Source: a virus
DNA length: 64,000 nucleotides
Virus record (IMG/VR): IMGVR_UViG_3300009702_000018
Span: 1-64,000 of that record
Direction: 5' to 3' (one strand)
The translations under genes were made by a program, and so were the position numbers. The notes beneath the pieces are model-generated. The model saw only the letters and a list, made by a program, of their open reading frames with translations, had not been told where the DNA came from and did not search any database. Positions 1 through 64,000 of this stretch are shown one piece after another; position 1 is the stretch's first letter; every line of letters starts with the position of its first letter.

Positions 1-9
1 ATTATTATT

Positions 10-200
10 ATTCTAGAATCTATTCTAGAATCTATTCTAGATTCTATTCTATATTCTATTCTAGATTCTATTCTAGAATCTATTCTAGAATCTATTCTAG
101 AATCTATTCTAGAATCTATTCTAGATTCTATTCTAGAATCTATTCTATATTATTACTATTCTAGATTCTAGTATATATTCTAGTATATATTCTAGTATAT
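10..200. repeat. Tandem array of about 15 copies of a 12-bp unit with core ATTCTAG (ATTCTAGAATCT / ATTCTAGATTCT, then ATTCTAGTATAT); possible origin or iteron region
   Basis: Read directly; most units contain the palindrome TCTAGA; array may extend past the window edge. Confidence 0.9.
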
Positions 201-243
201 ATTATTATATTATTTGTTATATTAGTATATATTAGTATACATG

Positions 244-350
244 TTCTTCTTCTTCTTCTTATTCTTTTTCTTATGTCTTTTCTTTTTCTTCTTCTTCTTC
301 TTCTTCTTAAAAATATGATTAAATAATTTTTATGATTAAATTATTTTATG
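244..350. repeat. Pyrimidine-rich (CTT)n tract followed by a short TATGATTAAAT duplication
   Basis: Read directly: ttcttcttcttc runs, then tatgattaaataattt-ttatgattaaattatttt. Confidence 0.7.
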
Positions 351-423
351 GAACCAAAAATGGAAGGAAAAAGGTATATAATCACGATTCAGAGGAAAAC
401 ACTCCTAACCTATAGCCTGAGAC

Positions 424-477
424 TCCATTCTGGCTGCCATAGCCTTCCGCTGCCAACGGCAAATTAGGTAGGCTATA
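424..477. repeat. 54-bp structured element, copy 1
   Basis: 49/54 identical to 28581-28634; contains ATAGCCT/AGGCTAT and TGCC/GGCA inverted repeats. Confidence 0.9.
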
Positions 478-654
478 TAAGTATACGCTTTTATAAAAAA
501 TAGGTGTTTTTGGGCTAAAAATGAGGTGTCAAAAAAAGGAAGAAAATAGACATATTTTGGAATGATAAATAAAATTTAATAATAAAAATAAAAAATTATT
601 ATTTTTTTTTAAAAAAATGTAAAATTATAAGGAAATTCAGATATTTAATAAATG

Positions 655-695
655 AAAGGAGTATGATTTGGATATTAATAAATTTAAAAATAGTT
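655..695 (+). repeat. 41-bp direct repeat covering RBS and first codons, copy 1
   Basis: aaaggagtatgatttggatattaa identical to 1800-1823; 37/41 identical overall. Confidence 0.9.
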
Positions 696-1795
696 TATCA
701 GAAAATTTTGAATATTTAACCAAACAACTTATCACATGTATTGGTAATAAAAGATCATTACTTCCAAATATTCATACCACTGTTCTTCACATAAAAAAAC
801 GATTGAAGAAAAATCATCTTCGCATATTAGATGCTTTTTCAGGATCTGGTATTGTTAGTCGATATTTTAAACAACATGCAAAATATTTAGCAACCATTGA
901 CATTGAAGATTATGCCACAGTCATTGCTCGTTGTTATCTAAAAAATAAAAGTGAAATTAATTTATCAGCCATTAAAAAAATAGTAATAAATTTTAACAAC
1001 ATTGTTGAAAATGTTGAATTTCCAATGGGATTTATAGAAGAAATGTATGCACCAAAATCAATTAATCATATAACCAAAGACGATCGTGTTTTCTATACTC
1101 CCAACAATGCTCGCCGCATTGACAACTATCGAAGACTTATTATGGATCTTCCAATATCTATTCAAAATCTTTTTATTGGACCTCTTTTAAGTGAAGCATC
1201 AATACATACTAACACATCTGGAGTATTTAAGGGATTTTACAAAGATAAAAAAACTAAAGTGGGACGCTTTGGTGGAACAAATGGAGATGCATTAAAACGC
1301 ATACTTGGACAAATTCAACTTGCTGTTCCAATTCTTAGTCAATATGAATGCGAAGTAGATGTGTTTCAAGGTGATGCAAATAAAATTGCTCCGACATTAA
1401 AAGATCTTGATCTTGTTTATTTGGATCCTCCTTATAATCAACATCCATATGGGTCAAATTATTTTATGCTAAACTTGATAGCCAATTACAAAAAACCAGA
1501 AAAAGTAAGCAAAGTATCTGGAATCCCAGTTGATTGGAGACGATCTAAATATAATAGTCGTTCTTATTTTTATGATCAGTTTTACAATTTATTGAAATCA
1601 CTACAATCTCGTTTTTTAATCATTTCATTTAATAATGAAGGATTTATTTCTCGAAATGATATAATTCAAATGTTAAAACATATTGGCTCTGTAGAAATAA
1701 CCGATATTAAATATAATACTTTTCGTGGTTGTCGAAACATTAACAATCGAGAAAAATATGTAAACGAACAACTTTTTCTTGTCGAAAAATTCTAA
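668..1795 (+). CDS. DNA adenine methyltransferase (alpha class, D12-like)
   Basis: Motif I DAFSGSG near the N-terminus, YLDPPY near the C-terminus, IGNKRSLL N-terminal motif; AAGGAG RBS and TTG start. Confidence 0.9.
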   Translation: MDINKFKNSLSENFEYLTKQLITCIGNKRSLLPNIHTTVLHIKKRLKKNHLRILDAFSGSGIVSRYFKQHAKYLATIDIEDYATVIARCYLKNKSEINLSAIKKIVINFNNIVENVEFPMGFIEEMYAPKSINHITKDDRVFYTPNNARRIDNYRRLIMDLPISIQNLFIGPLLSEASIHTNTSGVFKGFYKDKKTKVGRFGGTNGDALKRILGQIQLAVPILSQYECEVDVFQGDANKIAPTLKDLDLVYLDPPYNQHPYGSNYFMLNLIANYKKPEKVSKVSGIPVDWRRSKYNSRSYFYDQFYNLLKSLQSRFLIISFNNEGFISRNDIIQMLKHIGSVEITDIKYNTFRGCRNINNREKYVNEQLFLVEKF

Positions 1796-1799
1796 AATA

Positions 1800-1840
1800 A
1801 AAGGAGTATGATTTGGATATTAAAATTTTTAAAAACAGTT
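1800..1840 (+). repeat. 41-bp direct repeat, copy 2
   Basis: Matches 655-695. Confidence 0.9.
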
Positions 1841-1998
1841 CGGCGACAACGATAGAAGACAGAATTAAAAAATATATAGGAAATAGAAAAGACTATAAAA
1901 TCTTAATGAACTCTGTATTTTTTAGAGATAAATATAACCACCCCTCCGTAGAATATATAGCAACAGTAATTTTAGATAAAAAATATGAAAAAAACTAA
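1813..1998 (+). CDS. Hypothetical protein
   Basis: Strong RBS; N-terminus MDIKIFKNS resembles MTase start MDINKFKNS. Confidence 0.6.
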   Translation: MDIKIFKNSSATTIEDRIKKYIGNRKDYKILMNSVFFRDKYNHPSVEYIATVILDKKYEKN

Positions 1999-2013
1999 AA
2001 TAAGGGAAAAAGC

Positions 2014-2199
2014 ATGAATGATGTCATTTTATACGAAATTAGCTACTATGGTTACCTATTCAATTGTCCTCACTGCAAATCCATAAACAATATTGAAAAA
2101 ATTAAGAAATATGAAAAAGATGAACATCAAGAGATTGTGTGTTGGAAGTGTGGCAGAATAATTGACATATATTACAAACCATTAATTCTTAAAAAGTAA
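2014..2199 (+). CDS. Small zinc-ribbon protein
   Basis: CPHC...CWKC; RBS AAGGGA. Confidence 0.65.
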   Translation: MNDVILYEISYYGYLFNCPHCKSINNIEKIKKYEKDEHQEIVCWKCGRIIDIYYKPLILKK

Positions 2200-2210
2200 G
2201 GAGATAAATC

Positions 2211-3512
2211 ATTAAAACCGCTGATATTAGAAATTCATTTTTAAATTTTTTTAGAAAAATGGGACATCGTTTGATTCCTTCATCGTCAGTCATCCCAAAA
2301 AATGATTCTACTTTGTTATTTACTAACGCAGGAATGAATCAATTCAAAGATATTTTTGCAGAAAAAAAGAAACCCGATTACCCACGAGCAGTTAGTTGTC
2401 AAAAATGCATAAGAGCAAGTGGGAAACATAATGATTTAAATCTTGTTGGATTCACTCCAAGACATCATACTTTTTTTGAAATGCTTGGGAACTTTTCTTT
2501 TGGTGATTATTTTAAAGAAAAGGCTATTTATTTAGCTTGGGAATGGCTTACAAAAGAATTAAAAATTTCTCCAAATAATTTATATGTTACTGTGTATAAT
2601 GCAGATAATTATACTTTTGATTTATGGAAGAAGATAGCTTCAGAATTAAAAGATGATCATATTTTATATTTTGGCGAAAAATATAATTATTGGTCAATGG
2701 GCAAAACAGGTCCTAATGGAGTATGTACAGAAATACATTATGATTTAGGAAAACAATTTGGGAATAGTAAATCTGATGTTGTGAATGGAAACACTAATCG
2801 TTTTATAGAAATATGGAACTTGGTATTTCCACTATTTAATCAACAATCCAACGGGAAAATAACTCGTCTTTCCAAACCTTATGTTGACACAGGGGCGGGA
2901 TTAGAGAGATTAGCATCTATTATGCAAAATGTTAATTCTAATTATGATATTGATATTTTTCGCAATTTAATTAAAGCCATTTCAGATTTAGCAAATAGGA
3001 AATATGAAGATGATCAATTTGCTCACCAAGTTATTGCTGACCATTTAAGAGCATTAACTTTTGCTATTGCCGATGGTTCTGAAATTTCCAATAAGGGTCG
3101 CAATTATGTTTTAAGACGCATACTTAGACGTGCTTCTTATTATGGTTCTTTATTAGAAATTGAAGAACCCTTTATTTATAAATTAGTTCCAGTTTTAGTA
3201 GATGAAATGGGAGATGTTTATCCAGAAATTAAAAAAAGACAAGAACATATTATGAGGACAATTAAAAATGAAGAAGAAATATTTAGTAATACTTTACATA
3301 GAGGAGTAAGAAAAACAGAAAAAATTATTCAAAAAACAAACGGTAAAATCATTGATGGTAAAGATGTTTTTATATTATACGACACTTATGGGTTTCCATA
3401 TGATTTGACAGAAGCGATCGCAAAACAAAACGAAATGAGTCTTGACAAAAATGGATTTGAAAAATTTATGAATGAACAGAAAAAAAGATCGCAAACATCA
3501 AGGAAAAATTGA
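2211..3512 (+). CDS. alaS: Alanyl-tRNA synthetase, N-terminal aminoacylation and tRNA-recognition part only (no editing or C-Ala domain); probable ATT start
   Basis: TLLFTNAGMNQFK, QKCIRASGKHNDL, RHHTFFEMLGNFSFGDYFK, EIWNLVF, DTGAGLERL, IADHLR, YVLRRILRRA, LYDTYGFP; in-frame extension IKTADIRNSFLNFF upstream of 2259 with AAGGAG 7 nt before ATT. Confidence 0.93.
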   Translation: MKTADIRNSFLNFFRKMGHRLIPSSSVIPKNDSTLLFTNAGMNQFKDIFAEKKKPDYPRAVSCQKCIRASGKHNDLNLVGFTPRHHTFFEMLGNFSFGDYFKEKAIYLAWEWLTKELKISPNNLYVTVYNADNYTFDLWKKIASELKDDHILYFGEKYNYWSMGKTGPNGVCTEIHYDLGKQFGNSKSDVVNGNTNRFIEIWNLVFPLFNQQSNGKITRLSKPYVDTGAGLERLASIMQNVNSNYDIDIFRNLIKAISDLANRKYEDDQFAHQVIADHLRALTFAIADGSEISNKGRNYVLRRILRRASYYGSLLEIEEPFIYKLVPVLVDEMGDVYPEIKKRQEHIMRTIKNEEEIFSNTLHRGVRKTEKIIQKTNGKIIDGKDVFILYDTYGFPYDLTEAIAKQNEMSLDKNGFEKFMNEQKKRSQTSRKN

Positions 3513-3543
3513 TATTTTATAATAAAGAAACAAAATTAAAAAA

Positions 3544-4344
3544 ATGAAACAAAAAAATAAAATCAACGATATAGATTTAAATAAATGGAAGGAATATAAA
3601 GATATTCTTACTGATAGTTTGTGGATTTTTAAAAGACGAGATAATTCGGGATCTCATAATGCAAATTATTGGGGAAATTTTATTCCCCAAATACCAAATC
3701 AAATGATGAAAAGATTTACTAAAAAGGGGGATTGGATTTTAGATACATTTGCTGGTTGTGGGACAACTTTAGTAGAAGCACAAAGATTGGGTAGAAATTC
3801 AATTGGTATAGAGTTGCAGTCCGAAATTGCCGACATAGCCAATCAGATTATTCAATCAGAGCCAAATAAATATAACGTTATTTCTAATGTTATAAACGAC
3901 AATAGTTTATCCGTTGATTATAAAGAATTAATAAAAAAATATAATATAGATTCAGTACAATTATTGATTATGCATCCGCCATATTTTGATATAATAAAAT
4001 TTAGCGATGATCCAAATGATCTTTCCAATGCTTCTTCTTTAGAAGATTTTCTTCAAATGATGGAGAAAGTTGTGGAAAAAGCATTGACTATTTTAGATAA
4101 AGGAAGATATTTTGCTTTGGTGATGGGAGATAAATATTCAAAGGGTGAATGGATACCATTGGGATTTTTAACAATGGAACGAATTCTAAAAAAAGAAGTT
4201 TCTCTTAAAAGCATAATTGTAAAAAACTTTTAAGAAACGTTTGGAAAAAGAAATCAAAAATCATTATGGAGGTATCGTGCTTTAATGGGCGGTTTTTATA
4301 TTTTCAAACATGAATATATTTTTTTGTTCAAAAAGGATAATTAA
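3544..4344 (+). pseudogene. DNA amino (N4-C/N6-A) methyltransferase interrupted by in-frame TAA at 4231-4233
   Basis: WGNFIPQIP, DTFAGCGT, HPPY; after the TAA the frame continues ETFGKRNQKSLWRYRALMGGFYIFKHEYIFLFKKDN, resembling the family C-terminus. Confidence 0.8.
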
Positions 4345-4356
4345 AGGAAATAAATT

Positions 4357-4692
4357 ATGACAAGACAAAATATGTGGCTTAAAATATCAAGAGCTTATGC
4401 TACACCATTTAAAGATCGAGACAACGAACAAATATTTATAGCTCATGCTGGTTTGTGTTATGCAATTGATCATTTTCTATTACGTGATGTATCACCAAAA
4501 ATAGTAAAAAAAGCTCGTATGTTTTTTAAAGCCGAATTTGGAAATTATAAATATTGGTTTCCTACTTATGGAGATAAAAACTTTAAAAGAAAATATGACA
4601 ATATCAGATCTTTATTTGCTTGTTTTATGGCAACAATGCCAGAAAATGATTATGAAAATTTTATTGTCGATTTAAAAACCCAAAAAAAATAA
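4357..4692 (+). CDS. Hypothetical protein
   Basis: ORF with AAGGA RBS, coupled to next gene by TAATG. Confidence 0.65.
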   Translation: MTRQNMWLKISRAYATPFKDRDNEQIFIAHAGLCYAIDHFLLRDVSPKIVKKARMFFKAEFGNYKYWFPTYGDKNFKRKYDNIRSLFACFMATMPENDYENFIVDLKTQKK

Positions 4693-5972
4693 TGAAATAT
4701 CCAGAAGAATTCATCAATAAAATAATTCAAGGTAATTGCATTAAAGTCATGCAAGAAATCCCCGAAAATTCTATTGATTCAATTATTACAGATCCCCCAT
4801 ACGGTTTATCTTTTATGAAAAAAGAATGGGATTCTTTTAAGAAATCAAAGGGATATGAATTTCAAATAAAAAATCTTAAAATGAAAACCAATCAAACTAA
4901 ATTAGAACAAAATATGAATTTTTTATCTTGGAATGTAGCATGGATGAATGAAGCAAAGCGAGTATTAAAACCAGGTGGAATTATTCTTATATTTTCGGGT
5001 ACAAGAACACAGCATTTAACAGGAATGGCTTTGGAGTTATCGGGTTTTGTTATTGCAGATACTTTAATGTGGTTATATGGTTCTGGGTTTCCCAAAGCAA
5101 TGGAAATTGGGAAAATGATTGATAAATCTAAAAATTTAGATCGAGAAGTAGTTGAAAAAAAATATAGTTCAGATATAACAAAGGGCAATTATATTAGAGG
5201 AGGAAAGAAAAATATAAATAGAATTATAGAAAAAACAAAACCCAATAGTCAAGAAGCAATTGATTGGAATGGATATAGAACAATTGGATTGAAGCCAGCC
5301 TATGAACCTATTATTCTTGCATATAAACCTCGTGAAGGAAATTATGTAAATAATATATTAAAATATAAAACAGGTGCTTTGAATATCGATGAATGTAGAA
5401 TTGGAGGAGAAGATAAAATTAAACCTTCATACAGAATAGACAAAAAATCGACAGTAATACCAATAGATAAGAAAAAAAAATATTTAAAAGATTTAGGAAG
5501 ATTCCCATCGAATGTTATTATAAATGAAGAAGTCGCAAATCAGATAGATCAACAATCGGGTATTAAAAAAACAATAGCTCAAAAAAATTATGGGTTTAAT
5601 AAAAAACCTTTATCAAAGACAAATACTTTTGCATCAAGAGGGACATATATTCCACGAGAAGATGTGGGGGGAGCATCAAAGTTCTTTTATTGTGCCAAAG
5701 CCACCCCCCAAGAAAAAATGAATAATAATCATCCAACTGTCAAACCAATAAAATTAATGACGTGGCTATGTCAATTAACCAATTCTCCATATGAAAATGT
5801 TGTATTGGATCCATTTGCGGGATCTGGATCTACAATGATTGCTTGTATGAGAACAAAAAGAAATTTCATAGGGATTGAGAAAGAAGAAGATTATGTAAAA
5901 ATAGCAAAAGAAAGAATTCAAAAAGAAAAAAATAAAAAAGAATCAAAACGAACATTAATAAGGAAAAAATAA
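4692..5972 (+). CDS. DNA N6-A/N4-C methyltransferase (beta class)
   Basis: IITDPPYGLSFM, WLYGSGFPK, LKPAYEPI, GRFPSN, HPTVKP, DPFAGSGST. Confidence 0.92.
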   Translation: MKYPEEFINKIIQGNCIKVMQEIPENSIDSIITDPPYGLSFMKKEWDSFKKSKGYEFQIKNLKMKTNQTKLEQNMNFLSWNVAWMNEAKRVLKPGGIILIFSGTRTQHLTGMALELSGFVIADTLMWLYGSGFPKAMEIGKMIDKSKNLDREVVEKKYSSDITKGNYIRGGKKNINRIIEKTKPNSQEAIDWNGYRTIGLKPAYEPIILAYKPREGNYVNNILKYKTGALNIDECRIGGEDKIKPSYRIDKKSTVIPIDKKKKYLKDLGRFPSNVIINEEVANQIDQQSGIKKTIAQKNYGFNKKPLSKTNTFASRGTYIPREDVGGASKFFYCAKATPQEKMNNNHPTVKPIKLMTWLCQLTNSPYENVVLDPFAGSGSTMIACMRTKRNFIGIEKEEDYVKIAKERIQKEKNKKESKRTLIRKK

Positions 5973-5986
5973 TATTTAATAATGCA

Positions 5987-6934
5987 ATGTTTAATTTAAC
6001 TTACAGACCCGAATCTTTTTCAGAGTTTATTGGGAATACAACCCAAATAGAAAACTTGCTGAAAAAATACCCAAAGTGGCCTTCTACTTTTTTATTAACA
6101 GGTCCTCCTGGAATTGGAAAAACAACATTGGCTCGATTAATAGCAAAACAGCTAAAATGTAATTCACTTAATATTAAAGAAATTGATGCGGGTCATGATA
6201 GAGGAATAGATACTATAAGAAATATAATTAAAGAATCTTATAATCGTCCTCTTATAGGTAAAACAAAAGTTTATATTTTTGATGAATGTCAGAGCTTAAC
6301 AAGAGAAGCTCAAGAAGCTCTTTTAAAGACAACAGAAGAAGCTCCACCAAATACTTATTTTATATTTTGTTCAACAAATCCACAAAAAATCATTAAAGCA
6401 TTGCTTGCAAGATGTAAAGCTGGATATATAAATTTAAAACCAATGAATAAACAAGAACTTGCAATACTGATTAAAAGAATTTGTGAACAAGAAGGAATAA
6501 AAATTGAAGGAATAATCAAAAAAATAGCAATTCTTTGTGTTAAAAATTCAGAGGGTATTCCACGTAATGCTATAATGCTTTTTGATAGATTCCATCAATA
6601 TACTGATATTCAAGCAGTAGCAGATGAAATGAAAAATATTGATGAAATATATGTGGAGCAAGAAATTTGGGATATGGTCAATGCTCTGGATTCAAAAAAT
6701 ATGATTCAATTTTTAAAATATTTTTCTGAAATGAAAAGGGGCAATTATGAGGGATTTAGAATTACAATGGGAAATATTTTTAAAAAGAAATTATTAAAAG
6801 CAATGCAAAAAACAGATTTAACAAATATTCAAAAATATATAGACATACTACAAATATTTAATTCCCCCGTTAATAATGAATTAGGAGATATAGAATTAAT
6901 TTATAGATTTGGAAAATATTATGGTACTTTATAA
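5987..6934 (+). CDS. Clamp-loader AAA+ ATPase, DNA Pol III gamma/tau-like
   Basis: YRP, Walker A GPPGIGKTT, RGIDTIR, Walker B IFDECQ, ALLKTTEEAP, ARC. Confidence 0.88.
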   Translation: MFNLTYRPESFSEFIGNTTQIENLLKKYPKWPSTFLLTGPPGIGKTTLARLIAKQLKCNSLNIKEIDAGHDRGIDTIRNIIKESYNRPLIGKTKVYIFDECQSLTREAQEALLKTTEEAPPNTYFIFCSTNPQKIIKALLARCKAGYINLKPMNKQELAILIKRICEQEGIKIEGIIKKIAILCVKNSEGIPRNAIMLFDRFHQYTDIQAVADEMKNIDEIYVEQEIWDMVNALDSKNMIQFLKYFSEMKRGNYEGFRITMGNIFKKKLLKAMQKTDLTNIQKYIDILQIFNSPVNNELGDIELIYRFGKYYGTL

Positions 6935-7169
6935 ATTTAATGAAGAACAAATAAAAAAAGCAAAACTTTTTATTAAAAAATTAAAAGTTAAAAGAAAAAT
7001 GTGGGAAAAAGAACGAGACAAGGCAGATAGAGATAGAAAACGATTTCCCAAGAAATATTATCATAACATAACAGAGAGAATGAAAGACGCAGAAAAAGAA
7101 ATTAGACATATAAATAAAAAAATTAAAGAATTGGAACAAGTGGTAAAATATGGAGAGTTTGAATTTTGA
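6921..7169 (+). CDS. Hypothetical coiled-coil protein
   Basis: ORF fills the gap in a dense operon. Confidence 0.55.
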   Translation: MVLYKFNEEQIKKAKLFIKKLKVKRKMWEKERDKADRDRKRFPKKYYHNITERMKDAEKEIRHINKKIKELEQVVKYGEFEF

Positions 7170-7558
7170 AAAAGGTTTATGTGGCTGGTGCTTACAATGG
7201 AGATAATATTGGTGAAATATTAAATAATATGAGAATAGGATTAAAGGTTAGTTCACATTTATTATCTTTAGGATATGCTGTCTTTAGTCCTTGGACGGAT
7301 TTTCAATTATTCTTAACTGACGATTGGGATGCAAAAAAAATAGCACAAAAAGCAAAGGCAGCTTCTTTAGAATGGCTTAAAGTTAGTGATGCTATATTTG
7401 TAGTTCCAAATGAAAAAAATTATACATCCAAAGGATTAAAAGAAGAAAGGAAAGTAGCGAAATATTTTAATATTCCCATATTTGAAGATATAAAGAAAAT
7501 GGATAAGTATTTAAAAAATAAAGAAGATAAAGAAGCGTTAGTACCTTATAATAAATGA
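7166..7558 (+). CDS. DUF4406/DUF1937-like protein (nucleoside deoxyribosyltransferase-like fold)
   Basis: KVYVAGAY, GYAVFSP, WLKVSDAIFV, SKGLKEE. Confidence 0.7.
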   Translation: MKKVYVAGAYNGDNIGEILNNMRIGLKVSSHLLSLGYAVFSPWTDFQLFLTDDWDAKKIAQKAKAASLEWLKVSDAIFVVPNEKNYTSKGLKEERKVAKYFNIPIFEDIKKMDKYLKNKEDKEALVPYNK

Positions 7559-7773
7559 ACAAAGAATATTATATAATAAAAAAAGCCCCACGACAATTAC
7601 TTGAAATGGGTATATATCTTAATGATTTCATTGAATTAAAATATGTAATGGGTAATATTTTAATTAAAAATCTTAAAAAAAATATTTTAATAGGAATTAA
7701 TAAAAATATATTAAAAGAAATGGAATTAGAGAAAATCCATCATATAGAGAAAAATGATTATATAAAAAAATAA
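7555..7773 (+). CDS. FeoA-like (SH3-like) small protein
   Basis: RQLLEMGI motif and size resemble FeoA. Confidence 0.5.
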   Translation: MNKEYYIIKKAPRQLLEMGIYLNDFIELKYVMGNILIKNLKKNILIGINKNILKEMELEKIHHIEKNDYIKK

Positions 7774-7779
7774 AAGAGA

Positions 7780-8736
7780 TTGACGATGGAAATAAAAATG
7801 AAATATAATGAAATAATTAAGGGTGATTGTATAGAAATTATGAAAAATATACCCGATAATTCTATTGATATGACATTTGCTGATCCTCCTTTTAATTTGG
7901 GTAAACAATATAATGTATATGATGATACAAAAAAAACTAATGTTTATTTAGATTGGTGCAAGAGTTGGATAAATGAAATGGTTAGAATTACAAAACCTAC
8001 TGGTTCTATATTTGTACACAATATACCTAAATGGCTTACTTATTATTCAAATTTTTTAAATGAAATCGCCTATTTTAAAAATTGGCTTGTATGGGATGCA
8101 TTATCAAAACCTGCAGGAATGGGGTTACAACCTGCTCATTATGGTATATTATATTATCATAAAAGTTCAAAGAAAGCTAAATTTTATAAAACTCGATATC
8201 CACATAAACGTTGTAGTGAATGTGGTTGTCTTGAAAAACATTATGGTGGTAGCCCAGTACATCCTTTTGGTCCATTAATTTCTGATGTATGGACAGATAT
8301 TCATCGTGTGAGAGGTAAGAAAAATAGGGATAAACATCCTTGTCAACTACCAATACCACTATTAGAAAGAATTATTCTTATGGTTACAGATGAAAATGAT
8401 ATTGTATTGGATCCCTTTGTTGGTACGGGAACAACAGCTATTGCTGCTAAAAGATTGGGAAGAAGATTTATTGGAATAGATATGGATGATTCATATGTAA
8501 AAATTTCCAAAAACAAACTTGAAAAAACATCATCAAATTCTAAAGTTGGTGATGTTTGGGTTAGTTTTTATCATAATAAAATACGAACTATCAGAAATAA
8601 AGATTGGACAAAATTATCATCATATTTCCCAGTTGCTAAAGACATAAAAGATATTAATTTTAAGGTAATGAATCCAAAAGCAAGAAGTATTATATCAAAT
8701 AAAAATATACGTTTTAAAGAGGCAAAATCATATTAA
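7780..8736 (+). CDS. DNA N6-A/N4-C methyltransferase (beta class)
   Basis: FADPPFN, SDVWTDIHR, HPCQLP, DPFVGTGTT. Confidence 0.92.
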   Translation: MTMEIKMKYNEIIKGDCIEIMKNIPDNSIDMTFADPPFNLGKQYNVYDDTKKTNVYLDWCKSWINEMVRITKPTGSIFVHNIPKWLTYYSNFLNEIAYFKNWLVWDALSKPAGMGLQPAHYGILYYHKSSKKAKFYKTRYPHKRCSECGCLEKHYGGSPVHPFGPLISDVWTDIHRVRGKKNRDKHPCQLPIPLLERIILMVTDENDIVLDPFVGTGTTAIAAKRLGRRFIGIDMDDSYVKISKNKLEKTSSNSKVGDVWVSFYHNKIRTIRNKDWTKLSSYFPVAKDIKDINFKVMNPKARSIISNKNIRFKEAKSY

Positions 8737-8831
8737 AGAGGTAGAAACATAAAGAAAGGAAACAAAAAAGAATATGACAATAAATAATAATGAAAAAATT
8801 TCCTTTAATGACAAAGATAGAAAGGAGAACT

Positions 8832-8890
8832 CGATGGTTAGCGACAAGAAGTTTCTTCATGTTGCCAACCATCGCTGACTAGTCATGAAG
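8832..8890 (+). promoter_or_regulatory. GC-rich hairpin leader overlapping a short upstream ORF
   Basis: CGATGGTT...AACCATCG closes a 43-nt stem; alternative pairing CTTCATG/CATGAAG; palindrome TGACTAGTCA. Confidence 0.5.
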
Positions 8891-8910
8891 GCTTATTTAA
8901 TGTCCCTATT

Positions 8911-9798
8911 ATGATCGGAGGATTTTATAATTGGCATCGTGCTTTTAATGGAGAATTTCATTTATATAAAGCAAAAGAAGATGAATTAGAAAATTATGAT
9001 ATTGTTTTTATTGGGATGAGTCGTCCTGAATTGGAAGGAGTAACCGCTTCAAGAATTAGAGAAAAAATTGGATGGAACAGTAAAACTAAACTTGTAATAT
9101 GTATTGATTATGCAATAGAATTATGGCAAGGAGTATTTCAACCCAATTTATTAGAACGAGAATTAATGCAAGCAGATATGATTTTTGTTTCTGAACCAAC
9201 AATGTTGTCTTATGTAAGAGCATTATTGAATGATAGAAAAAAAGTATTTCATATTGTTCATCCTACGCAAGTTGAAGACTTACAAAAACTTAGAAAACCA
9301 ATTGATATGAGAACAGATGAAATTGTTACTATTGTTCATAGATATGACAATAATTGGTTAGCCCCATATTTAGTAACGAAAGATTTAAAATGGAATAATC
9401 ATGTTGTTTTATTAGATGGAAAACAAGAAATGTATTTATATGCTTATTTTAAATATATGAAAAGTGGTTTTGAGTTTCTTAAATATTTAGATTGGGCATC
9501 AAGAAAAAAAGTAGTTTTAGATTCTTATCATAAAATTCATACATATGGTCGTTCTCCTGTTGATAATGCTTGTATTGGGATTCCCAATGTTGGAACAGAT
9601 TGGACTTATTCGCAAAAATATCTTTGGCCAAAACTTACAACACAGCCAGGATATTTAAGGGATCAAACTGAATTGATTAAAAAACTTATGACAGATAATT
9701 CTTTTTATAAAGATGTAATTGATGAGGCTACTGAAAAAGTAAAAACATTTAATTATGAAAATAGAAAAAAAGATTTTTTAAATAAGCTATACAATTAG
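8911..9798 (+). CDS. Putative GT-B-like glycosyltransferase; true N-terminus may begin at 8834 via a -1 frameshift
   Basis: YDIVFIG, ADMIFV, TYGRSPVDNACIGIPNVG and C-terminal helix pattern resemble the GT-B donor-binding region. Confidence 0.55.
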   Translation: MIGGFYNWHRAFNGEFHLYKAKEDELENYDIVFIGMSRPELEGVTASRIREKIGWNSKTKLVICIDYAIELWQGVFQPNLLERELMQADMIFVSEPTMLSYVRALLNDRKKVFHIVHPTQVEDLQKLRKPIDMRTDEIVTIVHRYDNNWLAPYLVTKDLKWNNHVVLLDGKQEMYLYAYFKYMKSGFEFLKYLDWASRKKVVLDSYHKIHTYGRSPVDNACIGIPNVGTDWTYSQKYLWPKLTTQPGYLRDQTELIKKLMTDNSFYKDVIDEATEKVKTFNYENRKKDFLNKLYN

Positions 9799-9831
9799 GA
9801 AATTATAATATATAAGAATAAAGGAACAATT

Positions 9832-10482
9832 ATGCCATTGGATAAAAAAGATATTGAAAAAATTCGAGCTCCGTTTCCAGAAGAATCAGTCCAAGTACGA
9901 AAAACATTCAAAGATGAAGATACAGGTGCTGATATTCTTTTGACGGGGTATAAGCCCCAATATATTATTGAAAGATTAAATGATTGTTTTGGACATGAGA
10001 ATTGGGATTTTAAAATTAAAGAACACGAATTGGTTAAAACACAAGCATGGGTTTTAGGACAATTAACTATTTATGTTTCTAAAATAGATGCAGAAGCTAT
10101 TGATGGTCCTATTATTAGAAAAGTTATGACAGTTAAAGAACAATTTGGAACAGGGTCTATGAACAAAGTAACTCCTATTGGTGATGCTTTTAAAAGTGCT
10201 GCAACAAATTCATTAGAAAAATGTGCTTCTTTATTAGATATTGGACATGAAGCATATAAAGGATTGGTTAAAGTCCCCACCAACTCTAAGTATGCAGTAA
10301 CAGAAAAACAAGCAACTCGATCTAAATTTGCTTCCACTTGTAAAAAATATAATGTGGGCAAAGCTGAAATGTCGGGATTTACTAAAAATGTTTTAGGGGC
10401 TTCTAAAGAAGCTAAAGAATTAACAATAGATGAAATGAATAAATTAATTAATCATTTAGAAAAGAACAAGGCACCATTTTGA
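9832..10482 (+). CDS. Rad52/Rad22 (Sak-like) ssDNA annealing protein
   Basis: YIIERLNDCFGHENW, DAFKSAATNSLEKCASLLDIG. Confidence 0.85.
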   Translation: MPLDKKDIEKIRAPFPEESVQVRKTFKDEDTGADILLTGYKPQYIIERLNDCFGHENWDFKIKEHELVKTQAWVLGQLTIYVSKIDAEAIDGPIIRKVMTVKEQFGTGSMNKVTPIGDAFKSAATNSLEKCASLLDIGHEAYKGLVKVPTNSKYAVTEKQATRSKFASTCKKYNVGKAEMSGFTKNVLGASKEAKELTIDEMNKLINHLEKNKAPF

Positions 10483-10730
10483 TAAAAATAAAAGATGTTG
10501 TTAAAGCAATAAGAAAAACTCATAATTATCCCGTATCTGGGAATTATTGGAGAAGAGTTGGGGGTATGTGGAAAAGATATGGGGGCGAAATAATGATTAA
10601 AGCTATTGAAGCAGAATCTCCAAAACAAATTTCGCTTACTCATTTTTTGAATATTGTAGAAAAGAAATGTCAATATATGATTGAGAATGGAGAGCTTGAC
10701 GAAATAGCAAATGAATTATTTAATGAATAA
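10479..10730 (+). CDS. Hypothetical protein
   Basis: Overlapping start and stop in the operon. Confidence 0.55.
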   Translation: MIKIKDVVKAIRKTHNYPVSGNYWRRVGGMWKRYGGEIMIKAIEAESPKQISLTHFLNIVEKKCQYMIENGELDEIANELFNE

Positions 10731-10741
10731 AAGGCTTAAAA

Positions 10742-11554
10742 ATGAGAAAGTATGTTAGTATTATTATTCCAGTTTATCAAACGCCCCATTATTTTGTGGA
10801 AACTGCAATTAGAAGTGCTTTATTTCAAACAGGAAATATTGAAACAGAAGTAATTTTGGTAGATGATGCAAGTACAAATAGTTGGTGGGAAAATATAGAT
10901 CAATCTTTATTAGAAGATGATAGAGTTACACTTCATCTTCTTCCTAAAAATTGTGGAGCGGGATATGCTTGGGATTATGGAATTAAAAAAGCTAAATATG
11001 ATTGGATTACTCCTTTGGCTGCTGACGATTATATTCATCCAGATAAATCAGAAATTCAATTTGCTATTATGAATGAAGCAAAAAAACAAGCCTCTCTTTC
11101 TGGGTTTAGAACTTATACATATAAAGATAATAGAATTATTAAAATCAATAATCATACACCTCCAACTTACAAAGATAATAAAAAACAATTTGAAGCATTA
11201 AGACGCAATGATTATGAAACTTGTTTTATTAAAAGTTCCACAACGCTATTTAAAAAAGAATTATATGAAAAACTTGGAGGGTTTGATTATAATTTAAGAT
11301 ATGCACAAGGACATGATTTATGGCTCAGGATGGCTAATGAAACTCTGATTATAGATGTTCCATTGCAATTACTTACTCGGAGAGAATATGATAATCAAAT
11401 AGCAAACTTGTTTCAAAATGATAAAGAAAAAAATTATGAACGCATTAGAACCATAGAATATGCTAAAATTAAATTAAAATGGGAAAAACTTCTTACTCCA
11501 ATTACAAATAGAAAAGTTAATATGGATATATTAAAAGAAGAAGGATATTTATAA
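10742..11554 (+). CDS. Family 2 glycosyltransferase
   Basis: VSIIIPVY, EVILVDDAST, LAADD, GGFD, HDLWLR. Confidence 0.9.
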   Translation: MRKYVSIIIPVYQTPHYFVETAIRSALFQTGNIETEVILVDDASTNSWWENIDQSLLEDDRVTLHLLPKNCGAGYAWDYGIKKAKYDWITPLAADDYIHPDKSEIQFAIMNEAKKQASLSGFRTYTYKDNRIIKINNHTPPTYKDNKKQFEALRRNDYETCFIKSSTTLFKKELYEKLGGFDYNLRYAQGHDLWLRMANETLIIDVPLQLLTRREYDNQIANLFQNDKEKNYERIRTIEYAKIKLKWEKLLTPITNRKVNMDILKEEGYL

Positions 11555-11566
11555 GGTTTTGCTATA

Positions 11567-12838
11567 ATGAATCAATGGTATGTAATATTTAGTCTTATAT
11601 ATAATGCTCAATATAGAGGTTATATATTATCTAAATTAAAAAAAGAATATTTTTCAGATGATTTATCTCAAAATGTTTTTCAATATATAAATGATTTATT
11701 TCTTTCTGGAAAACAAATAGATGAAAGTTTAATTAAATCTAAATTTTCCAATCATATAAATCAAATTCCATTTGATATAACATTCAATATTGATTCTTAT
11801 GAAGAATATATTTCTAATTTAAGACAAGATTATATTAATAATGAAATTTCTTATTTCGGTAAAAAAATAGTCAATTCTAAAGATATAAACGAAGAAAAAC
11901 TTCTTACAAATATAAACGAATTGATAAATAATATTTATTCTACAAAATCTATTCCTGTTAGATCTGCAGATGTTATTTTAGATAATGTTATTAATGATTT
12001 AATGTCAGATAAAAAAATTAATAATAAAATATATGGAATTGAAGAATTAGATAAACATATGGACGGATTGCATAACGGAGACTTAATTCTTGTAGCAGGA
12101 AGACCATCAATGGGGAAATCTGCTCTTACTGGTTGGATAGCAATGAAAAATGCATTAAATAAAAATGTTGTTGCTTATTTTTCATTAGAAATGAAGCCAG
12201 AAAAAATTATGTTAAGAATGTTAGCGGGAATAGCAAATATTAATTTATATAAAATGAAGCAATTCAAATCAATGTCAGATAAAGATAGATTGCCAATTTT
12301 ACAATATGTTAATAAATTAAAAGAATCTAAATTATTTATTAATCAATCTTCTGGGCTAAAATTGAATGAATTAAAATCTATTTTACAACAAATTAAGATG
12401 AAAGAAGGAAAAATAGATATTATTATAATAGACTATTTACAATTAATGGAAGGAGAAGGGATTAATGATAATACAAAAGTGAATTTTCTTTCAAAGGGAT
12501 TGAAACAAATTGCAATGGAATATGATTGCCCCGTTATTGTAGCTTCTCAATTATCAAGAAGCTGTGAAGGAAGAGACAATAAAAGACCCATTCTTTCTGA
12601 TTTAAGAGATTCTGGGGGGCTTGAACAAGATGCAGATATTGTTATTATGTTATATAGGGATTATTATTATAATCGAAACCCCGAACATAATGAATTATTA
12701 GAATTATTAGTAAGAAAATTTAGAGATGGAGAAACAGGAAAAATAATTATAAGATATGAACTCCAAAAACAAAGAATGAGTTCAATTAAAATACATAGCA
12801 AATTAGCTGAAATATCAAAACAATTTAAGTATGAGTAG
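11567..12838 (+). CDS. dnaB: Replicative DNA helicase
   Basis: AGRPSMGKS, FSLEM, IDYLQL, SQLSR, RPILSDLRDSGGLEQDAD. Confidence 0.95.
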   Translation: MNQWYVIFSLIYNAQYRGYILSKLKKEYFSDDLSQNVFQYINDLFLSGKQIDESLIKSKFSNHINQIPFDITFNIDSYEEYISNLRQDYINNEISYFGKKIVNSKDINEEKLLTNINELINNIYSTKSIPVRSADVILDNVINDLMSDKKINNKIYGIEELDKHMDGLHNGDLILVAGRPSMGKSALTGWIAMKNALNKNVVAYFSLEMKPEKIMLRMLAGIANINLYKMKQFKSMSDKDRLPILQYVNKLKESKLFINQSSGLKLNELKSILQQIKMKEGKIDIIIIDYLQLMEGEGINDNTKVNFLSKGLKQIAMEYDCPVIVASQLSRSCEGRDNKRPILSDLRDSGGLEQDADIVIMLYRDYYYNRNPEHNELLELLVRKFRDGETGKIIIRYELQKQRMSSIKIHSKLAEISKQFKYE

Positions 12839-12846
12839 GAGAAAAG

Positions 12847-13140
12847 ATGAACTTTGAAGTAACAAATGTAAAAATGACAAAAGGCGAATGGGGGAAAATA
12901 AGAGCTTTTGCTTCAATTACCTTAAACGATGCTTTTATAGTAAATGGCATAAAAGTTATTGAAGGACAAAAGGGTCTTTTTATTGGGATGCCTTCTGTTG
13001 AAAAAGATGGCAACTATAAAGATATTTGTTTCCCAACATCAAAAGAAGCAAGAGGAATTATTGAAAAAGCTGTATTAACAAAATATAACGACAATAAAAA
13101 AACAGAAACTTCAACAAAAAATGATGATTTATTTGAATAG
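12847..13140 (+). CDS. spoVG: SpoVG-family nucleic-acid-binding protein
   Basis: RAFASITLNDAFIVNGIKVIEGQKGLFIGMPS...YKDICFP. Confidence 0.9.
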   Translation: MNFEVTNVKMTKGEWGKIRAFASITLNDAFIVNGIKVIEGQKGLFIGMPSVEKDGNYKDICFPTSKEARGIIEKAVLTKYNDNKKTETSTKNDDLFE

Positions 13141-13148
13141 GAAAAAAT

Positions 13149-13904
13149 ATGTTAAATTCACGTTGGTCAGATAAAGAAAAGAAAGAATTAGTTAAGTTTT
13201 TTGATTCTTCTTGGACTCCCATGACTCTTTATAAAAGAATTAATAAAATTAATCCAAATCGTTCTTATGAAGCTGTTATGAGAGCAATTAGAAGATATAA
13301 GTCAGAAAAAGGATATAGTCAGAAATGTAAAGATGCATTAAAGAAATTAAGAATTGGCTACCTCGACATCGAGGCGACGAATTTAAATGCAAGTTTTGGG
13401 TTTATGTTATCTTGGTATATTAAAAAATATGGAAAAGATGAATATGATTGGGGATTAATTACTAAAGAAGAAATTTTTAATTTAACATTTGACAAACGAA
13501 TATTAAAGAAATTATTAAAAGCATTGGATCATTATGATATTCTTTATACTCACTATGGAATTGATGGTCGATTTGATATTCCCTTTATTAGAACAAGAGC
13601 TTTTGTTCACAATATGGAGGATCTATTACCTGACTATATGGAAAAGATAATATTAGATACTTATATGATTGCTCGTAGAAAATTAAGATTACATAGTAAT
13701 AGATTAGATGTTATTGCAACTACTTTGGGTATTAAAAATATTTCTAAAACAAGATTAGAACCAATTATCTGGACTAAAGCAAGTGCGGGCGATATGGAAT
13801 CTCTTCTATATATTAAAAAACACAATAAAATTGATGTAAAATTATTGGAGAAAATTCATCATAAGTTAAGAAAAATAGAAAGACCCATTTATAGAAGTAT
13901 GTAA
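13149..13904 (+). CDS. RNase H-like (DEDD) 3'-5' exonuclease with N-terminal HTH-like region
   Basis: YLDIEAT, RFDIPFI, SNRLD, HNKIDV. Confidence 0.8.
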   Translation: MLNSRWSDKEKKELVKFFDSSWTPMTLYKRINKINPNRSYEAVMRAIRRYKSEKGYSQKCKDALKKLRIGYLDIEATNLNASFGFMLSWYIKKYGKDEYDWGLITKEEIFNLTFDKRILKKLLKALDHYDILYTHYGIDGRFDIPFIRTRAFVHNMEDLLPDYMEKIILDTYMIARRKLRLHSNRLDVIATTLGIKNISKTRLEPIIWTKASAGDMESLLYIKKHNKIDVKLLEKIHHKLRKIERPIYRSM

Positions 13905-13905
13905 A

Positions 13906-14550
13906 ATGGAAATAAAAAAGTTTTATTTAAAGTATATGTTTGAAGGTTATGTTGACAATATGCCCCAATGGTTGGAGAATGTAGCTAAAAAAGAATTAGC
14001 ATATATAGATCAAAAAGGATTTAATTATCTTTATAAATTATTATTACAAAACAGAAAAAATATTAAAATAGCTGATATTGGATCTGGTGATTGTAGAATA
14101 TTTAAATCTTTACCAAATTTTTTAATAAAAAATCCTAAAATTGAAAGATATGCTTATGATATATTTACAAAAGATGAATTACCAAAGCATTTTTTAGAAT
14201 TTTTACAAGAAAACAATATACAATATCATACAATTATAAGAACAGATAAATATAATCTTGAATTAAATAAAAAATTTGATATTATTATTTGTCTTGGAAC
14301 AGATTGTCATTTAACAAATGATGAAGCAAAACAATATATTAAAGAATGTAAAAATCATTTAAGAAAAAATGGTGTATTGATTTGGCAAATATTAAGAAAT
14401 GATACAATTAGAGCTAATATAATGAAATATTTTAGTCGAATAAAATATTATACAAGAAATAAAAATTGGTATAAGGAATTTTTTAATGACGAAGGATACA
14501 AAACAAAAATCTCCAAAATCTATATCTACAAACAAATATTCAAAGATTAA
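13906..14550 (+). CDS. Class I SAM-dependent methyltransferase
   Basis: IADIGSGDC, FDIIIC, HLRKNGVL. Confidence 0.8.
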   Translation: MEIKKFYLKYMFEGYVDNMPQWLENVAKKELAYIDQKGFNYLYKLLLQNRKNIKIADIGSGDCRIFKSLPNFLIKNPKIERYAYDIFTKDELPKHFLEFLQENNIQYHTIIRTDKYNLELNKKFDIIICLGTDCHLTNDEAKQYIKECKNHLRKNGVLIWQILRNDTIRANIMKYFSRIKYYTRNKNWYKEFFNDEGYKTKISKIYIYKQIFKD

Positions 14551-15244
14551 AGATTGGTATAACAGAGAATATAGACAAAGAGGTGATGCTTTTGGAGTAA
14601 GTATAGGTGCTTATAAACAATTCCCAAGATATTTGGGTTGGGATATTGTTAAAACTGATATTAGTCATTCTGGGATACCTATTTATGTCAGTGAACAAGA
14701 AAATACAACTTATCTTGATGTCGCTTGTGGTCAAGGATATATGATGTTTTTTGCGAAACATTATGGGATAAAAAATATATATGGGGCAGATATTTCTTCT
14801 GAATCAATTAAACTTTGTAAAGAGAAAGTTAAAGATGCTCATTATAGAATTACTTCTGCAGAAAAACTATCTGGATATAAAAACAATTTTTTCGACTATA
14901 TAACTTGTATTGGATCGTTGGAGCATTTTATTGATATGAATAAAGCGTTAAAAAGAATGCATGATGTTGGTAAAACAAATTGTAAATATTGTATCCTTGT
15001 TCCTAATTCAAAATCTTGGTGGAAAAATAAAACTGAACAACGAGAAATCAACGAACGTTTTTATTCATTAAAAGAGTGGTCAAAATTATTTACAGATAAT
15101 GGATTTAATATTGTTAAAATATATAGGGATGAATGGCATATTAAAAAGCCCCAATGTTTTATTAAAAAAATATTAAATTTTCTTACACCTTTAAAATACT
15201 TTAATTCTTTTGTTTTTATATTGGAGAAAAATAATGAGAAATAA
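14486..15244 (+). CDS. Class I SAM-dependent methyltransferase
   Basis: YLDVACGQG, GADIS, FDYITCIGSLEH, VPN. Confidence 0.88.
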   Translation: MTKDTKQKSPKSISTNKYSKIKDWYNREYRQRGDAFGVSIGAYKQFPRYLGWDIVKTDISHSGIPIYVSEQENTTYLDVACGQGYMMFFAKHYGIKNIYGADISSESIKLCKEKVKDAHYRITSAEKLSGYKNNFFDYITCIGSLEHFIDMNKALKRMHDVGKTNCKYCILVPNSKSWWKNKTEQREINERFYSLKEWSKLFTDNGFNIVKIYRDEWHIKKPQCFIKKILNFLTPLKYFNSFVFILEKNNEK

Positions 15245-15797
15245 AATTAAAGATAATTTCAAAGATATTCTGACATCTATGGAAAAAGAATTAAATTTTA
15301 TAATAGATAAAGAATCAAAAAATAATACCCCTGAACGACTAACAAAGATGTATTTAAATGAATTACTTATTGGATATACTCAAAGCCCTAAACAGATATT
15401 ATCAAAAACATTTGACACAAGTTCACGAGATATGGTGGTTATTGATAATATTCCTTTTGTGTCTCTCTGCTCTCATCATTGGCTTCCGTTTATTGGTACA
15501 ATTGCGGTAGGATACATCCCTGACAAAAAAGTTGTTGGATTAAGTAAAATACCTCGAATTGTAAATTGTTTTACAAGAAGATTCCAAATTCAAGAAAATA
15601 TGACAGCACAAATAGCAGATGCAATTCAAAAATATCTTAAACCAAAAGGTTGTATTGTTATATGTAAAGCACAACATTTATGTGCTCAAATAAGAGGAGT
15701 ACAAGCACATGGAACTACAATGACCACATCAGCATTAAGAGGGGCATTTGAAGATGAAGAAATTAAAAACGAATTTATAAAATTGGCGAAACTATGA
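15234..15797 (+). CDS. folE: GTP cyclohydrolase I
   Basis: TPER, SLCSHHWLPF, GLSKIPR, QIQE, HLCAQIRG; GGAG RBS before 15234. Confidence 0.95.
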   Translation: MRNKIKDNFKDILTSMEKELNFIIDKESKNNTPERLTKMYLNELLIGYTQSPKQILSKTFDTSSRDMVVIDNIPFVSLCSHHWLPFIGTIAVGYIPDKKVVGLSKIPRIVNCFTRRFQIQENMTAQIADAIQKYLKPKGCIVICKAQHLCAQIRGVQAHGTTMTTSALRGAFEDEEIKNEFIKLAKL

Positions 15798-16120
15798 AAA
15801 ATCATACGATTTCAAATTTAATTGATAAATCTACATTGTCGTCTAAAGAAAAAAATATTATTAGAACACATATTGAGATATGTGAAGACGAAATAGATTC
15901 TTTGCGTGCTGAAATCTTATATTATAAAGATATTATTGATTATGGGAAATATATAAACAGTAATATTATGAGATTAAAAGAAGAATTATTACAGTATGTT
16001 GTTGATACTAAAGAAGATAATAAATTAAAAGAATCTTATAATATAATATTGAATTTTTCAAAACAAATTAAGGAAATGTTAAAAATAATAGATGAAACTC
16101 AAGGAAAACCGCACATTTAA
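15794..16120 (+). CDS. Hypothetical protein
   Basis: ATGA overlap with folE. Confidence 0.55.
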   Translation: MKNHTISNLIDKSTLSSKEKNIIRTHIEICEDEIDSLRAEILYYKDIIDYGKYINSNIMRLKEELLQYVVDTKEDNKLKESYNIILNFSKQIKEMLKIIDETQGKPHI

Positions 16121-16136
16121 GAATAAAAGGGAAAAT

Positions 16137-16412
16137 ATGAAAGCATATCTCAAAGATAAGAAAAACATACATTTTCTAATAATAGAAAAAATTTCAAATG
16201 GGTTTTTAATAGCTTCTTCAGATCTTGAAGGACCAATCTTAAAAATTCACAAAAGCACATTAAATGGCGTAGTTAATGTGATGGAAGAAATTTGGGATGT
16301 ATCATATATAAAAGATCCAGAATCCCCACCTCTTACATCAATTAAAAAAGAGAAAAAAGTTAAAAAACAAGCGACCAAAAAATCAAAAAGGACTAAAAAG
16401 TGTATAAAATAA
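16137..16412 (+). CDS. Hypothetical protein with Lys-rich tail
   Basis: RBS AAGGGA before 16137. Confidence 0.5.
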   Translation: MKAYLKDKKNIHFLIIEKISNGFLIASSDLEGPILKIHKSTLNGVVNVMEEIWDVSYIKDPESPPLTSIKKEKKVKKQATKKSKRTKKCIK

Positions 16413-16831
16413 TGAAGGAAATCCAATTTGATGCGGCTCATCGACTAATGAATGTAGAAAGTAAATGTTCCAACATCCACGGACATCATTATATGGTCAA
16501 ATTATATATTAAATCACAAACGCTTGATTATGCAGACATGTTATTAGACTTTGATTATTTAAAATCAATAAAAGAATGGATTGATGATAATTGGGATCAT
16601 AGCTTTATTTTGAATAAAAAAGATATTGTTAATATTAAGCATTGTGTTAAATATAATTATAAACATTTTTTATTGAATGGAGATCCAACGGCAGAAAAAA
16701 TGGCTGAATTTTTAATTAAATATTTAAGAAATTTTTTGTTAGAGATAGACAAAGAACATTTAATAAGGGCAGATAAAGTTGTAGTTTTTGAAACACCATC
16801 TTGTTCTGCAACAGCAATAAACGAAGAATAA
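16400..16831 (+). CDS. queD: 6-carboxytetrahydropterin synthase
   Basis: FDAAHRL, CSNIHGHHY, WDH, PTAE, ETP. Confidence 0.92.
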   Translation: MYKIMKEIQFDAAHRLMNVESKCSNIHGHHYMVKLYIKSQTLDYADMLLDFDYLKSIKEWIDDNWDHSFILNKKDIVNIKHCVKYNYKHFLLNGDPTAEKMAEFLIKYLRNFLLEIDKEHLIRADKVVVFETPSCSATAINEE

Positions 16832-16832
16832 A

Positions 16833-17231
16833 ATGTTAAAATTAAAGATAAAATTTAGTATTCCAGGCTTTCATTATTGGAAAAATGCTCCAAAGCAATA
16901 TGATTATTTAAGAAATCTTCATAGACATAATTTTTATTGGGAAATTATTATTGAGACTACAAATGATAGAGAAATTGAAATTATTTCATTTAACGATAGA
17001 GTACAAAGATTATTGAAGCAAGAATTTAATTTTCTTTCTGGAAATATGATAGTTAAAACAAATCCTTCACATATATATGATTTAGAATCATTATATTTTG
17101 GGGGAAAATCTTGTGAAGCAATTGCTCAAGATACATATGATTTGATTAAACAACATTATAATGATATTAAAATTAAACAAATAGCAGTATTGGAAGATAA
17201 TGAAAACGGTGCTATTAAAGAATGGGAATAA
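16833..17231 (+). CDS. QueD paralog, DpdL-like (putative CDG decarboxylase)
   Basis: GFHYW, LRNLHRHNF fitting LxxxHRHxF, DREIE, SCEAIA, EDNENGA. Confidence 0.72.
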   Translation: MLKLKIKFSIPGFHYWKNAPKQYDYLRNLHRHNFYWEIIIETTNDREIEIISFNDRVQRLLKQEFNFLSGNMIVKTNPSHIYDLESLYFGGKSCEAIAQDTYDLIKQHYNDIKIKQIAVLEDNENGAIKEWE

Positions 17232-17447
17232 TTGATAAAAATGAAGCATAATCCTTATTTCATAAATGGTTATCCCGCTGTTTGCCCAAACGAAGGAAAT
17301 GAACCTTTTTCTGAAAATAAAGATAAGTCTTCAGTTCTTTTGTGGGAAGCTTTGATTGTTTCTACATATAAAGAAAAATATCACATTGGTTATAAATGCA
17401 CTTACTGTGGTGTTAAATGGCTATTTAGAGATTTTCTTGAAGATTAG
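17232..17447 (+). CDS. Small Cys-containing hypothetical protein
   Basis: CPN...CTYC. Confidence 0.5.
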   Translation: MIKMKHNPYFINGYPAVCPNEGNEPFSENKDKSSVLLWEALIVSTYKEKYHIGYKCTYCGVKWLFRDFLED

Positions 17448-17457
17448 AAAGGAAAAT

Positions 17458-17772
17458 ATGGGTTTTTATTTTAAAAAAAGTAAAGAAAAAATGACAACGG
17501 GATTCTCTCCAATAGAAGCTCATCATTTTTATTGGGGTATCATCTTAATTTTCCTTGCATTTGCTTCTTTGTTTTGGTGGAAAGAGAATGTTGCTCAATG
17601 GACATTTGTTGTAGGAATGTGGTTCATTATTGATGATTGGATCCAACATTCAATTCAAAGATCTGAAATAAAAAAATATGGATATTATCAAACTTTAAGT
17701 TTTTGGCATTGGTTTCCATATCTTATTTTAGATTATATTAAAAAACTATTAAATAAAAAAGGTGAAAAATGA
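17458..17772 (+). CDS. Membrane protein
   Basis: Two hydrophobic segments, HHFYWG and DDWIQH motifs; AAGGA RBS. Confidence 0.65.
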   Translation: MGFYFKKSKEKMTTGFSPIEAHHFYWGIILIFLAFASLFWWKENVAQWTFVVGMWFIIDDWIQHSIQRSEIKKYGYYQTLSFWHWFPYLILDYIKKLLNKKGEK

Positions 17773-18203
17773 AGAAATTACTATTTGTTATCTTATTGTT
17801 TGTTGCTTTTCAAGCACATGCACAAGATACAACCAAAATTTTAGACTCTGTTCAATTCCCAATTGTAACTTATTATGGGACATTCAATGGACAAGATTCT
17901 GGATTAACTATTTCAACTACAGATGATTCATTGTTGGTATATCTGTATTTAGCCCCAGATAGTAATGGAGTACCAACAGGGTATCTTAATTTATCATTTA
18001 TAGGAGCCGATTGGCAGAGAACAGATACAACGATGCGTGCTGCTTGGCAGATGAAACTAACATTATCAGGAAATGATAGTTCTCAATACAAAGTTAATCC
18101 AATAGTATATGGTAAGTTAGTTAATCCTTATGATCTGAATCAAGATGGACATATTGGAGTGAGTGATTTATTTGCAGTATTAAAAAAACTTTTTAAACTA
18201 TAA
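17769..18203 (+). CDS. Secreted protein with C-terminal dockerin/EF-hand-like loop
   Basis: Signal peptide MKKLLFVILLFVAFQAHA; DLNQDGHIGVSDL. Confidence 0.7.
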   Translation: MKKLLFVILLFVAFQAHAQDTTKILDSVQFPIVTYYGTFNGQDSGLTISTTDDSLLVYLYLAPDSNGVPTGYLNLSFIGADWQRTDTTMRAAWQMKLTLSGNDSSQYKVNPIVYGKLVNPYDLNQDGHIGVSDLFAVLKKLFKL

Positions 18204-18205
18204 TT

Positions 18206-18694
18206 ATGATTTATTTTACAGCAGATCATCATTTTGGGCATACAAATATTATTAAATATTGTAATAGACCATTTAAAGATGTAGAAGAAATGAATAAAAT
18301 TCTAATTAATAATTGGAATGATACAATCTCTGACAATGATACAGTATATCATCTTGGTGATTTTGCTTTAATGAATAATAATAAAATTACAGAATATCTT
18401 AATAAATTAAGGGGAATAAAAATATTGATACTTGGGAATCACGATAGATTAAATAGAAAAAATAAGAATTTATTTAAAAATATATATAAATCTTATTCTC
18501 TATTTTATAGGGGATTGACTATTGTGCTATCTCATTATCCTTATAAATTTATTCCCCCTAATGGAGTTATTCATTTGCATGGACACTCACATGGGAAAGA
18601 AACAAAAATTAAAAACAAAATAGATGTTGGAGTGGATAATACTAATTATTACCCAATTTCTATTGATGAGGTTATTGAAAAATATGAATTTTAA
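18206..18694 (+). CDS. Calcineurin-like metallophosphoesterase
   Basis: DHHFGH, HLGD, GNHD, HYP, HGHSH, DVGVD. Confidence 0.92.
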   Translation: MIYFTADHHFGHTNIIKYCNRPFKDVEEMNKILINNWNDTISDNDTVYHLGDFALMNNNKITEYLNKLRGIKILILGNHDRLNRKNKNLFKNIYKSYSLFYRGLTIVLSHYPYKFIPPNGVIHLHGHSHGKETKIKNKIDVGVDNTNYYPISIDEVIEKYEF

Positions 18695-19082
18695 AGAATA
18701 TCAAGAAAAAGCACATGCAACAGCAGATTACCCTATGACACAAATTGTATTACCCCCTGATAAGGGAACAGACAATATGGGGAATGCTTATGTTTACAGC
18801 ACAATTCATGATGTTAATTTTATTTATCCTGCTATGGGAATTATGGGTGAAGCGGGTGAGGTAGGAGAAAAATTAAAAAAAGTTTTTAGAAATAAAAACG
18901 GGAAATTTGAAGAAGAAGATATTAAATCTATATCTAAAGAATTGGGCGATGTTATGTGGTATATTGCTGAAATAGCATCATTACTTAATTTAAATTTAGA
19001 AGATATAGCGAAAGAAAACATTGAAAAATTAGAGAGTAGATATGAAAGAAATAAAATCAAAAGCGAAGGCGACGACCGATAA
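18684..19082 (+). CDS. MazG-like NTP pyrophosphohydrolase
   Basis: GEAGEVGEKLKK, ELGDVMWY, NIEKL. Confidence 0.88.
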   Translation: MNFKEYQEKAHATADYPMTQIVLPPDKGTDNMGNAYVYSTIHDVNFIYPAMGIMGEAGEVGEKLKKVFRNKNGKFEEEDIKSISKELGDVMWYIAEIASLLNLNLEDIAKENIEKLESRYERNKIKSEGDDR

Positions 19083-19257
19083 AAAGTTAAAGAAAAATTG
19101 CAAAGTCTTTTTTGCAGATGGTACAGACTTTCTTTTTAAAGATATTTATGCAATCAATATATCAGAAAATTGGATTATGATTACATATGACCCAGATAAT
19201 GATTACAAAGTTTTTAATAGAACATTAATAAATAAAATAGAGGTTAAAAATGTATAA
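19042..19257 (+). CDS. Hypothetical protein
   Basis: ORF in operon. Confidence 0.5.
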   Translation: MKEIKSKAKATTDKKLKKNCKVFFADGTDFLFKDIYAINISENWIMITYDPDNDYKVFNRTLINKIEVKNV

Positions 19258-19579
19258 TGATACGTGGTATAAACCTATATGGTATTATCCATTTACAAAA
19301 AATCAAAAAAAAGAAATTAAATCCGTAGTGGAAGAAGTATTAAGAGAACACAAACTAATTCCAGATAAAATATGTAATTGTAAATATTGTACTACTTCCA
19401 CTACAACATTATCGATTGTTCCTGTTTTACATCAAAATTTTTCAAATGGATCATTTTATGTTAAATGCCCAGTATGTAAATTTTCCAGTCCAGAACGAAA
19501 AACCAAACAAGAAGCTGTAATGGTTTGGAACAATCTTAATTATAATAATGTTAAAACAAGTACTGTATGCTGTAAATAA
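19250..19579 (+). CDS. Zinc-finger protein, Lar-like C-terminus
   Basis: CKYC...FYVKCPVC...EAVMVWN. Confidence 0.55.
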   Translation: MYNDTWYKPIWYYPFTKNQKKEIKSVVEEVLREHKLIPDKICNCKYCTTSTTTLSIVPVLHQNFSNGSFYVKCPVCKFSSPERKTKQEAVMVWNNLNYNNVKTSTVCCK

Positions 19580-19580
19580 T

Positions 19581-20309
19581 ATGAAATATAATTTTTCAAT
19601 TTTATCACCACATCCAGACGATGAATTTATCGGTTGTAGAAAATTTATAGAAATATATGGCAACTATATTAATAATATAATTTTTCTTACAAACGGAGAA
19701 GTTAGTGTTGGCGAATTTAATGATATGGAAATGTATATTAAAGTCAGAAGAGAAGAATCAAGACTATGGATTAGTGAACATACAAAAGCAGAAATCCATT
19801 ATTTAAATGTCCCAGATAATTTAGATATTGAAGAATTGAATAATAATAAATTTGGAAAAATTTTTAAAGAATTACATAATGTACGCCCAAGTGTTTATTT
19901 AAGAAATAAAATAGAAAAGATTATAGGAGATGATATTTTATTGGTTCCATCTGCTGAAAATCATCCCTCTCATTTAATGGCATTTAATATTGCTGAAATT
20001 TTACGTAATATGAAAATATATTATGTTGTTCATAAAATATTAACTATTAAAATGAGTGAAAATTATGGATGCTATTTTAAGAAAAATGAAAATTTTGGAC
20101 TAACAAAAATTAATTATGTATATGTATATTCAGATAATGAATTATTAGAAAAACGTAAGGAATTTCAGCTATATTATAATAGTCAATATAATAACTTTTT
20201 AAAAACGGGATTAAACATATATAATTGGGAAAATTATTTAAGTCCTATTATTTTGAAACTGACAAATGAAGATAATATGTTCAAGGTTGGAGATTCAGAT
20301 GTTGACTGA
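19581..20309 (+). CDS. PIG-L/LmbE-family deacetylase-like protein
   Basis: SPHPDDE, LTNGE, RREES, HPSH. Confidence 0.78.
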   Translation: MKYNFSILSPHPDDEFIGCRKFIEIYGNYINNIIFLTNGEVSVGEFNDMEMYIKVRREESRLWISEHTKAEIHYLNVPDNLDIEELNNNKFGKIFKELHNVRPSVYLRNKIEKIIGDDILLVPSAENHPSHLMAFNIAEILRNMKIYYVVHKILTIKMSENYGCYFKKNENFGLTKINYVYVYSDNELLEKRKEFQLYYNSQYNNFLKTGLNIYNWENYLSPIILKLTNEDNMFKVGDSDVD

Positions 20310-20457
20310 TACAAAAGATCATAGAAAAAAATATAAAGAAACAATATTAAAAACAATGACAACCCATCAATTTTTTAAAGCTGTTACAGATATTCTTAAT
20401 GGGAATGCTATATATCAAAGAATTGATGGAACAATTTTGGATTTAAAAAATGAATAA
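20299..20457 (+). CDS. Hypothetical protein
   Basis: GGAG RBS before 20299. Confidence 0.45.
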   Translation: MLTDTKDHRKKYKETILKTMTTHQFFKAVTDILNGNAIYQRIDGTILDLKNE

Positions 20458-21160
20458 AAATGTAATACCAATATCAGAAATTTTTCGATCTATTCAAGGA
20501 GAAGGAACCACAGTAGGATATCCAAGTATTTTTGTTAGATTGATGTTTTGTAATGAAGCTTGTACGTTTTGTGATACTCCATATACATGGAATGCACAAT
20601 TGTATAATTTAAAAGAAGAAACAACTTTTTATACTTGTAGCGAATTATTTGTTAGAATTAATACTATGAATTTACCAAAAGCACATATTGTTTTTACCGG
20701 AGGAGAACCATTATTGCATTGGAAAAAATTACTTCCTTTAATACAAGACTTAAAAAGAAATGAATATATTATAGAAGTGGAGACAAATGGAACAATTAAA
20801 GTAAATAAAGAATTTTTTGACTTAATTGATTATTTTAATATTTCTATTAAATTAGAAAATTCAGGGAATCCATACCCAGTAAGAGTAAAAGAAAAAGCAA
20901 TTACATTTTTTGTCAACAATATTCATGATAATGTAACATTTAAATTTGTTGCTTCTTCGAATAAAGATATGAAAGAAATTATTTCATTAATTAAACTATT
21001 TAAAATTCCCTATCAAAATGTTTCCATTATGCCATTGGGAATAACTCACGATGAAATTCGCAGTAGTGTTGAAAAGATTATAGATTTATGCTTAAAATAT
21101 AATATTAGAATTACTCCCAGATTACAAGTAGATATATGGGGCGATAAACGAGGAAAATGA
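20450..21160 (+). CDS. queE: 7-carboxy-7-deazaguanine synthase (radical SAM)
   Basis: SEIFRSIQGEG, CNEACTFCDT, TGGEP, ETNG, PRLQ. Confidence 0.95.
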   Translation: MNKNVIPISEIFRSIQGEGTTVGYPSIFVRLMFCNEACTFCDTPYTWNAQLYNLKEETTFYTCSELFVRINTMNLPKAHIVFTGGEPLLHWKKLLPLIQDLKRNEYIIEVETNGTIKVNKEFFDLIDYFNISIKLENSGNPYPVRVKEKAITFFVNNIHDNVTFKFVASSNKDMKEIISLIKLFKIPYQNVSIMPLGITHDEIRSSVEKIIDLCLKYNIRITPRLQVDIWGDKRGK

Positions 21161-21393
21161 TTACTCAAAGACAAATAGATACAAACGAACATATTTTATT
21201 TGTTTTAAATAATGATTATAAAAATCATATTAAAGATAAAAATAATGTTATTTATTATTTTGATGACGTAGAAGAATCATATCAAATAATAAAAGAAAAA
21301 TTTGGACATTATTTTGCCATATATATTGACACATCCGATGCATGCGGAATTGAGATAATGAACATATTTAAAAAATCAATGGAGACAAAATGA
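21157..21393 (+). CDS. Hypothetical protein
   Basis: ATGA overlaps on both sides. Confidence 0.55.
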   Translation: MITQRQIDTNEHILFVLNNDYKNHIKDKNNVIYYFDDVEESYQIIKEKFGHYFAIYIDTSDACGIEIMNIFKKSMETK

Positions 21394-22496
21394 TATATAT
21401 TTTAGGATTGGAGCCATTAAAAGAACGATATACCGAATGGTGGGAATCTTATATTCCAAAAGAGTTTAAAAAAGTTACCAAAAATGTTTCTGTAATCGAA
21501 GGAGAAAAAATTACAGACAAAGTAGAAACAGGAACAGTTTTGGACGCATCAGGAACTAATTATTGGAAAACCACACAATTACAAAAAATAATAAAGATGT
21601 TTCATAATAAAGAAATAGAACCTTATTCTATTTTCTTTGTAACAGATATTTGGTTTCCTGGCATTGAAATGATTCGATATATGTCGACATTATATGATAT
21701 TCCAGTACATATTTGGGGAGTGTGGCATGCTGGTTCTTCAACTATGAATGATTTTGCTGAACCAATGCATTATTGGTCAAAATATTTTGAGGTTGGGTTT
21801 TTAAATATTTGTGATGGCGTATTTGTGGGATCAGATTATTCAAGAAATTCAATAATTGCTCGATTATTATATTTTCTTCCCGAATTGGAAGTAGAAAATA
21901 TTGCAAATAAAATATATGCTTATGGAATGCCTCTTGACACTACAAAAATGTCAAAATATTATTCAACTAAAAAAAATAATATTATTTTATTCCCACACAG
22001 ACCTGATGAAGAAAAAAATCCTCATATTTTTATTAATATTATCAATGCTTTAAGTATGTATTGGGATGACTTTAAAGATAATAAATTTATTTTTTGTACT
22101 TCAAAAGAAAAATATCAATCACAATCAATGTGGGTAAACGCTGCATTAGCAGAATTAATGCATAATCATCCAAATGTTATTAAACTTGAAGACCTTACAA
22201 AAGATAAATATTATAAATTATTAGCAAAATCAAAACTTGTAGTTTCTACGACATCAGAAGAAAATTTTGGGTATTGTGCTGTTGAAGCATTGTCGGTAGG
22301 GACAAAAGTGTTGTTGCCAAATAATTTTTCTCATCCAGAAATTGTTGAAAATAATCAAGATTTATTATATGATACTTATGATAATTTATTAGAAAAAATC
22401 GTAAGAGATAAAAAAATACCATCAAAAGAATTAAAAGAATATGTATTACCCTATGGACAAGTTGTTAGAAAATGGATAAGCATAATGAGGATGTAA
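21390..22496 (+). CDS. GT-B (GT4-like) phage glycosyltransferase
   Basis: RYTEWW, WHAGS, FPHR...EKNP, EX7E motif EENFGYCAVE. Confidence 0.85.
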   Translation: MIYILGLEPLKERYTEWWESYIPKEFKKVTKNVSVIEGEKITDKVETGTVLDASGTNYWKTTQLQKIIKMFHNKEIEPYSIFFVTDIWFPGIEMIRYMSTLYDIPVHIWGVWHAGSSTMNDFAEPMHYWSKYFEVGFLNICDGVFVGSDYSRNSIIARLLYFLPELEVENIANKIYAYGMPLDTTKMSKYYSTKKNNIILFPHRPDEEKNPHIFINIINALSMYWDDFKDNKFIFCTSKEKYQSQSMWVNAALAELMHNHPNVIKLEDLTKDKYYKLLAKSKLVVSTTSEENFGYCAVEALSVGTKVLLPNNFSHPEIVENNQDLLYDTYDNLLEKIVRDKKIPSKELKEYVLPYGQVVRKWISIMRM

Positions 22497-22497
22497 A

Positions 22498-22638
22498 ATG
22501 GAAATATTAACAACTATAATGATAATTTTTTTGATAATTATTGTTGGATCGTTTGTATTACTTCTTATGGGATTTACAATATTAGTATTAACAGAAATAA
22601 TTAGAGATACATTTGGCAAAAATAATTTTGATATTTAA
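22498..22638 (+). CDS. 46-aa single-pass membrane peptide (absent from ORF track)
   Basis: MEILTTIMIIFLIIIVGSFVLLLMGFTILVLTEIIRDTFGKNNFDI; GAGG upstream; fills the gap. Confidence 0.6.
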   Translation: MEILTTIMIIFLIIIVGSFVLLLMGFTILVLTEIIRDTFGKNNFDI

Positions 22639-22646
22639 GGTAAAAA

Positions 22647-23846
22647 ATGTTTAATACTGGATTTAAAAGTGCTTATGTTCCTGCACTTCTCACAGGAATT
22701 GAAAATGTAATTAGAAGATGTATAATTCCAGGCAATATATTTGGATTATATAAAGATAAATATGATGTTTCTTGGTTTACCGATCGTGCGATCTTTACGC
22801 ACCCACATGTTTTAATTTCATATTATTATTCGGGAAGATTTGCAAATTATAGAAAAGAATTAAGAATAAAAGATGATATTACTTTATGGGCAGATTCAGG
22901 GGGATATAGTGTAGCAACAAAAGGAGCAAAAATAGATCCCCATGAGGTATTAAAATGGCAAGAGAGGAATTCTAATATTGCTTTTACCTTAGATTATCCC
23001 CCAACAAAAGTTACATCTGTAGGAAGAGTATCTCCTGGAAAAAATGAACGAATGACTCCCGAAGAATTTGAAGAATGTGCAGAAAAAACAAGAAAAAATA
23101 ATTTAATATTTTATAATGATAGAACGAGTGATAAATTAAAAATATATAATATTATTCATGGGTATAATCTTGAAAGTTATGATTTATGGTGGGATTATAC
23201 ATCTAAAGATATGAAATTTGATGGCTATGGAACGGGGATGAAACCTACAAGCGATTGTTTATTACAAGCTCTGTCAATTATGTATTTATGGGATAAGGGA
23301 GTTAGAGAAAGGATTCATTTATTGGGTGTTTCGGGGATAACTGTAATTCCTGTTTTAATTTGGGCATCACAATATATTGATAAAATTTCATTTGATTCTA
23401 CTTCTTATGGATATGGATCAAGAACAAGAGCTTATGTTTATCCTGATAGAATAAGATACTATACTCATTTTGGGAAAAAATATGTTACAAAGAATAAACC
23501 AATGGAAAAAATATATTGTAATTGTCCCATTTGTAAAGATTTTGATGATCCATCTTATTTTATAGGGGGAGGAACAACAATGCCTGGAATGCTATTAGCA
23601 TTACATAATCTATGGGCAGTTAAACAATATGTTGAATTATTAGATAAAACAATTAATGAAGATAAAGATAAAAAAAGATTTTTTGAACTTATAAAACAAC
23701 ATACGGGAAATAGAGCAGACGAATCTATTCATGCCATTAATTTTATTGAAGATGTTGTAAAAATTGGATTAAAAAAAAGCTATGATATTTATTTTTCAAC
23801 ACATAATTTCGATAAACAAAAATTAAAACCTAAAACTTTGTTATGA
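22647..23846 (+). CDS. TGT-fold transglycosylase, DpdA-like
   Basis: DSGGYS, LDYPP, IIHG, IHLLG, SFDST, Zn site CNCPIC...HN. Confidence 0.85.
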   Translation: MFNTGFKSAYVPALLTGIENVIRRCIIPGNIFGLYKDKYDVSWFTDRAIFTHPHVLISYYYSGRFANYRKELRIKDDITLWADSGGYSVATKGAKIDPHEVLKWQERNSNIAFTLDYPPTKVTSVGRVSPGKNERMTPEEFEECAEKTRKNNLIFYNDRTSDKLKIYNIIHGYNLESYDLWWDYTSKDMKFDGYGTGMKPTSDCLLQALSIMYLWDKGVRERIHLLGVSGITVIPVLIWASQYIDKISFDSTSYGYGSRTRAYVYPDRIRYYTHFGKKYVTKNKPMEKIYCNCPICKDFDDPSYFIGGGTTMPGMLLALHNLWAVKQYVELLDKTINEDKDKKRFFELIKQHTGNRADESIHAINFIEDVVKIGLKKSYDIYFSTHNFDKQKLKPKTLL

Positions 23847-24190
23847 TTTATACTCCATCTTTTTATGGGCAACATAATATTGTACGAGAATACGAACTTC
23901 GACAAGAATTAATCTTGTATCTCAAAACAGAAAGAAATATTCTTTATATTAATTTAGATGGATTATTTTTAAAAGAAATAGATAAATATTGTTTTGATAT
24001 TTTTGGACATATTGTTGTTAATTTTAAAGAAAAAGTTTTTTTTAAATATATTATAATAGAAGCAGAAGATAGACCAAGAATTAGATTAGCAATGAAAGCA
24101 TTAGGAAAAAGATATATTTTATATGAGAAGAAAGTAAGACAAGATGAAAAGAAATTTTTCTTCAAAGTTATGGAATTAACAAATGAATAA
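23843..24190 (+). CDS. Hypothetical protein
   Basis: ATGA overlap. Confidence 0.55.
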   Translation: MIYTPSFYGQHNIVREYELRQELILYLKTERNILYINLDGLFLKEIDKYCFDIFGHIVVNFKEKVFFKYIIIEAEDRPRIRLAMKALGKRYILYEKKVRQDEKKFFFKVMELTNE

Positions 24191-27100
24191 TTTTGTACAT
24201 TTACATGGACATTCAACTTATTCTGCTTTAGACGGATTTTGCAGAATATCAGATATTGTTTCAAGAGTAAAAGAGATTGGGCAACCAGCAATTGCTTTAA
24301 CTGATCATGGGAATATGAATGGAATCTATAAATTTTATAATGCTTGTATAAATAATAATATTAAACCTATTCTTGGATGTGAATTTTATTTAACTAACAA
24401 ATATAAAAAAGAACGCAAATTATATCATATAACCTTATTGGCAATGAATAATAATGGATTTAAACATTTATTAAAATTACATAAAATATCATATATTAAT
24501 TTTTATTATAAACCTCGCATAAGTTTTGAAGATTTATTCAAATATAAAGAGGGAATTATATGTTTAGCGGGTTGTCCAAGCGGGATTTTAGCAAAAAATA
24601 TTAGAGAAAATAACTATCAAAAAGCTCAAAAATATTGTAAATTATTTAAAAATCAATTCGGTGATAATTTTTACATTGAAGTTATGAATCATGGACTAGA
24701 TTTTCAAAAAGAATTAAATTATAATTTAAGAAACATTGCCAAAGAATTTAATGTGAAAACTGTTGCAACAAATGACTATCATTACACAATTAAAGAACAC
24801 CATAATTTTCAACATTATTTATTATGCGATCAACTTAAACAAACAATTAATGACGAAATAAGTATGGGGCTAAAAACCCCAGAATTTTATATAAAAACTC
24901 GTGAAGAAATGATTGCAACAGAACAAGAAAAAGATATAACTTTAGAAATTGCCGATAAATGTAATGTTACATTAAAAACAAAAGATTTTTTATTACCACA
25001 TATAGCAGGAGAGGAAAGCAAATTATTAACATTAATCATGCAGGGAATAAAAAAATATAATATTAGGGACAATGAAGAATATATGTCCCGATTAAAATTT
25101 GAATATAACATTATTAAAAAAGCAGGTTTAATAGGATATTTTTTAATTGTTCAAGATTATATCAAATATGCAGAAAGTAAAAATATTTTAGTAGGTCCTG
25201 GAAGGGGATCAGTTGGAGGATCTTTATTAGCTTATTTAATTGGAATACACAAAGTAGATCCCATTAGATATAAATTAATTTTTAGTAGATTTTACAATTC
25301 GGGTAGAAAAGGATCTTTGCCAGATATAGATATTGATTTTCCAGAAAAAAGAATTAAAGAGGTTAGGGAATACGTTCAAAATAAATATGGAAAAGAAAAA
25401 ACTTCTCAAATTGGGACATTTTTATATTTAAAGAAAAAAAGTGCCCTGAAATTATTATGTCGAGTTTTTGGAGTAGAATTTCAAACAGCAAATTATTACA
25501 CAAATATTATTGAAGATGACAAGCAAACAGAAAAATTAAGATTAAAAGATAAACAATTTGATAATCTTGTTAGTAAAATAGATAATTTTATTGGGTTGTC
25601 CATATACAGTAGTATTCATGCAGCAGGTATATTAATTAGCCCTAAAAATTTAGATGAATTAGTTCCATTAAGATTAAATGAAGATAAAAGTTTCTATGTT
25701 TCTGCATGGGATAAAAAAGATATTGAATCAATTGGACTTGTTAAATTTGATTTTTTATCATTAAATACTTTAGATGTTATAGAAGATACATTAAAATATA
25801 TTAATAAAAAAATTGATGATATTCCAGAAGGAGATCAAAAAGCATTTGATATTATTAATAGGGGTGAAAATATTGGGATATTTCAATTAGGATCAGAAGG
25901 AATGTCTAAAGTTGCTCAAGATATGAAAGTAAATTCAATTGAAGATATTGCTGTTGTTGTTGCATTATATCGTCCTGGACCAATAGAATCTGGACTTCAT
26001 ATTAAATATATAAAAAGAAAATATAAAGTAGAACCAGTAACATATAAACATCCATTATTGAAAGATATTTTAAAAGATACATATGGAATATTTGTATATC
26101 AAGAACAGATAATTATGACAGTAATGATATTGGCAAATTTTTCTGAGACAGAAGCAGATTCTTTAAGAAAAGCAATAGGTAAAAAAGATCAAGAATTAAT
26201 GGAGAAACAAAAAGTAAAATTTATTAATGGAGCAATTAAAAATAACATAGAGAAAAAAGTTGCAATTAGTATTTGGGAAGAAATGCAAAAATTTGCATCC
26301 TATTCGTTTAATGCCGCCCATTCTGTAGAATATGCTTATATTTCTTATTATACGGCATATTTAAAAGCTCATTATCCCATTGAATTTATGTGTGCATTGC
26401 TTAATAATAATTATAATAATAACGATAAATTGAATAAATATTTAAAAGAATGCAAAAGAATGAATATAGAAGTATTACCCCCTTCTGTTACATATGGGAG
26501 TTATGACTTTATGCCACATGAAAATAAAATTATTTTTGGTACAAAGGGAATTAATGGAATAGGAGAAAAAACAGCAAAAAAAATATATGACTATAAATAT
26601 GAAAATTTTGAAGATTTTTGTTTAAAATTTAAACCTAACTGTGATACTTTAATGGCATTGTCAGAAGCAGGAACTTTTGATGAATTTCAATATAATAGAA
26701 ATCAACTTTTTCAATCTTCTAATCATATATCAACAATATTAAAAAAAAGAAAACAAAACATAAATCCAAAATCAAGATCATTAATTAATTATAAAATTAA
26801 TTTTAATATTTCAAAAATTAAAGAATTACCTAAGGAAATCTTGGCATCTAAAGAGTATAAGAGATTAAATACATTTTTAGTATATAACCCAATTAAAGAT
26901 GTCGAATTATATACTCCCAAAGATTATATAAATGGAATGCCCATATTTATAGAAGGATTTTTAATTGATATAAAAGAAAAAATTACAAAAAGAAAACAAA
27001 CGATGGCAATATTAAATATTATAACTCATATTGGGGAAAAAGAATGTATTTTATTCCCAACAATGTATGCAAAATTAAAATATAAAATAAATAATAATAA

Positions 27101-27191
27101 ATATGTTGCAATAAAAGGCAAAGTACAAGAAAACAAAATATTAATTTCAGATATTTGGGACAAGGAAAAAGATGATAAAACTTTCAAATGA
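24183..27191 (+). CDS. dnaE: DNA polymerase III alpha subunit
   Basis: PHP HLHGHSTYS and TDHG, GPGRGS, PDIDIDF, HAAG, KFDFL, YRPGP, YQEQ, YSFN, C-terminal OB fold. Confidence 0.96.
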   Translation: MNNFVHLHGHSTYSALDGFCRISDIVSRVKEIGQPAIALTDHGNMNGIYKFYNACINNNIKPILGCEFYLTNKYKKERKLYHITLLAMNNNGFKHLLKLHKISYINFYYKPRISFEDLFKYKEGIICLAGCPSGILAKNIRENNYQKAQKYCKLFKNQFGDNFYIEVMNHGLDFQKELNYNLRNIAKEFNVKTVATNDYHYTIKEHHNFQHYLLCDQLKQTINDEISMGLKTPEFYIKTREEMIATEQEKDITLEIADKCNVTLKTKDFLLPHIAGEESKLLTLIMQGIKKYNIRDNEEYMSRLKFEYNIIKKAGLIGYFLIVQDYIKYAESKNILVGPGRGSVGGSLLAYLIGIHKVDPIRYKLIFSRFYNSGRKGSLPDIDIDFPEKRIKEVREYVQNKYGKEKTSQIGTFLYLKKKSALKLLCRVFGVEFQTANYYTNIIEDDKQTEKLRLKDKQFDNLVSKIDNFIGLSIYSSIHAAGILISPKNLDELVPLRLNEDKSFYVSAWDKKDIESIGLVKFDFLSLNTLDVIEDTLKYINKKIDDIPEGDQKAFDIINRGENIGIFQLGSEGMSKVAQDMKVNSIEDIAVVVALYRPGPIESGLHIKYIKRKYKVEPVTYKHPLLKDILKDTYGIFVYQEQIIMTVMILANFSETEADSLRKAIGKKDQELMEKQKVKFINGAIKNNIEKKVAISIWEEMQKFASYSFNAAHSVEYAYISYYTAYLKAHYPIEFMCALLNNNYNNNDKLNKYLKECKRMNIEVLPPSVTYGSYDFMPHENKIIFGTKGINGIGEKTAKKIYDYKYENFEDFCLKFKPNCDTLMALSEAGTFDEFQYNRNQLFQSSNHISTILKKRKQNINPKSRSLINYKINFNISKIKELPKEILASKEYKRLNTFLVYNPIKDVELYTPKDYINGMPIFIEGFLIDIKEKITKRKQTMAILNIITHIGEKECILFPTMYAKLKYKINNNKYVAIKGKVQENKILISDIWDKEKDDKTFK

Positions 27192-27483
27192 TAATACAAT
27201 TAAATTAATAGGCTTTATAAACGCTTTTATATCTCACTATAGTGTCTTTGTTGAAAAAGCAGAATCTTTATTTGAAATATCAAATCAACTTCAAGATAAA
27301 ACAAGTAAAGAATTTACTGCTGAATTAGATAAAAATATTAAAATAGCACAAAATTCAAAAAGACAATTATTAAATATCCAAGAAGAAATATGCGACCAAA
27401 TTATAGAAGACGAAGAAAATTCTGAATTAATGACAAATCTTTCAATGGCAAAAGACTTAATAAAGGAAAATGAAATCCTATGA
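27172..27483 (+). CDS. Hypothetical protein
   Basis: AAGGA RBS; operon position. Confidence 0.55.
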   Translation: MIKLSNDNTIKLIGFINAFISHYSVFVEKAESLFEISNQLQDKTSKEFTAELDKNIKIAQNSKRQLLNIQEEICDQIIEDEENSELMTNLSMAKDLIKENEIL

Positions 27484-27788
27484 AAATAATAATTTTAAAC
27501 ATTGTTCATAATTTAGATTGGATTGCTTATGGATTAATTCTATTCGGCAATTATAAAGTTGGTAAAGGATCAATTGATGGATGGTTAATCTCTGCATATG
27601 GTTCATTATTAGCTATATTATGGGGTATCTCCATTGGGAAATATGGGGTATCATTTTGGAATATTTGGTTTTGTGTAGTATTTGTTTTTTCCTATACCAG
27701 AATGAGAAAATTAATGAATCAATTAACAACATTACAATATTCGAATAAGAAAGATAAGGAAAATGATGAAAACTCTGTCAGCAAGTAG
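27480..27788 (+). CDS. Small membrane protein (PnuC/SWEET-like three-helix)
   Basis: Three hydrophobic Trp/Gly-rich helices. Confidence 0.5.
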   Translation: MKIIILNIVHNLDWIAYGLILFGNYKVGKGSIDGWLISAYGSLLAILWGISIGKYGVSFWNIWFCVVFVFSYTRMRKLMNQLTTLQYSNKKDKENDENSVSK

Positions 27789-28569
27789 TTTGTCTCTATA
27801 TTCAGATTGTTCTTTAAAATGGAAATTTAGATATATTGATAAAATCAATAAATTTGAAGCATCTATTCATTTAATTTATGGATCTGCAATTCATAAAGCA
27901 TTGGAAAAACTTAATTTATCATTAGCTCATAAAAAAAATGAGTTAGAGGATGTATTTCAAGATTTTTATGATGAGTGGAATAAGCAGATAAAAGACTATA
28001 ATATTTCTCCAAATAAATATTCCAATCAATTATTTGAAATGGGAATAAATGCATTGGAAAAATTCTATAATGAAAAAGTTGATTATGAATTAATTGGAGC
28101 AGAAACAAAATTTAAAGTTCCAATTATTTATCCAGATGGAAAAAAAGATCAAGAATATGAATTATATGGATTAATTGATGCTATTGTAAAAAGAAAAAAT
28201 GAAATAATGATAATCGACTATAAAACATCAAAGGAATCTTATAATAGATTTAAACTTGATACTTCTCTTCAATTGGCAATATATGCTTATGCTTTTAGAC
28301 AAATGTTGAAAGCAGGCAAATTCCCCAATATCAAAAAAGATATTGAAGATTATATTTCTTATTATGTTCTTATTAAAGATTATGATACTTTAGATGGAGA
28401 TATAAAGATGCAACGAAAGAAAATCACAGACAAACATCTAAATAGAATGTTTTATATTATTCAAACTTCAATTAAAGGAATTAAAGAAGGGATTTTTCTT
28501 CCAAATTATGCATCTATGTGTAATTATTGTGAGTTTAAACAAGAATGTTTAGAATTCGGAGGCAAGTAG
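27763..28569 (+). CDS. PD-(D/E)XK RecB/Cas4-like exonuclease
   Basis: LSASS...C, GSAIH, GLID, IDYKT, QLAIY, CNYCEFKQEC. Confidence 0.88.
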   Translation: MMKTLSASSLSLYSDCSLKWKFRYIDKINKFEASIHLIYGSAIHKALEKLNLSLAHKKNELEDVFQDFYDEWNKQIKDYNISPNKYSNQLFEMGINALEKFYNEKVDYELIGAETKFKVPIIYPDGKKDQEYELYGLIDAIVKRKNEIMIIDYKTSKESYNRFKLDTSLQLAIYAYAFRQMLKAGKFPNIKKDIEDYISYYVLIKDYDTLDGDIKMQRKKITDKHLNRMFYIIQTSIKGIKEGIFLPNYASMCNYCEFKQECLEFGGK

Positions 28570-28580
28570 ATTTGCAGCCT

Positions 28581-28634
28581 TCCATTCTGGCTGCCATAGC
28601 CTTCCAATGCCAATGGCAAATTAGACAGGCTATA
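28581..28634. repeat. 54-bp structured element, copy 2, directly upstream of primase
   Basis: 49/54 identical to 424-477. Confidence 0.9.
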
Positions 28635-28646
28635 CTTTGATACATT

Positions 28647-29657
28647 ATGAATTATTTAAATCTTATAACTAACATATATATCAATAACTTAAAGAAAAAT
28701 AAGAAAGTTATCAATTATATCCATAGTAGAGGAATAAATGATAAGACAATTAAAAGATTTAAATTAGGTTATTGTAATAATAATATAGGTTTTAAAACTT
28801 TAAGTAATAAATATGACAAAAAATATCTTTTAGCTACAAAATTATTTAAAGAAAAAAATAATGAAATTTATGATATTTTTTATAATAAAATTACAATTCC
28901 TATTATAATTAAAGATAATGTAGTTTTTATTACGGGAAGATCATATCCAGAAAATGGAAAATTAAAACATCTTCATATGCCTGGAAAAATTGAATATGCG
29001 ATTAATCATGACATATTAGAAAAATCACAATATGTAGTTTTAACAGAAGGACCATTTGATTGTTTTACATTAGATCAAAATAATATTTCAAGTATAGGAT
29101 TATTGGGTGCTTATCGATTAACAAGAACAATTATTTCTGATTTAAGAGATAAAGATGTTTATATAGCTTTTGATAATGATATTCATAGTCAAGGGCAAAA
29201 TGCTGCATATAAAATGGCATCTAAATTAATACGATTTAGAATAAAATCTAAAATTATAACACTTCCTTCAGAAGATAATAAGAAAATGGATATTAATGAA
29301 TATTTCAAAACACATAATAAAAGAGACTTTTTATTATTAATGAAAAAAGCAAAATCTTTTAATAAAAAAATAACAAGAAAAAAAAGAATGAAACGACATA
29401 ACATAGATATTGTTTCAACTTTATCTAAATATATAGATTTAATTCCATCGGGCGATCGATTTAAAGCCATTTGTCCATTCCATTCTGATTCACATCCATC
29501 TTTAATGGTATTTCCAGAGAGTCAAAGTTATTATTGTTTTGGTTGTGGAGCGGGGGGAGATGCTATAAATTTTATTAAAAAGATAGAAGAAAACCGTGGT
29601 AATAAAATGAATTATCAGGAGACAGTAAAATTTTATGAAAAAAATCACATTGCTTGA
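28647..29657 (+). CDS. DnaG-type primase with C-terminal CHC2 zinc finger
   Basis: RGI...FKLGY, TEGPFD, AFDND, KMDINE, then CPFH...PS...YYCFGCGAGGD. Confidence 0.88.
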   Translation: MNYLNLITNIYINNLKKNKKVINYIHSRGINDKTIKRFKLGYCNNNIGFKTLSNKYDKKYLLATKLFKEKNNEIYDIFYNKITIPIIIKDNVVFITGRSYPENGKLKHLHMPGKIEYAINHDILEKSQYVVLTEGPFDCFTLDQNNISSIGLLGAYRLTRTIISDLRDKDVYIAFDNDIHSQGQNAAYKMASKLIRFRIKSKIITLPSEDNKKMDINEYFKTHNKRDFLLLMKKAKSFNKKITRKKRMKRHNIDIVSTLSKYIDLIPSGDRFKAICPFHSDSHPSLMVFPESQSYYCFGCGAGGDAINFIKKIEENRGNKMNYQETVKFYEKNHIA

Positions 29658-29823
29658 ATTTAAAGATAAAAAATATATACTTCGAGATAAAATGTATATA
29701 GAATTAATGAAATTGTCGCATGGGGAATTATCTCCTGATAATCATATGAGAATTCATAAACTTATTTCTAAATATTGTCAAAAATATGAAAAATTATTAA
29801 AAGAATTTTATGAGATAAAATGA
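29635..29823 (+). CDS. Hypothetical protein
   Basis: Fills the gap; GGAG upstream. Confidence 0.45.
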   Translation: MKKITLLEFKDKKYILRDKMYIELMKLSHGELSPDNHMRIHKLISKYCQKYEKLLKEFYEIK

Positions 29824-30263
29824 AAGAATCAATATTTGCAAATGAAATAAAAAAAGCATGTTCTACTTTTGATTGTTTTTATTATAAAATACCCGATGCA
29901 TATGGGATGGCAAGATTTTCTCCTCCAAAACCATTTGATGCTTTTGTAGTATATAAAGGAAAGTATTATGCATTTGAATATAAAATGGTTAAATCACAAA
30001 CTGCTTTTGCATTTAGTAGAGTTAGACCTCATCAAATAGATAATTTAATGAAAGTATGGAAAAATGGGGGAGAAGCATTTATTGTAATTAATTATCGAAT
30101 GAAATCATTTAATAAAGTATTTTGTATCCCCATTATTACACTTATAGAAATAATAAAAAAATCTGAGAGAAAGTCTATTCCCTTTAATTTAATGGAAAAA
30201 TATTCTATAGAAATTCGCAAGAAAAAAACTTGGGATGTTGAATCATTTTTGAACAAATTTTGA
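29820..30263 (+). CDS. Holliday junction resolvase, RecU-like
   Basis: ESIF, KIPD, PFD, AFEYK, HQ, GGEAF. Confidence 0.8.
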   Translation: MKESIFANEIKKACSTFDCFYYKIPDAYGMARFSPPKPFDAFVVYKGKYYAFEYKMVKSQTAFAFSRVRPHQIDNLMKVWKNGGEAFIVINYRMKSFNKVFCIPIITLIEIIKKSERKSIPFNLMEKYSIEIRKKKTWDVESFLNKF

Positions 30264-30734
30264 TGGAAATATTTTTAAAAATCCTATATATCCCTTTACC
30301 CACATTCTAACATATTTCATATCTATATTTGGGCAAGTTTTTCCTTGAGCTTTACCCGTTGGTGTCTCATAATGTCCCAATAATCTATTGATAGGTAACT
30401 TATATTCAATTAACAAATGAGCTAATAATTTGAAAGTCATATGTAATTCCATAAAAGGGAAATATTTTATACCAATCATACAAACACCAATTGAATGTTT
30501 ATTCATCCCTTTTACATGTGCCCCAATTTCAGAATCTTTTCTACCTTTTTCTACAACTCCCACTTCTGCTCTTTTCTGATGAATATATTGATGATAAGTT
30601 CTATAACCATTTAAAACAACATAATGATAACCAATTTTTTTCCAACCCCTTGCTTTATGCCAAGCATCTATTACTTTGGCATCACCCCATTCCGAATCAC
30701 TGCAGTGAAGAATTATATAATTTATTCTCCTCAT
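30243..30734 (-). CDS. Endolysin, N-acetylmuramoyl-L-alanine amidase (Amidase_2, T7-lysozyme-like)
   Basis: ILHCSD, WH...RGW...IGYHY, GAHVKG, SIGVC, GH, KTCP. Confidence 0.92.
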   Translation of the reverse strand: MRRINYIILHCSDSEWGDAKVIDAWHKARGWKKIGYHYVVLNGYRTYHQYIHQKRAEVGVVEKGRKDSEIGAHVKGMNKHSIGVCMIGIKYFPFMELHMTFKLLAHLLIEYKLPINRLLGHYETPTGKAQGKTCPNIDMKYVRMWVKGYIGFLKIFPSKFVQK

Positions 30735-33700
30735 ATTGTACCACCATCAAGAGCAGTCCAAGAAAACTTGCCTATTGCACTATCTTTTAATAATACACTT
30801 ATTGCCGAAGTAGAATAAGTAATTTTATGAGGATAAAGATAGGCGAACGTTGAAGCATTATAATATTCCAAACCCAACATCACAGTAATTGATCTTGCAT
30901 TATTAAATGCCGAATCTGCAAATTGCATAGTAAATGTTGGATTTGTTTTTGGTGGAACATCACGATATTCCCCAGTAATATAGTTCCATGATGCACTATC
31001 AAAAGTTGAAGTTGCAACACTGGTTGCCCACAATTTAACAAGACAACCTGGATACCTAAGGTTAGGAGCTTCTATACTCAAACCATATTCAAAACTTCCA
31101 TATATAGATTGTGATGTTGATGATAATGAAGTAGCACCAAAAGTTGAACTATCAGAAGTATCATATATTTTCAGATAATCTCTATGAATTAAACCATTTT
31201 CTATATTTAAAGTATCTATTGTTTCATCTGTAAAACTAGATGCTTTTTCTTCATATAATATAGCATTGGCAATAAATCCTTTTGGAGTAGAACTACTAAT
31301 CCAATATTTAAGTTTCTGTGGATAAATACTTGCAAGACTATATGTTGAAGGTAATCCTGCAGTACTAAAAGTAATAGCATCTTGCGGAGAGATAATAATC
31401 ATAGGAGATTTAGGACTACCAAGCCATTCATAAAATCTTGAACCATATGATTGTGTTTCACCAAATATTCCAATTCCTTGTTCTATATGTTTTGTATAAT
31501 TCCACCCCGAACCAGTATCCATACCAGGAGCATGCCAATGAAAATTACTACTGGATAATAAAGCAAAAGAATGACTGGTATCTTCTTGTCCAATCACAAT
31601 TCTATTGGCGTCAGATTCATCTCCACTAACAATTAATTCTCCAGCATATAAATGCCGTCCGATCAAAGATTCAAATGCTACCGCATTTCCTCCCACACTA
31701 TTTCTTCCTAAATTGCCTTCTCCCACAAAATATCCTTCTGAAAATTCTGTTGCAGAAGTTCCTTCTTCTACTTGAATACCATCGATCATATACATACCAG
31801 GAGAATGATTATTGGTAAAAGACATTTTCCAATATCTAGATTTTTTATAATCAGAAAGCGAAGTTGAAATTGTTGTGGCATATCTTATCCATGTATTACC
31901 ATCAATTCCTATTGCGGTTGTATTTTGATAATCTAATGCCGAACTTGCACTAAAGGTTCCAATATGTTTCCATCTGGCATCTAAAAATTCAATATCAAAA
32001 CTGTTTACTGGCTTAAAATTAGAATATAATAAATTATACCAACTTATTGTTAATGGAATTGAAGTATCATTAATACTAACATATTCATATACAAGTTTGT
32101 CTCCTAATATTCCATATACAGATCTATGTCCCATAAATCTGTGAGTAGTAGTTGAAACTAATGTTCCCGATATATGTACAGAAGACCAATATAATGGAAA
32201 TTGAGTATTATAATCTAATACTTCAAAACTTCCATTGGCTACTTTGTTTTTTGTGTTAAATTCAAAAGGTTGTCTATAGCTATGAGTAGAAGCGACTTCA
32301 CTGGCGGGAGACAAATTCCCAAAATTATCTTTTCCTCTAATGGTATATTTATACAATGAATTATTCTCTAATCCTACATCATCAGTAAAAGTAACAATAT
32401 CTGCATTCACATGAGCATCTTGTTCACCAATCAAAACATCTTTTGATATCGTTAAACTGGAATCATTGAATAAGGTTTTATAAGATAAATAATCTTGTTT
32501 CACATCAGCAGAAGACCATATTGTTTTATCTATTCTAAAGTTTTGAATAATACCATTTGCCCCATATCCACTAACTGCTGCATTCATTCCCACATAAAAA
32601 CTAGAATAAGGAGTACTACAATAATAAGTAACCGCTGAATCAGATCTTATACCATTTACATATAAATATGATCTTACAGTATCCCATGTAGCCACAAGAT
32701 GAATTGGGTTTCCAGTGGAATAAGCAGTTGCAAATGAAATTAAACCCTGTTGTCCAGCACCATATGTCCCAAATCTAAATCCAACTGTCTTACGAGCATA
32801 TAAATTCATATAATATCCATCACCTACAGAGGGAGTTTGCCATAAAACTTTAAAATCATTTCCTGTATTATAATCAAGATTTGGAGAATACCATAATCTA
32901 ATAGTTCCACATTCTTGATTTAATATGTCTGAACTACTTGTATATGTTAGTCCTGTTACTCCGCCACTGGTACTAACAAATCCAGGACAATATGGTAATC
33001 CACCAGCAATTTGAATACCTGCTATGTCCATATACAATTTATTAGTATCAACATTGCCAATTATTGTATTAATATTTGTATAAATAGGATCGATAAAAGA
33101 TTGATATAATGAATATCTTGCCCAAGAAGTAGTAAGAGTAAAAATAGCCGATGATAAAATTGTTCCACAATTTAATGTTAATTTAAATTGTTGTTCTGGT
33201 AATGGGCTTTTTGCCCAAATCGCTGCTACCCAATCCGTTTCTGATCCTCTATCGATAGAAGAACTTATGGCGCCACTTGAACCCTTTGTTACATCTAAAT
33301 GTGCATATCCAGTATTTGAAAATAAAGAATAACCAGAGATAGTAGAATAATGCGTTTTTGTAAGATTCCATGAAGCTGTGTCAGGATATAATGTGGGATT
33401 AGAAAATTCATTTGTTGCAGAATCAAGACATTCAATTCCATAATCAAATCTAATTTGATTTGGGGCATTTGCACTGGAATAATATCTTATTTGTCCATAT
33501 TCATGACTTGCTTGTTTTGTACCAGTATAATCTTTGCTATTATTTTCAAAATAAGTTTGAAACCCAGTTAAATGATTTCTGTCTACTTCATATTTATAAA
33601 ATAATTTAGCAACAACTTTGTCATTTGTGGAAGTTGAAAATATATAATGTTCTCCTAATTGCCCATAATGTACTCCATCAAATAAATATGAAGATGCTGG

Positions 33701-35272
33701 TCCAGCAGCAAACTTACCAAACAAAATCAATCCAATATATTTTGAATCACTTGGAATTAATAATGCATTTGCAGTTGGTTGATTAAAAATTTTCAATTGA
33801 AAAGTATTCCACGAATTTGAATCAGCGGGATTAATAGAATAAGAATAATCTTCAAAAGGAATAACAGTATTCAAAGTTTCAGTTCCATTGGTGCTGGAAT
33901 ATAATAACATTCTAAATCTTCCCACATGTGATGTAGAAAGTTCTTTCCAATTAAATCTTATATATTCTGGTTCAGATGTATCAACTAATAAAGAATAATC
34001 ATATCCTTGCCACAAATAAATTGAAGTATTTACTGATGTTTTATATGCATCAACTCGAGCACAATTACCATTATACATCCAATCTCCAGTATATGAATAA
34101 CTTGTGCCAACAGAAGCACTGGATAATCCATTTAGCCATTTTCCCTGATTCCAATCAGTTAAATCACTTCCTGAATAAGAACTAAAATCACTATTACTAA
34201 TTTTATTTGCTTTTGATAAAAAAGAACCATGAATATTTATTTCTTTATTACCTACTAATATTTTAGAGTCGCCATAAAATAAACTATTATTAGAAGTATC
34301 TAACTGAATTAAATCTGATAAACTTCTATTTGATTCCCAATTATTGATTTTAATTGATTTTTCTTCTCTTCTATATATATTGTAAGAATCAATTGGGAAT
34401 ATATAATTATTATTGATATTAATTTTATTAACAACATTATGAGTTATTGGATTAACGGTTGAAATAATTGGATTTGATGCATCAAATGTGGGAGTATAAG
34501 GGGCTAATACATTAGTGTTTTGAGAATGTGTTGTAACATTAGAAATATCCATTGATACATTTAAATAAGTATCTGATTTGATTTCTCCTGATTCTGGAAT
34601 AAGACTTTGTTTAATCGGCTTCCCATAGTCATTTACAAGTAATTGTTGAGCATCATTATCATAATTATATATTAAAATTATTAAATCTGTTGATACTTCT
34701 CCTATTGGAATAGAAAGGTCTATCCACTTATCATTTAATCCTGTTAATCCCGTATGATATAGAATTTGAAATTCAGAACTATTGGAATGGTGAACTTGTG
34801 CCCATACGGACATAGTAATATGATTACTTCCTATGCTAATCGGAAGATAAGTTTGTTTTGATCCATCTCCAGAAAAAGAAGACATAATAAATCCATTATA
34901 AAAAGCGGGAAGATCTCTTAATACAAAAGAACCATTACTTTCTCCTTTAATATCTGATTGGGTAATTGATACTCCCGAATATTTACCAGTTTGATACCAA
35001 AAAACATAATAATCTTTTAAATATTGATAAGTTGGATATTGTTCATCAAATATAGATTTATATAGTATTGGAAATATTTTATCATTACCAACAACATAAT
35101 TTTTTAAATAATAATAAGAAGTCCAAATAAATGGTTCTATTCTATTTGGAATATTTGTTTTATGTTGATTTTTCCTTGTAAAAACTGAACCAGATTTACT
35201 ATCAATTTTAACAAATCCTAAATCTTTTCTTGTTTGTTCAGCTATTTGCCTTTTAACTTTTTTATATAGCAT
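30731..35272 (-). CDS. Large tail or receptor-binding protein with carbohydrate-binding, LamG and FN3-like domains
   Basis: LamG pattern GTIRLW...HLVATWD...LYVNG; FN3-like YKYTIRGKDNFGNLS; NGSFE and IDGIQVEEG; start at 35272 by TAATG coupling. Confidence 0.75.
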   Translation of the reverse strand: MLYKKVKRQIAEQTRKDLGFVKIDSKSGSVFTRKNQHKTNIPNRIEPFIWTSYYYLKNYVVGNDKIFPILYKSIFDEQYPTYQYLKDYYVFWYQTGKYSGVSITQSDIKGESNGSFVLRDLPAFYNGFIMSSFSGDGSKQTYLPISIGSNHITMSVWAQVHHSNSSEFQILYHTGLTGLNDKWIDLSIPIGEVSTDLIILIYNYDNDAQQLLVNDYGKPIKQSLIPESGEIKSDTYLNVSMDISNVTTHSQNTNVLAPYTPTFDASNPIISTVNPITHNVVNKININNNYIFPIDSYNIYRREEKSIKINNWESNRSLSDLIQLDTSNNSLFYGDSKILVGNKEINIHGSFLSKANKISNSDFSSYSGSDLTDWNQGKWLNGLSSASVGTSYSYTGDWMYNGNCARVDAYKTSVNTSIYLWQGYDYSLLVDTSEPEYIRFNWKELSTSHVGRFRMLLYSSTNGTETLNTVIPFEDYSYSINPADSNSWNTFQLKIFNQPTANALLIPSDSKYIGLILFGKFAAGPASSYLFDGVHYGQLGEHYIFSTSTNDKVVAKLFYKYEVDRNHLTGFQTYFENNSKDYTGTKQASHEYGQIRYYSSANAPNQIRFDYGIECLDSATNEFSNPTLYPDTASWNLTKTHYSTISGYSLFSNTGYAHLDVTKGSSGAISSSIDRGSETDWVAAIWAKSPLPEQQFKLTLNCGTILSSAIFTLTTSWARYSLYQSFIDPIYTNINTIIGNVDTNKLYMDIAGIQIAGGLPYCPGFVSTSGGVTGLTYTSSSDILNQECGTIRLWYSPNLDYNTGNDFKVLWQTPSVGDGYYMNLYARKTVGFRFGTYGAGQQGLISFATAYSTGNPIHLVATWDTVRSYLYVNGIRSDSAVTYYCSTPYSSFYVGMNAAVSGYGANGIIQNFRIDKTIWSSADVKQDYLSYKTLFNDSSLTISKDVLIGEQDAHVNADIVTFTDDVGLENNSLYKYTIRGKDNFGNLSPASEVASTHSYRQPFEFNTKNKVANGSFEVLDYNTQFPLYWSSVHISGTLVSTTTHRFMGHRSVYGILGDKLVYEYVSINDTSIPLTISWYNLLYSNFKPVNSFDIEFLDARWKHIGTFSASSALDYQNTTAIGIDGNTWIRYATTISTSLSDYKKSRYWKMSFTNNHSPGMYMIDGIQVEEGTSATEFSEGYFVGEGNLGRNSVGGNAVAFESLIGRHLYAGELIVSGDESDANRIVIGQEDTSHSFALLSSSNFHWHAPGMDTGSGWNYTKHIEQGIGIFGETQSYGSRFYEWLGSPKSPMIIISPQDAITFSTAGLPSTYSLASIYPQKLKYWISSSTPKGFIANAILYEEKASSFTDETIDTLNIENGLIHRDYLKIYDTSDSSTFGATSLSSTSQSIYGSFEYGLSIEAPNLRYPGCLVKLWATSVATSTFDSASWNYITGEYRDVPPKTNPTFTMQFADSAFNNARSITVMLGLEYYNASTFAYLYPHKITYSTSAISVLLKDSAIGKFSWTALDGGTI

Positions 35273-38200
35273 TAAGCAAAATCCTCTCTTGTAAATACAG
35301 CCCAAACACTTGGATAAAAAGTTTCTCGATCTTCTATAAATATTTTGGTTAAATCCTCTGGTACCATATTCATAATTCTTTTAACTCTATCTGTATCCAT
35401 CCATGTAACATAACTGGTTCTATATTTAGGTTTATTTTTCCAACTCAAAAAATAGCCAATATTTGTTTGTTCGGTATCATGTGTTGTTCTGGAACCAGTT
35501 TTTAAATATAATCTACTTGGATGAGGAGCATATTCCCATGTAAGTTTTTTATAAAAATGTAAATAATCTTGTTCATACTTAGAAATATTATATGAGGGGT
35601 CATATTTATATCGATAAAGCCACTTATAATTTCCTTTAGGATTGATATATTCATAAAATCCATTATTGGTTGGAGTAATAATATATGGAAGATTACCATT
35701 CTTATATAATAGTAAATAAGCAAGATATTCATCTGATAAATCCCAATTATTATTTCTTCCACCATAAGTATTAATATCAAAATCGAATATATCAATATAA
35801 CCACCACTATCTCTTAATATATATATTTTTTTTTCTTGTTTAACTCTTCTTCCGCTTAAATCTACAAGGTTATTATCAAAAAATATTAAATTAGAAATCA
35901 ATAATACTAAATGCTTATTCTCTGGTACTTTAGGAATCATTTTTTGAAAATTTTCTTGTACATTTTCGGGAATAAAAGATAGTTTCCCATCCTGTTCTAA
36001 TTTTTTAGGATTAATATATAATTCTGTATTTGGCATAATTCGATCCAGAGATTGAGCTTCAGACAAAGGAATAATTGTATCTTTTATATCTACTTGAATA
36101 TGGGGGGTAACTTCATATTTTGCCGTATATGTAAATAAAGAAAATTGTCTAATATAACATTGGATACTTGGAATAAATATTCTTTGAATATCATCATAAT
36201 TATATGGATCTTTAGAAGTAATATGAAAAGACAAACCAGGTGATTTATTTGTTATAAAAGTACCAGCTACAGAATCATTTATAAAAACATAAGGATATAT
36301 ATTTGCTTTTATTAATCCATTTGATGTTGACCATTGTGAATTTGCGATAATTTCTTTTGAATTACCATAATATGCAGCAGAATTGTCAGAATTTATGTTA
36401 CCCCATCTATCAATTTTTAAAATATCTTCTAATTCGGCATAATACATATTTGAAGTTGAAAAAGACAAATTTACAGTTCCTGGATCCATTAAAAATTGTT
36501 TGATTATTCCTGTTTTACTTCCATAAGTATTAAGATAGCTTGCTCCAGAATCTTGTGTATAATACTTATGAACAGTATCTGGATCATCTCTAGGAATTAC
36601 TTTAACCATTGCATAATACATTCCATATGCTGTAGGATAATATGGCAATTTATAATTGGATCTTGCAAAATAGTCAGTTTTATATAAACTACCTTCATCT
36701 GCTGTCCTTAAACTATCATTATAATCTCCAACTCTATCAAATCCTCCCCAATAAAATTCATAATGACCAATTTCTTTTGTTTCATAGGTGGGATTTTTTG
36801 GAGATTGAGACACATTTGTCAAAGAATCAACTTTACAAGCTGTTATATTTGATATATTCATCGTATTCGATTCATCAATATAATTCCAAATATCAACCTC
36901 TACATCAGCATGTCTTAATAAATCAAATGATATTGTGGGGGGAAGTTGTGATTTAGAATAAGGATTATATCCTATAATAATATCATCATTTATTGCATGA
37001 GCATAAGCGGTTCCACTTTCCCCTAAACCTCTTTTATCTACTTTTAAAACAAAACTGGAACCAGAAGCATCTACACTATCATAATGAATAATTTCTCTAC
37101 CTAATAAACAATATCCATTGGGGGGAATAACAGTATTTGCATAATTCTCTACGCCAGCACTGGAAACATAAATATACGATCCTGTTGTACTTAAATCAAC
37201 TGTAATATAACTACTCCACCCTCCATTATGTACAGTCAGATTCCAAATATAATAACCATCAAATAATGCATCGACATCTATATCAGGAACACTCCAAAAA
37301 CTATTAACAGGTTTAATAGGTGATGTTTCTATTTGTGTAATATATGTTTTTTCAAATGAATTGGAAACTTTAGTAACCCATAAATAATTAGAGCTATCAA
37401 TTCCATATTTAAAATCATCTACAACAGCAATACAATCTCCTGGTTGAAGTTTTGGGTTGCCCACCATTGAAAAATTTGCATTCTCTTTTGGCGAACCATA
37501 ATCATTAACCACATTATAAGAAATAAAATCAGCCTGATGTTGATTTATAATAGAAGGATCTGTTATTATAGTATTTCTGGTATGTCCAACAAAGTTTGAA
37601 GCGGAAGCATTATAAATACTATTAAGATCTCTTGTGGCAGATTGAACATAAATAGATGTTTCATTATTTGGGTTAACAGCTATTTCATTTCCTGCACTAT
37701 CTGTATAAAATAAGGTTCCAAGTCTTTTTCCAATTACAATTGCTTCATTCCTTTGATTTTCATATTCAGTTGTTGTATTTAATTTTGAAATATTACCTTT
37801 ATGTTGAGAGTCTCCAGTATAAAAAATTTCAAGAGGTGTATTTAAATCTTGATCATAAGCCAACAATCCCTCTAAATATACAGGATAAGATGAATCAATT
37901 GATTCTACTTTTATATTATATTCATCATAAGGAAGTCCGTCAGCAATAAATAAATAAGAAGGATTTATTCCAGTATCATTTTGAACTCCATCAAAATAAA
38001 AATGAGATACACTATTATAAAGATTATGATAAGTTTCAGATAAAAGAGCCTCATCTTTTGAAATAGTAACTTTCATAGTATTCTTAGTATTATCAGAATA
38101 TCCCAATGTTGGTCCTACTCCAACTAATAAAGCAAACTTTTTTCCAGTTGCATTACAAGAAGCAATAGCTCCTTTATTATATGCTATTGATGTTTCTTGA

Positions 38201-40218
38201 TATAACATATATTCTGGATCAAAATGTAAAGAAACCTCATATATTCCAGTACTTACTATTAAATCAACTACAAAACATAGAGATTTCATTGATAATATTC
38301 CAGCATCTGTTATTTGTCGATTAAAATAATAATCTCCATATTTTTTAAGATCTGAATGAGTAGTACTTGATAAAAATGACCAAGTTGAAGCATTAAAAGT
38401 TGTTGTAGAACTACTTGTGGAATAAATAGAGATAATAGCAGTAGGATGAATATCAGGATAGCCAGATGAATTTTTATATTCTGCTTCTATTCCATATTTA
38501 AATTCTGCATAATCTGTTGCTGGAGTAAATGCAAGAACTGTAGTACCACTTCTTTGTAAAATATCAGGTCTTCCATTCCAATTAGAATAACAATTAATTT
38601 CTATTTGTTGTCCCGTTTCTCCATAAGCATAAGCGGCAGATATATCCGATACATTAAAATATGAAAAAGTTGCAGTATCTAATTTGCATGTCTCATTATA
38701 ATTACTAATCAAAAAATCACCACAAAAAGCACGAGGATGAACAGAACTTATCCAATTAGCAGAAGTACTAAATGCTGAACTATTAACATAATTATTGGGA
38801 ACATTAATAGTCTTTAAATAAGGATTTCCATTTGGACTAAATCCCCATTTATAATACCAAGGTTTCATAATTTTATCTATTGCATCAAACCAATATTCAC
38901 CAGTACCAATTGAATAAGCATATTTATCGTCTGTTTTATTGTCAATTTTTCCAATAGGATCTATTCCGTATTTTTTATTAGTAGGCAAATATTCTTTTGT
39001 TGTATTAGATTTGGGTTCAATAATATATCCCCCAGATGTAGCATTTCCTGCAAAATCTATAAATTTTTTCTTCTCATAAAAAGATGATCCACAAATACCT
39101 GCCTCTGTCAATAAAATTTCATATGCTTTATATATTTCCCAACCATCAAATGTTCTTGGTTTCAAATTTCCATTAACATATCCAGGTATATTTGTCAAAT
39201 AACCTGCTTGGATATAATCTATTTTTGTGGGAGCAGACAAATTAACAGAATCTTTTAAAAATACAGAATAATCATAGCAAGTAATAAATAGAACATCAGC
39301 TCCATTAGATTTATATTTTTTCTCGATTTTTCTTATTTGTCCAGTAAACTTTGTCATTAATTCATCTTCACCCTGAGAGTTTCTATATCCCTCGCTATAT
39401 CGAATCATTCGATATTCTTTTAGTGTTTGTCCAGATGATTTTTCTATATATGTTTTACTTGTTGAAACATAGTAATACCCAAATTTATTATAATAAGAAG
39501 ATGAAGAAATAAAAGGAACTTCAAATGTAAAAATTGATTTTCCATCTTCATTTTCTGTATATGAAGTTTTGCTAACATGTGAAAGTTCTGTAAAAGCGAT
39601 AGAACCAAGCCCAGCATAAGAAATAGGATAAAATTGTTCTCCACCTATTAGCTGATATTCAGAAGTAATACTTGCACTATCTGTTTTCCACAATCCAACA
39701 AACCCATATTCTTTTTGTTGTTCTGGAGTATATAGAATAAATATTGAATATATATCACCTTGAGTTAAATCAACACTTGAAACATGATAATTCTGATCTT
39801 CAAAATTCATACTATAAGAAGTAGCCAATGTTTGTGTGGCACCACGAAATATGTAAAATCCTATATTCCCTGACCCACCAAAAGCAAAATAATGTTTCCC
39901 CGTATAATTACATGTAAAATAATTTGTCATATTAATTGACCATTTGTAAGTATCTTGCCAATTAATAATAGTATCTGGTCTTTGATTCCCATAATAAAAT
40001 TTACAATTAGGAACAACTCCAGAATAAGAACCAATTTGTTGGGAAGTAGAGGTTAAGGTATTCCACCTCACATTAAGTCCATATGATAAAGTATTATATA
40101 CTGTATTAGCATATTCCACTTTGTTAATCGGGATATTGCGTTTTTGAAAAAAGGGCTCTAATCTATTTTTTTGTTCAAAAACAACATTTTGACTGGGTGT
40201 TGATAATGTTTCTATCAT
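35272..40218 (-). CDS. Tail tip or hub protein with PA14-like and FlgD-Ig-like domains
   Basis: Position after the tape measure; FTGQI and GNPKLQPGD hub-like motifs; TISFDL...VDIWN...YEFYWGG. Confidence 0.7.
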   Translation of the reverse strand: MIETLSTPSQNVVFEQKNRLEPFFQKRNIPINKVEYANTVYNTLSYGLNVRWNTLTSTSQQIGSYSGVVPNCKFYYGNQRPDTIINWQDTYKWSINMTNYFTCNYTGKHYFAFGGSGNIGFYIFRGATQTLATSYSMNFEDQNYHVSSVDLTQGDIYSIFILYTPEQQKEYGFVGLWKTDSASITSEYQLIGGEQFYPISYAGLGSIAFTELSHVSKTSYTENEDGKSIFTFEVPFISSSSYYNKFGYYYVSTSKTYIEKSSGQTLKEYRMIRYSEGYRNSQGEDELMTKFTGQIRKIEKKYKSNGADVLFITCYDYSVFLKDSVNLSAPTKIDYIQAGYLTNIPGYVNGNLKPRTFDGWEIYKAYEILLTEAGICGSSFYEKKKFIDFAGNATSGGYIIEPKSNTTKEYLPTNKKYGIDPIGKIDNKTDDKYAYSIGTGEYWFDAIDKIMKPWYYKWGFSPNGNPYLKTINVPNNYVNSSAFSTSANWISSVHPRAFCGDFLISNYNETCKLDTATFSYFNVSDISAAYAYGETGQQIEINCYSNWNGRPDILQRSGTTVLAFTPATDYAEFKYGIEAEYKNSSGYPDIHPTAIISIYSTSSSTTTFNASTWSFLSSTTHSDLKKYGDYYFNRQITDAGILSMKSLCFVVDLIVSTGIYEVSLHFDPEYMLYQETSIAYNKGAIASCNATGKKFALLVGVGPTLGYSDNTKNTMKVTISKDEALLSETYHNLYNSVSHFYFDGVQNDTGINPSYLFIADGLPYDEYNIKVESIDSSYPVYLEGLLAYDQDLNTPLEIFYTGDSQHKGNISKLNTTTEYENQRNEAIVIGKRLGTLFYTDSAGNEIAVNPNNETSIYVQSATRDLNSIYNASASNFVGHTRNTIITDPSIINQHQADFISYNVVNDYGSPKENANFSMVGNPKLQPGDCIAVVDDFKYGIDSSNYLWVTKVSNSFEKTYITQIETSPIKPVNSFWSVPDIDVDALFDGYYIWNLTVHNGGWSSYITVDLSTTGSYIYVSSAGVENYANTVIPPNGYCLLGREIIHYDSVDASGSSFVLKVDKRGLGESGTAYAHAINDDIIIGYNPYSKSQLPPTISFDLLRHADVEVDIWNYIDESNTMNISNITACKVDSLTNVSQSPKNPTYETKEIGHYEFYWGGFDRVGDYNDSLRTADEGSLYKTDYFARSNYKLPYYPTAYGMYYAMVKVIPRDDPDTVHKYYTQDSGASYLNTYGSKTGIIKQFLMDPGTVNLSFSTSNMYYAELEDILKIDRWGNINSDNSAAYYGNSKEIIANSQWSTSNGLIKANIYPYVFINDSVAGTFITNKSPGLSFHITSKDPYNYDDIQRIFIPSIQCYIRQFSLFTYTAKYEVTPHIQVDIKDTIIPLSEAQSLDRIMPNTELYINPKKLEQDGKLSFIPENVQENFQKMIPKVPENKHLVLLISNLIFFDNNLVDLSGRRVKQEKKIYILRDSGGYIDIFDFDINTYGGRNNNWDLSDEYLAYLLLYKNGNLPYIITPTNNGFYEYINPKGNYKWLYRYKYDPSYNISKYEQDYLHFYKKLTWEYAPHPSRLYLKTGSRTTHDTEQTNIGYFLSWKNKPKYRTSYVTWMDTDRVKRIMNMVPEDLTKIFIEDRETFYPSVWAVFTREDFA

Positions 40219-40634
40219 ATTTTCTCGGGTTGTAATAAAAGTTCAACTTTATCATATATTAAATTTCCACCGGACGCAGGAGTAGTTTTAATTGTTACAA
40301 TTTGAGCTTTCTTCCAATCTGCACTTGAAGCTTCAATTGGCCATCTATAGTTTGCAATTTGAATATCATTAAAATCAAAATATCTTATTTCACCTTCCAA
40401 TGGTCTAAAATAATTGATAATATCACTTAAAGCAGCATTATCCATAGGGAATCTTACCCAAGTCATTGTTCTTACTCTGCTATCAAAAGCTCGTTCTTGA
40501 TAACAATCTGATCCATGTAAAATATCTATTTTTTCTACATCAGCAGCATCAACAGGATTATATATACTTGGATTAACTCCAAAAGTAAAATTAGCAGGTC
40601 CTGGTAATACACTTGTTACTTGTATTCTGATCAT
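40215..40634 (-). CDS. Putative distal tail protein
   Basis: Position directly after the tape measure; FGVNP motif. Confidence 0.55.
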   Translation of the reverse strand: MIRIQVTSVLPGPANFTFGVNPSIYNPVDAADVEKIDILHGSDCYQERAFDSRVRTMTWVRFPMDNAALSDIINYFRPLEGEIRYFDFNDIQIANYRWPIEASSADWKKAQIVTIKTTPASGGNLIYDKVELLLQPEKI

Positions 40635-43600
40635 ACTGGTACAAACCCCCGACTACCCGAATTTTGAATTTGAACATCATAATCTCCTGATAGTACTTGT
40701 TTAATTGTTTCAGCAATATGAGCATCATTTGTTGAATTAATATGTATTGTAATTGCAGGATTTCCATATCCATAATTGCCAGTAGGAAGATTAAATCGTG
40801 TTGGGGCATTATATATTTTCTTATCAATTTCTTTTAAGGCTATTGTATTTTGAATTGTTGCATTTGTATTTTGATCCATTGCTTTTGATAATGGTTCTTG
40901 TTTTTTTGGTCTATGTCCAAATAATCCCCCAAATAATCCTCCAAGAATTCCACCAGCAAGACCAAATAGAGGTCCTCCAAAAATACTCATTAATGTGCCA
41001 GGATTTTTAAACAAATTAGTAAATAAAGATTGTCCTATTGCAGATCCAAATCCAACTCCTACTGATGCACCTTTATTTTTTGTTCCAACAAGACTGGCTG
41101 CTAATGTATAACTTATCATTGAAGCAAATGATTTTAAATTACTCTGTAAATCATTTAATTCTTTGACTGTTTGTTTGGGAGTGGGATCATTTTTTGGATT
41201 GTTTTGTTTTGTTGCATCTAAAATACTTTTATTTGTATTTAAAGTTTTTTCTGCTGTATTTTCTAAATTAGATGTATCAATTGCTTCGGGTTTTATACCA
41301 ACTATTTTTGCCATATAAGCAGCAGTATTGATCGTTGGTGCTGTTTGTGCTATTGTATTTACATATTTATTTTTTTCAACAGACTCTATTTTTGTTGTAA
41401 TAGTTGTAGGGATTTGATTTACGGAAGTATTAAAATAATCAACTACTTTTTTAAATTCAGTTGTATCAATCTTTTCTGGTTTTATTCCTACTACTTTATT
41501 AGTATATTTTTCTTGATTAATGGGTTTTATATTATGAAGAGCAGCAAGAACATAATCAATTATCTTTTTCAAGCTTATAAGAAATTTATCATTTGCTGAA
41601 TTCAATTTAACAAAATAAGTATTATATATATTTGATAATTGATTTTGATAATCTTTATTAATTGCTTTTAATTTTGTTGCATATTCTGTTTGTAAAGCAG
41701 ATAGAGCCTTCATATATCCTTGTTGAAAATTATTAGTAGCATTAGTGATTGAATCACCAATAAGTTTACCCACATCTTGATTTTTATTAACTTTAATATT
41801 AGATAAATTTTCAGCAAATTGATTAACTAAGTTTTTATAAAAAGCATCACTAATACTGCTCATTACATCTAAAACAATAGTTTTAATCTCTTTCCAGCCC
41901 TTACGATACTCTTTCATTTCGTCTTTTACAAGGTTCAATCTATTTTTAGCATCTTGAATTGATTTTTGATCTCCGCTCATTCGAGCATTTTGTAAATCTA
42001 TTTCCGCTTGTTTTATTTCATAAGATAAATCTTTTCTTTTCTGGGAATTCTCTAAAATATTATTTGGTAAATCAGTGAAAGCATCTTTAATTGTATTTTT
42101 AAATATTTTGGCATTATCAACACTATTCTCCATTACCTTATCAATACGAATTTTAAATTCTTTATCTAATAACTTTATTCTTTCTTTGTGTTCTGTATTA
42201 GCGGCTTTTAAAACAGCTTTATATTGTTTTTCTGCAGATAATAATGGGAATTTTTTATTATCAAATGACTTTGCAATTTCTTTACCTTGCTGGACAATTA
42301 AATTTGTTCTTTCTTTTTCAAGAGCAATTATTTCTTGTTCTTTATTGGGGAATTTCGACAAATATTTTAATTGTAATTCGACATTTTTAATTGAAGTATC
42401 ATAGCGAGCATTAATGTCATTTTGAAGTAAAATATTTTCTTTTGATTCTTTATTATATTCTCTAATATATTTTAATGCTTTCACAAAATATTTAGATATA
42501 TCTAATTGATTAAGAAGTTGCTTATAACTTGCTAAATCATTTTTAGCTTTGGTTAATTCTTTATTAATATCTGGTATGGGAGTCGCTGAACCCGCTGCAA
42601 TCTGCGAATATTGTGTAGGAATATCTTTTAATAGCTTAGGAATGCTTTCTAAAACTTTTAAATTTGATTTGTTTATTATACCATTCTTCATTGGGAGTTT
42701 CGTTTCCAATATGTCTTTCATTTTTGTTAAATTATTTATTTTATCTGTGGTATCAGAAATCTTTATTGCTAAATCTTGAAATTTTGTTCCAGTAGTTTTT
42801 ACTATATCAACCATCTTACTTATTTTAAAAGCATTTTCATCAACTACTTTACCAAATAGTAAACTACTCTTCAATACATTAAATTGTTCTGTGGTAGTTT
42901 TAAATTTTTTGATTAAAGAATCCATTGATTTAGAAAAAGTAATAATATCATTTGAAGGTTTTGTTCCTATTTCAAGAGTAGTTTTAATTTTATTCTTGTT
43001 TCCATTTAATTTATCAATTTCTATTTGATCTTTCGCTATTGATACTCCAATCTCATTTAATATTCTTCCTAATTGACCCAAAGTACCAAATTGTCCTTTA
43101 ACCCAAATAAAAGTACTTTTTAATTGTTGTCCTATATCTGCATAAAGTTCTTGTGTTAATTTTTTATTTCCTAAAATTTTTGAAAGAAATTCTTTTGTAT
43201 CTGATATATTTCCTATTGCATTCTTATCTTTTACAAGACGATCTTTAAAGGTTTTAATAGCCTCATCAACAGCATTTTGTATCCTATATGTAATTGTTTT
43301 ACTTTCTTCGTCTGAAATACCCAACATATTTGCATATTTTTTAGCAAGACCTGTTTCAGTGAGTGATTCTTTAGCCTGATTTGATGCATCTTTAATGGCA
43401 TTCACCATATTTTTAATATAAGTATCTATAGATTCTTTTAGATGATATTTGGGGGGAGTTAAAAATACATCTTCAAAACCTAGATTAATTTTTTGATTTT
43501 TAAAAATCATTTTTCTAATATCTGACATAAAAGACATAAAATTAAATCTTTTAAGAAAATAAGCCTGAAATTCTTTTCCTGTAAGTTCTGATGGGGGCGT

Positions 43601-46186
43601 TTCAAGCGGTAAAGGAGTTTTATTAAGATTTTTAAAGGTTTCATTAATTTTTTCTTTAAAATCTTTCAACATTTTTATCTGTTTTGTAAATCCTGCCATT
43701 TCACCCGTTAATTGAATAATTCTTGATTCTTTTAGATTTTTATTTATTTGTTCTAAATCTTTAATTTGTTGAATATTTCTTTTATGCAAATTATCATTGG
43801 CTGTAATTACATTATTTATGGCTGTTGTAGTATTTGTATGTGCATTTGTTAAAGTATTAGTGGCATCAATAAGTTCATAACTTGAATTGGATAATAATTT
43901 AAGATCTGCTACCATTTTAGTTAAAATACCGGCTTTTATATTTGGTTTATTAGCCCTGTCAAGTGCAATTCTATAGTTAATTAACTCTTTGGTAACATCT
44001 GTAGTAAGTTTGTTTTCTTCTTTTAAACTCTTTATACGATCTTCTGTTACTTTAATGGAATCTTTTAAACTCATAGTAGTTTTAATAACAGCATTTGATG
44101 CAACACTTTGAGAAGATCCAAATAATGCCCAACCAGCAGAAATTAAACCAATGGCTATACTTGCTGCCATTAATACAGTACCAAATGTTCCCATTGCTAA
44201 TTTTATGCCATTAATAGCACCTATAAATCCGACTGAAGAAGCAGTTGCAGCTTCTTCGGATGCTTCAAATCCTATTGTTTGTGCTGTTGCCGCCCCTGTT
44301 ACTATTCCATATTCTATCATTTTGGCATGTAATCTTCCCATAATAAATTTGAAACCTGCAATAGCAATCGACCCAATTGTAACAACACTTCCAAATGCAA
44401 CAACAGAGGCAACAATTCTTCCTAAAACGCCATGAAAGAAATTGAGTACTTTTAAAACACCCTTTAATAAGAATACAAGACCCGATAAAGGACCAGCTAA
44501 TGATTGACCCACAATAACTCCAAATTGTGTTAATGCTGCAGCAGCCTGTTCCCATGATTTTTTAAAAGTATTTAATGTTAATTGATTAGCTTGTAATGCT
44601 TCTGTACTGGCTCGCTGTGCTTTAATTGTGGCTGCTGTTTTCATATTATAATTATCCATTAATGCTATAAAATCAGCATATCTTCTAATTCCACCAAATG
44701 TAACAGCAATATGTGCTTTTTCAACAGAAGATAAATTTCCCCACTTTTTATGTAAATCATCTAATACGTCATCTAAATCTCTTAATTCACTTGCATTCTT
44801 TAAAACAGCAACACCAATATTTTCAAATACACTTATAACTTTTTTTCTTGGCAATCTGGCAAACATAGTTTTTAAAGATTGACCAATGGCTGAACCAGAT
44901 TTTCTGGTAATAGCTCCAATAGCAGCGACATACCCAGCTAAATCATTAAGATCAACTCCCACAACTTTTGCAGCAGCACCTACAGCTTTTAATGAATTGG
45001 CAAGATCTTGAGCAGTAACAGGAAAATTCTTTTGAACTACTAACCATTTAGATATAACTTGAGTAACATTGGACGCTTGAACCCCATAAGTAAATATAGC
45101 AGAAGTGAGAGCTTCTGTAACTTCTGTAGCAGTAGAACCTAAAGCGTTAACACCAACTAAAGTTGCCGACATAGCAGCTAATACATCATTTTGTTTTAAT
45201 CCCGTTTGTGCCCAAACTTTCATAGATTTAATAATGTCGCCAACACCAACACCAAAAGTTTTACTTAGATTAAAAGCTTCTGTTCTATATTTTTTAATAC
45301 TATCTGTATTTTGATCAATAACCTTCTGTAAGTCAGCTAAAAGAAATTGAGTATCTGCAAAATCTTTAATAGATTTTTTAGTTGCATCTATTGCACCTCT
45401 CATTAAAAAGAAAGCAACACGATAACGAATTAATTTTCCAATAGCAACACCGATTTGTTTATTAAGCTTGCCTTGTTCTTCTTCTGTTTTCGCCGTACTA
45501 CCACTTGCTTTTTGTTGTGCTTTTGCAACTTGATTTAATTCTTCTCTAACTGTTTCTAATCGTTTAAGATATTTTTCAAATTCTTTAACATCTTTTGGTT
45601 GTACAAAGCCTTGTGTAAAATTACTTTGAACTCCCAATCTTCTATTCATTAACGCATATATATCTATTATACGTTTTAATTTTTTATTTCTTTGATCATC
45701 TATTAATAGAAGATCTTTATTTTTTAGAACTTGATCATCAATTAATGTTTGAATTTTTTTATATATGGTTAATTGATCTCGTTGAGATTTAACATTAAGT
45801 GTTTTAATCTCATTTATTACTTTTTGGAGTTTGGGAAGATCTTCTTGTGTAATATCAAAAGAAATAGGAATTTTATGTTGTTTCTCTAACTTTGATATAT
45901 TATCTATTGTTCTTTTAGACAATTCAGCATCAATAAGAAATCTGATTTTATTTCCATGTATTCCTTCAGTAATTTTATAAAATTCAGATAAAAACTTTCT
46001 AATATCTCCGGAAGCAATACCAGTTCTTTTAGAAACAGTGTCAATAGATTGTATAATTTTATTAATATTACTTGGAGCCACAGTTCCAATTTCTTGATAA
46101 ATACTAAGTAGTATATTAACCTTGTTGATTACATCTTTAAGACCTTGAGCCTCAAAAAAGGTTGTAATTGTGTCTTGATTAGCCAT
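40631..46186 (-). CDS. Tail tape measure protein
   Basis: 1851 aa, helical; TP901-like core (TRKSGSAIGQSLKTMFARL); hydrophobic Gly-rich segments; follows the chaperones. Confidence 0.92.
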   Translation of the reverse strand: MANQDTITTFFEAQGLKDVINKVNILLSIYQEIGTVAPSNINKIIQSIDTVSKRTGIASGDIRKFLSEFYKITEGIHGNKIRFLIDAELSKRTIDNISKLEKQHKIPISFDITQEDLPKLQKVINEIKTLNVKSQRDQLTIYKKIQTLIDDQVLKNKDLLLIDDQRNKKLKRIIDIYALMNRRLGVQSNFTQGFVQPKDVKEFEKYLKRLETVREELNQVAKAQQKASGSTAKTEEEQGKLNKQIGVAIGKLIRYRVAFFLMRGAIDATKKSIKDFADTQFLLADLQKVIDQNTDSIKKYRTEAFNLSKTFGVGVGDIIKSMKVWAQTGLKQNDVLAAMSATLVGVNALGSTATEVTEALTSAIFTYGVQASNVTQVISKWLVVQKNFPVTAQDLANSLKAVGAAAKVVGVDLNDLAGYVAAIGAITRKSGSAIGQSLKTMFARLPRKKVISVFENIGVAVLKNASELRDLDDVLDDLHKKWGNLSSVEKAHIAVTFGGIRRYADFIALMDNYNMKTAATIKAQRASTEALQANQLTLNTFKKSWEQAAAALTQFGVIVGQSLAGPLSGLVFLLKGVLKVLNFFHGVLGRIVASVVAFGSVVTIGSIAIAGFKFIMGRLHAKMIEYGIVTGAATAQTIGFEASEEAATASSVGFIGAINGIKLAMGTFGTVLMAASIAIGLISAGWALFGSSQSVASNAVIKTTMSLKDSIKVTEDRIKSLKEENKLTTDVTKELINYRIALDRANKPNIKAGILTKMVADLKLLSNSSYELIDATNTLTNAHTNTTTAINNVITANDNLHKRNIQQIKDLEQINKNLKESRIIQLTGEMAGFTKQIKMLKDFKEKINETFKNLNKTPLPLETPPSELTGKEFQAYFLKRFNFMSFMSDIRKMIFKNQKINLGFEDVFLTPPKYHLKESIDTYIKNMVNAIKDASNQAKESLTETGLAKKYANMLGISDEESKTITYRIQNAVDEAIKTFKDRLVKDKNAIGNISDTKEFLSKILGNKKLTQELYADIGQQLKSTFIWVKGQFGTLGQLGRILNEIGVSIAKDQIEIDKLNGNKNKIKTTLEIGTKPSNDIITFSKSMDSLIKKFKTTTEQFNVLKSSLLFGKVVDENAFKISKMVDIVKTTGTKFQDLAIKISDTTDKINNLTKMKDILETKLPMKNGIINKSNLKVLESIPKLLKDIPTQYSQIAAGSATPIPDINKELTKAKNDLASYKQLLNQLDISKYFVKALKYIREYNKESKENILLQNDINARYDTSIKNVELQLKYLSKFPNKEQEIIALEKERTNLIVQQGKEIAKSFDNKKFPLLSAEKQYKAVLKAANTEHKERIKLLDKEFKIRIDKVMENSVDNAKIFKNTIKDAFTDLPNNILENSQKRKDLSYEIKQAEIDLQNARMSGDQKSIQDAKNRLNLVKDEMKEYRKGWKEIKTIVLDVMSSISDAFYKNLVNQFAENLSNIKVNKNQDVGKLIGDSITNATNNFQQGYMKALSALQTEYATKLKAINKDYQNQLSNIYNTYFVKLNSANDKFLISLKKIIDYVLAALHNIKPINQEKYTNKVVGIKPEKIDTTEFKKVVDYFNTSVNQIPTTITTKIESVEKNKYVNTIAQTAPTINTAAYMAKIVGIKPEAIDTSNLENTAEKTLNTNKSILDATKQNNPKNDPTPKQTVKELNDLQSNLKSFASMISYTLAASLVGTKNKGASVGVGFGSAIGQSLFTNLFKNPGTLMSIFGGPLFGLAGGILGGLFGGLFGHRPKKQEPLSKAMDQNTNATIQNTIALKEIDKKIYNAPTRFNLPTGNYGYGNPAITIHINSTNDAHIAETIKQVLSGDYDVQIQNSGSRGFVPV

Positions 46187-46442
46187 TTACTCTATATACC
46201 TCTTGCATTTCTGATGCTGGAGTAGTTTTTCTATGTCTATTCATTTTTTCTTTGAATTTTTTATCTTCAAACCATTTATCTAATAAAACATCATAATTGA
46301 TAATAAAATCACTGGGACGTTCTTCTTCTTTTAAATTAAATACATTATTATTATAAAAACTCATCCAATATAATAGATTTTTTTCATTAATGGTTAAATC
46401 ATATAAATTACCTTTAAACATTGGCATATGTGTATCTATCAT
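46179..46442 (-). CDS. Tail assembly chaperone C-terminal (gpT-like) segment
   Basis: Between chaperone and tape measure; frame is open upstream at -1 relative to the previous gene. Confidence 0.65.
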   Translation of the reverse strand: MIDTHMPMFKGNLYDLTINEKNLLYWMSFYNNNVFNLKEEERPSDFIINYDVLLDKWFEDKKFKEKMNRHRKTTPASEMQEVYRVNG

Positions 46443-46465
46443 AATATTATATAAGTTTTGTAATT

Positions 46466-47185
46466 CTATGCTTCTTGCAAAGTATCTGATTTCTCTTCCT
46501 CCCCGCCGAATAATTGTTCAGCAGGGAGCACTTGAATTATCTCTTGTGATAAACCAGCCCAAAAGAGAAGAGCTTCTTGTGTAATTTTATATAGCATATC
46601 TTGATCTTCTTCTTGATCAAGTGCTTCTATACTATCCCACACTCTATCTCCATTAGCAAATTTAACACAATGAGATAATCTTACTTTAATTTCCCTTTCA
46701 TTAGCTCTGCCTTCAACACTATTATTTAAATATTGATTATGTTCTTCATACATTTGAGCTATTTTATCTCTATATTCATACCACTTATCTCGATAATAAT
46801 CTAATTTCTTTTTATTAACTTTATGTTTTTTCCTCATATCAGCAACAGCTAATTCAATAAGTTTTATTTCTTCATAATAATCAGCTACTTTTTCTTCTTT
46901 ATCTTTCCCCCAAATCCCTCGTTGAATTAAAATTTCTTCTAATTGATCTTTTGTTAAAATATCAGGATCTTGAATTAACCGATTAAATGTTTTCACATAA
47001 GCATCAGTAGCTTCACTTTCAATTTTTGGATTAGTATTATGAATATGAATTTCTACATTTTTTTTATCTCTAAAAGTTTCAAAAGTAATTGAACGATATT
47101 TTTGTTTAATTTCTTTTTCCGCTTTTTTAATATCAACTTCTGGGATTTTATCTCCCAATCTTGGTTCTGCTTTTTGTTTTACCAT
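46466..47185 (-). CDS. Tail assembly chaperone (gpG-like)
   Basis: Position after the tail tube gene; charged helical protein; RBS present. Confidence 0.65.
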   Translation of the reverse strand: MVKQKAEPRLGDKIPEVDIKKAEKEIKQKYRSITFETFRDKKNVEIHIHNTNPKIESEATDAYVKTFNRLIQDPDILTKDQLEEILIQRGIWGKDKEEKVADYYEEIKLIELAVADMRKKHKVNKKKLDYYRDKWYEYRDKIAQMYEEHNQYLNNSVEGRANEREIKVRLSHCVKFANGDRVWDSIEALDQEEDQDMLYKITQEALLFWAGLSQEIIQVLPAEQLFGGEEEKSDTLQEA

Positions 47186-47206
47186 AACCTTTCCTCTTTG
47201 CTCTGA

Positions 47207-47228
47207 AAAGGGGAAAAATTTCCCCTTT
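47207..47228 (-). terminator. Hairpin, probable terminator after the tail tube gene
   Basis: AAAGGGGAAA...TTTCCCCTTT inverted repeat ending in Ts on the minus strand. Confidence 0.65.
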
Positions 47229-47233
47229 ATTTA

Positions 47234-48646
47234 TTAAGTCCATCCACCAACGACATTAGTTCCGCTGCCAACAATTGAAATATTATCAGCAGTAAAGTTT
47301 ATTTCGTTAGTAGCATTATTTCCAACTGACACATTGAAATTATTAGCTTGAACATACATATTCTCAACAGTAATGGTATCTAATAATGTAGTTTTAGCTT
47401 TATCTTTATAGATCTGTATTTTTAAGTTATTATATCCATTAAAATCAGAAATTGTTAATGATGTAACATTACTCTGTTCATAGTCTTGACTAGTGAGTGC
47501 AGCAAAATATTCCAAATCAGAATCTTCAGCAGTAACAGAAACAGTAACTGGAACAGGGGTTTTCTTTGAAATAGCATAAAATCCATCAGTCCCAAGCTCA
47601 TATAACTTATCTTCTCCAAGAGCAACATCAATAGTAACAGTTTGTAGTCTTAATGCTTGACCCGCAGCACTATAAGTTCCCTTACCTGGAGTTTGAGTAT
47701 TCCATAAATAAGCAGTGATTTGACCTCGTCTAATAGCACCAAGTGCTCCTGCAGTAGATTCTAATTCCCATCCTGGATCCGTAGCAGCAGAAGAAGATTC
47801 CCATAGTGTATAATTTGAAGCAGGCTTAAAAACGACCCATACTCTATCAGTAGAATCAGCGGCAGTACTAACCCACGGAGTGGATAACACATCAGAACTA
47901 GCAGTAAAAGCACCACTGGCGACTACAGAAGCAGTCATATTGCTTGTTACTCCACCACCACCAGCAGTACTACGTAGAATTACATTATTAACACCAATTG
48001 CTAATACACTTGAACCATCGGGGATAACACTGGTCAAATTAGTAAAATGTTGACTCGTTCCACCGGCAGTACTAATATTTTCCAAAAGCAATTTAGAACA
48101 ACGAGCATTTGCCCAATTTCCTAGAAACCAAGTAGCATTATCAGCAGCCAAAGTGTAATTAGCGGCAGCATTTCCATTGACATCATAAGAAAGATTAACT
48201 GCAGTTAAAGCACAGTGGTTCATCCACATAGTACTTGCAGCAGTTTCAGTTTCTTCATTAAAAGTAGCAGTTATATCACAATACCCATTCAACATATCAG
48301 TTTGAGTAATTGTAGCAGCATTGGCACTGGCAGCTTTAATATAATATTTAATATTTGTTCCACCAGCGGCATTAGCAGAAGCACCAGAATAACTACCTCC
48401 TTGATCAAGTAAACTATCAGTTAAAAGAGCCAAAGTATCTACTGCACCAACGTCATTAGTATCTATTTGAATAGTAACATTTGGAGAATCAGCTATATAT
48501 TCAACAATGCCAGAATTAGCAAGCTCTTCAGCCTGTTCTCTAGTAATATCAACATTCCTACCAAAAGTCTGAACTCGTTTTAATACAATACCATCAGCCA
48601 TAACAGATATATCAGAAGATTTAGTCTTCTCAGGTTTACTAGCCAT
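47234..48646 (-). CDS. Major tail tube protein
   Basis: AGGAGG RBS; RVQT...EEL and RLQT...YELG repeated tube-like motifs; synteny. Confidence 0.75.
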   Translation of the reverse strand: MASKPEKTKSSDISVMADGIVLKRVQTFGRNVDITREQAEELANSGIVEYIADSPNVTIQIDTNDVGAVDTLALLTDSLLDQGGSYSGASANAAGGTNIKYYIKAASANAATITQTDMLNGYCDITATFNEETETAASTMWMNHCALTAVNLSYDVNGNAAANYTLAADNATWFLGNWANARCSKLLLENISTAGGTSQHFTNLTSVIPDGSSVLAIGVNNVILRSTAGGGGVTSNMTASVVASGAFTASSDVLSTPWVSTAADSTDRVWVVFKPASNYTLWESSSAATDPGWELESTAGALGAIRRGQITAYLWNTQTPGKGTYSAAGQALRLQTVTIDVALGEDKLYELGTDGFYAISKKTPVPVTVSVTAEDSDLEYFAALTSQDYEQSNVTSLTISDFNGYNNLKIQIYKDKAKTTLLDTITVENMYVQANNFNVSVGNNATNEINFTADNISIVGSGTNVVGGWT

Positions 48647-48662
48647 GTTTGATTCCTCCTTA

Positions 48663-49160
48663 TTATAAATTCGGTAACAATAATAATCCGTCTATCATAC
48701 TATGATGATTTAATCCTTCAATTGTAGAATCTTCGGGATCAAATGGGGTAATGGTTAATTTTGATACCCCATAATTACCCAACACAGGGATTCCCGTATA
48801 ATCCCCTAGTATTGTTGGAAAAGCTGAATTAAAATCATATAAATTATATGAATTCTCATTAAGCTCGTTCCACAAAATATACGATAAATCATCTCGTTGT
48901 GAATCAGTAATCGCAAAAACGTCAATTGCAATTGTAAACGTAGGCCATACCTTCGATCCCAATTCAACGTCTCTTCCAAATAATTGACCTACACCGACGG
49001 ATACAGTAGGCCAAATTATTGGATCTCTTAACTCTGATTCACTTGGATAACCATCTACAACACGATAATTACCTGACACCCATCCATTTGCTTCAATTAT
49101 TTCTTCTATCTTATAAATAATTGATAAATGGGCTAATCTTAATAGACTCATATTAGGCAT
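48663..49160 (-). CDS. Putative tail terminator or completion protein
   Basis: WPTVSV, ELG, IDVFA...QRDDL; synteny. Confidence 0.6.
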   Translation of the reverse strand: MPNMSLLRLAHLSIIYKIEEIIEANGWVSGNYRVVDGYPSESELRDPIIWPTVSVGVGQLFGRDVELGSKVWPTFTIAIDVFAITDSQRDDLSYILWNELNENSYNLYDFNSAFPTILGDYTGIPVLGNYGVSKLTITPFDPEDSTIEGLNHHSMIDGLLLLPNL

Positions 49161-49788
49161 TACTAAAATATCTCCTCAATTCTTGTCTAACATAAAATCT
49201 AAAATCTTTTGCCGCTTGATCACTTTTTAAATATCGTCTTGTATATAAAATAAAATGACGAGCAGAAACACCAGGATGTTTAATATAGAACATTTTCATA
49301 CTTCTAAAATCTTTCATCCAAGCACTTATAGCTTTTCTTTCTTTAATGGGATAAAATTTCCATCTATGATCTTCAACACTATAATATCTTCTATATAGTT
49401 GTGCCCTAACAAAAGATTTAAATCCTTGTTCTTGCCACTTTAAATGTGGAAGATCTCTCTTAATTTCAACTAAATCTCTAATAATATTAAGCTCAAATTT
49501 TCCTGGTCCTTTTTTAACTACCATATCTGAATAACCTGGTTTAGTTCCAAATAATCTATATGTTAAATGTTGATTCAAAGGCTTTCTATGTCTATCTTTT
49601 TCTTTTGAAGATCGAGTTGCAAAAAATCTATTTCTTAATATATTATAAGCATTTTGTCCAACTTTATATGTGGCTTTTGGTATAATATCTTTCTCAAGCG
49701 ATTCTTTATATATCTTTCTATAACCTCGTAAATTATTAAGATTATATGAAACAGATAATCCTCGTTTTTTCTTTATAACAAAACCCAT
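49153..49788 (-). CDS. Basic neck or tail-completion protein
   Basis: HPG...RHF motif; synteny. Confidence 0.5.
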   Translation of the reverse strand: MGFVIKKKRGLSVSYNLNNLRGYRKIYKESLEKDIIPKATYKVGQNAYNILRNRFFATRSSKEKDRHRKPLNQHLTYRLFGTKPGYSDMVVKKGPGKFELNIIRDLVEIKRDLPHLKWQEQGFKSFVRAQLYRRYYSVEDHRWKFYPIKERKAISAWMKDFRSMKMFYIKHPGVSARHFILYTRRYLKSDQAAKDFRFYVRQELRRYFSNA

Positions 49789-49790
49789 AA

Positions 49791-50003
49791 TTATTCCTGA
49801 AGAAAAGTTAACACCCTACATGTATTATTATAAAAAGTATTAATTTCATCTAATATTACACTTCTAATATTTTTTTTATTTTTGTTATCCATATCCAATA
49901 AATCTAAAGCATCTAAAATCTTTTTGATAGCAGTATTTTTATTAGTTTTTAAATATTCTGTAATATCAACATCCATCTTATTTTTAAAATTATCATAGAT
50001 CAC
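49791..50003 (-). CDS. Hypothetical protein
   Basis: GGAGG RBS; operon position. Confidence 0.55.
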   Translation of the reverse strand: MIYDNFKNKMDVDITEYLKTNKNTAIKKILDALDLLDMDNKNKKNIRSVILDEINTFYNNTCRVLTFLQE

Positions 50004-50467
50004 TTTATCTCCTCCAAAGTTGAAACTAAAACAACAAGATCATTTACCCCCGTTCTATATGTGTTTTTTATTTTATATTTTAATCCATCTACTTCTATTC
50101 TTATACTTTTATCTAAATATGTATATCCCGTTGCTGAATCACAATCAATTAAAATATCTGGCAACCAAAATGTTAACCTAGCATCTGATTGAGGAACAAA
50201 TCCAAATTTTTCTAAAGCATAATCTTGATATTTCATATTTCCTATAAATGTTTTTAATACTCCCTTGACAGGATAAGTACTTTCTATTTGATAAAAATAT
50301 TTACCTCCACAAGTGGAACAAGCAGGATTTGTTGCTTCATGAGATATTGGATCATATCCACAAGAACTACAAGTTACGGTTGATCCCCAAATAATTGATA
50401 CATCCCTACCCCAAGATCTAATACTATTCTTTACTTGAGCTTCATATCCATCAGCAATTTTGCTCAT
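50000..50467 (-). CDS. Putative head-closure protein
   Basis: CSSC...CSTCGG, IEVDGLKYKI; synteny. Confidence 0.55.
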   Translation of the reverse strand: MSKIADGYEAQVKNSIRSWGRDVSIIWGSTVTCSSCGYDPISHEATNPACSTCGGKYFYQIESTYPVKGVLKTFIGNMKYQDYALEKFGFVPQSDARLTFWLPDILIDCDSATGYTYLDKSIRIEVDGLKYKIKNTYRTGVNDLVVLVSTLEEIK

Positions 50468-50475
50468 AATAATCC

Positions 50476-51270
50476 TTATTCATAAATAACATAACTTGAA
50501 TTATAAGTATTATTTATTATCCCAGTAACAAAAGTATCAATAGCATAACCATCGTTAGTATTCATTTTTACACTATATAATAATTTGTTATATTCCTCAT
50601 ATAATCTTTTAAGATTGTTACTTCTCAGTCTTAAAATAGATCCTATGTCAACTTTAATATCTCCAACTTGAACATTGGCTCCATCAAATAAATAATCATT
50701 CATTGTGGATTCCAAAACCAAAATCAATGTTCTCATTTTAAATAAAGCCAAAGCAATTGTGGTTAAATCATGATTCCAAGTAACACTTGTTGGAGTAATT
50801 GTTAAAATATATCCCATATTAAATTCTGCTTGAACATCATCAACAGCATCTGACAAAAAATAATATAGATCTAAATTAGAAATTCTATAATTATTGGGAT
50901 TTGTATCGCCTATCATTCTTCTAATAGATTGAATAATATTGCTTGGTTGTGTCATCTGCCAAGGAATTCGCATCCCATAAAAATATTGGGGGACATCCAT
51001 TGTTACAAATTCCCCACCTACTATTCCTTGCCAATATGCTTGATAAATTCCTTCTTGTTGGGTGGATGCAGTTGATAATGTTACTTCATAATAATATACG
51101 CCTGTACTAAATTTAGTAGGAGTTCCACTATCATATAAAATACCACTTGGATCATATATATCTACATGAGGAGAAGTTGGATCTGTTAAAACTCCATCAT
51201 TATTTTTATAATTTGTATAAATTCTTTCTGGTTTCCCAAATAAAACTTTTTTTAAAGAATCATCGTTCAT
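50476..51270 (-). CDS. Putative head-tail adaptor with N-terminal Ig-like domain
   Basis: DP...YDPSG...STGVYYY; IRRMIGD. Confidence 0.55.
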   Translation of the reverse strand: MNDDSLKKVLFGKPERIYTNYKNNDGVLTDPTSPHVDIYDPSGILYDSGTPTKFSTGVYYYEVTLSTASTQQEGIYQAYWQGIVGGEFVTMDVPQYFYGMRIPWQMTQPSNIIQSIRRMIGDTNPNNYRISNLDLYYFLSDAVDDVQAEFNMGYILTITPTSVTWNHDLTTIALALFKMRTLILVLESTMNDYLFDGANVQVGDIKVDIGSILRLRSNNLKRLYEEYNKLLYSVKMNTNDGYAIDTFVTGIINNTYNSSYVIYE

Positions 51271-51332
51271 TTTTTAATCCAATCTGTTTTTCATAATAAT
51301 ATACGGTATTTAACCATATAATATATAAATTG

Positions 51333-54300
51333 TTATGACAATCGCTCCTTTTCTTTCTCTCTATTTGTCTTATAAATTTGAATTTTTGCCTTTTTCTCGT
51401 TAATTTCTATTTTGCTCTTATCTGGAAGTTGACAACTATCAATATGTGCTTTTTGATTATATGCGGTAATTGATGGTTCTTTTGTTATAATATATATTTT
51501 ACCTCCACCAATAGATTTCCAACTAATTCGTATGGTATGTCCTAATATTTCTCCTACTGTATTATAAGCTAATATAATAGAGCCAAAAGATTTTTGCTCA
51601 ATTCCATTAAAACTAATTGTTATATAAGAACTTAAAGATAAAGCACCATTAAAACTTATTAAAATCTTTGAATCTTTTTTAAATTGAGAAGTAAAAGTAT
51701 AAATAATTTGTTTATTAATAACACCAAATGAATTAAAAGTAAGCAATAATTTGTTTGATTGACTTAAAATACCTTCAAAAGTAATTGGAATTTCAGAAGT
51801 ATTAATTGTTTGACCAGTAAAACTATAAATATATTCAGATGAAATAGTATCAAGCCCATAAAAAGTATATTTTAATAATTTGTTATTAGAATAAGCAGAT
51901 TTAAATGAAATAAGATATTTAAAGGATAAAGTACTATAAGATTCAAATGTTATTTTTTCAATATCAGAGTTGACATCTTGAGCATTAAAAGAAAATTTAA
52001 TTAATTTATGTTTTTTTACGGCTAAAGAAGAAATTGATAATAAGATTCTATTGGAAGCGGATCCTTTGCCGTAAAAACTAAATTTAACTTTTTTAGAAGA
52101 AAAAGATTGAGATCTAAAGCTAATAATTTGTTTAATATAACCAATCGTTTTTGAATGGAAACTTAATAAAATTAATTTATCTTTATGTTGTACAGCAAAA
52201 AACGTATATTTAATTTGAGAACTATTTGTTGTTTCAGAAGTAAAAGATAAAACAATATCATCTTGTTTAATGCCATAACTATTAAAAGAATATTTAATAA
52301 TATGTTGAACATTATACGATGATAAAAATGTAATTTTTTCTTTTAATGATATAATATCATAAGAATGAAAACTAATTAATTCTTTATGGCTTGAACTTTT
52401 AGCCGCTGAAAAAGTCAAATCAATATTATTTGTTAAATATGATTGACCCCTAAAAGATAATAATAATTGATTAGATTTTTTAAATTGAGCTATAAATGAA
52501 ATTAATAATTTTTTATCTAAAGATTTAGCACCAGAGAATGTAATATTAATTCTATTATTATTTGTATTAAATGACCCAAAAGTTAATAATAATTTATTGT
52601 TATTGATACCAAAAGCATAAAAAGTATAAAATATGAAAGCATTGTTTGAATTTGAAGCCAAAAAAGTAATTTGTTCTTTTTTACTATCTGTGCTATATGA
52701 TCCATAAGAAATAATTTTTGTTGCATATAAACTTTTAGCTGCAGAAAAAGTTATATGTGCTGTCTTGGACAAATAAGAATAAGCACCGAAAGACAGTATA
52801 ATATTTTTGGGTAATTCATGTTGAGCTATAAACGAAAATAATATTTTTTTACTATGGGATTTTGCACCCGAAAATGTGATATTTATTTTATTAGAATTTA
52901 TACCAAATGATCCAAAGGTCAATAATAATTTATTATTATTAATCCCAAAAGAACCAAATGAATATAATATTATATGATCATTTGTATTTGAACCCGAAAA
53001 AGTAATTAATTCTTGTTTATGTTGTGTATCCTTTGCTCCATAAGTAATTATTTCTTGGGAAGAAGTATGCTCTGATGCAGAGAAAGTTAAATTTAATTTA
53101 TTACTTAAATAAGAATAAGCACCAAAAGACAACATAACATTGTTAGATAATTGACTTTGAGCTTCAAATGAAATTAATGATTTTTTATTAATAGATTTTT
53201 TGCCCGTAAATGAAAGCATAAGTTGATTTGAGCTTTCATAATAAGCCCCAAAAGAAAACAAAAATCTATTTGCTGAAATATAATAAGCACCAAATGTGCA
53301 TTTTATTTTTTGTGAATAAAAAGAATATCCACCATAGGTTAAATTAATTTTTGATGATAAATGTCTTGCTCCAGAAAAAGTAACTTTTTTTGTCGCCGAT
53401 GTTGAACTAACTCCATGAAAAGTAAGATCAAAATAACCTACGCCACCACTCTGATATACAAGTTTTAATTGTCCATATTCATTCCCATAAAAATCAAAAA
53501 GTATATGCTTGCTATTATAATAAGTGGGTATAATATTTGTTTTTGTGGAAAATACATTATCAAAAGCACCCTGAATAGTAGTTTTAGTAATAAATCCTCT
53601 ATATAATTCTACTGATTTATTTAATTTACCATCAATTTTGCTAAAATCTATAACTTGATAAAAAGCTGTAACCGTAGCAGTAGGACCTGCCCACACTATT
53701 TGAGCAGTATCTCGTGATATAGGTTTGGAATAAAAAGTAGCAAAATCAGGAAAATCTTCGGATCGTTGTGCAGAACTTTTAGCACCAATTATCATTAAAT
53801 ATGAATCAGAAGTTTCCACATCAATAGAAACAGACGTGGATAATGAATATCCTACAGATATTGGATTTCCAGATACTGTTACGCTATCTGTATATACATT
53901 CAATTTAGGATGATTTATAAAATGAAAAATAGCATTGTTAACCGATAGAAATAGATCCACAGTGCTTGTATAATAATAAACCTGATCTGACAATCCAGTA
54001 TCTAAATATCCTACCCATAAAGGAACATTGGACACATAACCATAATCTCGTCTACTATATTCTACAAAAGAATGTTCTCCTAAATATGGAAAAATTGTTG
54101 TGGATGTTGTAAAGTCAGAACCATCTGGAGTCAAAGATATATTATTTATAATTGTCCAATTTTTTCCAAATTCGACCAATGAATAATTATATTCTACTCT
54201 AAGAATGCCACTTGCTCTATTTAAATCAATATATGCATTTGTTCCTGTCCCAGAAATTTGAGCATTAGCAAGTAATGAAGGTGTTATTTGTGCTGTTCCA

Positions 54301-54728
54301 TAATATTGAAAAGAAAATCCTCTAAAAAATGGAACACATTGATTTTTATCATTTACCGCTACCGGATTAGAAGAACCAATGGTAATACCACTATCCAATA
54401 CAATAGTTGGGACATCTCTTACTATAAAAGCATCTTGAGAAGAGGTATCTCCTTCAATGCTAATAAGGTCAAATGCCGCTTCTACAGTAGAATCATAATA
54501 ATCTCTTGAAAGGGAAATATATTGATGTGTTACAAGAGATGCTTTAAATGCACCATGATTATAATCTTCATAATAACTGGTATCATTCAGAAGTTGTAAT
54601 TGATTTATTCTAATAAAAGCATATTTTACAGATTGAACGGAATCAAAATCATTAGGTGCTTGAAGTCCCAGAGAAACTACATTGTGATTAAGTGTTGCAT
54701 GAAGATGTTGAACTTTAATATAAGACAT
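51333..54728 (-). CDS. Virion fibre-like protein with about 45 14-aa repeats
   Basis: (S/T)F/Y periodicity of 14 aa with a 112-aa super-repeat. Confidence 0.75.
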   Translation of the reverse strand: MSYIKVQHLHATLNHNVVSLGLQAPNDFDSVQSVKYAFIRINQLQLLNDTSYYEDYNHGAFKASLVTHQYISLSRDYYDSTVEAAFDLISIEGDTSSQDAFIVRDVPTIVLDSGITIGSSNPVAVNDKNQCVPFFRGFSFQYYGTAQITPSLLANAQISGTGTNAYIDLNRASGILRVEYNYSLVEFGKNWTIINNISLTPDGSDFTTSTTIFPYLGEHSFVEYSRRDYGYVSNVPLWVGYLDTGLSDQVYYYTSTVDLFLSVNNAIFHFINHPKLNVYTDSVTVSGNPISVGYSLSTSVSIDVETSDSYLMIIGAKSSAQRSEDFPDFATFYSKPISRDTAQIVWAGPTATVTAFYQVIDFSKIDGKLNKSVELYRGFITKTTIQGAFDNVFSTKTNIIPTYYNSKHILFDFYGNEYGQLKLVYQSGGVGYFDLTFHGVSSTSATKKVTFSGARHLSSKINLTYGGYSFYSQKIKCTFGAYYISANRFLFSFGAYYESSNQLMLSFTGKKSINKKSLISFEAQSQLSNNVMLSFGAYSYLSNKLNLTFSASEHTSSQEIITYGAKDTQHKQELITFSGSNTNDHIILYSFGSFGINNNKLLLTFGSFGINSNKINITFSGAKSHSKKILFSFIAQHELPKNIILSFGAYSYLSKTAHITFSAAKSLYATKIISYGSYSTDSKKEQITFLASNSNNAFIFYTFYAFGINNNKLLLTFGSFNTNNNRINITFSGAKSLDKKLLISFIAQFKKSNQLLLSFRGQSYLTNNIDLTFSAAKSSSHKELISFHSYDIISLKEKITFLSSYNVQHIIKYSFNSYGIKQDDIVLSFTSETTNSSQIKYTFFAVQHKDKLILLSFHSKTIGYIKQIISFRSQSFSSKKVKFSFYGKGSASNRILLSISSLAVKKHKLIKFSFNAQDVNSDIEKITFESYSTLSFKYLISFKSAYSNNKLLKYTFYGLDTISSEYIYSFTGQTINTSEIPITFEGILSQSNKLLLTFNSFGVINKQIIYTFTSQFKKDSKILISFNGALSLSSYITISFNGIEQKSFGSIILAYNTVGEILGHTIRISWKSIGGGKIYIITKEPSITAYNQKAHIDSCQLPDKSKIEINEKKAKIQIYKTNREKEKERLS

Positions 54729-56503
54729 TATTCATAAACTTTTTCAACGGTTAAAAAATCCCAATACAATTGGGGATTATTGTCTCCTCCATCATATCCA
54801 TATCCAAACCATAAAATAGCGGGAGTACTTAATAATTCCAATTCAGGAGATATTAGTTCTTTATTTAAATAAAAAGTAATTTTATTGGAGACAATTTTAA
54901 AAGAAAGTTGTTGAAAATTTTTTATTGTAGGTTGCCAAGGACTTGAAACAGCAACTGATGACCAACCCGCTATTCCATTACAATAACCAACTTTTAAATC
55001 TTCATAAAGCAAGCCTATGGCATAATAACTGGAGTCTACCGTTTTTATACCAAAAGAAGCTCTTGGTTGTCCAAATGATTCATCCCACACACCTATATTT
55101 GCTTCGATATTATTAGTATAATTAGTGGGCAACGCCGTATAGGCATATGCTGTGGTTACCGTGCCAATTTGTTTTTGCATTTGTAAAGATTTATCACCTG
55201 AAAAAATTTTATTGGTATGTGTGCTTTCAGAATTAACGACTTGCCAATCATTATGTAAAATATTATATAATGGCCATACTGATGTATTTATAAAAGAAGG
55301 AACTTCATAACTTTCAAAATTTTCATAAATACCAAAAATTTTCTTTGGATTATAGACATAAGGAGTAGAAGTCATTTTTCCATAATATAAATAATGCATT
55401 CCTGCAGTATCATAGGCTCTGGCTGTGGGAATTGTGGTCGCTAATTCATAATATATTTTTGTTTCTTCTTCATTCCAAAAATCAGCTATGGTATTAGTTG
55501 GAACGTCAACCTCAGAATTTCCCCCTGAATATATACATACTACATCCTCACCACCGTCTTGCATTCTTCCATATTCTTTAATATCAGAATAATAATATAC
55601 ATCATATCCGGCATTGGATACAATTTCTATTTGATTATTTTCTATATTATGTTTACCATTAACCATTCCAATACCAAGAGAACTTCTTCGAGTAATATAT
55701 CTTAAATCCCAAGTGGATCCTCGATCATGTGAATACCATTCCACTAATTCTGCTCCCCACCAAGCACTATCTGTAAATCCATTTGCATAAGTAGTATCTT
55801 GTATTAATCCAAAAACATGAATAATATTATTTAAATCTATTTCGATTGTTCCGTAATGTCTTCCCTTCCAAGCTCTCACAGAGGAATCATATCCATTTGA
55901 TAAAAGAGCAGTAGAAATATTTCTGGTAATCCAACCATTTAATTGTGCTCCAGAAGAAGCGGCATCATGCCAAGCAACATAACATAAACATGGATTGTTA
56001 ACATTTTCTTGGAATTGGTGAAAAGTAAAATATGGTTTTTGCATTGTATATGTTCCATTATCTGTTGTAATACTTACTGTATCAACGGGAGATACTGCCA
56101 ATCCTTGAGTATTAGTCATATCGCTTATTCCATGATAAGTAGATAAATCTTTTCGGCTATATGCAGTTGCAACCAATGAACTTGCAGCAACAGTACTTGT
56201 TAATACCATAGGATAAGGATTTAATTTATGATATGGTTCTGCTTGCAAATGTCCATATATATCATACCACCTACTTCCAGATAAAGCTACATTAGATCCC
56301 GATTTTGCTTGTTGACTTCTTGCCGTATCTGATGGACTCCATAAATAATAAATAGCACAGGCTGAATTGGTATTTCCATAGGAATCATCTTGTGCCAATA
56401 CAAGATGTATAACATCATATTTGTCAATAACCACTCCTCCTGAATATATACTTTTATTAATACCAGAAACGCTTGCTATTGTTTCTTCACCTGTCCATTG
56501 CAT
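54728..56503 (-). CDS. BNR/Asp-box propeller protein with C-terminal lectin-like region
   Basis: Asp-box YSHDRGSTW; YLYYG...ENFE. Confidence 0.6.
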   Translation of the reverse strand: MQWTGEETIASVSGINKSIYSGGVVIDKYDVIHLVLAQDDSYGNTNSACAIYYLWSPSDTARSQQAKSGSNVALSGSRWYDIYGHLQAEPYHKLNPYPMVLTSTVAASSLVATAYSRKDLSTYHGISDMTNTQGLAVSPVDTVSITTDNGTYTMQKPYFTFHQFQENVNNPCLCYVAWHDAASSGAQLNGWITRNISTALLSNGYDSSVRAWKGRHYGTIEIDLNNIIHVFGLIQDTTYANGFTDSAWWGAELVEWYSHDRGSTWDLRYITRRSSLGIGMVNGKHNIENNQIEIVSNAGYDVYYYSDIKEYGRMQDGGEDVVCIYSGGNSEVDVPTNTIADFWNEEETKIYYELATTIPTARAYDTAGMHYLYYGKMTSTPYVYNPKKIFGIYENFESYEVPSFINTSVWPLYNILHNDWQVVNSESTHTNKIFSGDKSLQMQKQIGTVTTAYAYTALPTNYTNNIEANIGVWDESFGQPRASFGIKTVDSSYYAIGLLYEDLKVGYCNGIAGWSSVAVSSPWQPTIKNFQQLSFKIVSNKITFYLNKELISPELELLSTPAILWFGYGYDGGDNNPQLYWDFLTVEKVYE

Positions 56504-57882
56504 TATGTACTTCCTCCAGTTTGTGGTTCATCCCAATAGATATTCATACACCAGTTACTATTATTTCCAGTAATTCCTCTATAAGTTACATATAAACCAT
56601 TATCGCTATGTATTAATCTCGGATAAGTCCCATATAAAGGAATTGCAACAGTATCCACAAAACCCCCACTTAAATCATTGATATTTGCAGATTTAGATAA
56701 TTGCCCAGCACTATGATGTCCTTCTAATTCTAACCATAAATAACCTTCATGATCTACTTCTAAACTAGGATAAAAATGACTATCCCAATCTGCATGCCCA
56801 GTAATGCCATTAATACCAAGATTATATGCGGTCGACCAAGTATTTGTATTGTGATATAAAGTTCTTCCCCATGCATATCCATTCATTGCTCTCCAAACAA
56901 CATGAGTTTTTCCTTTGTAATATACCACATGATTACCCGATGAATGTTGAATTGCTTCATTAAAATGCCCGTTACTCGCAATCTTTTTTCTATGACCTGT
57001 GGGCATTATAATAAAAGAATTGGTTCCTTTTGGCATTTGATCATGACTATCATTTTGATACAATGGAATTCTAAAAGCATAAGTAGATGCTATATTAGGC
57101 CATTTAACCTCAGGTCCTAAAGTAATATTACAACTGGTATCTTTATGTGTCGCAAATTCAATAGTAGAAGGATTAAATTCCCATTTATATTTTGAAAAAG
57201 AAAAATGAGATATTTGATCAGCATCTGCAGAGGCAAACATAGCATATCCCGCAGAATTAGTATATTGATATGATACAATCACACCAGAATTATCCAACCC
57301 ATCTATTTTAACATGTTCAACTGGCTCTTTATAATACCAATCTTTTACATAAAAAGATATATCATGAAGATCTTGCGGATATTCATAATTAATAATCAAA
57401 TAACATTGAGTAACTCTGGTATAATTGCCAAGACCTATTCTATTCAACTTAAAACCAAATTGTAAACCATTGAGATCTGATTGAGTCCATGCATTGTAAG
57501 TTAGTGGATTTGCACTCCAAGTTTTGGTATATCCACTCCAAGAGCCGACAGATATATATCCTTGAGTATCAATATAGTCCGACCCATTAATATTTAACAT
57601 AGGATAGGCTGTACCCTTATCGGTACTTTGATTAATGTTGAAATGTATGGAAACACTATTTATTACAGTTATCTGAGAAAAATTTGGAACATCTGCGGTA
57701 TCATAATTATATAATTCATTTGATCTTTTAAGAAATGTAGCTGGACAATATATATATGAGGTATTTCCATCTGGTGTAGAAAAGGGATCGTCAATTGCTT
57801 GCCAATGAGATGTTGCTCCACTTAAAGATAAATCTGAATAATTTCCTGTGCTAACCGCTAATACGCTGGCATTTTTAATCAT
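56503..57882 (-). CDS. Virion-associated protein with BNR_4-like propeller start
   Basis: DSHFYPSLEVDHEGYLW...GHH, TYPRL; N-terminal NPLTYNAWTQSDLNGLQFG domain. Confidence 0.6.
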   Translation of the reverse strand: MIKNASVLAVSTGNYSDLSLSGATSHWQAIDDPFSTPDGNTSYIYCPATFLKRSNELYNYDTADVPNFSQITVINSVSIHFNINQSTDKGTAYPMLNINGSDYIDTQGYISVGSWSGYTKTWSANPLTYNAWTQSDLNGLQFGFKLNRIGLGNYTRVTQCYLIINYEYPQDLHDISFYVKDWYYKEPVEHVKIDGLDNSGVIVSYQYTNSAGYAMFASADADQISHFSFSKYKWEFNPSTIEFATHKDTSCNITLGPEVKWPNIASTYAFRIPLYQNDSHDQMPKGTNSFIIMPTGHRKKIASNGHFNEAIQHSSGNHVVYYKGKTHVVWRAMNGYAWGRTLYHNTNTWSTAYNLGINGITGHADWDSHFYPSLEVDHEGYLWLELEGHHSAGQLSKSANINDLSGGFVDTVAIPLYGTYPRLIHSDNGLYVTYRGITGNNSNWCMNIYWDEPQTGGST

Positions 57883-57913
57883 AATTTAGTCTCCATAATA
57901 AGGAGATATTTTT

Positions 57914-58291
57914 TTATTGATATATTTGGGGACATTGTTCTTCTCTCAATTCTCCTGTGATAGAATCGAGAGAAAAAAATGGGGAAGAAGCATAGCCAAA
58001 GAAATATTTTAAATTCTCTAATTTATGAGGATTTAAACTATAAAACCATCTTCTAAAGAAAACAAATTTTTTATCTCGGTCTATCACTAATTCATATTGT
58101 TTTTTATCAAATTTAGATTTAAAACTAACTTTGACAACTGTATCTTTATCATAATGATCGCAGTCTGTAATTTTTCCAGTATTATGATAAAATAATACAT
58201 TCCATCTTTTTTGTATATCAGCTTTCGTCATATGAATAATGGTATACCATTGCTTCTCCAGCATGATCTCCCACCGCAGCAGAAGAATCAA
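57914..58291 (-). CDS. Hypothetical protein (start uncertain)
   Basis: ORF in the late operon. Confidence 0.5.
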   Translation of the reverse strand: MILLLRWEIMLEKQWYTIIHMTKADIQKRWNVLFYHNTGKITDCDHYDKDTVVKVSFKSKFDKKQYELVIDRDKKFVFFRRWFYSLNPHKLENLKYFFGYASSPFFSLDSITGELREEQCPQIYQ

Positions 58292-58727
58292 CCCTCATTT
58301 GCATCACAAGATATTCACTTGTATCTCCAATAGAAGTCATTGTAGTATCACTCCACAACATGGTTTGAGACATATCTGGATAAGCTGTTGAATTGGTTGT
58401 TGCTAAAGAAGAAGTACTTAAAGAGGGTGTTGCAGCAACAGAAGTTGCCCCAACATACATAAAAATTCCCTGACTAGGAGGGAAAGGAGACCCCCAAAAT
58501 CTTATATTTGTAACATTGTTATTTGGGGCATTTATAACTTTTAAATAAAGCCACACTTCTATTGAAAAACCAAATCCCGAATCATGTGGTTTTCTAATAG
58601 GGAAAAATGAAGCATCTGCTTGAGCACTATCTATAGTCCCAAATTGAACAAAATTATCATAAAATGCATCACTTTCCCTTGCCAACGAAGTTCCAAGACC
58701 TCTTTTCAGTTGCAATGTGGCAGACAT
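58218..58727 (-). CDS. Putative minor structural beta-sandwich protein
   Basis: SIEVWLYL...NIRFWG...SEYLVMQM...YSYDE. Confidence 0.55.
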   Translation of the reverse strand: MSATLQLKRGLGTSLARESDAFYDNFVQFGTIDSAQADASFFPIRKPHDSGFGFSIEVWLYLKVINAPNNNVTNIRFWGSPFPPSQGIFMYVGATSVAATPSLSTSSLATTNSTAYPDMSQTMLWSDTTMTSIGDTSEYLVMQMRVDSSAAVGDHAGEAMVYHYSYDES

Positions 58728-59183
58728 TTATTCCTCATACATCTTCTTAATAACACTATTTTCAATATCACTAAATTGCTTTTCTATTTTACTATGAGGA
58801 TTAACAACATTTAATATTTGAGAATAAGAAAAATTATTTTTTTCATTTACCCACAAGAAATGTCTATAATCTCCTAATCGATAAGATAGTCCCGTATAAT
58901 TATCTTTTCTGTTCCCACCAGCTAAATCACTAACATGCTTATAAAAAATCCAAAATTTACCAAAATCTTCAGAAGAAAGAAATAATGAATTTTTACTCAA
59001 AGTAGGACTATTATATCTAACATTATTAACAATTAACTCCACATGAGTTATATACTTTTTTTCTTGATTTATATCTAGATTTTTTCTTAAATATTCTAAT
59101 ACTTTATCCCAAGGATTAACATTGGAATCAAAACTATTAGAAGAAATTCTTTGTCCATCTGACACAGAAACAATCCAATTCAT
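58728..59183 (-). CDS. Hypothetical protein
   Basis: WIVSVSDG...PW; RBS AAAGG. Confidence 0.55.
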   Translation of the reverse strand: MNWIVSVSDGQRISSNSFDSNVNPWDKVLEYLRKNLDINQEKKYITHVELIVNNVRYNSPTLSKNSLFLSSEDFGKFWIFYKHVSDLAGGNRKDNYTGLSYRLGDYRHFLWVNEKNNFSYSQILNVVNPHSKIEKQFSDIENSVIKKMYEE

Positions 59184-59196
59184 AATAAACCTTTCT

Positions 59197-59388
59197 TTAT
59201 TTTACTTTTTCTATTGTAATCTTTACTTTATTACCTTTAAATTTTTGCCAAATTTCAAATGGCAAATTTATTGTACCATAATCAATAGCAGATTCTGGTT
59301 TATCAATATTTTTCTTATTTATTTTGTTAAAATTAAATTCAATATTATTTGAATTTTTCCAAAATGTTACATTCCCATAAATTTCCAT
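59197..59388 (-). CDS. Hypothetical protein
   Basis: AAGGAG RBS. Confidence 0.55.
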   Translation of the reverse strand: MEIYGNVTFWKNSNNIEFNFNKINKKNIDKPESAIDYGTINLPFEIWQKFKGNKVKITIEKVK

Positions 59389-59398
59389 ATCTTACTCC

Positions 59399-60037
59399 TT
59401 AATAATAAGTACATTCAACTTTAAGTCTGTTACTATCATTAAATCCCACAATAGTTGGCATTATTGATATTCCTATAAACCAATCATGATCAGTATCGGC
59501 ACTCGCAGTATGAGCTGTAAGACTTAATTTATTAGTCGGATCAGGAGTTGACCATTGAGGTGATACAGTATGTAACTCAACCATTCCCACAATACAATTT
59601 GTAATTGGGCTATCTCCAGTAGTACCAGAACCAGCCCAAACATTAACAGGATTACATCTTACACCAAAAGTATGATTAAAATGTAAATCGATACCTTGCG
59701 AGGGACGAGGGCTTGATGCTGACATCGTAGCAATTGAACTGGCACTATTAATATAACAAACTGCTGCAGAAGACCAACCCCCCGTTGGACTAAAACCAGA
59801 AGCAGGATGTAAAGGCCATAAGTGATTAGTAACACAAAGATCAGTAGAACTTTCTGCTGTATTTGCTGCAAGATGTAATGCATTATTCCAAGTATTTAGA
59901 TTTATATTGCCCTGAAAGTTAGAACGTCCACCCGCCCCAAAAGATAAGGCATAAGCACTGGAACTACTTAAAAACACAGCAGTTGCAGTAGAAGTAGATG
60001 TTCCACTTTCCCAAGCGTAAAAAGTCCATTCAGCCAT
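59399..60037 (-). CDS. Ser/Thr-rich putative structural protein
   Basis: AAGGAG RBS; HDWFIGIS...ECTYY. Confidence 0.55.
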   Translation of the reverse strand: MAEWTFYAWESGTSTSTATAVFLSSSSAYALSFGAGGRSNFQGNINLNTWNNALHLAANTAESSTDLCVTNHLWPLHPASGFSPTGGWSSAAVCYINSASSIATMSASSPRPSQGIDLHFNHTFGVRCNPVNVWAGSGTTGDSPITNCIVGMVELHTVSPQWSTPDPTNKLSLTAHTASADTDHDWFIGISIMPTIVGFNDSNRLKVECTYY

Positions 60038-60049
60038 TTAATTTTCTCC

Positions 60050-60592
60050 TTAAATTTCTTTATCTACTGGAGATTTTTTACTCTCCAAATATTCTTCTTC
60101 AATTTTTTTAATTTTATGATCACAATAGATAATTAAAGAACTAGGATAATCGGCTTCAATTAAAGAATCTTTAAATCTTTTTACCGCAAATTCACTTGTC
60201 ATCGCATCAATAATTTTTTCTAAATCATCAGGATTATCCTTATATTTTTCAATAATTCTTTTCATAGTAGAATCGTTCATAGCATTTTTATTATATAATT
60301 CTTCTTCACTTTCTATATTTTTATCTTCAACTATCCAACCGTTCATAAAATCTTTAGATTTTAATAAAATTTCTCTTTCTTGTTCTGTAATATTAGTTTT
60401 TGTTTCATGACCTTCGAACCAATCAGTGCTTCCATCTTCACGAGGGAAAAACATAAGTCCTGGTCTTAAATTAGTAAAACTATAATAAACTTTTTCTTCC
60501 AAGACGACCAAATGTTCGTCGCCTAATTGATCCCTTAAAATTTTTGCTTTTTTATTAGGGACTATTTTTCTTTTAGTTGTTTTTTTAGCCAT
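60050..60592 (-). CDS. Hypothetical protein
   Basis: Follows the capsid gene; RBS AAAGG. Confidence 0.6.
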   Translation of the reverse strand: MAKKTTKRKIVPNKKAKILRDQLGDEHLVVLEEKVYYSFTNLRPGLMFFPREDGSTDWFEGHETKTNITEQEREILLKSKDFMNGWIVEDKNIESEEELYNKNAMNDSTMKRIIEKYKDNPDDLEKIIDAMTSEFAVKRFKDSLIEADYPSSLIIYCDHKIKKIEEEYLESKKSPVDKEI

Positions 60593-60610
60593 TCTTTACC
60601 TTTCTGATTA

Positions 60611-60626
60611 GGGGCTAATAAGCCCC
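60611..60626 (-). terminator. Hairpin after the major capsid gene
   Basis: GGGGCT-AATA-AGCCCC; no clear U-tract. Confidence 0.5.
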
Positions 60627-60632
60627 CATATA

Positions 60633-61550
60633 TTAAGTAATAACGATTTTTGCCATTCTTTCGGGGAAGAATACAGCAACACCCATTTTCATATAAATAT
60701 GAACATGCCACATAAGAGTATCTACGTCAATATCATCTTTAGAACGAAGTTCTTGAGATACGACATATTTACCAATATCTTTACCTACAATTAAAATAGT
60801 ATCTTGTGGAATGGTAATATGACCAAATCCATCACGATACTGTTGTAATCCAATAATTGGAATACCACGATAAAGTTGTATCTTCCCAGTTTTCATAATC
60901 TGATCTTTTACAGAATCAGAATAGACTCCAAGATCACCAGCAGTGGTATCAGTATTAAAATCTAAAATAGAATATAATAGATTTCTTCGACCGATAATAG
61001 CAGTGGCTCCACCCACTTGATCTTCAACCCAGTTGATAGCCTGATCCAAAGCTGTTTTACTTAAACCACTAGCGGCAGTAAAATAATTTGAATCAGTTGC
61101 AGAAACAGAACCAGAAATAGTATTAAAGACTCTAGTATTAATAGCAGCCAAAATAGCATCACGTGCAGCTTTAATTTGATCTTGAGCAGTACCATATCGA
61201 CCAGCTTCTAATTGAGAAATTTCATACTCTGGATGAGCAGAAATCATCCAAGTTGGTACAGTAAATACTTTTTGGATCATTTGGGTTCTAGGAGCATAAG
61301 AACCAGGTTCGTGCCAAAAAGCTTTCAACTTGCCAGGCAGTGCAAATTCAGCACTAGTCCCAACAGGGATAGTTTCTTTTGGCAACATTAAAGCGGCAAG
61401 GTCTTTCTGTTCTACACTATCACTAACATATTTCACGATTTTATTGGCAACAGCATGCCTCTGTTCTTGAGAACCAAGAACAGCTTCTTTCATCTCTTTA
61501 GCAAACTGTTCCCATACTTGTTTAGTGTTCAATTTAGAACCTCCTTGCAA
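60633..61550 (-). CDS. Major capsid protein (HK97 fold)
   Basis: About 305 aa, after scaffold and decoration genes; G..QLYRGIPII, ILIVG, MGVAV; downstream hairpin. Confidence 0.8.
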   Translation of the reverse strand: MQGGSKLNTKQVWEQFAKEMKEAVLGSQEQRHAVANKIVKYVSDSVEQKDLAALMLPKETIPVGTSAEFALPGKLKAFWHEPGSYAPRTQMIQKVFTVPTWMISAHPEYEISQLEAGRYGTAQDQIKAARDAILAAINTRVFNTISGSVSATDSNYFTAASGLSKTALDQAINWVEDQVGGATAIIGRRNLLYSILDFNTDTTAGDLGVYSDSVKDQIMKTGKIQLYRGIPIIGLQQYRDGFGHITIPQDTILIVGKDIGKYVVSQELRSKDDIDVDTLMWHVHIYMKMGVAVFFPERMAKIVIT

Positions 61551-61555
61551 ATTAA

Positions 61556-62125
61556 TTAAATAACAGGTTGATTTTGATTAGCCGGTGTAGTGCGAACACG
61601 CAATAATAAATTGTTAGTTGTAGAATTGCTATAATAAGCACCAGTTACAAAACCAATTGATTGAGCAGTACCTAATGCACCAGAAGCAGAAGTATCTCCC
61701 CACAACTTACCATCACCAGCAGTGGATACATAAACTCTATGTAAACCAACAGTGGCAGCAGCCGTAGCTGAACCAGGCATATACATTGTAGAACCAGTAA
61801 CAGAAGATACTGCAGTGGAAATAGAGATACCAAAAGATAAAGCATCAAATTGGTCAGTACCATATTCACCAGCATCATAATATATTACTGTATCACCTTT
61901 TGCAGGTTTATCAACAGAGTCAGATGTATCATTCAAATCTTCTTCAAAATAATATTTATTTATTGGGTAAAACGAAGCAGCAGCTTGAGCAGCAGTAACA
62001 GCAACATTAAGCGTGATATTTCCATCAGAATCAAATCCGGAAATATAACAAAAAGAACCTCGATGTGCAGCACTGGTATCAATAATCCCGCTATATCTTA
62101 CTCCAGGAATAAAAACTTCTAACAT
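61556..62125 (-). CDS. Putative capsid decoration protein
   Basis: AAGGAGG RBS; GEYGTDQF and IGFV motifs; between scaffold and capsid genes. Confidence 0.6.
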   Translation of the reverse strand: MLEVFIPGVRYSGIIDTSAAHRGSFCYISGFDSDGNITLNVAVTAAQAAASFYPINKYYFEEDLNDTSDSVDKPAKGDTVIYYDAGEYGTDQFDALSFGISISTAVSSVTGSTMYMPGSATAAATVGLHRVYVSTAGDGKLWGDTSASGALGTAQSIGFVTGAYYSNSTTNNLLLRVRTTPANQNQPVI

Positions 62126-62141
62126 TTAATATTCCTCCTTT

Positions 62142-62681
62142 TTATAAATCAAGAATTTGTTTCAAACCAAGATCAATTCCTGATTCGTTTTTCTCGTTTT
62201 CGTTGTCGACTTTAGAAGCAATAGCAGTCTTGTTAGATTCCTCAACGGGATCTTCCTTTTTCGTTCCCTTACTTTCATCCTTATTCGTTTCAACAGACGC
62301 TTTCGCATTTTCAGAGACTTCATTTAAAATAGATAGAAATTGGTCAAAAGAATCATTGTTCAAACGAGCAATACTTTCTTTTACAAAATCTAAATTATCT
62401 TTAAATTCAAATCCCTTTTCTATAAGAGTCTCATATCTAGCTTCGGCTGTTTTTTGAAGCTCGATGTTTTTTTTATACTCTTCTAATTCTTTGGCAATGG
62501 CATCTTTTTCTTTCTCTTTTTCTGCCATTGACAATTTTAAACCCTCAATTATTTCACTATTATCGGTAATTTCTTGTTCTAATTGAGCTAGTTTACTTCC
62601 ATTTTCAATTTCCTTCAGACGATCATTAAGCTCTGCAGCAACAGCCTCTTTAAATTCTGCAGAATTCTTGTCAATAGTCAT
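62142..62681 (-). CDS. Nested scaffold protein from an internal start
   Basis: AAAGGAGGA 9 nt upstream of in-frame ATG (MTIDKNS); acidic coiled coil. Confidence 0.6.
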   Translation of the reverse strand: MTIDKNSAEFKEAVAAELNDRLKEIENGSKLAQLEQEITDNSEIIEGLKLSMAEKEKEKDAIAKELEEYKKNIELQKTAEARYETLIEKGFEFKDNLDFVKESIARLNNDSFDQFLSILNEVSENAKASVETNKDESKGTKKEDPVEESNKTAIASKVDNENEKNESGIDLGLKQILDL

Positions 62682-63941
62682 ATCTTCAGTTCCTCCTTTA
62701 TCATCTTCATATAAAAATTCATTTATATCTATGTTAAATGCTTTTGCAGATTCTATGATTTTCTTAACGAGAAAGATTTTTTCTTCATTGTTATAAAATT
62801 CACAATCACTATTAAATATTTTTTCAGCACTGGAAAAAAGATTTTCTATGGAGTCAATAGGGAAAATTCGATTAATCGCATCTGCAAATGCTTCATCAGG
62901 TAATTCTGATAAATTATTATTGTATTCATCTGGTATGTTTGCTTTTTTACTAATTGTAATATTAGCCTGAGCCGTTAATAGATTAGAAAATAATGTCTTT
63001 TTTAAATTCATACTTTTAATAAAATTAGTATTCATTAATGAATTCATTATTTTATCATCTTCTACTAAAGAGGCTAATGCTATGCTTTTTGCATAAACAT
63101 CTGCTGGTCCTTGAGTAACTCCAGCACCAACAAAATTACTATCAATAAATATACGGGAAGCAATACCTGTTTGTCTTCGTGTTAATAGATGATCACAATA
63201 TTCAAAAACACTATTAAATGTTTCATGACAAACAGAACAAGAAGCGGCACCAAATTGATTTTCCATAGAAAAGAATAAGTTGCCATTTTTTTGTCTGTCT
63301 CTCATTTTTTTTGCCTCAATAGGATTTTTGTATTCCCAAATAGCAGCTTGACACACAACAAAATCTTTTTTCAGTGGGTCTATTTCTTTATAATATTCTT
63401 TCTCTGCATCTGTAAGATTTTTAACATCAACAAATTTGCTAGCATAAATCACTCCAATATTATTGTTGGAATGTTCCCAATTAACAGGTTTATTAATTGC
63501 AGTTGGAGCTGCATTTCTTAAATCATCTGCAGTAAATTCGTCAAGGTTACTATTCTTATCAGCATGACATAAAATAAACTCAACATGCATTAAATCCGAA
63601 TTTTGATGTTGTTTCGCAATTGCCTCAGATTCAGGGCTATTTGGGTTTTCAATAATTCTAGAAGCAGACGTATAAATTTGAACAGAATTCAAAGAACCTT
63701 TTCCTCCATTCAATTTCGCATGTAATTTTCTATGACAACTACGACATAAATATTCTAAATTACTACGAGCATTATTATTTCTATTCCCATCTTTATGATG
63801 GATTTCTAATGTTCCTTTTGTTGTTCCGCATCGAGCACATACTTTTTTTAATGGTTTGAATTTTTTATTACCTTTATTATGCTTTCTGTCCGGAGCATAT
63901 CTATTATGATAGGTGTCATCTGCAAAAGAAACGTTTTTCAT
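62142..63941 (-). CDS. HNH nuclease - prohead protease - scaffold fusion
   Basis: CARC...EIHHKDGNRNNN...NL..LCRSCH; KPVNWEH...IG and FSME...CSVC...CDH; coiled-coil C-terminus. Confidence 0.75.
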   Translation of the reverse strand: MKNVSFADDTYHNRYAPDRKHNKGNKKFKPLKKVCARCGTTKGTLEIHHKDGNRNNNARSNLEYLCRSCHRKLHAKLNGGKGSLNSVQIYTSASRIIENPNSPESEAIAKQHQNSDLMHVEFILCHADKNSNLDEFTADDLRNAAPTAINKPVNWEHSNNNIGVIYASKFVDVKNLTDAEKEYYKEIDPLKKDFVVCQAAIWEYKNPIEAKKMRDRQKNGNLFFSMENQFGAASCSVCHETFNSVFEYCDHLLTRRQTGIASRIFIDSNFVGAGVTQGPADVYAKSIALASLVEDDKIMNSLMNTNFIKSMNLKKTLFSNLLTAQANITISKKANIPDEYNNNLSELPDEAFADAINRIFPIDSIENLFSSAEKIFNSDCEFYNNEEKIFLVKKIIESAKAFNIDINEFLYEDDKGGTEDMTIDKNSAEFKEAVAAELNDRLKEIENGSKLAQLEQEITDNSEIIEGLKLSMAEKEKEKDAIAKELEEYKKNIELQKTAEARYETLIEKGFEFKDNLDFVKESIARLNNDSFDQFLSILNEVSENAKASVETNKDESKGTKKEDPVEESNKTAIASKVDNENEKNESGIDLGLKQILDL

Positions 63942-64000
63942 TGTATTAAGCTCTGGGATTAGGATTAGCAGTATTCTTTAATAGTTTGTCTTTTCTTATA

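Follow-up and report, generated by a model that had tools for sequence, protein, structure and literature searches.

The DNA analysed here (the window) was the first 64 kb of the IMG/VR virus record IMGVR_UViG_3300009702_000018, which measures 103,045 bp in all. A sequence of 111 bp was repeated at both ends, and the 103-kb phage genome was closed. Its GC content was approximately 27%, and by gene content it was a tailed phage, with a tape measure, a large terminase, a DNA polymerase, a clamp and clamp loader, a DnaB helicase and a primase. Genes for RNR, RecA, RuvB and a sigma factor were also present, as were glycosyltransferases. Window positions 1-310, at the left end, held an array of short repeats in tandem, with units such as TCTATTCTAGAA, after which came a CTT-rich tract; the 111-bp terminal repeat was located within this tandem array. 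Two copies of a GC-rich element, each about 54 bp long and containing nested inverted repeats, were found 28 kb apart (424-477 and 28581-28634); the element was neither tRNA-like nor acceptor-like and matched no Rfam family. No tRNA or tmRNA gene was detected in the whole 103,045-bp genome with ARAGORN or the Rfam tRNA model. No Rfam family scored above threshold in the 64-kb window, and no tRNA-like RNA was found there. Promoter and terminator scans gave sites no more numerous than in shuffled sequence.

The gene of interest, an alanyl-tRNA synthetase (AlaRS) reduced to its N-terminal part and hereafter called the mini-AlaRS, was located at 2211..3512 on the plus strand within a co-directional, closely packed block at the left end of the genome, next to the replication genes. 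Upstream in this block was a Dam-like methyltransferase (668-1795), separated from the mini-AlaRS by two 61-aa ORFs, one of them a zinc-ribbon ORF (2014-2199). A short N6/N4 methyltransferase (3544-4233, plus strand) followed directly, and two more N6/N4 methyltransferases were encoded in the same direction at 4692-5972 and 7780-8736. Pfam scans of 36 ORFs, all of at least 130 aa, showed no second aminoacyl-tRNA synthetase (aaRS); eight ORFs of at least 300 aa stood apart from this count, being either covered by a PHROGs check only or unscanned.

Sister phages exist in public data, and they were informative about the gene downstream. The short methyltransferase had sister-phage homologs (P0394 and P0395, 382 aa) with 87-88% identity, in which Glu347 is encoded by GAA; here that codon was TAA (4231-4233), a G-to-T change, and the last 35 codons were conserved in frame to 4335. 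This TAA either arose recently as a nonsense mutation or reflects an error in sequencing. The two sister proteins also carried an additional N-terminal domain of 118 aa. A single deletion that took both the 3' half of the AlaRS gene and the 5' end of the methyltransferase was considered and rejected, because other viral contigs (L203 and L205) share the short form with the same start. The phage RecA was of bacterial type (Pfam 416 bits; L121:15438-16409, genome 79438-80409) and gave no clear host signal; a sister homolog with 86% identity (P0272) was found on short Logan/ENA contigs. Scans of metagenome and viral sequences did not recover the contigs of these sister phages. Searches for phage kin with the clamp loader returned only matches of 33-35% identity, with no AlaRS at those loci, and the search with the DNA polymerase returned zero matches. 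On a 19.6-kb metagenome contig (L199), a stretch of less than 7 kb (6738-13316) contained recA together with homologs of alaS and of the short methyltransferase, a gene set resembling a bacterial recA-alaS neighbourhood.

The reading frame was open for 434 codons from 2208 to a TGA at 3510-3512. It was preceded by an in-frame TAA at 2205-2207, and readthrough of the TGA would meet a TAA 8 codons later. An earlier note on this DNA had placed the coding sequence at 2211-3512; the frame and the stop were correct, but 2211 had no ATG, its codon being ATT. An ATC at 2208 was also in frame. ATT is a weak start codon. A Shine-Dalgarno sequence, AAGGAG, was read on the plus strand at 2198..2203, 7 nt 5' of the ATT and 0-4 nt past the stop codon (2197-2199) of the zinc-ribbon ORF, and translation of the mini-AlaRS is possibly coupled to this upstream ORF. 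The conserved AlaRS N-terminus (IKTADIRNSF...) started at ATT 2211, and the Zixibacteria homologs had Met two or three codons ahead of the Ile equivalent to this codon. The first ATG of the frame (2259) had no Shine-Dalgarno sequence, and a start there would cost 16 conserved N-terminal residues and the first helix of the structural model. ATT 2211 is probably the working start, predicting a protein of 433 aa; alternatively, an ATG could have been lost recently.

The strings quoted in the earlier note for the class II motifs and the tRNA-recognition region, SNKGRNYVLRRILRRA and LYDTYGFP, were both present in the translation, confirming that these regions are intact. The protein matched Pfam PF01411 over model positions 1-433 of 552 (E 2e-170, 568 bits against a cut-off of 30.3) and the alaS equivalog TIGR00344 over positions 1-431 of 847 (532.6 bits against a cut-off of 457). 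It thus ended near residue 433, before the editing domain, as the note had said, and the further statement that no editing fragment follows could be extended from the locus to the genome. Searched in six frames across all 103,045 bp, the genome had no match at E<=1 to either the editing domain tRNA_SAD (PF07973) or the C-Ala domain DHHA1 (PF02272), while the same searches matched 14/14 control genomes. A split AlaRS was therefore rejected, since the editing/C-Ala half was absent as a separate gene from the whole genome.

Alignment to the E. coli AlaRS fragment (PDB 3HXU) placed the class II catalytic domain at approximately residues 1-245 (2211..2945, plus strand), with a beta-rich fold in the model. 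Alignment and model placed the helical tRNA-recognition domain at approximately residues 246-433 (2946..3509, plus strand), closing with a long basic helix at 413-432. In E. coli AlaRS the counterpart of residue 433 was at about position 441, where the crystallised fragment stops. The AlphaFold model (pLDDT 81, pTM 0.81) superposed on this fragment, 3HXU (residues 1-441), with TM scores of 0.93/0.91 over 440 columns, at full length. By alignment to 3HXU, phage residues R68, W161, N203, D226 and G228 corresponded to E. coli R69, W170, N212, D235 and G237, the alanine/ATP-site residues; all five were invariant across two AlaRS alignments. Phage N294 and D391, located in SNKGRNYVLRR and LYDTYGFP, corresponded to E. 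coli Asn303 and Asp400, the pair that reads G3:U70 (PMC10036535). The residues of the alanine pocket were unchanged. On this ground an AlaRS-like paralog working outside translation with a remodelled pocket was rejected. The unchanged pocket likewise argues against a new substrate.

Conservation outside these sites was high, with some departures. Among 112 columns that were at least 95% conserved in 72 full-length cellular AlaRSs, 102 were kept in the phage protein (cellular mean 111, minimum 106). After removal of changes common to the Zixibacteria relatives, seven phage-specific changes remained at such columns: G51E, A135T, C169N, P171V, Q208L, G298N and R310Y. C169N and P171V broke a near-invariant strand, giving GPNGVC instead of GPCGPC; LVFPLF was found where LVFMQ(F/Y) was expected; and G298N was four residues from N294, the Asn of the G3:U70 pair. 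Positions A135, Q208 and R310 also deviated in the megaphage mini-AlaRS described below (overlap hypergeometric P=0.0035), which fits the idea that these are relaxed sites needed only in the full-length enzyme. The net charge of the phage protein was +10, compared with -10.9 +/- 5.2 for the N-terminal regions of the 72 cellular AlaRSs. This was not read as an adaptation, since a comparable shift was missing from the other two minis and basic proteins were the rule throughout the AT-rich proteome.

In a collection of 5.8 billion proteins (length window 238-758 aa), the nearest proteins were Zixibacteria AlaRSs with 59-63% identity, and the 90% cluster of the phage protein had one member. In a quick IQ-TREE analysis (LG+C20 PMSF), the mini-AlaRS was nested within a Zixibacteria clade with an SH-aLRT of 99, on a terminal branch of 1.14 that was 2-3 times longer than those of its Zixibacteria neighbours (0.4-0.6). 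The phage protein also shared Zixibacteria traits, both in indels and gap lengths and in the motifs NFSFGDYFK, NYWSMG and ISN. The composition of the gene was that of the phage: GC was 29.3% (genome mean 29.2%), GC3 was 17.1% (genome mean 17.9%), and codon usage (RSCU) correlated with the rest of the genome at r=0.94. By contrast, a Zixibacteria alaS locus had a GC content of 50%. Because the gene matches the phage in composition while donor-type DNA is at about 50% GC, the mini-AlaRS is an old resident, and since its 433 codons stayed in an intact frame through such strong AT drift, it must have been under purifying selection during most of the time since. Given the 20-point GC gap, the phage may also have a present host outside the Zixibacteria.

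AlaRS genes were rare in deposited phage genomes, in agreement with what the earlier note had said of aaRSs in ordinary tailed phages. A match was found in 32 of 50,697 records; the four that were opened comprised one contig of bacterial origin under a phage label and three unannotated scaffolds from feces, filed as UNVERIFIED 'Bacteriophage sp.', with alaS frames of 600-982 aa. AlaRS homologs were found at 30 IMG/VR loci. Some 20 of these were genes of 870-940 aa, most of them at contig ends, and they are probably host flanks of predicted prophages. Shorter forms in a phage context came from five records, with L004-L006 taken as one lineage. The L004/L005/L006 mini was 445 aa long, with its PF01411 match ending at position 437 and with signatures of FCB/Ignavibacteria type; this megaphage lineage included a 411-kb record that was 98% complete and carried 53 tRNAs. 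Four tRNA-Ala genes, of which two had canonical G3:U70, were located about 1 kb away from the gene, and their presence beside it argues for a real charging enzyme in the megaphage. The other two tRNA-Ala genes (L004:7327-7399 and L004:7495-7567) had a G2-U71 wobble and G3/G70 and C4/U69 mismatches in the acceptor stem. The L030 mini (4974-6266; 430 aa; PF01411 end 431), of Firmicutes type, adjoined a tail-fibre gene in a 144-kb record. GKHN was missing from its motif 2 loop and 15 near-invariant sites were altered; the protein may lack activity or serve another purpose.

The remaining short forms were less regular. L028:4977-6974, in a 231-kb record with no tRNA genes and no editing domain, encoded a very divergent AlaRS-like protein of 665 aa (36-40% identity, tree branch 6.6), whose AlaRS match stopped at model position 410 and whose last 260 or so residues had no Pfam family. 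L031:5001-6450 was a viral copy frameshifted past about residue 103, and L029:10-729 was a viral N-terminal stump of 239 aa. The tRNA_SAD domain was absent from 4/4 records tested, those holding L004, L028, L030 and L031. The PF01411 end points of the three clean minis were within a few residues of each other (433 in this phage, 437 in L004, 431 in L030). The same-boundary comparison suggested in the earlier note, made here across phages, thus came out positive for three lineages, while the frameshifted L031 and the 239-aa stump of L029 departed from it. In cells, by contrast, the corresponding region was inside a frame of at least 800 aa at 72 of 80 loci, and 4 more ran off their contigs. The free tree separated this gene, the L004 mini and the L030 mini from each other. 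In the AU test a joint clade of this gene and L004 was not rejected (p=0.14, log-likelihood difference 37.6), so that an independent origin of the phage minis is likely but not proven.

Taken together, we consider it rather probable, from sequence and model, that the gene encodes an active, editing-free mini-AlaRS charging host tRNA-Ala. The same explanation, held with the same fair degree of confidence, has an ancestor of the phage taking the gene from a Zixibacteria-related bacterium. The product would be a functional, monomeric enzyme of bacterial type that the phage lineage has long kept. It would be translated from the ATT behind the strong Shine-Dalgarno sequence, possibly coupled to the small ORF upstream, and would make alanyl-adenylate in its unchanged active site. 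Because the phage is without a tRNA of its own, the substrate would be host tRNA-Ala, charged through reading of G3:U70 in the acceptor stem by the Asn/Asp pair. Errors in the form of Ser- and Gly-tRNA-Ala would be left to trans-editing by the host (full-length AlaRS, AlaX, DTD) or tolerated in a short lytic cycle; we propose that phages can drop half of the AlaRS gene because one or the other covers these errors. The benefit to the phage would most likely be that charging of tRNA-Ala is sustained during infection. An argument from alanine demand is weak, since alanine made up only 4.9% of the phage proteome.

The main rival explanation is that the gene is a remnant on its way out: once useful, it would have lost its ATG and with it all or nearly all expression, and the truncated product would have no role. 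The ATT start is what this explanation would predict, but a perfect AAGGAG stands at the ideal distance from that codon. The seven odd substitutions at near-invariant sites and the long branch could also reflect decay; the catalytic and tRNA-contact residues, however, were all kept. Decayed AlaRS copies do exist on other viral contigs (the L031 frameshift and the L029 stump), and next to the mini-AlaRS itself the methyltransferase with its seemingly recent nonsense codon, likewise G-to-T, points to an accessory region taking hits. Yet the 433-codon frame of the mini-AlaRS was unbroken in 29%-GC DNA after full amelioration. The protein was a singleton among 5.8 billion, which also favours the remnant. 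Its end, however, was at a domain boundary common to two other phage minis and to engineered active fragments, and a random deletion would end within about 10 codons of that boundary only 2-3% of the time. We therefore regard the remnant as unlikely.

The reduction of a phage AlaRS to its aminoacylation module, as the earlier note had read it, was upheld, but the special roles it had suggested (decoy or backup, mistranslation, an adenylating or lactylating ligase) gained no support here. A counter-defence backup, in which the phage enzyme replaces or shields alanine charging when the host AlaRS or tRNA-Ala charging is disabled, is improbable. The gene has a fitting context at the left genome end among methyltransferases of anti-restriction type, and huge phages are thought to redirect translation with aaRSs (PMC7162821); however, this phage had neither a tRNA-Ala gene nor tRNA repair genes. 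No defence system targeting AlaRS or tRNA-Ala was found in our searches. We know of none aimed at either.

A job outside translation seems a little less probable again. Ala-tRNA-Ala, mischarged Gly- or Ser-tRNA-Ala, or the aminoacyl-adenylate would be fed to a non-ribosomal transfer, for example an amino-acid-bearing DNA hypermodification, by analogy with Mom, which hypermodifies DNA with Gly-tRNA-Gly. The co-directional block of four DNA methyltransferases around the gene would suit such a role, as would the phage glycosyltransferases and a faint resemblance to TGT (E 7e-4, under the Pfam cut-off), and tRNA-dependent DNA hypermodification is documented for a phage enzyme (PMC13219725). However, a transferase partner using aminoacyl-tRNA was absent: GNAT, FemAB and Acetyltransf_6 domains were found nowhere in the whole genome, and the window held no tRNA-like RNA or Rfam family. 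The alanine pocket, moreover, was the ordinary one, and the other phage minis had other neighbours, namely tRNA arrays and a tail fibre. Deliberate mistranslation, with an editing-free enzyme kept to place Ser or Gly at Ala codons, is the least credible of all: the editing domain was indeed absent from the whole genome and the editing-defective C666A AlaRS is known to mischarge, but trans-editing by the host would continue, the errors would also enter proteins of the phage itself, and a smaller gene explains the loss of the domain more simply.

AlaRS proofreading is usually regarded as near indispensable, and a bacterial-type mini-AlaRS in a phage of ordinary size broadens the view of when it is needed. 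Three phage minis share a boundary and have different bacterial donors, which suggests that viruses may have cut AlaRS back to the module for charging more than once, with the host left to deal with errors. Should these enzymes prove active, they would provide small scaffolds, already tried out in nature, on which acceptor-stem recognition can be studied in the absence of C-Ala, and they would offer a handle on why a phage without tRNAs invests in one synthetase.

No paper on a truncated phage AlaRS was found in full-text literature searches, and the only natural aminoacylation-only AlaRS found in the literature was TuAlaRS, the mini-AlaRS of Tupanvirus (461 aa), an active enzyme that can stand in for ALA1 in a yeast knockout (Antika et al. 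2023, PMC10036535). The authors described it as the only natural synthetase working with the aminoacylation domain alone. A preprint also cites TuAlaRS as a viral mini-AlaRS, and its own 'small-AlaRS' forms retain editing. Like TuAlaRS, the phage gene is virus-encoded and derived from a cellular AlaRS, and it consists of the aminoacylation module only, with a natural stop at the domain boundary and no editing partner in the genome. However, TuAlaRS is of eukaryote type and comes from an amoebal host, whereas the phage protein is of bacterial type and belongs to the Zixibacteria clade. TuAlaRS has lost the Asn/Asp residues for G3:U70, and the phage protein keeps both; Tupanvirus encodes four tRNA-Ala genes, and the 103-kb phage none. 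The activity of TuAlaRS has been shown, and that of the phage enzyme is predicted.

Among cellular enzymes, the phage protein had the same domain content and end point as E. coli AlaRS 1-441 (PDB 3HXU; 46% identity, TM 0.93) and the A. aeolicus N453 fragment (PDB 1RIQ), the latter of which charges minihelices (PMC10036535). These are laboratory truncations of full-length genes, whereas the phage gene has a natural stop codon. In the split AlaRS of N. equitans (cited in PMC10036535) the catalytic part is likewise a separate polypeptide; that enzyme, however, consists of alpha and beta subunits, and the editing/C-Ala partner is absent from the phage genome. Al-Shayeb et al. (2020, PMC7162821) described huge phages of >200 kb with numerous tRNAs and as many as 15 aaRSs, and no account of a domain-truncated AlaRS was found in the main text of that paper. 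As in this phage, their synthetases are host-derived genes of tailed phages, related to yet distinct from the host enzymes; by contrast, huge phages combine many tRNAs with many aaRSs, and the 103-kb phage had one aaRS found and no tRNA. The kind of gene reported here is thus already known from the Tupanvirus mini-AlaRS and from the aaRSs of huge phages, and to these the phage gene adds a bacterial-type case.

Follow-up and report, generated by a model that had tools for sequence, protein, structure and literature searches.

A QueC-less, DpdL-type deazaguanine gene cluster linked to a phage-specific glycosyltransferase and a deacetylase: a candidate route to a sugar-bearing purine in phage DNA

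The locus raises the question of which modified base this phage may place in its DNA, and whether a sugar could be part of it. The window, i.e. the whole stretch of 64,000 nucleotides that was analysed, belongs to a phage genome of 103,045 bp with direct terminal repeats. Its replication module, beside a Pol III alpha gene, carries a cluster on one strand (15210-23846) with genes for FolE, QueD, a DpdL-type QueD paralog, QueE, a PIG-L/LmbE protein, a GT4 glycosyltransferase and a TGT-fold protein with a zinc site, and two class-I SAM methyltransferase genes (MT1 and MT2) lie directly upstream. The features are as follows:

10742-11554, plus strand: GT2 (GtrB-like) glycosyltransferase, 10 kb upstream (PF00535, 78 bits; phrog_841)
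13906-14550, plus strand: MT1, class-I SAM methyltransferase with weak matches (in Pfam only Methyltransf_11 above cut-off, 25.4 vs 21.2 bits)
14486-15244, plus strand: MT2, class-I SAM methyltransferase (Methyltransf_11, 62 bits)
15210-15797, plus strand: FolE, GTP cyclohydrolase I, first step, GTP to H2NTP (PF01227, 204 bits; NCBIfam FolE above cut-off; TTG start)
16400-16831, plus strand: QueD, CPH4 synthase (PF01242, 104 bits; TIGR03367, 87 bits; CxxxHGH motif present as CSNIHGH)
16833-17231, plus strand: DpdL-type QueD paralog, proposed CDG decarboxylase (PF01242, 24.7 bits vs a cut-off of 22.4; YLRNLHRHNF)
17356-17772: membrane protein, an unrelated small ORF interrupting the cluster
17769-18203: secreted protein, an unrelated small ORF interrupting the cluster
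18206-18694: metallophosphoesterase-like gene
18624-19082, plus strand: MazG-like nucleotide pyrophosphohydrolase (PF03819, 39.6 bits)
19548-20309, plus strand: PIG-L/LmbE metal-dependent de-N-acetylase, stand-alone and full length (PF02585, 36.8 bits vs a cut-off of 28.2)
20450-21160, plus strand: QueE, radical-SAM CDG synthase (PF04055, PF13353; the top NCBIfam matches are QueE models, all under their equivalog cut-offs)
21390-22496, plus strand: phage-specific GT4 (GT-B fold) glycosyltransferase (PF00534, 42.2 bits vs a cut-off of 26.4)
22647-23846, plus strand: putative DpdA2-like DNA-guanine transglycosylase, TGT TIM barrel with a Zn site (DSGG, CNCPIC...H; PF01702, 19 bits)

Every gene named in the original prediction was found in its place by Pfam and NCBIfam matches and by motifs in the translations. 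The 3' end of MT2 and the 5' end of folE, which starts with TTG, share 35 nt. The GT2, MazG-like and metallophosphoesterase-like genes had not been mentioned before.

The synthesis of the precursor was predicted to proceed without queC and queF, and this was borne out when the search was extended from the window to the whole 103,045-bp genome, where neither gene was found. QueC (PF06508) was also absent from four related viral records, and phmmer gave no QueC match in any of the 165 loci fetched for comparison (85 anchored on the GT4 and 80 on DpdL, with flanks of up to 10 kb). Since the genome has no QueC, a Gat-QueC fusion is impossible. The sole match to a QueF model in the genome was FolE itself. 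The QueD paralog carries LRNLHRHNF, in agreement with LxxxHRHxF, the published DpdL signature (PMC10516641), while the adjacent canonical QueD retains CSNIHGH; the exact DpdL motif occurs in 70 of 73 DpdL homologs of GT4 loci, with no overlap with QueD matches. The role given to this family in the original prediction, decarboxylation of 7-carboxy-7-deazaguanine (CDG) to 7-deazaguanine, agrees with the literature, where it stands as a prediction, also for the DpdL of phages phiST and ACP17 (PMC10516641). The motif, together with the presence of FolE, QueD, QueE and a DpdA-type gene in a genome lacking QueC, supports the assignment of a QueC-less, DpdL-type pathway.

The last gene of the cluster was expected to be DpdA-like rather than a tRNA TGT, and the profile comparison agrees: hhalign against DpdA2 of Vibrio phage nt-1, an enzyme of reported activity (PMC10516641), gave a probability of 99.6% (E 1.3e-23, 212 columns). 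Its structural model (pLDDT 91) matches TGT folds at TM 0.55-0.6, with Foldseek E values of 4e-11 to 1e-9 against arcTGT and bTGT, D83, D116 and D250 are invariant in the family alignment, and the protein has the zinc site CNCPIC...H. No Pfam model other than the TGT model PF01702 matched this protein, in a scan that did not directly cover PUA, and no tRNA genes were found in the phage; with the location of the gene in the replication module beside Pol III alpha, these are indirect hints that DNA, and not tRNA, may be its target. Identity with DpdA3 was rejected, as hhalign against the phiST enzyme (CGPG_00065) gave a probability of 2%. Profile and fold thus support a phage DpdA-type, DpdA2-like enzyme, neither DpdA3 nor a typical tRNA TGT. 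The bases that the DpdA2 enzymes of Vibrio phages nt-1 and VH7D place in DNA are preQ0, preQ1 and, to a weak extent, CDG; the window barrel matches that of nt-1 and retains DSGG, the Zn site and the other two catalytic aspartates, although identity is only about 20%, and nt-1 differs in that it encodes QueC and ArcS but neither DpdL nor GT4.

One of the enzymes that set this cluster apart from that of phiST is the GT4 glycosyltransferase, which has a Glycos_transf_1 domain, the two-Rossmann GT-B fold and the E-x7-E motif (in the alignment E299 never varies and E291 hardly ever). The nearest solved folds to its model (pLDDT 94) are GlgM, MshA, GlgA and BshA, with TM 0.70-0.72 to MshA, BshA and GlgA, while the N-terminal (acceptor) half matched no known family. 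Relatives were found on 217 viral contigs, and only six partial matches in cellular genomes of 185,579 species; the family is phage-specific and almost absent from cellular genomes. It is acidic (median pI 5.75), as the biosynthetic enzymes of the pathway are, whereas DpdA is basic. A search of the genome for the QTMAN_N domain (PF12038) found nothing, even with the threshold relaxed to E <= 10.

The PIG-L/LmbE protein carries PHxDD, a form of (A/P)HxDD, and HxxH, and 19 homologs all share its residues P21, H22, D24, D25, H139 and H142. Homologs occur in 30 of the 85 GT4-anchored loci and are fused N-terminally to DpdL in 20 of these. With PIG-L present at only about one in three GT4 loci, an N-acetyl sugar is not a feature of the GT4 family as a whole. 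In phages X1 and BCSR5 and in about 19 loci, PIG-L is flanked by a PP-loop gene (SGGKDS) and a small gene, c14; this phage has neither, so its cassette may be incomplete or work differently.

The tie between the sugar enzymes and the deazaguanine genes, which had been proposed from the window, is confirmed by comparison among phages. DpdL was found within the fetched flanks in 73 of the 85 GT4-anchored loci (FolE in 60, QueE in 57), and conversely GT4 in 58 of the 80 DpdL-anchored loci, or 26 of the 34 with at least 4 kb on both sides; of the 143 fetched loci of other phages that carry GT4, about 130 also have deazaguanine genes. The median gap is 260 bp between GT4 and DpdA and 401 bp between GT4 and DpdL, and the cultured phages ACP17, PA5oct, X1 and BCSR5 have the same arrangement. 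The GT4 also co-varies with the type of transglycosylase: the DpdA3 HMM matched in none of 130 loci with GT4, as against 14 of the 19 that lack GT4 (Fisher p 7e-16, a value that overstates independence because related phages share labels), and at least four independent changes of the GT4 label are required on the DpdL tree. Three DpdL loci (L094, L106, L167) carry a non-DpdA3 transglycosylase and no GT4. By its conserved neighbourhood, the GT4 is a core partner of DpdL and DpdA. In the literature, no paper was found describing this module of sugar enzymes and deazaguanine genes, or an amino-sugar-bearing purine in DNA.

These observations lead to a reading that we hold at about an even chance, namely that the cluster is a QueC-less, DpdL-type 7-deazaguanine DNA-modification operon with a two-enzyme sugar module, in which the sugar is added before insertion. 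GTP would be converted to CDG by FolE, QueD and QueE, and CDG would be processed by DpdL in its published predicted role. The phage-specific GT4 would then transfer an N-acetylhexosamine from a nucleotide sugar to a small molecule (the free base or a precursor), PIG-L/LmbE would remove the acetyl group to leave a free amine, and the DpdA2-like transglycosylase would swap the finished base for guanine in phage DNA, where we infer that the sugar persists in the virion. The switching of transglycosylase type with GT4 and the fusion of PIG-L to DpdL, a predicted free-base enzyme, argue for glycosylation ahead of insertion; the acidity of the GT4 family and its nearest solved folds, which are small-molecule GT4 enzymes, point weakly in the same direction. 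The scheme leaves the attachment atom unexplained, since neither 7-deazaguanine nor CDG has an ordinary hydroxyl that could accept a sugar. The boldest version would use C7: decarboxylation of CDG by DpdL may generate a C7 nucleophile that attacks the GT4-activated sugar, giving a C-glycosidic 7-(hexosaminyl)-7-deazaguanine, whose amine in this phage would be N-methylated by the two methyltransferases. That this phage and well over 100 others, including ACP17, PA5oct, X1 and BCSR5, replace guanine by a 7-deazaguanine bearing an amino sugar is put forward tentatively, at somewhat short of an even chance.

The sugar could instead be added after insertion, with DpdA inserting plain 7-deazaguanine or CDG, the GT4 glycosylating it in the polymer and PIG-L trimming it on DNA. 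This is the mode of the T4 glucosyltransferases on 5-hmC and of QTMAN and QTGAL on queuosine in tRNA, QTMAN (GTDC1) acting on a 7-deazaguanine nucleoside in the polymer (PMC11755703), and a coupled pair would fit the GT4-DpdA distance of less than 200 bp in 63 of 130 loci, often with overlap. However, the insertion of the same base would need no co-variation of DpdA type with GT4, DG in DNA has no hydroxyl acceptor, and the fusion of PIG-L to DpdL, the acidic GT4 family and the lack of QTMAN_N all stand against it, so that we regard this order as unlikely, with perhaps one chance in several. Rather less probable still is a transient sugar, or one carried by another molecule such as a pterin or deazapurine intermediate, where it would serve as a handle or activating group or give a glycosylated pterin by-product, the DNA base being plain dDG or dCDG. 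FolE and PTPS-family enzymes do make pterins, and a GT4 acting on a pterin, UDP-glucose:tetrahydrobiopterin glucosyltransferase (9v0l, 9v0w), is among the fold neighbours of the phage enzyme, but its match is no better than those of dozens of other GT4 enzymes. The report that ACP17 DpdL and DpdA together gave no dDG in E. coli, for which its authors suggest that other enzymes may be needed (PMC10516641), is compatible with a GT4 required for making the base; yet phiST makes dDG with neither GT4 nor PIG-L, and a DpdA type that changes with the GT4 speaks for a different inserted substrate. An ordinary dDG or preQ0 system, perhaps completed by a host QueC, beside GT4, PIG-L and methyltransferases serving, for example, host envelope or protein glycosylation would suit the unrelated small genes that interrupt the cluster, the likeness of GT2 to GtrB-type O-antigen conversion enzymes and the methyltransferases not conserved with the module, but is very improbable and largely refuted by co-occurrence in both sets of anchored loci and 20 fusions, which with a phage-only GT4 family are not chance, the conserved DpdL motif arguing further against a preQ0 route.

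Glycosylation before insertion can be set beside several known systems. Transfer of GlcNAc followed by de-N-acetylation is the logic of MshA/MshB in mycothiol, BshA/BshB in bacillithiol and PIG-A/PIG-L in GPI anchor synthesis. In these pairs, too, a retaining GT4 bearing E-x7-E is combined with a zinc deacetylase that has PHxDD and HxxH, the solved structures of MshA and BshA rank among those closest to the phage GT4, and the PP-loop ATPase of part of the phage family stands where an ATP-dependent ligase (MshC/BshC) would act. The differences are that the phage acceptor would presumably be a deazapurine or pterin, not inositol phosphate or malate, and that a ligase-like gene is missing from the window. 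DNA pyrimidines are known to carry sugars, and so is the queuosine of tRNA, where QTMAN is a GT4 and QTGAL a GT2 enzyme, a pair of families also encoded in the window. In that case, however, the nucleic acid is RNA and the sugar is placed on the cyclopentenediol hydroxyl of queuosine, which the window pathway cannot make. The products, manQ and galQ of vertebrate tRNA (QTMAN = GTDC1, QTGAL = B3GNTL1), are the only 7-deazaguanine derivatives with a sugar that have been described in a nucleic acid (PMC11755703). T4-type DNA glucosyltransferases are, likewise, phage GT-B enzymes decorating a non-canonical DNA base as a counter-defence, but their GT families are different ones and their target, modified after replication, is a pyrimidine whose hydroxymethyl group accepts the sugar; a gene of hydroxymethylase type was not found among the ORFs scanned with Pfam (most of the window and 10 ORFs of the last 39 kb).

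The closest measured system is Cellulophaga phage phiST, in which plain dDG was found along with FolE, QueD, QueE, DpdL and DpdA3 (Hutinet, Cui et al., NAR 2023, PMC10516641). It shares with the window the QueC-less precursor pathway, the DpdL signature and a location in the replication module, and differs in having neither GT4 nor PIG-L, thus serving as a control for plain dDG, and in its short DpdA3, which the window enzyme does not match. Phage DNA is known to hold eight derivatives of 7-deazaguanine, none of them, to our knowledge, bearing a sugar. If the proposal is true, no purine with a sugar would have been described before in DNA of any kind, and a glycosylated deazapurine would form a new class of DNA hypermodification, with bearing on restriction evasion, on the modification-dependent nucleases and glycosylases by which phage DNA is sensed, and on the sequencing of such genomes. 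It would also give a concrete reason for the failure of ACP17 DpdL and DpdA to yield dDG in E. coli, and a hint to what the modified G reported from PA5oct DNA may be. As the same module is present in cultured phages, the question is directly testable by nucleoside mass spectrometry.

Other genes near the cluster appear to be less firmly attached to it. The methyltransferases had been suggested as a possible further step of the pathway, which the comparison did not support: within the 165 loci MT1 has a single homolog (30% identity), next to QueE in the sister phage L008, the nearest relative, and MT2 had no significant homolog in any of them, its PDB neighbours being generic small-molecule methyltransferases. 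By these comparisons, it is doubtful that MT1 belongs to the system, MT2 is probably a lineage-specific addition, and both are probably not core parts; if they have a role in it, they most likely N-methylate the freed amine. The GT2 gene is absent from the sister phage and has homologs in two other loci (L067 and L009), lying directly 3' of the GT4 in L009; a second sugar step is a possible, weakly supported function. The MazG-like gene has homologs in five other loci, and phiST likewise has a MazG-like gene beside DpdL, so that its product might possibly act as an accessory, e.g. in dGTP depletion.

The complete record comprises 103,045 bp with direct terminal repeats and a G+C content of about 27%, its first 64 kb being the window, and belongs to a tailed phage (major head protein, portal, large terminase, ribonucleotide reductase, Pol III alpha, DnaB, DnaG and RecA); no tRNA genes were found in the genome. 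All deazaguanine and sugar genes are located on the plus strand, inside the replication module. Gene identities were assigned with Pfam, NCBIfam and PHROGs and by direct reading, which placed every gene named in the original prediction where it had been reported and added a GT2 gene that had been missed. The genes of the region are as follows.

10742-11554, plus strand, GT2
13906-14550, plus strand, MT1, class-I SAM methyltransferase
14486-15244, plus strand, MT2, class-I SAM methyltransferase, its 3' end overlapping the start of FolE
15210-15797, plus strand, FolE
16400-16831, plus strand, QueD, with the motif CSNIHGH
16833-17231, plus strand, DpdL-type QueD paralog, with YLRNLHRHNF, fitting LxxxHRHxF
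17356-17772, plus strand, two-helix membrane protein, not counted as part of the pathway
17769-18203, plus strand, secreted protein, whose signal peptide ends in AHAQ and whose C-terminal repeat is dockerin- or EF-hand-like
18206-18694, plus strand, metallophosphoesterase-like protein
18624-19082, plus strand, MazG-like protein
19548-20309, plus strand, PIG-L (LmbE-type) deacetylase
20450-21160, plus strand, QueE
21390-22496, plus strand, GT4 glycosyltransferase
22647-23846, plus strand, TGT-like transglycosylase, with DSGG and CNCPIC...H

The absence of QueC, noted before for the window, extends to the whole 103,045 bp, and a canonical QueC was found neither in the 165 loci fetched from other phages nor in four related whole records. 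The sole match to the QueF model in the genome was FolE itself. The LxxxHRHxF signature defines DpdL, a proposed CDG decarboxylase (Hutinet, Cui et al., PMC10516641). No close DNA relative was found in the phage collection when the region was searched by megablast.

The proposal that the GT4 and PIG-L genes belong with the deazaguanine genes was borne out by their co-occurrence across phages and by gene fusion. By tblastn, just 18 records in the phage collection had a GT4 homolog, and in all four of those inspected a deazaguanine cluster surrounds the gene:

Acidovorax phage ACP17: DpdA-GT4-DpdL-QueE
Pseudomonas phage PA5oct: DpdA-GT4-DpdL ... QueE
Xanthomonas phage X1: FolE, PP-loop, PIG-L, small ORF, GT4, TGT, DpdL, QueE
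Burkholderia phage BCSR5: the same gene set as X1

A further cultured phage, Xanthomonas phage BUDD, likewise carries GT4, DpdL and DpdA. A scan of viral contigs with the single GT4 sequence gave no match and an alignment was needed; a profile of 34 homologs, in which E299 of the E-x7-E motif is invariant and E291 nearly so, matched 217 contigs, from which 80 loci were fetched. When HMMs built from the window proteins were run over all ORFs of 85 GT4-anchored loci, DpdL was detected in 73 (with the exact motif in 70, and no overlap with QueD matches), a DpdA-like gene in 77 (two BLAST clusters), FolE in 60, QueE in 57, QueD in 49 and a PIG-L homolog in 30. In 20 loci PIG-L and DpdL form a single ORF, with an N-terminal PIG-L domain of about 140 aa and a C-terminal DpdL; PHxDD and HxxH are invariant in both fused and free forms of PIG-L. 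The reverse scan, with a DpdL profile, recovered GT4 in 58 of 80 DpdL loci (26 of the 34 whose flanks measured 4 kb or more on each side). Median gaps across 143 GT4-bearing loci were 260 bp from GT4 to DpdA and 401 bp from GT4 to DpdL. Only six partial matches, to the C-terminal domain, were obtained among 185,579 prokaryote species represented by one genome each; thus, the GT4 family is essentially phage-specific. The link of GT4 and PIG-L to the deazaguanine pathway is therefore strong, and this part of the original interpretation stands, while the methyltransferase part is weak.

Grouping of the TGT-like protein with tRNA TGTs, which would speak against a role in DNA, was not found, since its profile matched that of nt-1 DpdA2 (hhalign probability 99.6%, E 1e-23), a validated DNA enzyme (PMC10516641). 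Membership in the DpdA3 subfamily was rejected (hhalign probability 2% against DpdA3 of Cellulophaga phage phiST). In the AlphaFold model, based on a 33-sequence alignment (pLDDT 91, pTM 0.90), a TGT barrel is accompanied by a Zn subdomain and a tail of helices; compared with arcTGT and bTGT, the model gives TM 0.55-0.6 at an identity of 13-17%.

The type of transglycosylase also co-varies with GT4. With every DpdA-like ORF classed by its best HMM, none of 130 GT4-bearing loci had DpdA3, 53 carrying the window type and 77 a second type outside DpdA3, whereas DpdA3 was present in 14 of 19 GT4-less DpdL loci (Fisher p 7e-16, a value to be read knowing that related phages share labels). Two of the exceptions, L163 and L165, come from loci truncated near DpdL. 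On a DpdL tree built by a quick method from 106 columns, with 74 of 138 inner branches open and used only for a lower bound on label changes, the GT4-less rows are scattered and well-supported branches force at least four changes of the GT4 label; the co-variation is thus not the effect of one lineage, though kin share labels. Phage phiST, in whose DNA plain dDG was measured (PMC10516641), shares FolE, QueD, QueE, DpdL and MazG with our phage but uses DpdA3, and HMM searches of all six frames found neither GT4 nor PIG-L in it.

In the established pairs MshA/MshB, BshA/BshB and PIG-A/PIG-L, a GT4 enzyme transfers GlcNAc, which an LmbE-type enzyme then de-N-acetylates. The GT4 model (pLDDT 94) has MshA, BshA, GlgM and GlgA as its closest solved folds, and by this analogy the module may add an N-acetylhexosamine and then free its amine. 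A sequence search of the PDB with PIG-L gave no match. The favoured order is one in which the free base, or one of its precursors, would receive the sugar ahead of insertion into DNA: the DpdA type switches with GT4, and PIG-L is fused to DpdL, whose predicted substrate is the base. Two further arguments for this order are weak: acidity is shared by the GT4 family (median pI 5.75), DpdL and PIG-L, whereas DpdA is basic, and the fold neighbours use small-molecule substrates. Neither CDG nor 7-deazaguanine offers an ordinary hydroxyl as sugar acceptor. Tetrahydrobiopterin glucosyltransferase is among the GT4 fold neighbours, although it matches no better than many other GT4 enzymes, so an acceptor at the pterin stage is possible. 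Orthology of GT4 with QTMAN was rejected because the QTMAN_N domain is absent.

The nearest chemical precedent is the glycosylated queuosines of tRNA, made via QTMAN and QTGAL (PMC11755703). Full-text literature searches returned no description of the module or of a sugar-linked deazaguanine in DNA, and the 2023 NAR paper nowhere mentions a glycosyltransferase (PMC10516641). DNA of PA5oct, which carries QueE and PTPS genes, withstands enzymes with G in their sites, according to a 2025 preprint that does not name the base (PMC12191111).

The closest relative is a sister phage (L008, a 111-kb contig) with the same gene order, whose GT4, DpdA and Pol III alpha are 53%, 59% and 51% identical; both phages have a stand-alone, full-length PIG-L. 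MT1 has a counterpart only in this sister phage (30% identity, adjoining QueE), no significant homolog of MT2 turned up among the fetched loci, and comparison with PDB sequences returned only generic class-I enzymes for both. Comparison thus does not support the suggested participation of the methyltransferases, although methylation of the product is possible. GT2 is missing from the sister phage; its homologs occur in two loci, in one directly after GT4.

Other genes accompany the module in relatives. In X1, BCSR5 and about 19 loci, PIG-L is flanked, upstream of GT4, by a short PP-loop ATPase (SGGKDS, 170-200 aa; for example L005 (X1) 6332-6865, L016 8448-9053, L027 8200-8787) and a small protein (about 140 aa). 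This layout resembles the step of mycothiol synthesis at which the ligase acts, and it could serve to couple the freed sugar amine to the CDG carboxylate as an amide. In 30 of the 165 loci (among them L014 11922-12635, directly after the DpdA gene, and L020 13040-13699) there is a gene for a ParB_N-domain protein (about 220 aa), reminiscent of DpdB, the ParB-like protein that partners DpdA in bacteria. The window genome has none of these three genes, even with heuristic filters off. Some loci carry two QueE-like radical-SAM genes (L014 9349-9969; L119 3-467 and 6619-7398), one copy lying directly upstream of GT4; a separate QueE-like BLAST cluster covers 16 loci.

Unrelated small genes break up the deazaguanine run. 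The products of 17356-17772 and 17769-18203 were rejected as pathway parts, being membrane and secreted proteins, respectively; the latter gene, mid-operon, is probably a moron. The remaining small ORFs of the cluster had no homolog in any fetched locus. Four DNA methyltransferase genes (668-1795, 3544-4233, 4692-5972 and 7780-8736, plus strand; one of Dam/D12 class, three of N6_N4 class) are located upstream of the operon, suggesting that the phage stacks methylation onto guanine replacement. A 417-aa ORF (2259-3512, plus strand) carries the class II alanyl-tRNA synthetase catalytic domain (PF01411, E 4e-164) without the C-terminal editing and C-Ala parts, and represents a phage-encoded AlaRS fragment. 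Three consecutive giant ORFs of 1524, 1648 and 1851 aa (30731-46186, minus strand) open the largely structural minus-strand block. In another phage locus (L171 10878-12477, genome 94878-96477, plus strand), a JAB-like gene (weak match) adjoins a ThiF/E1-like gene, forming a ubiquitin-like conjugation/deconjugation pair.
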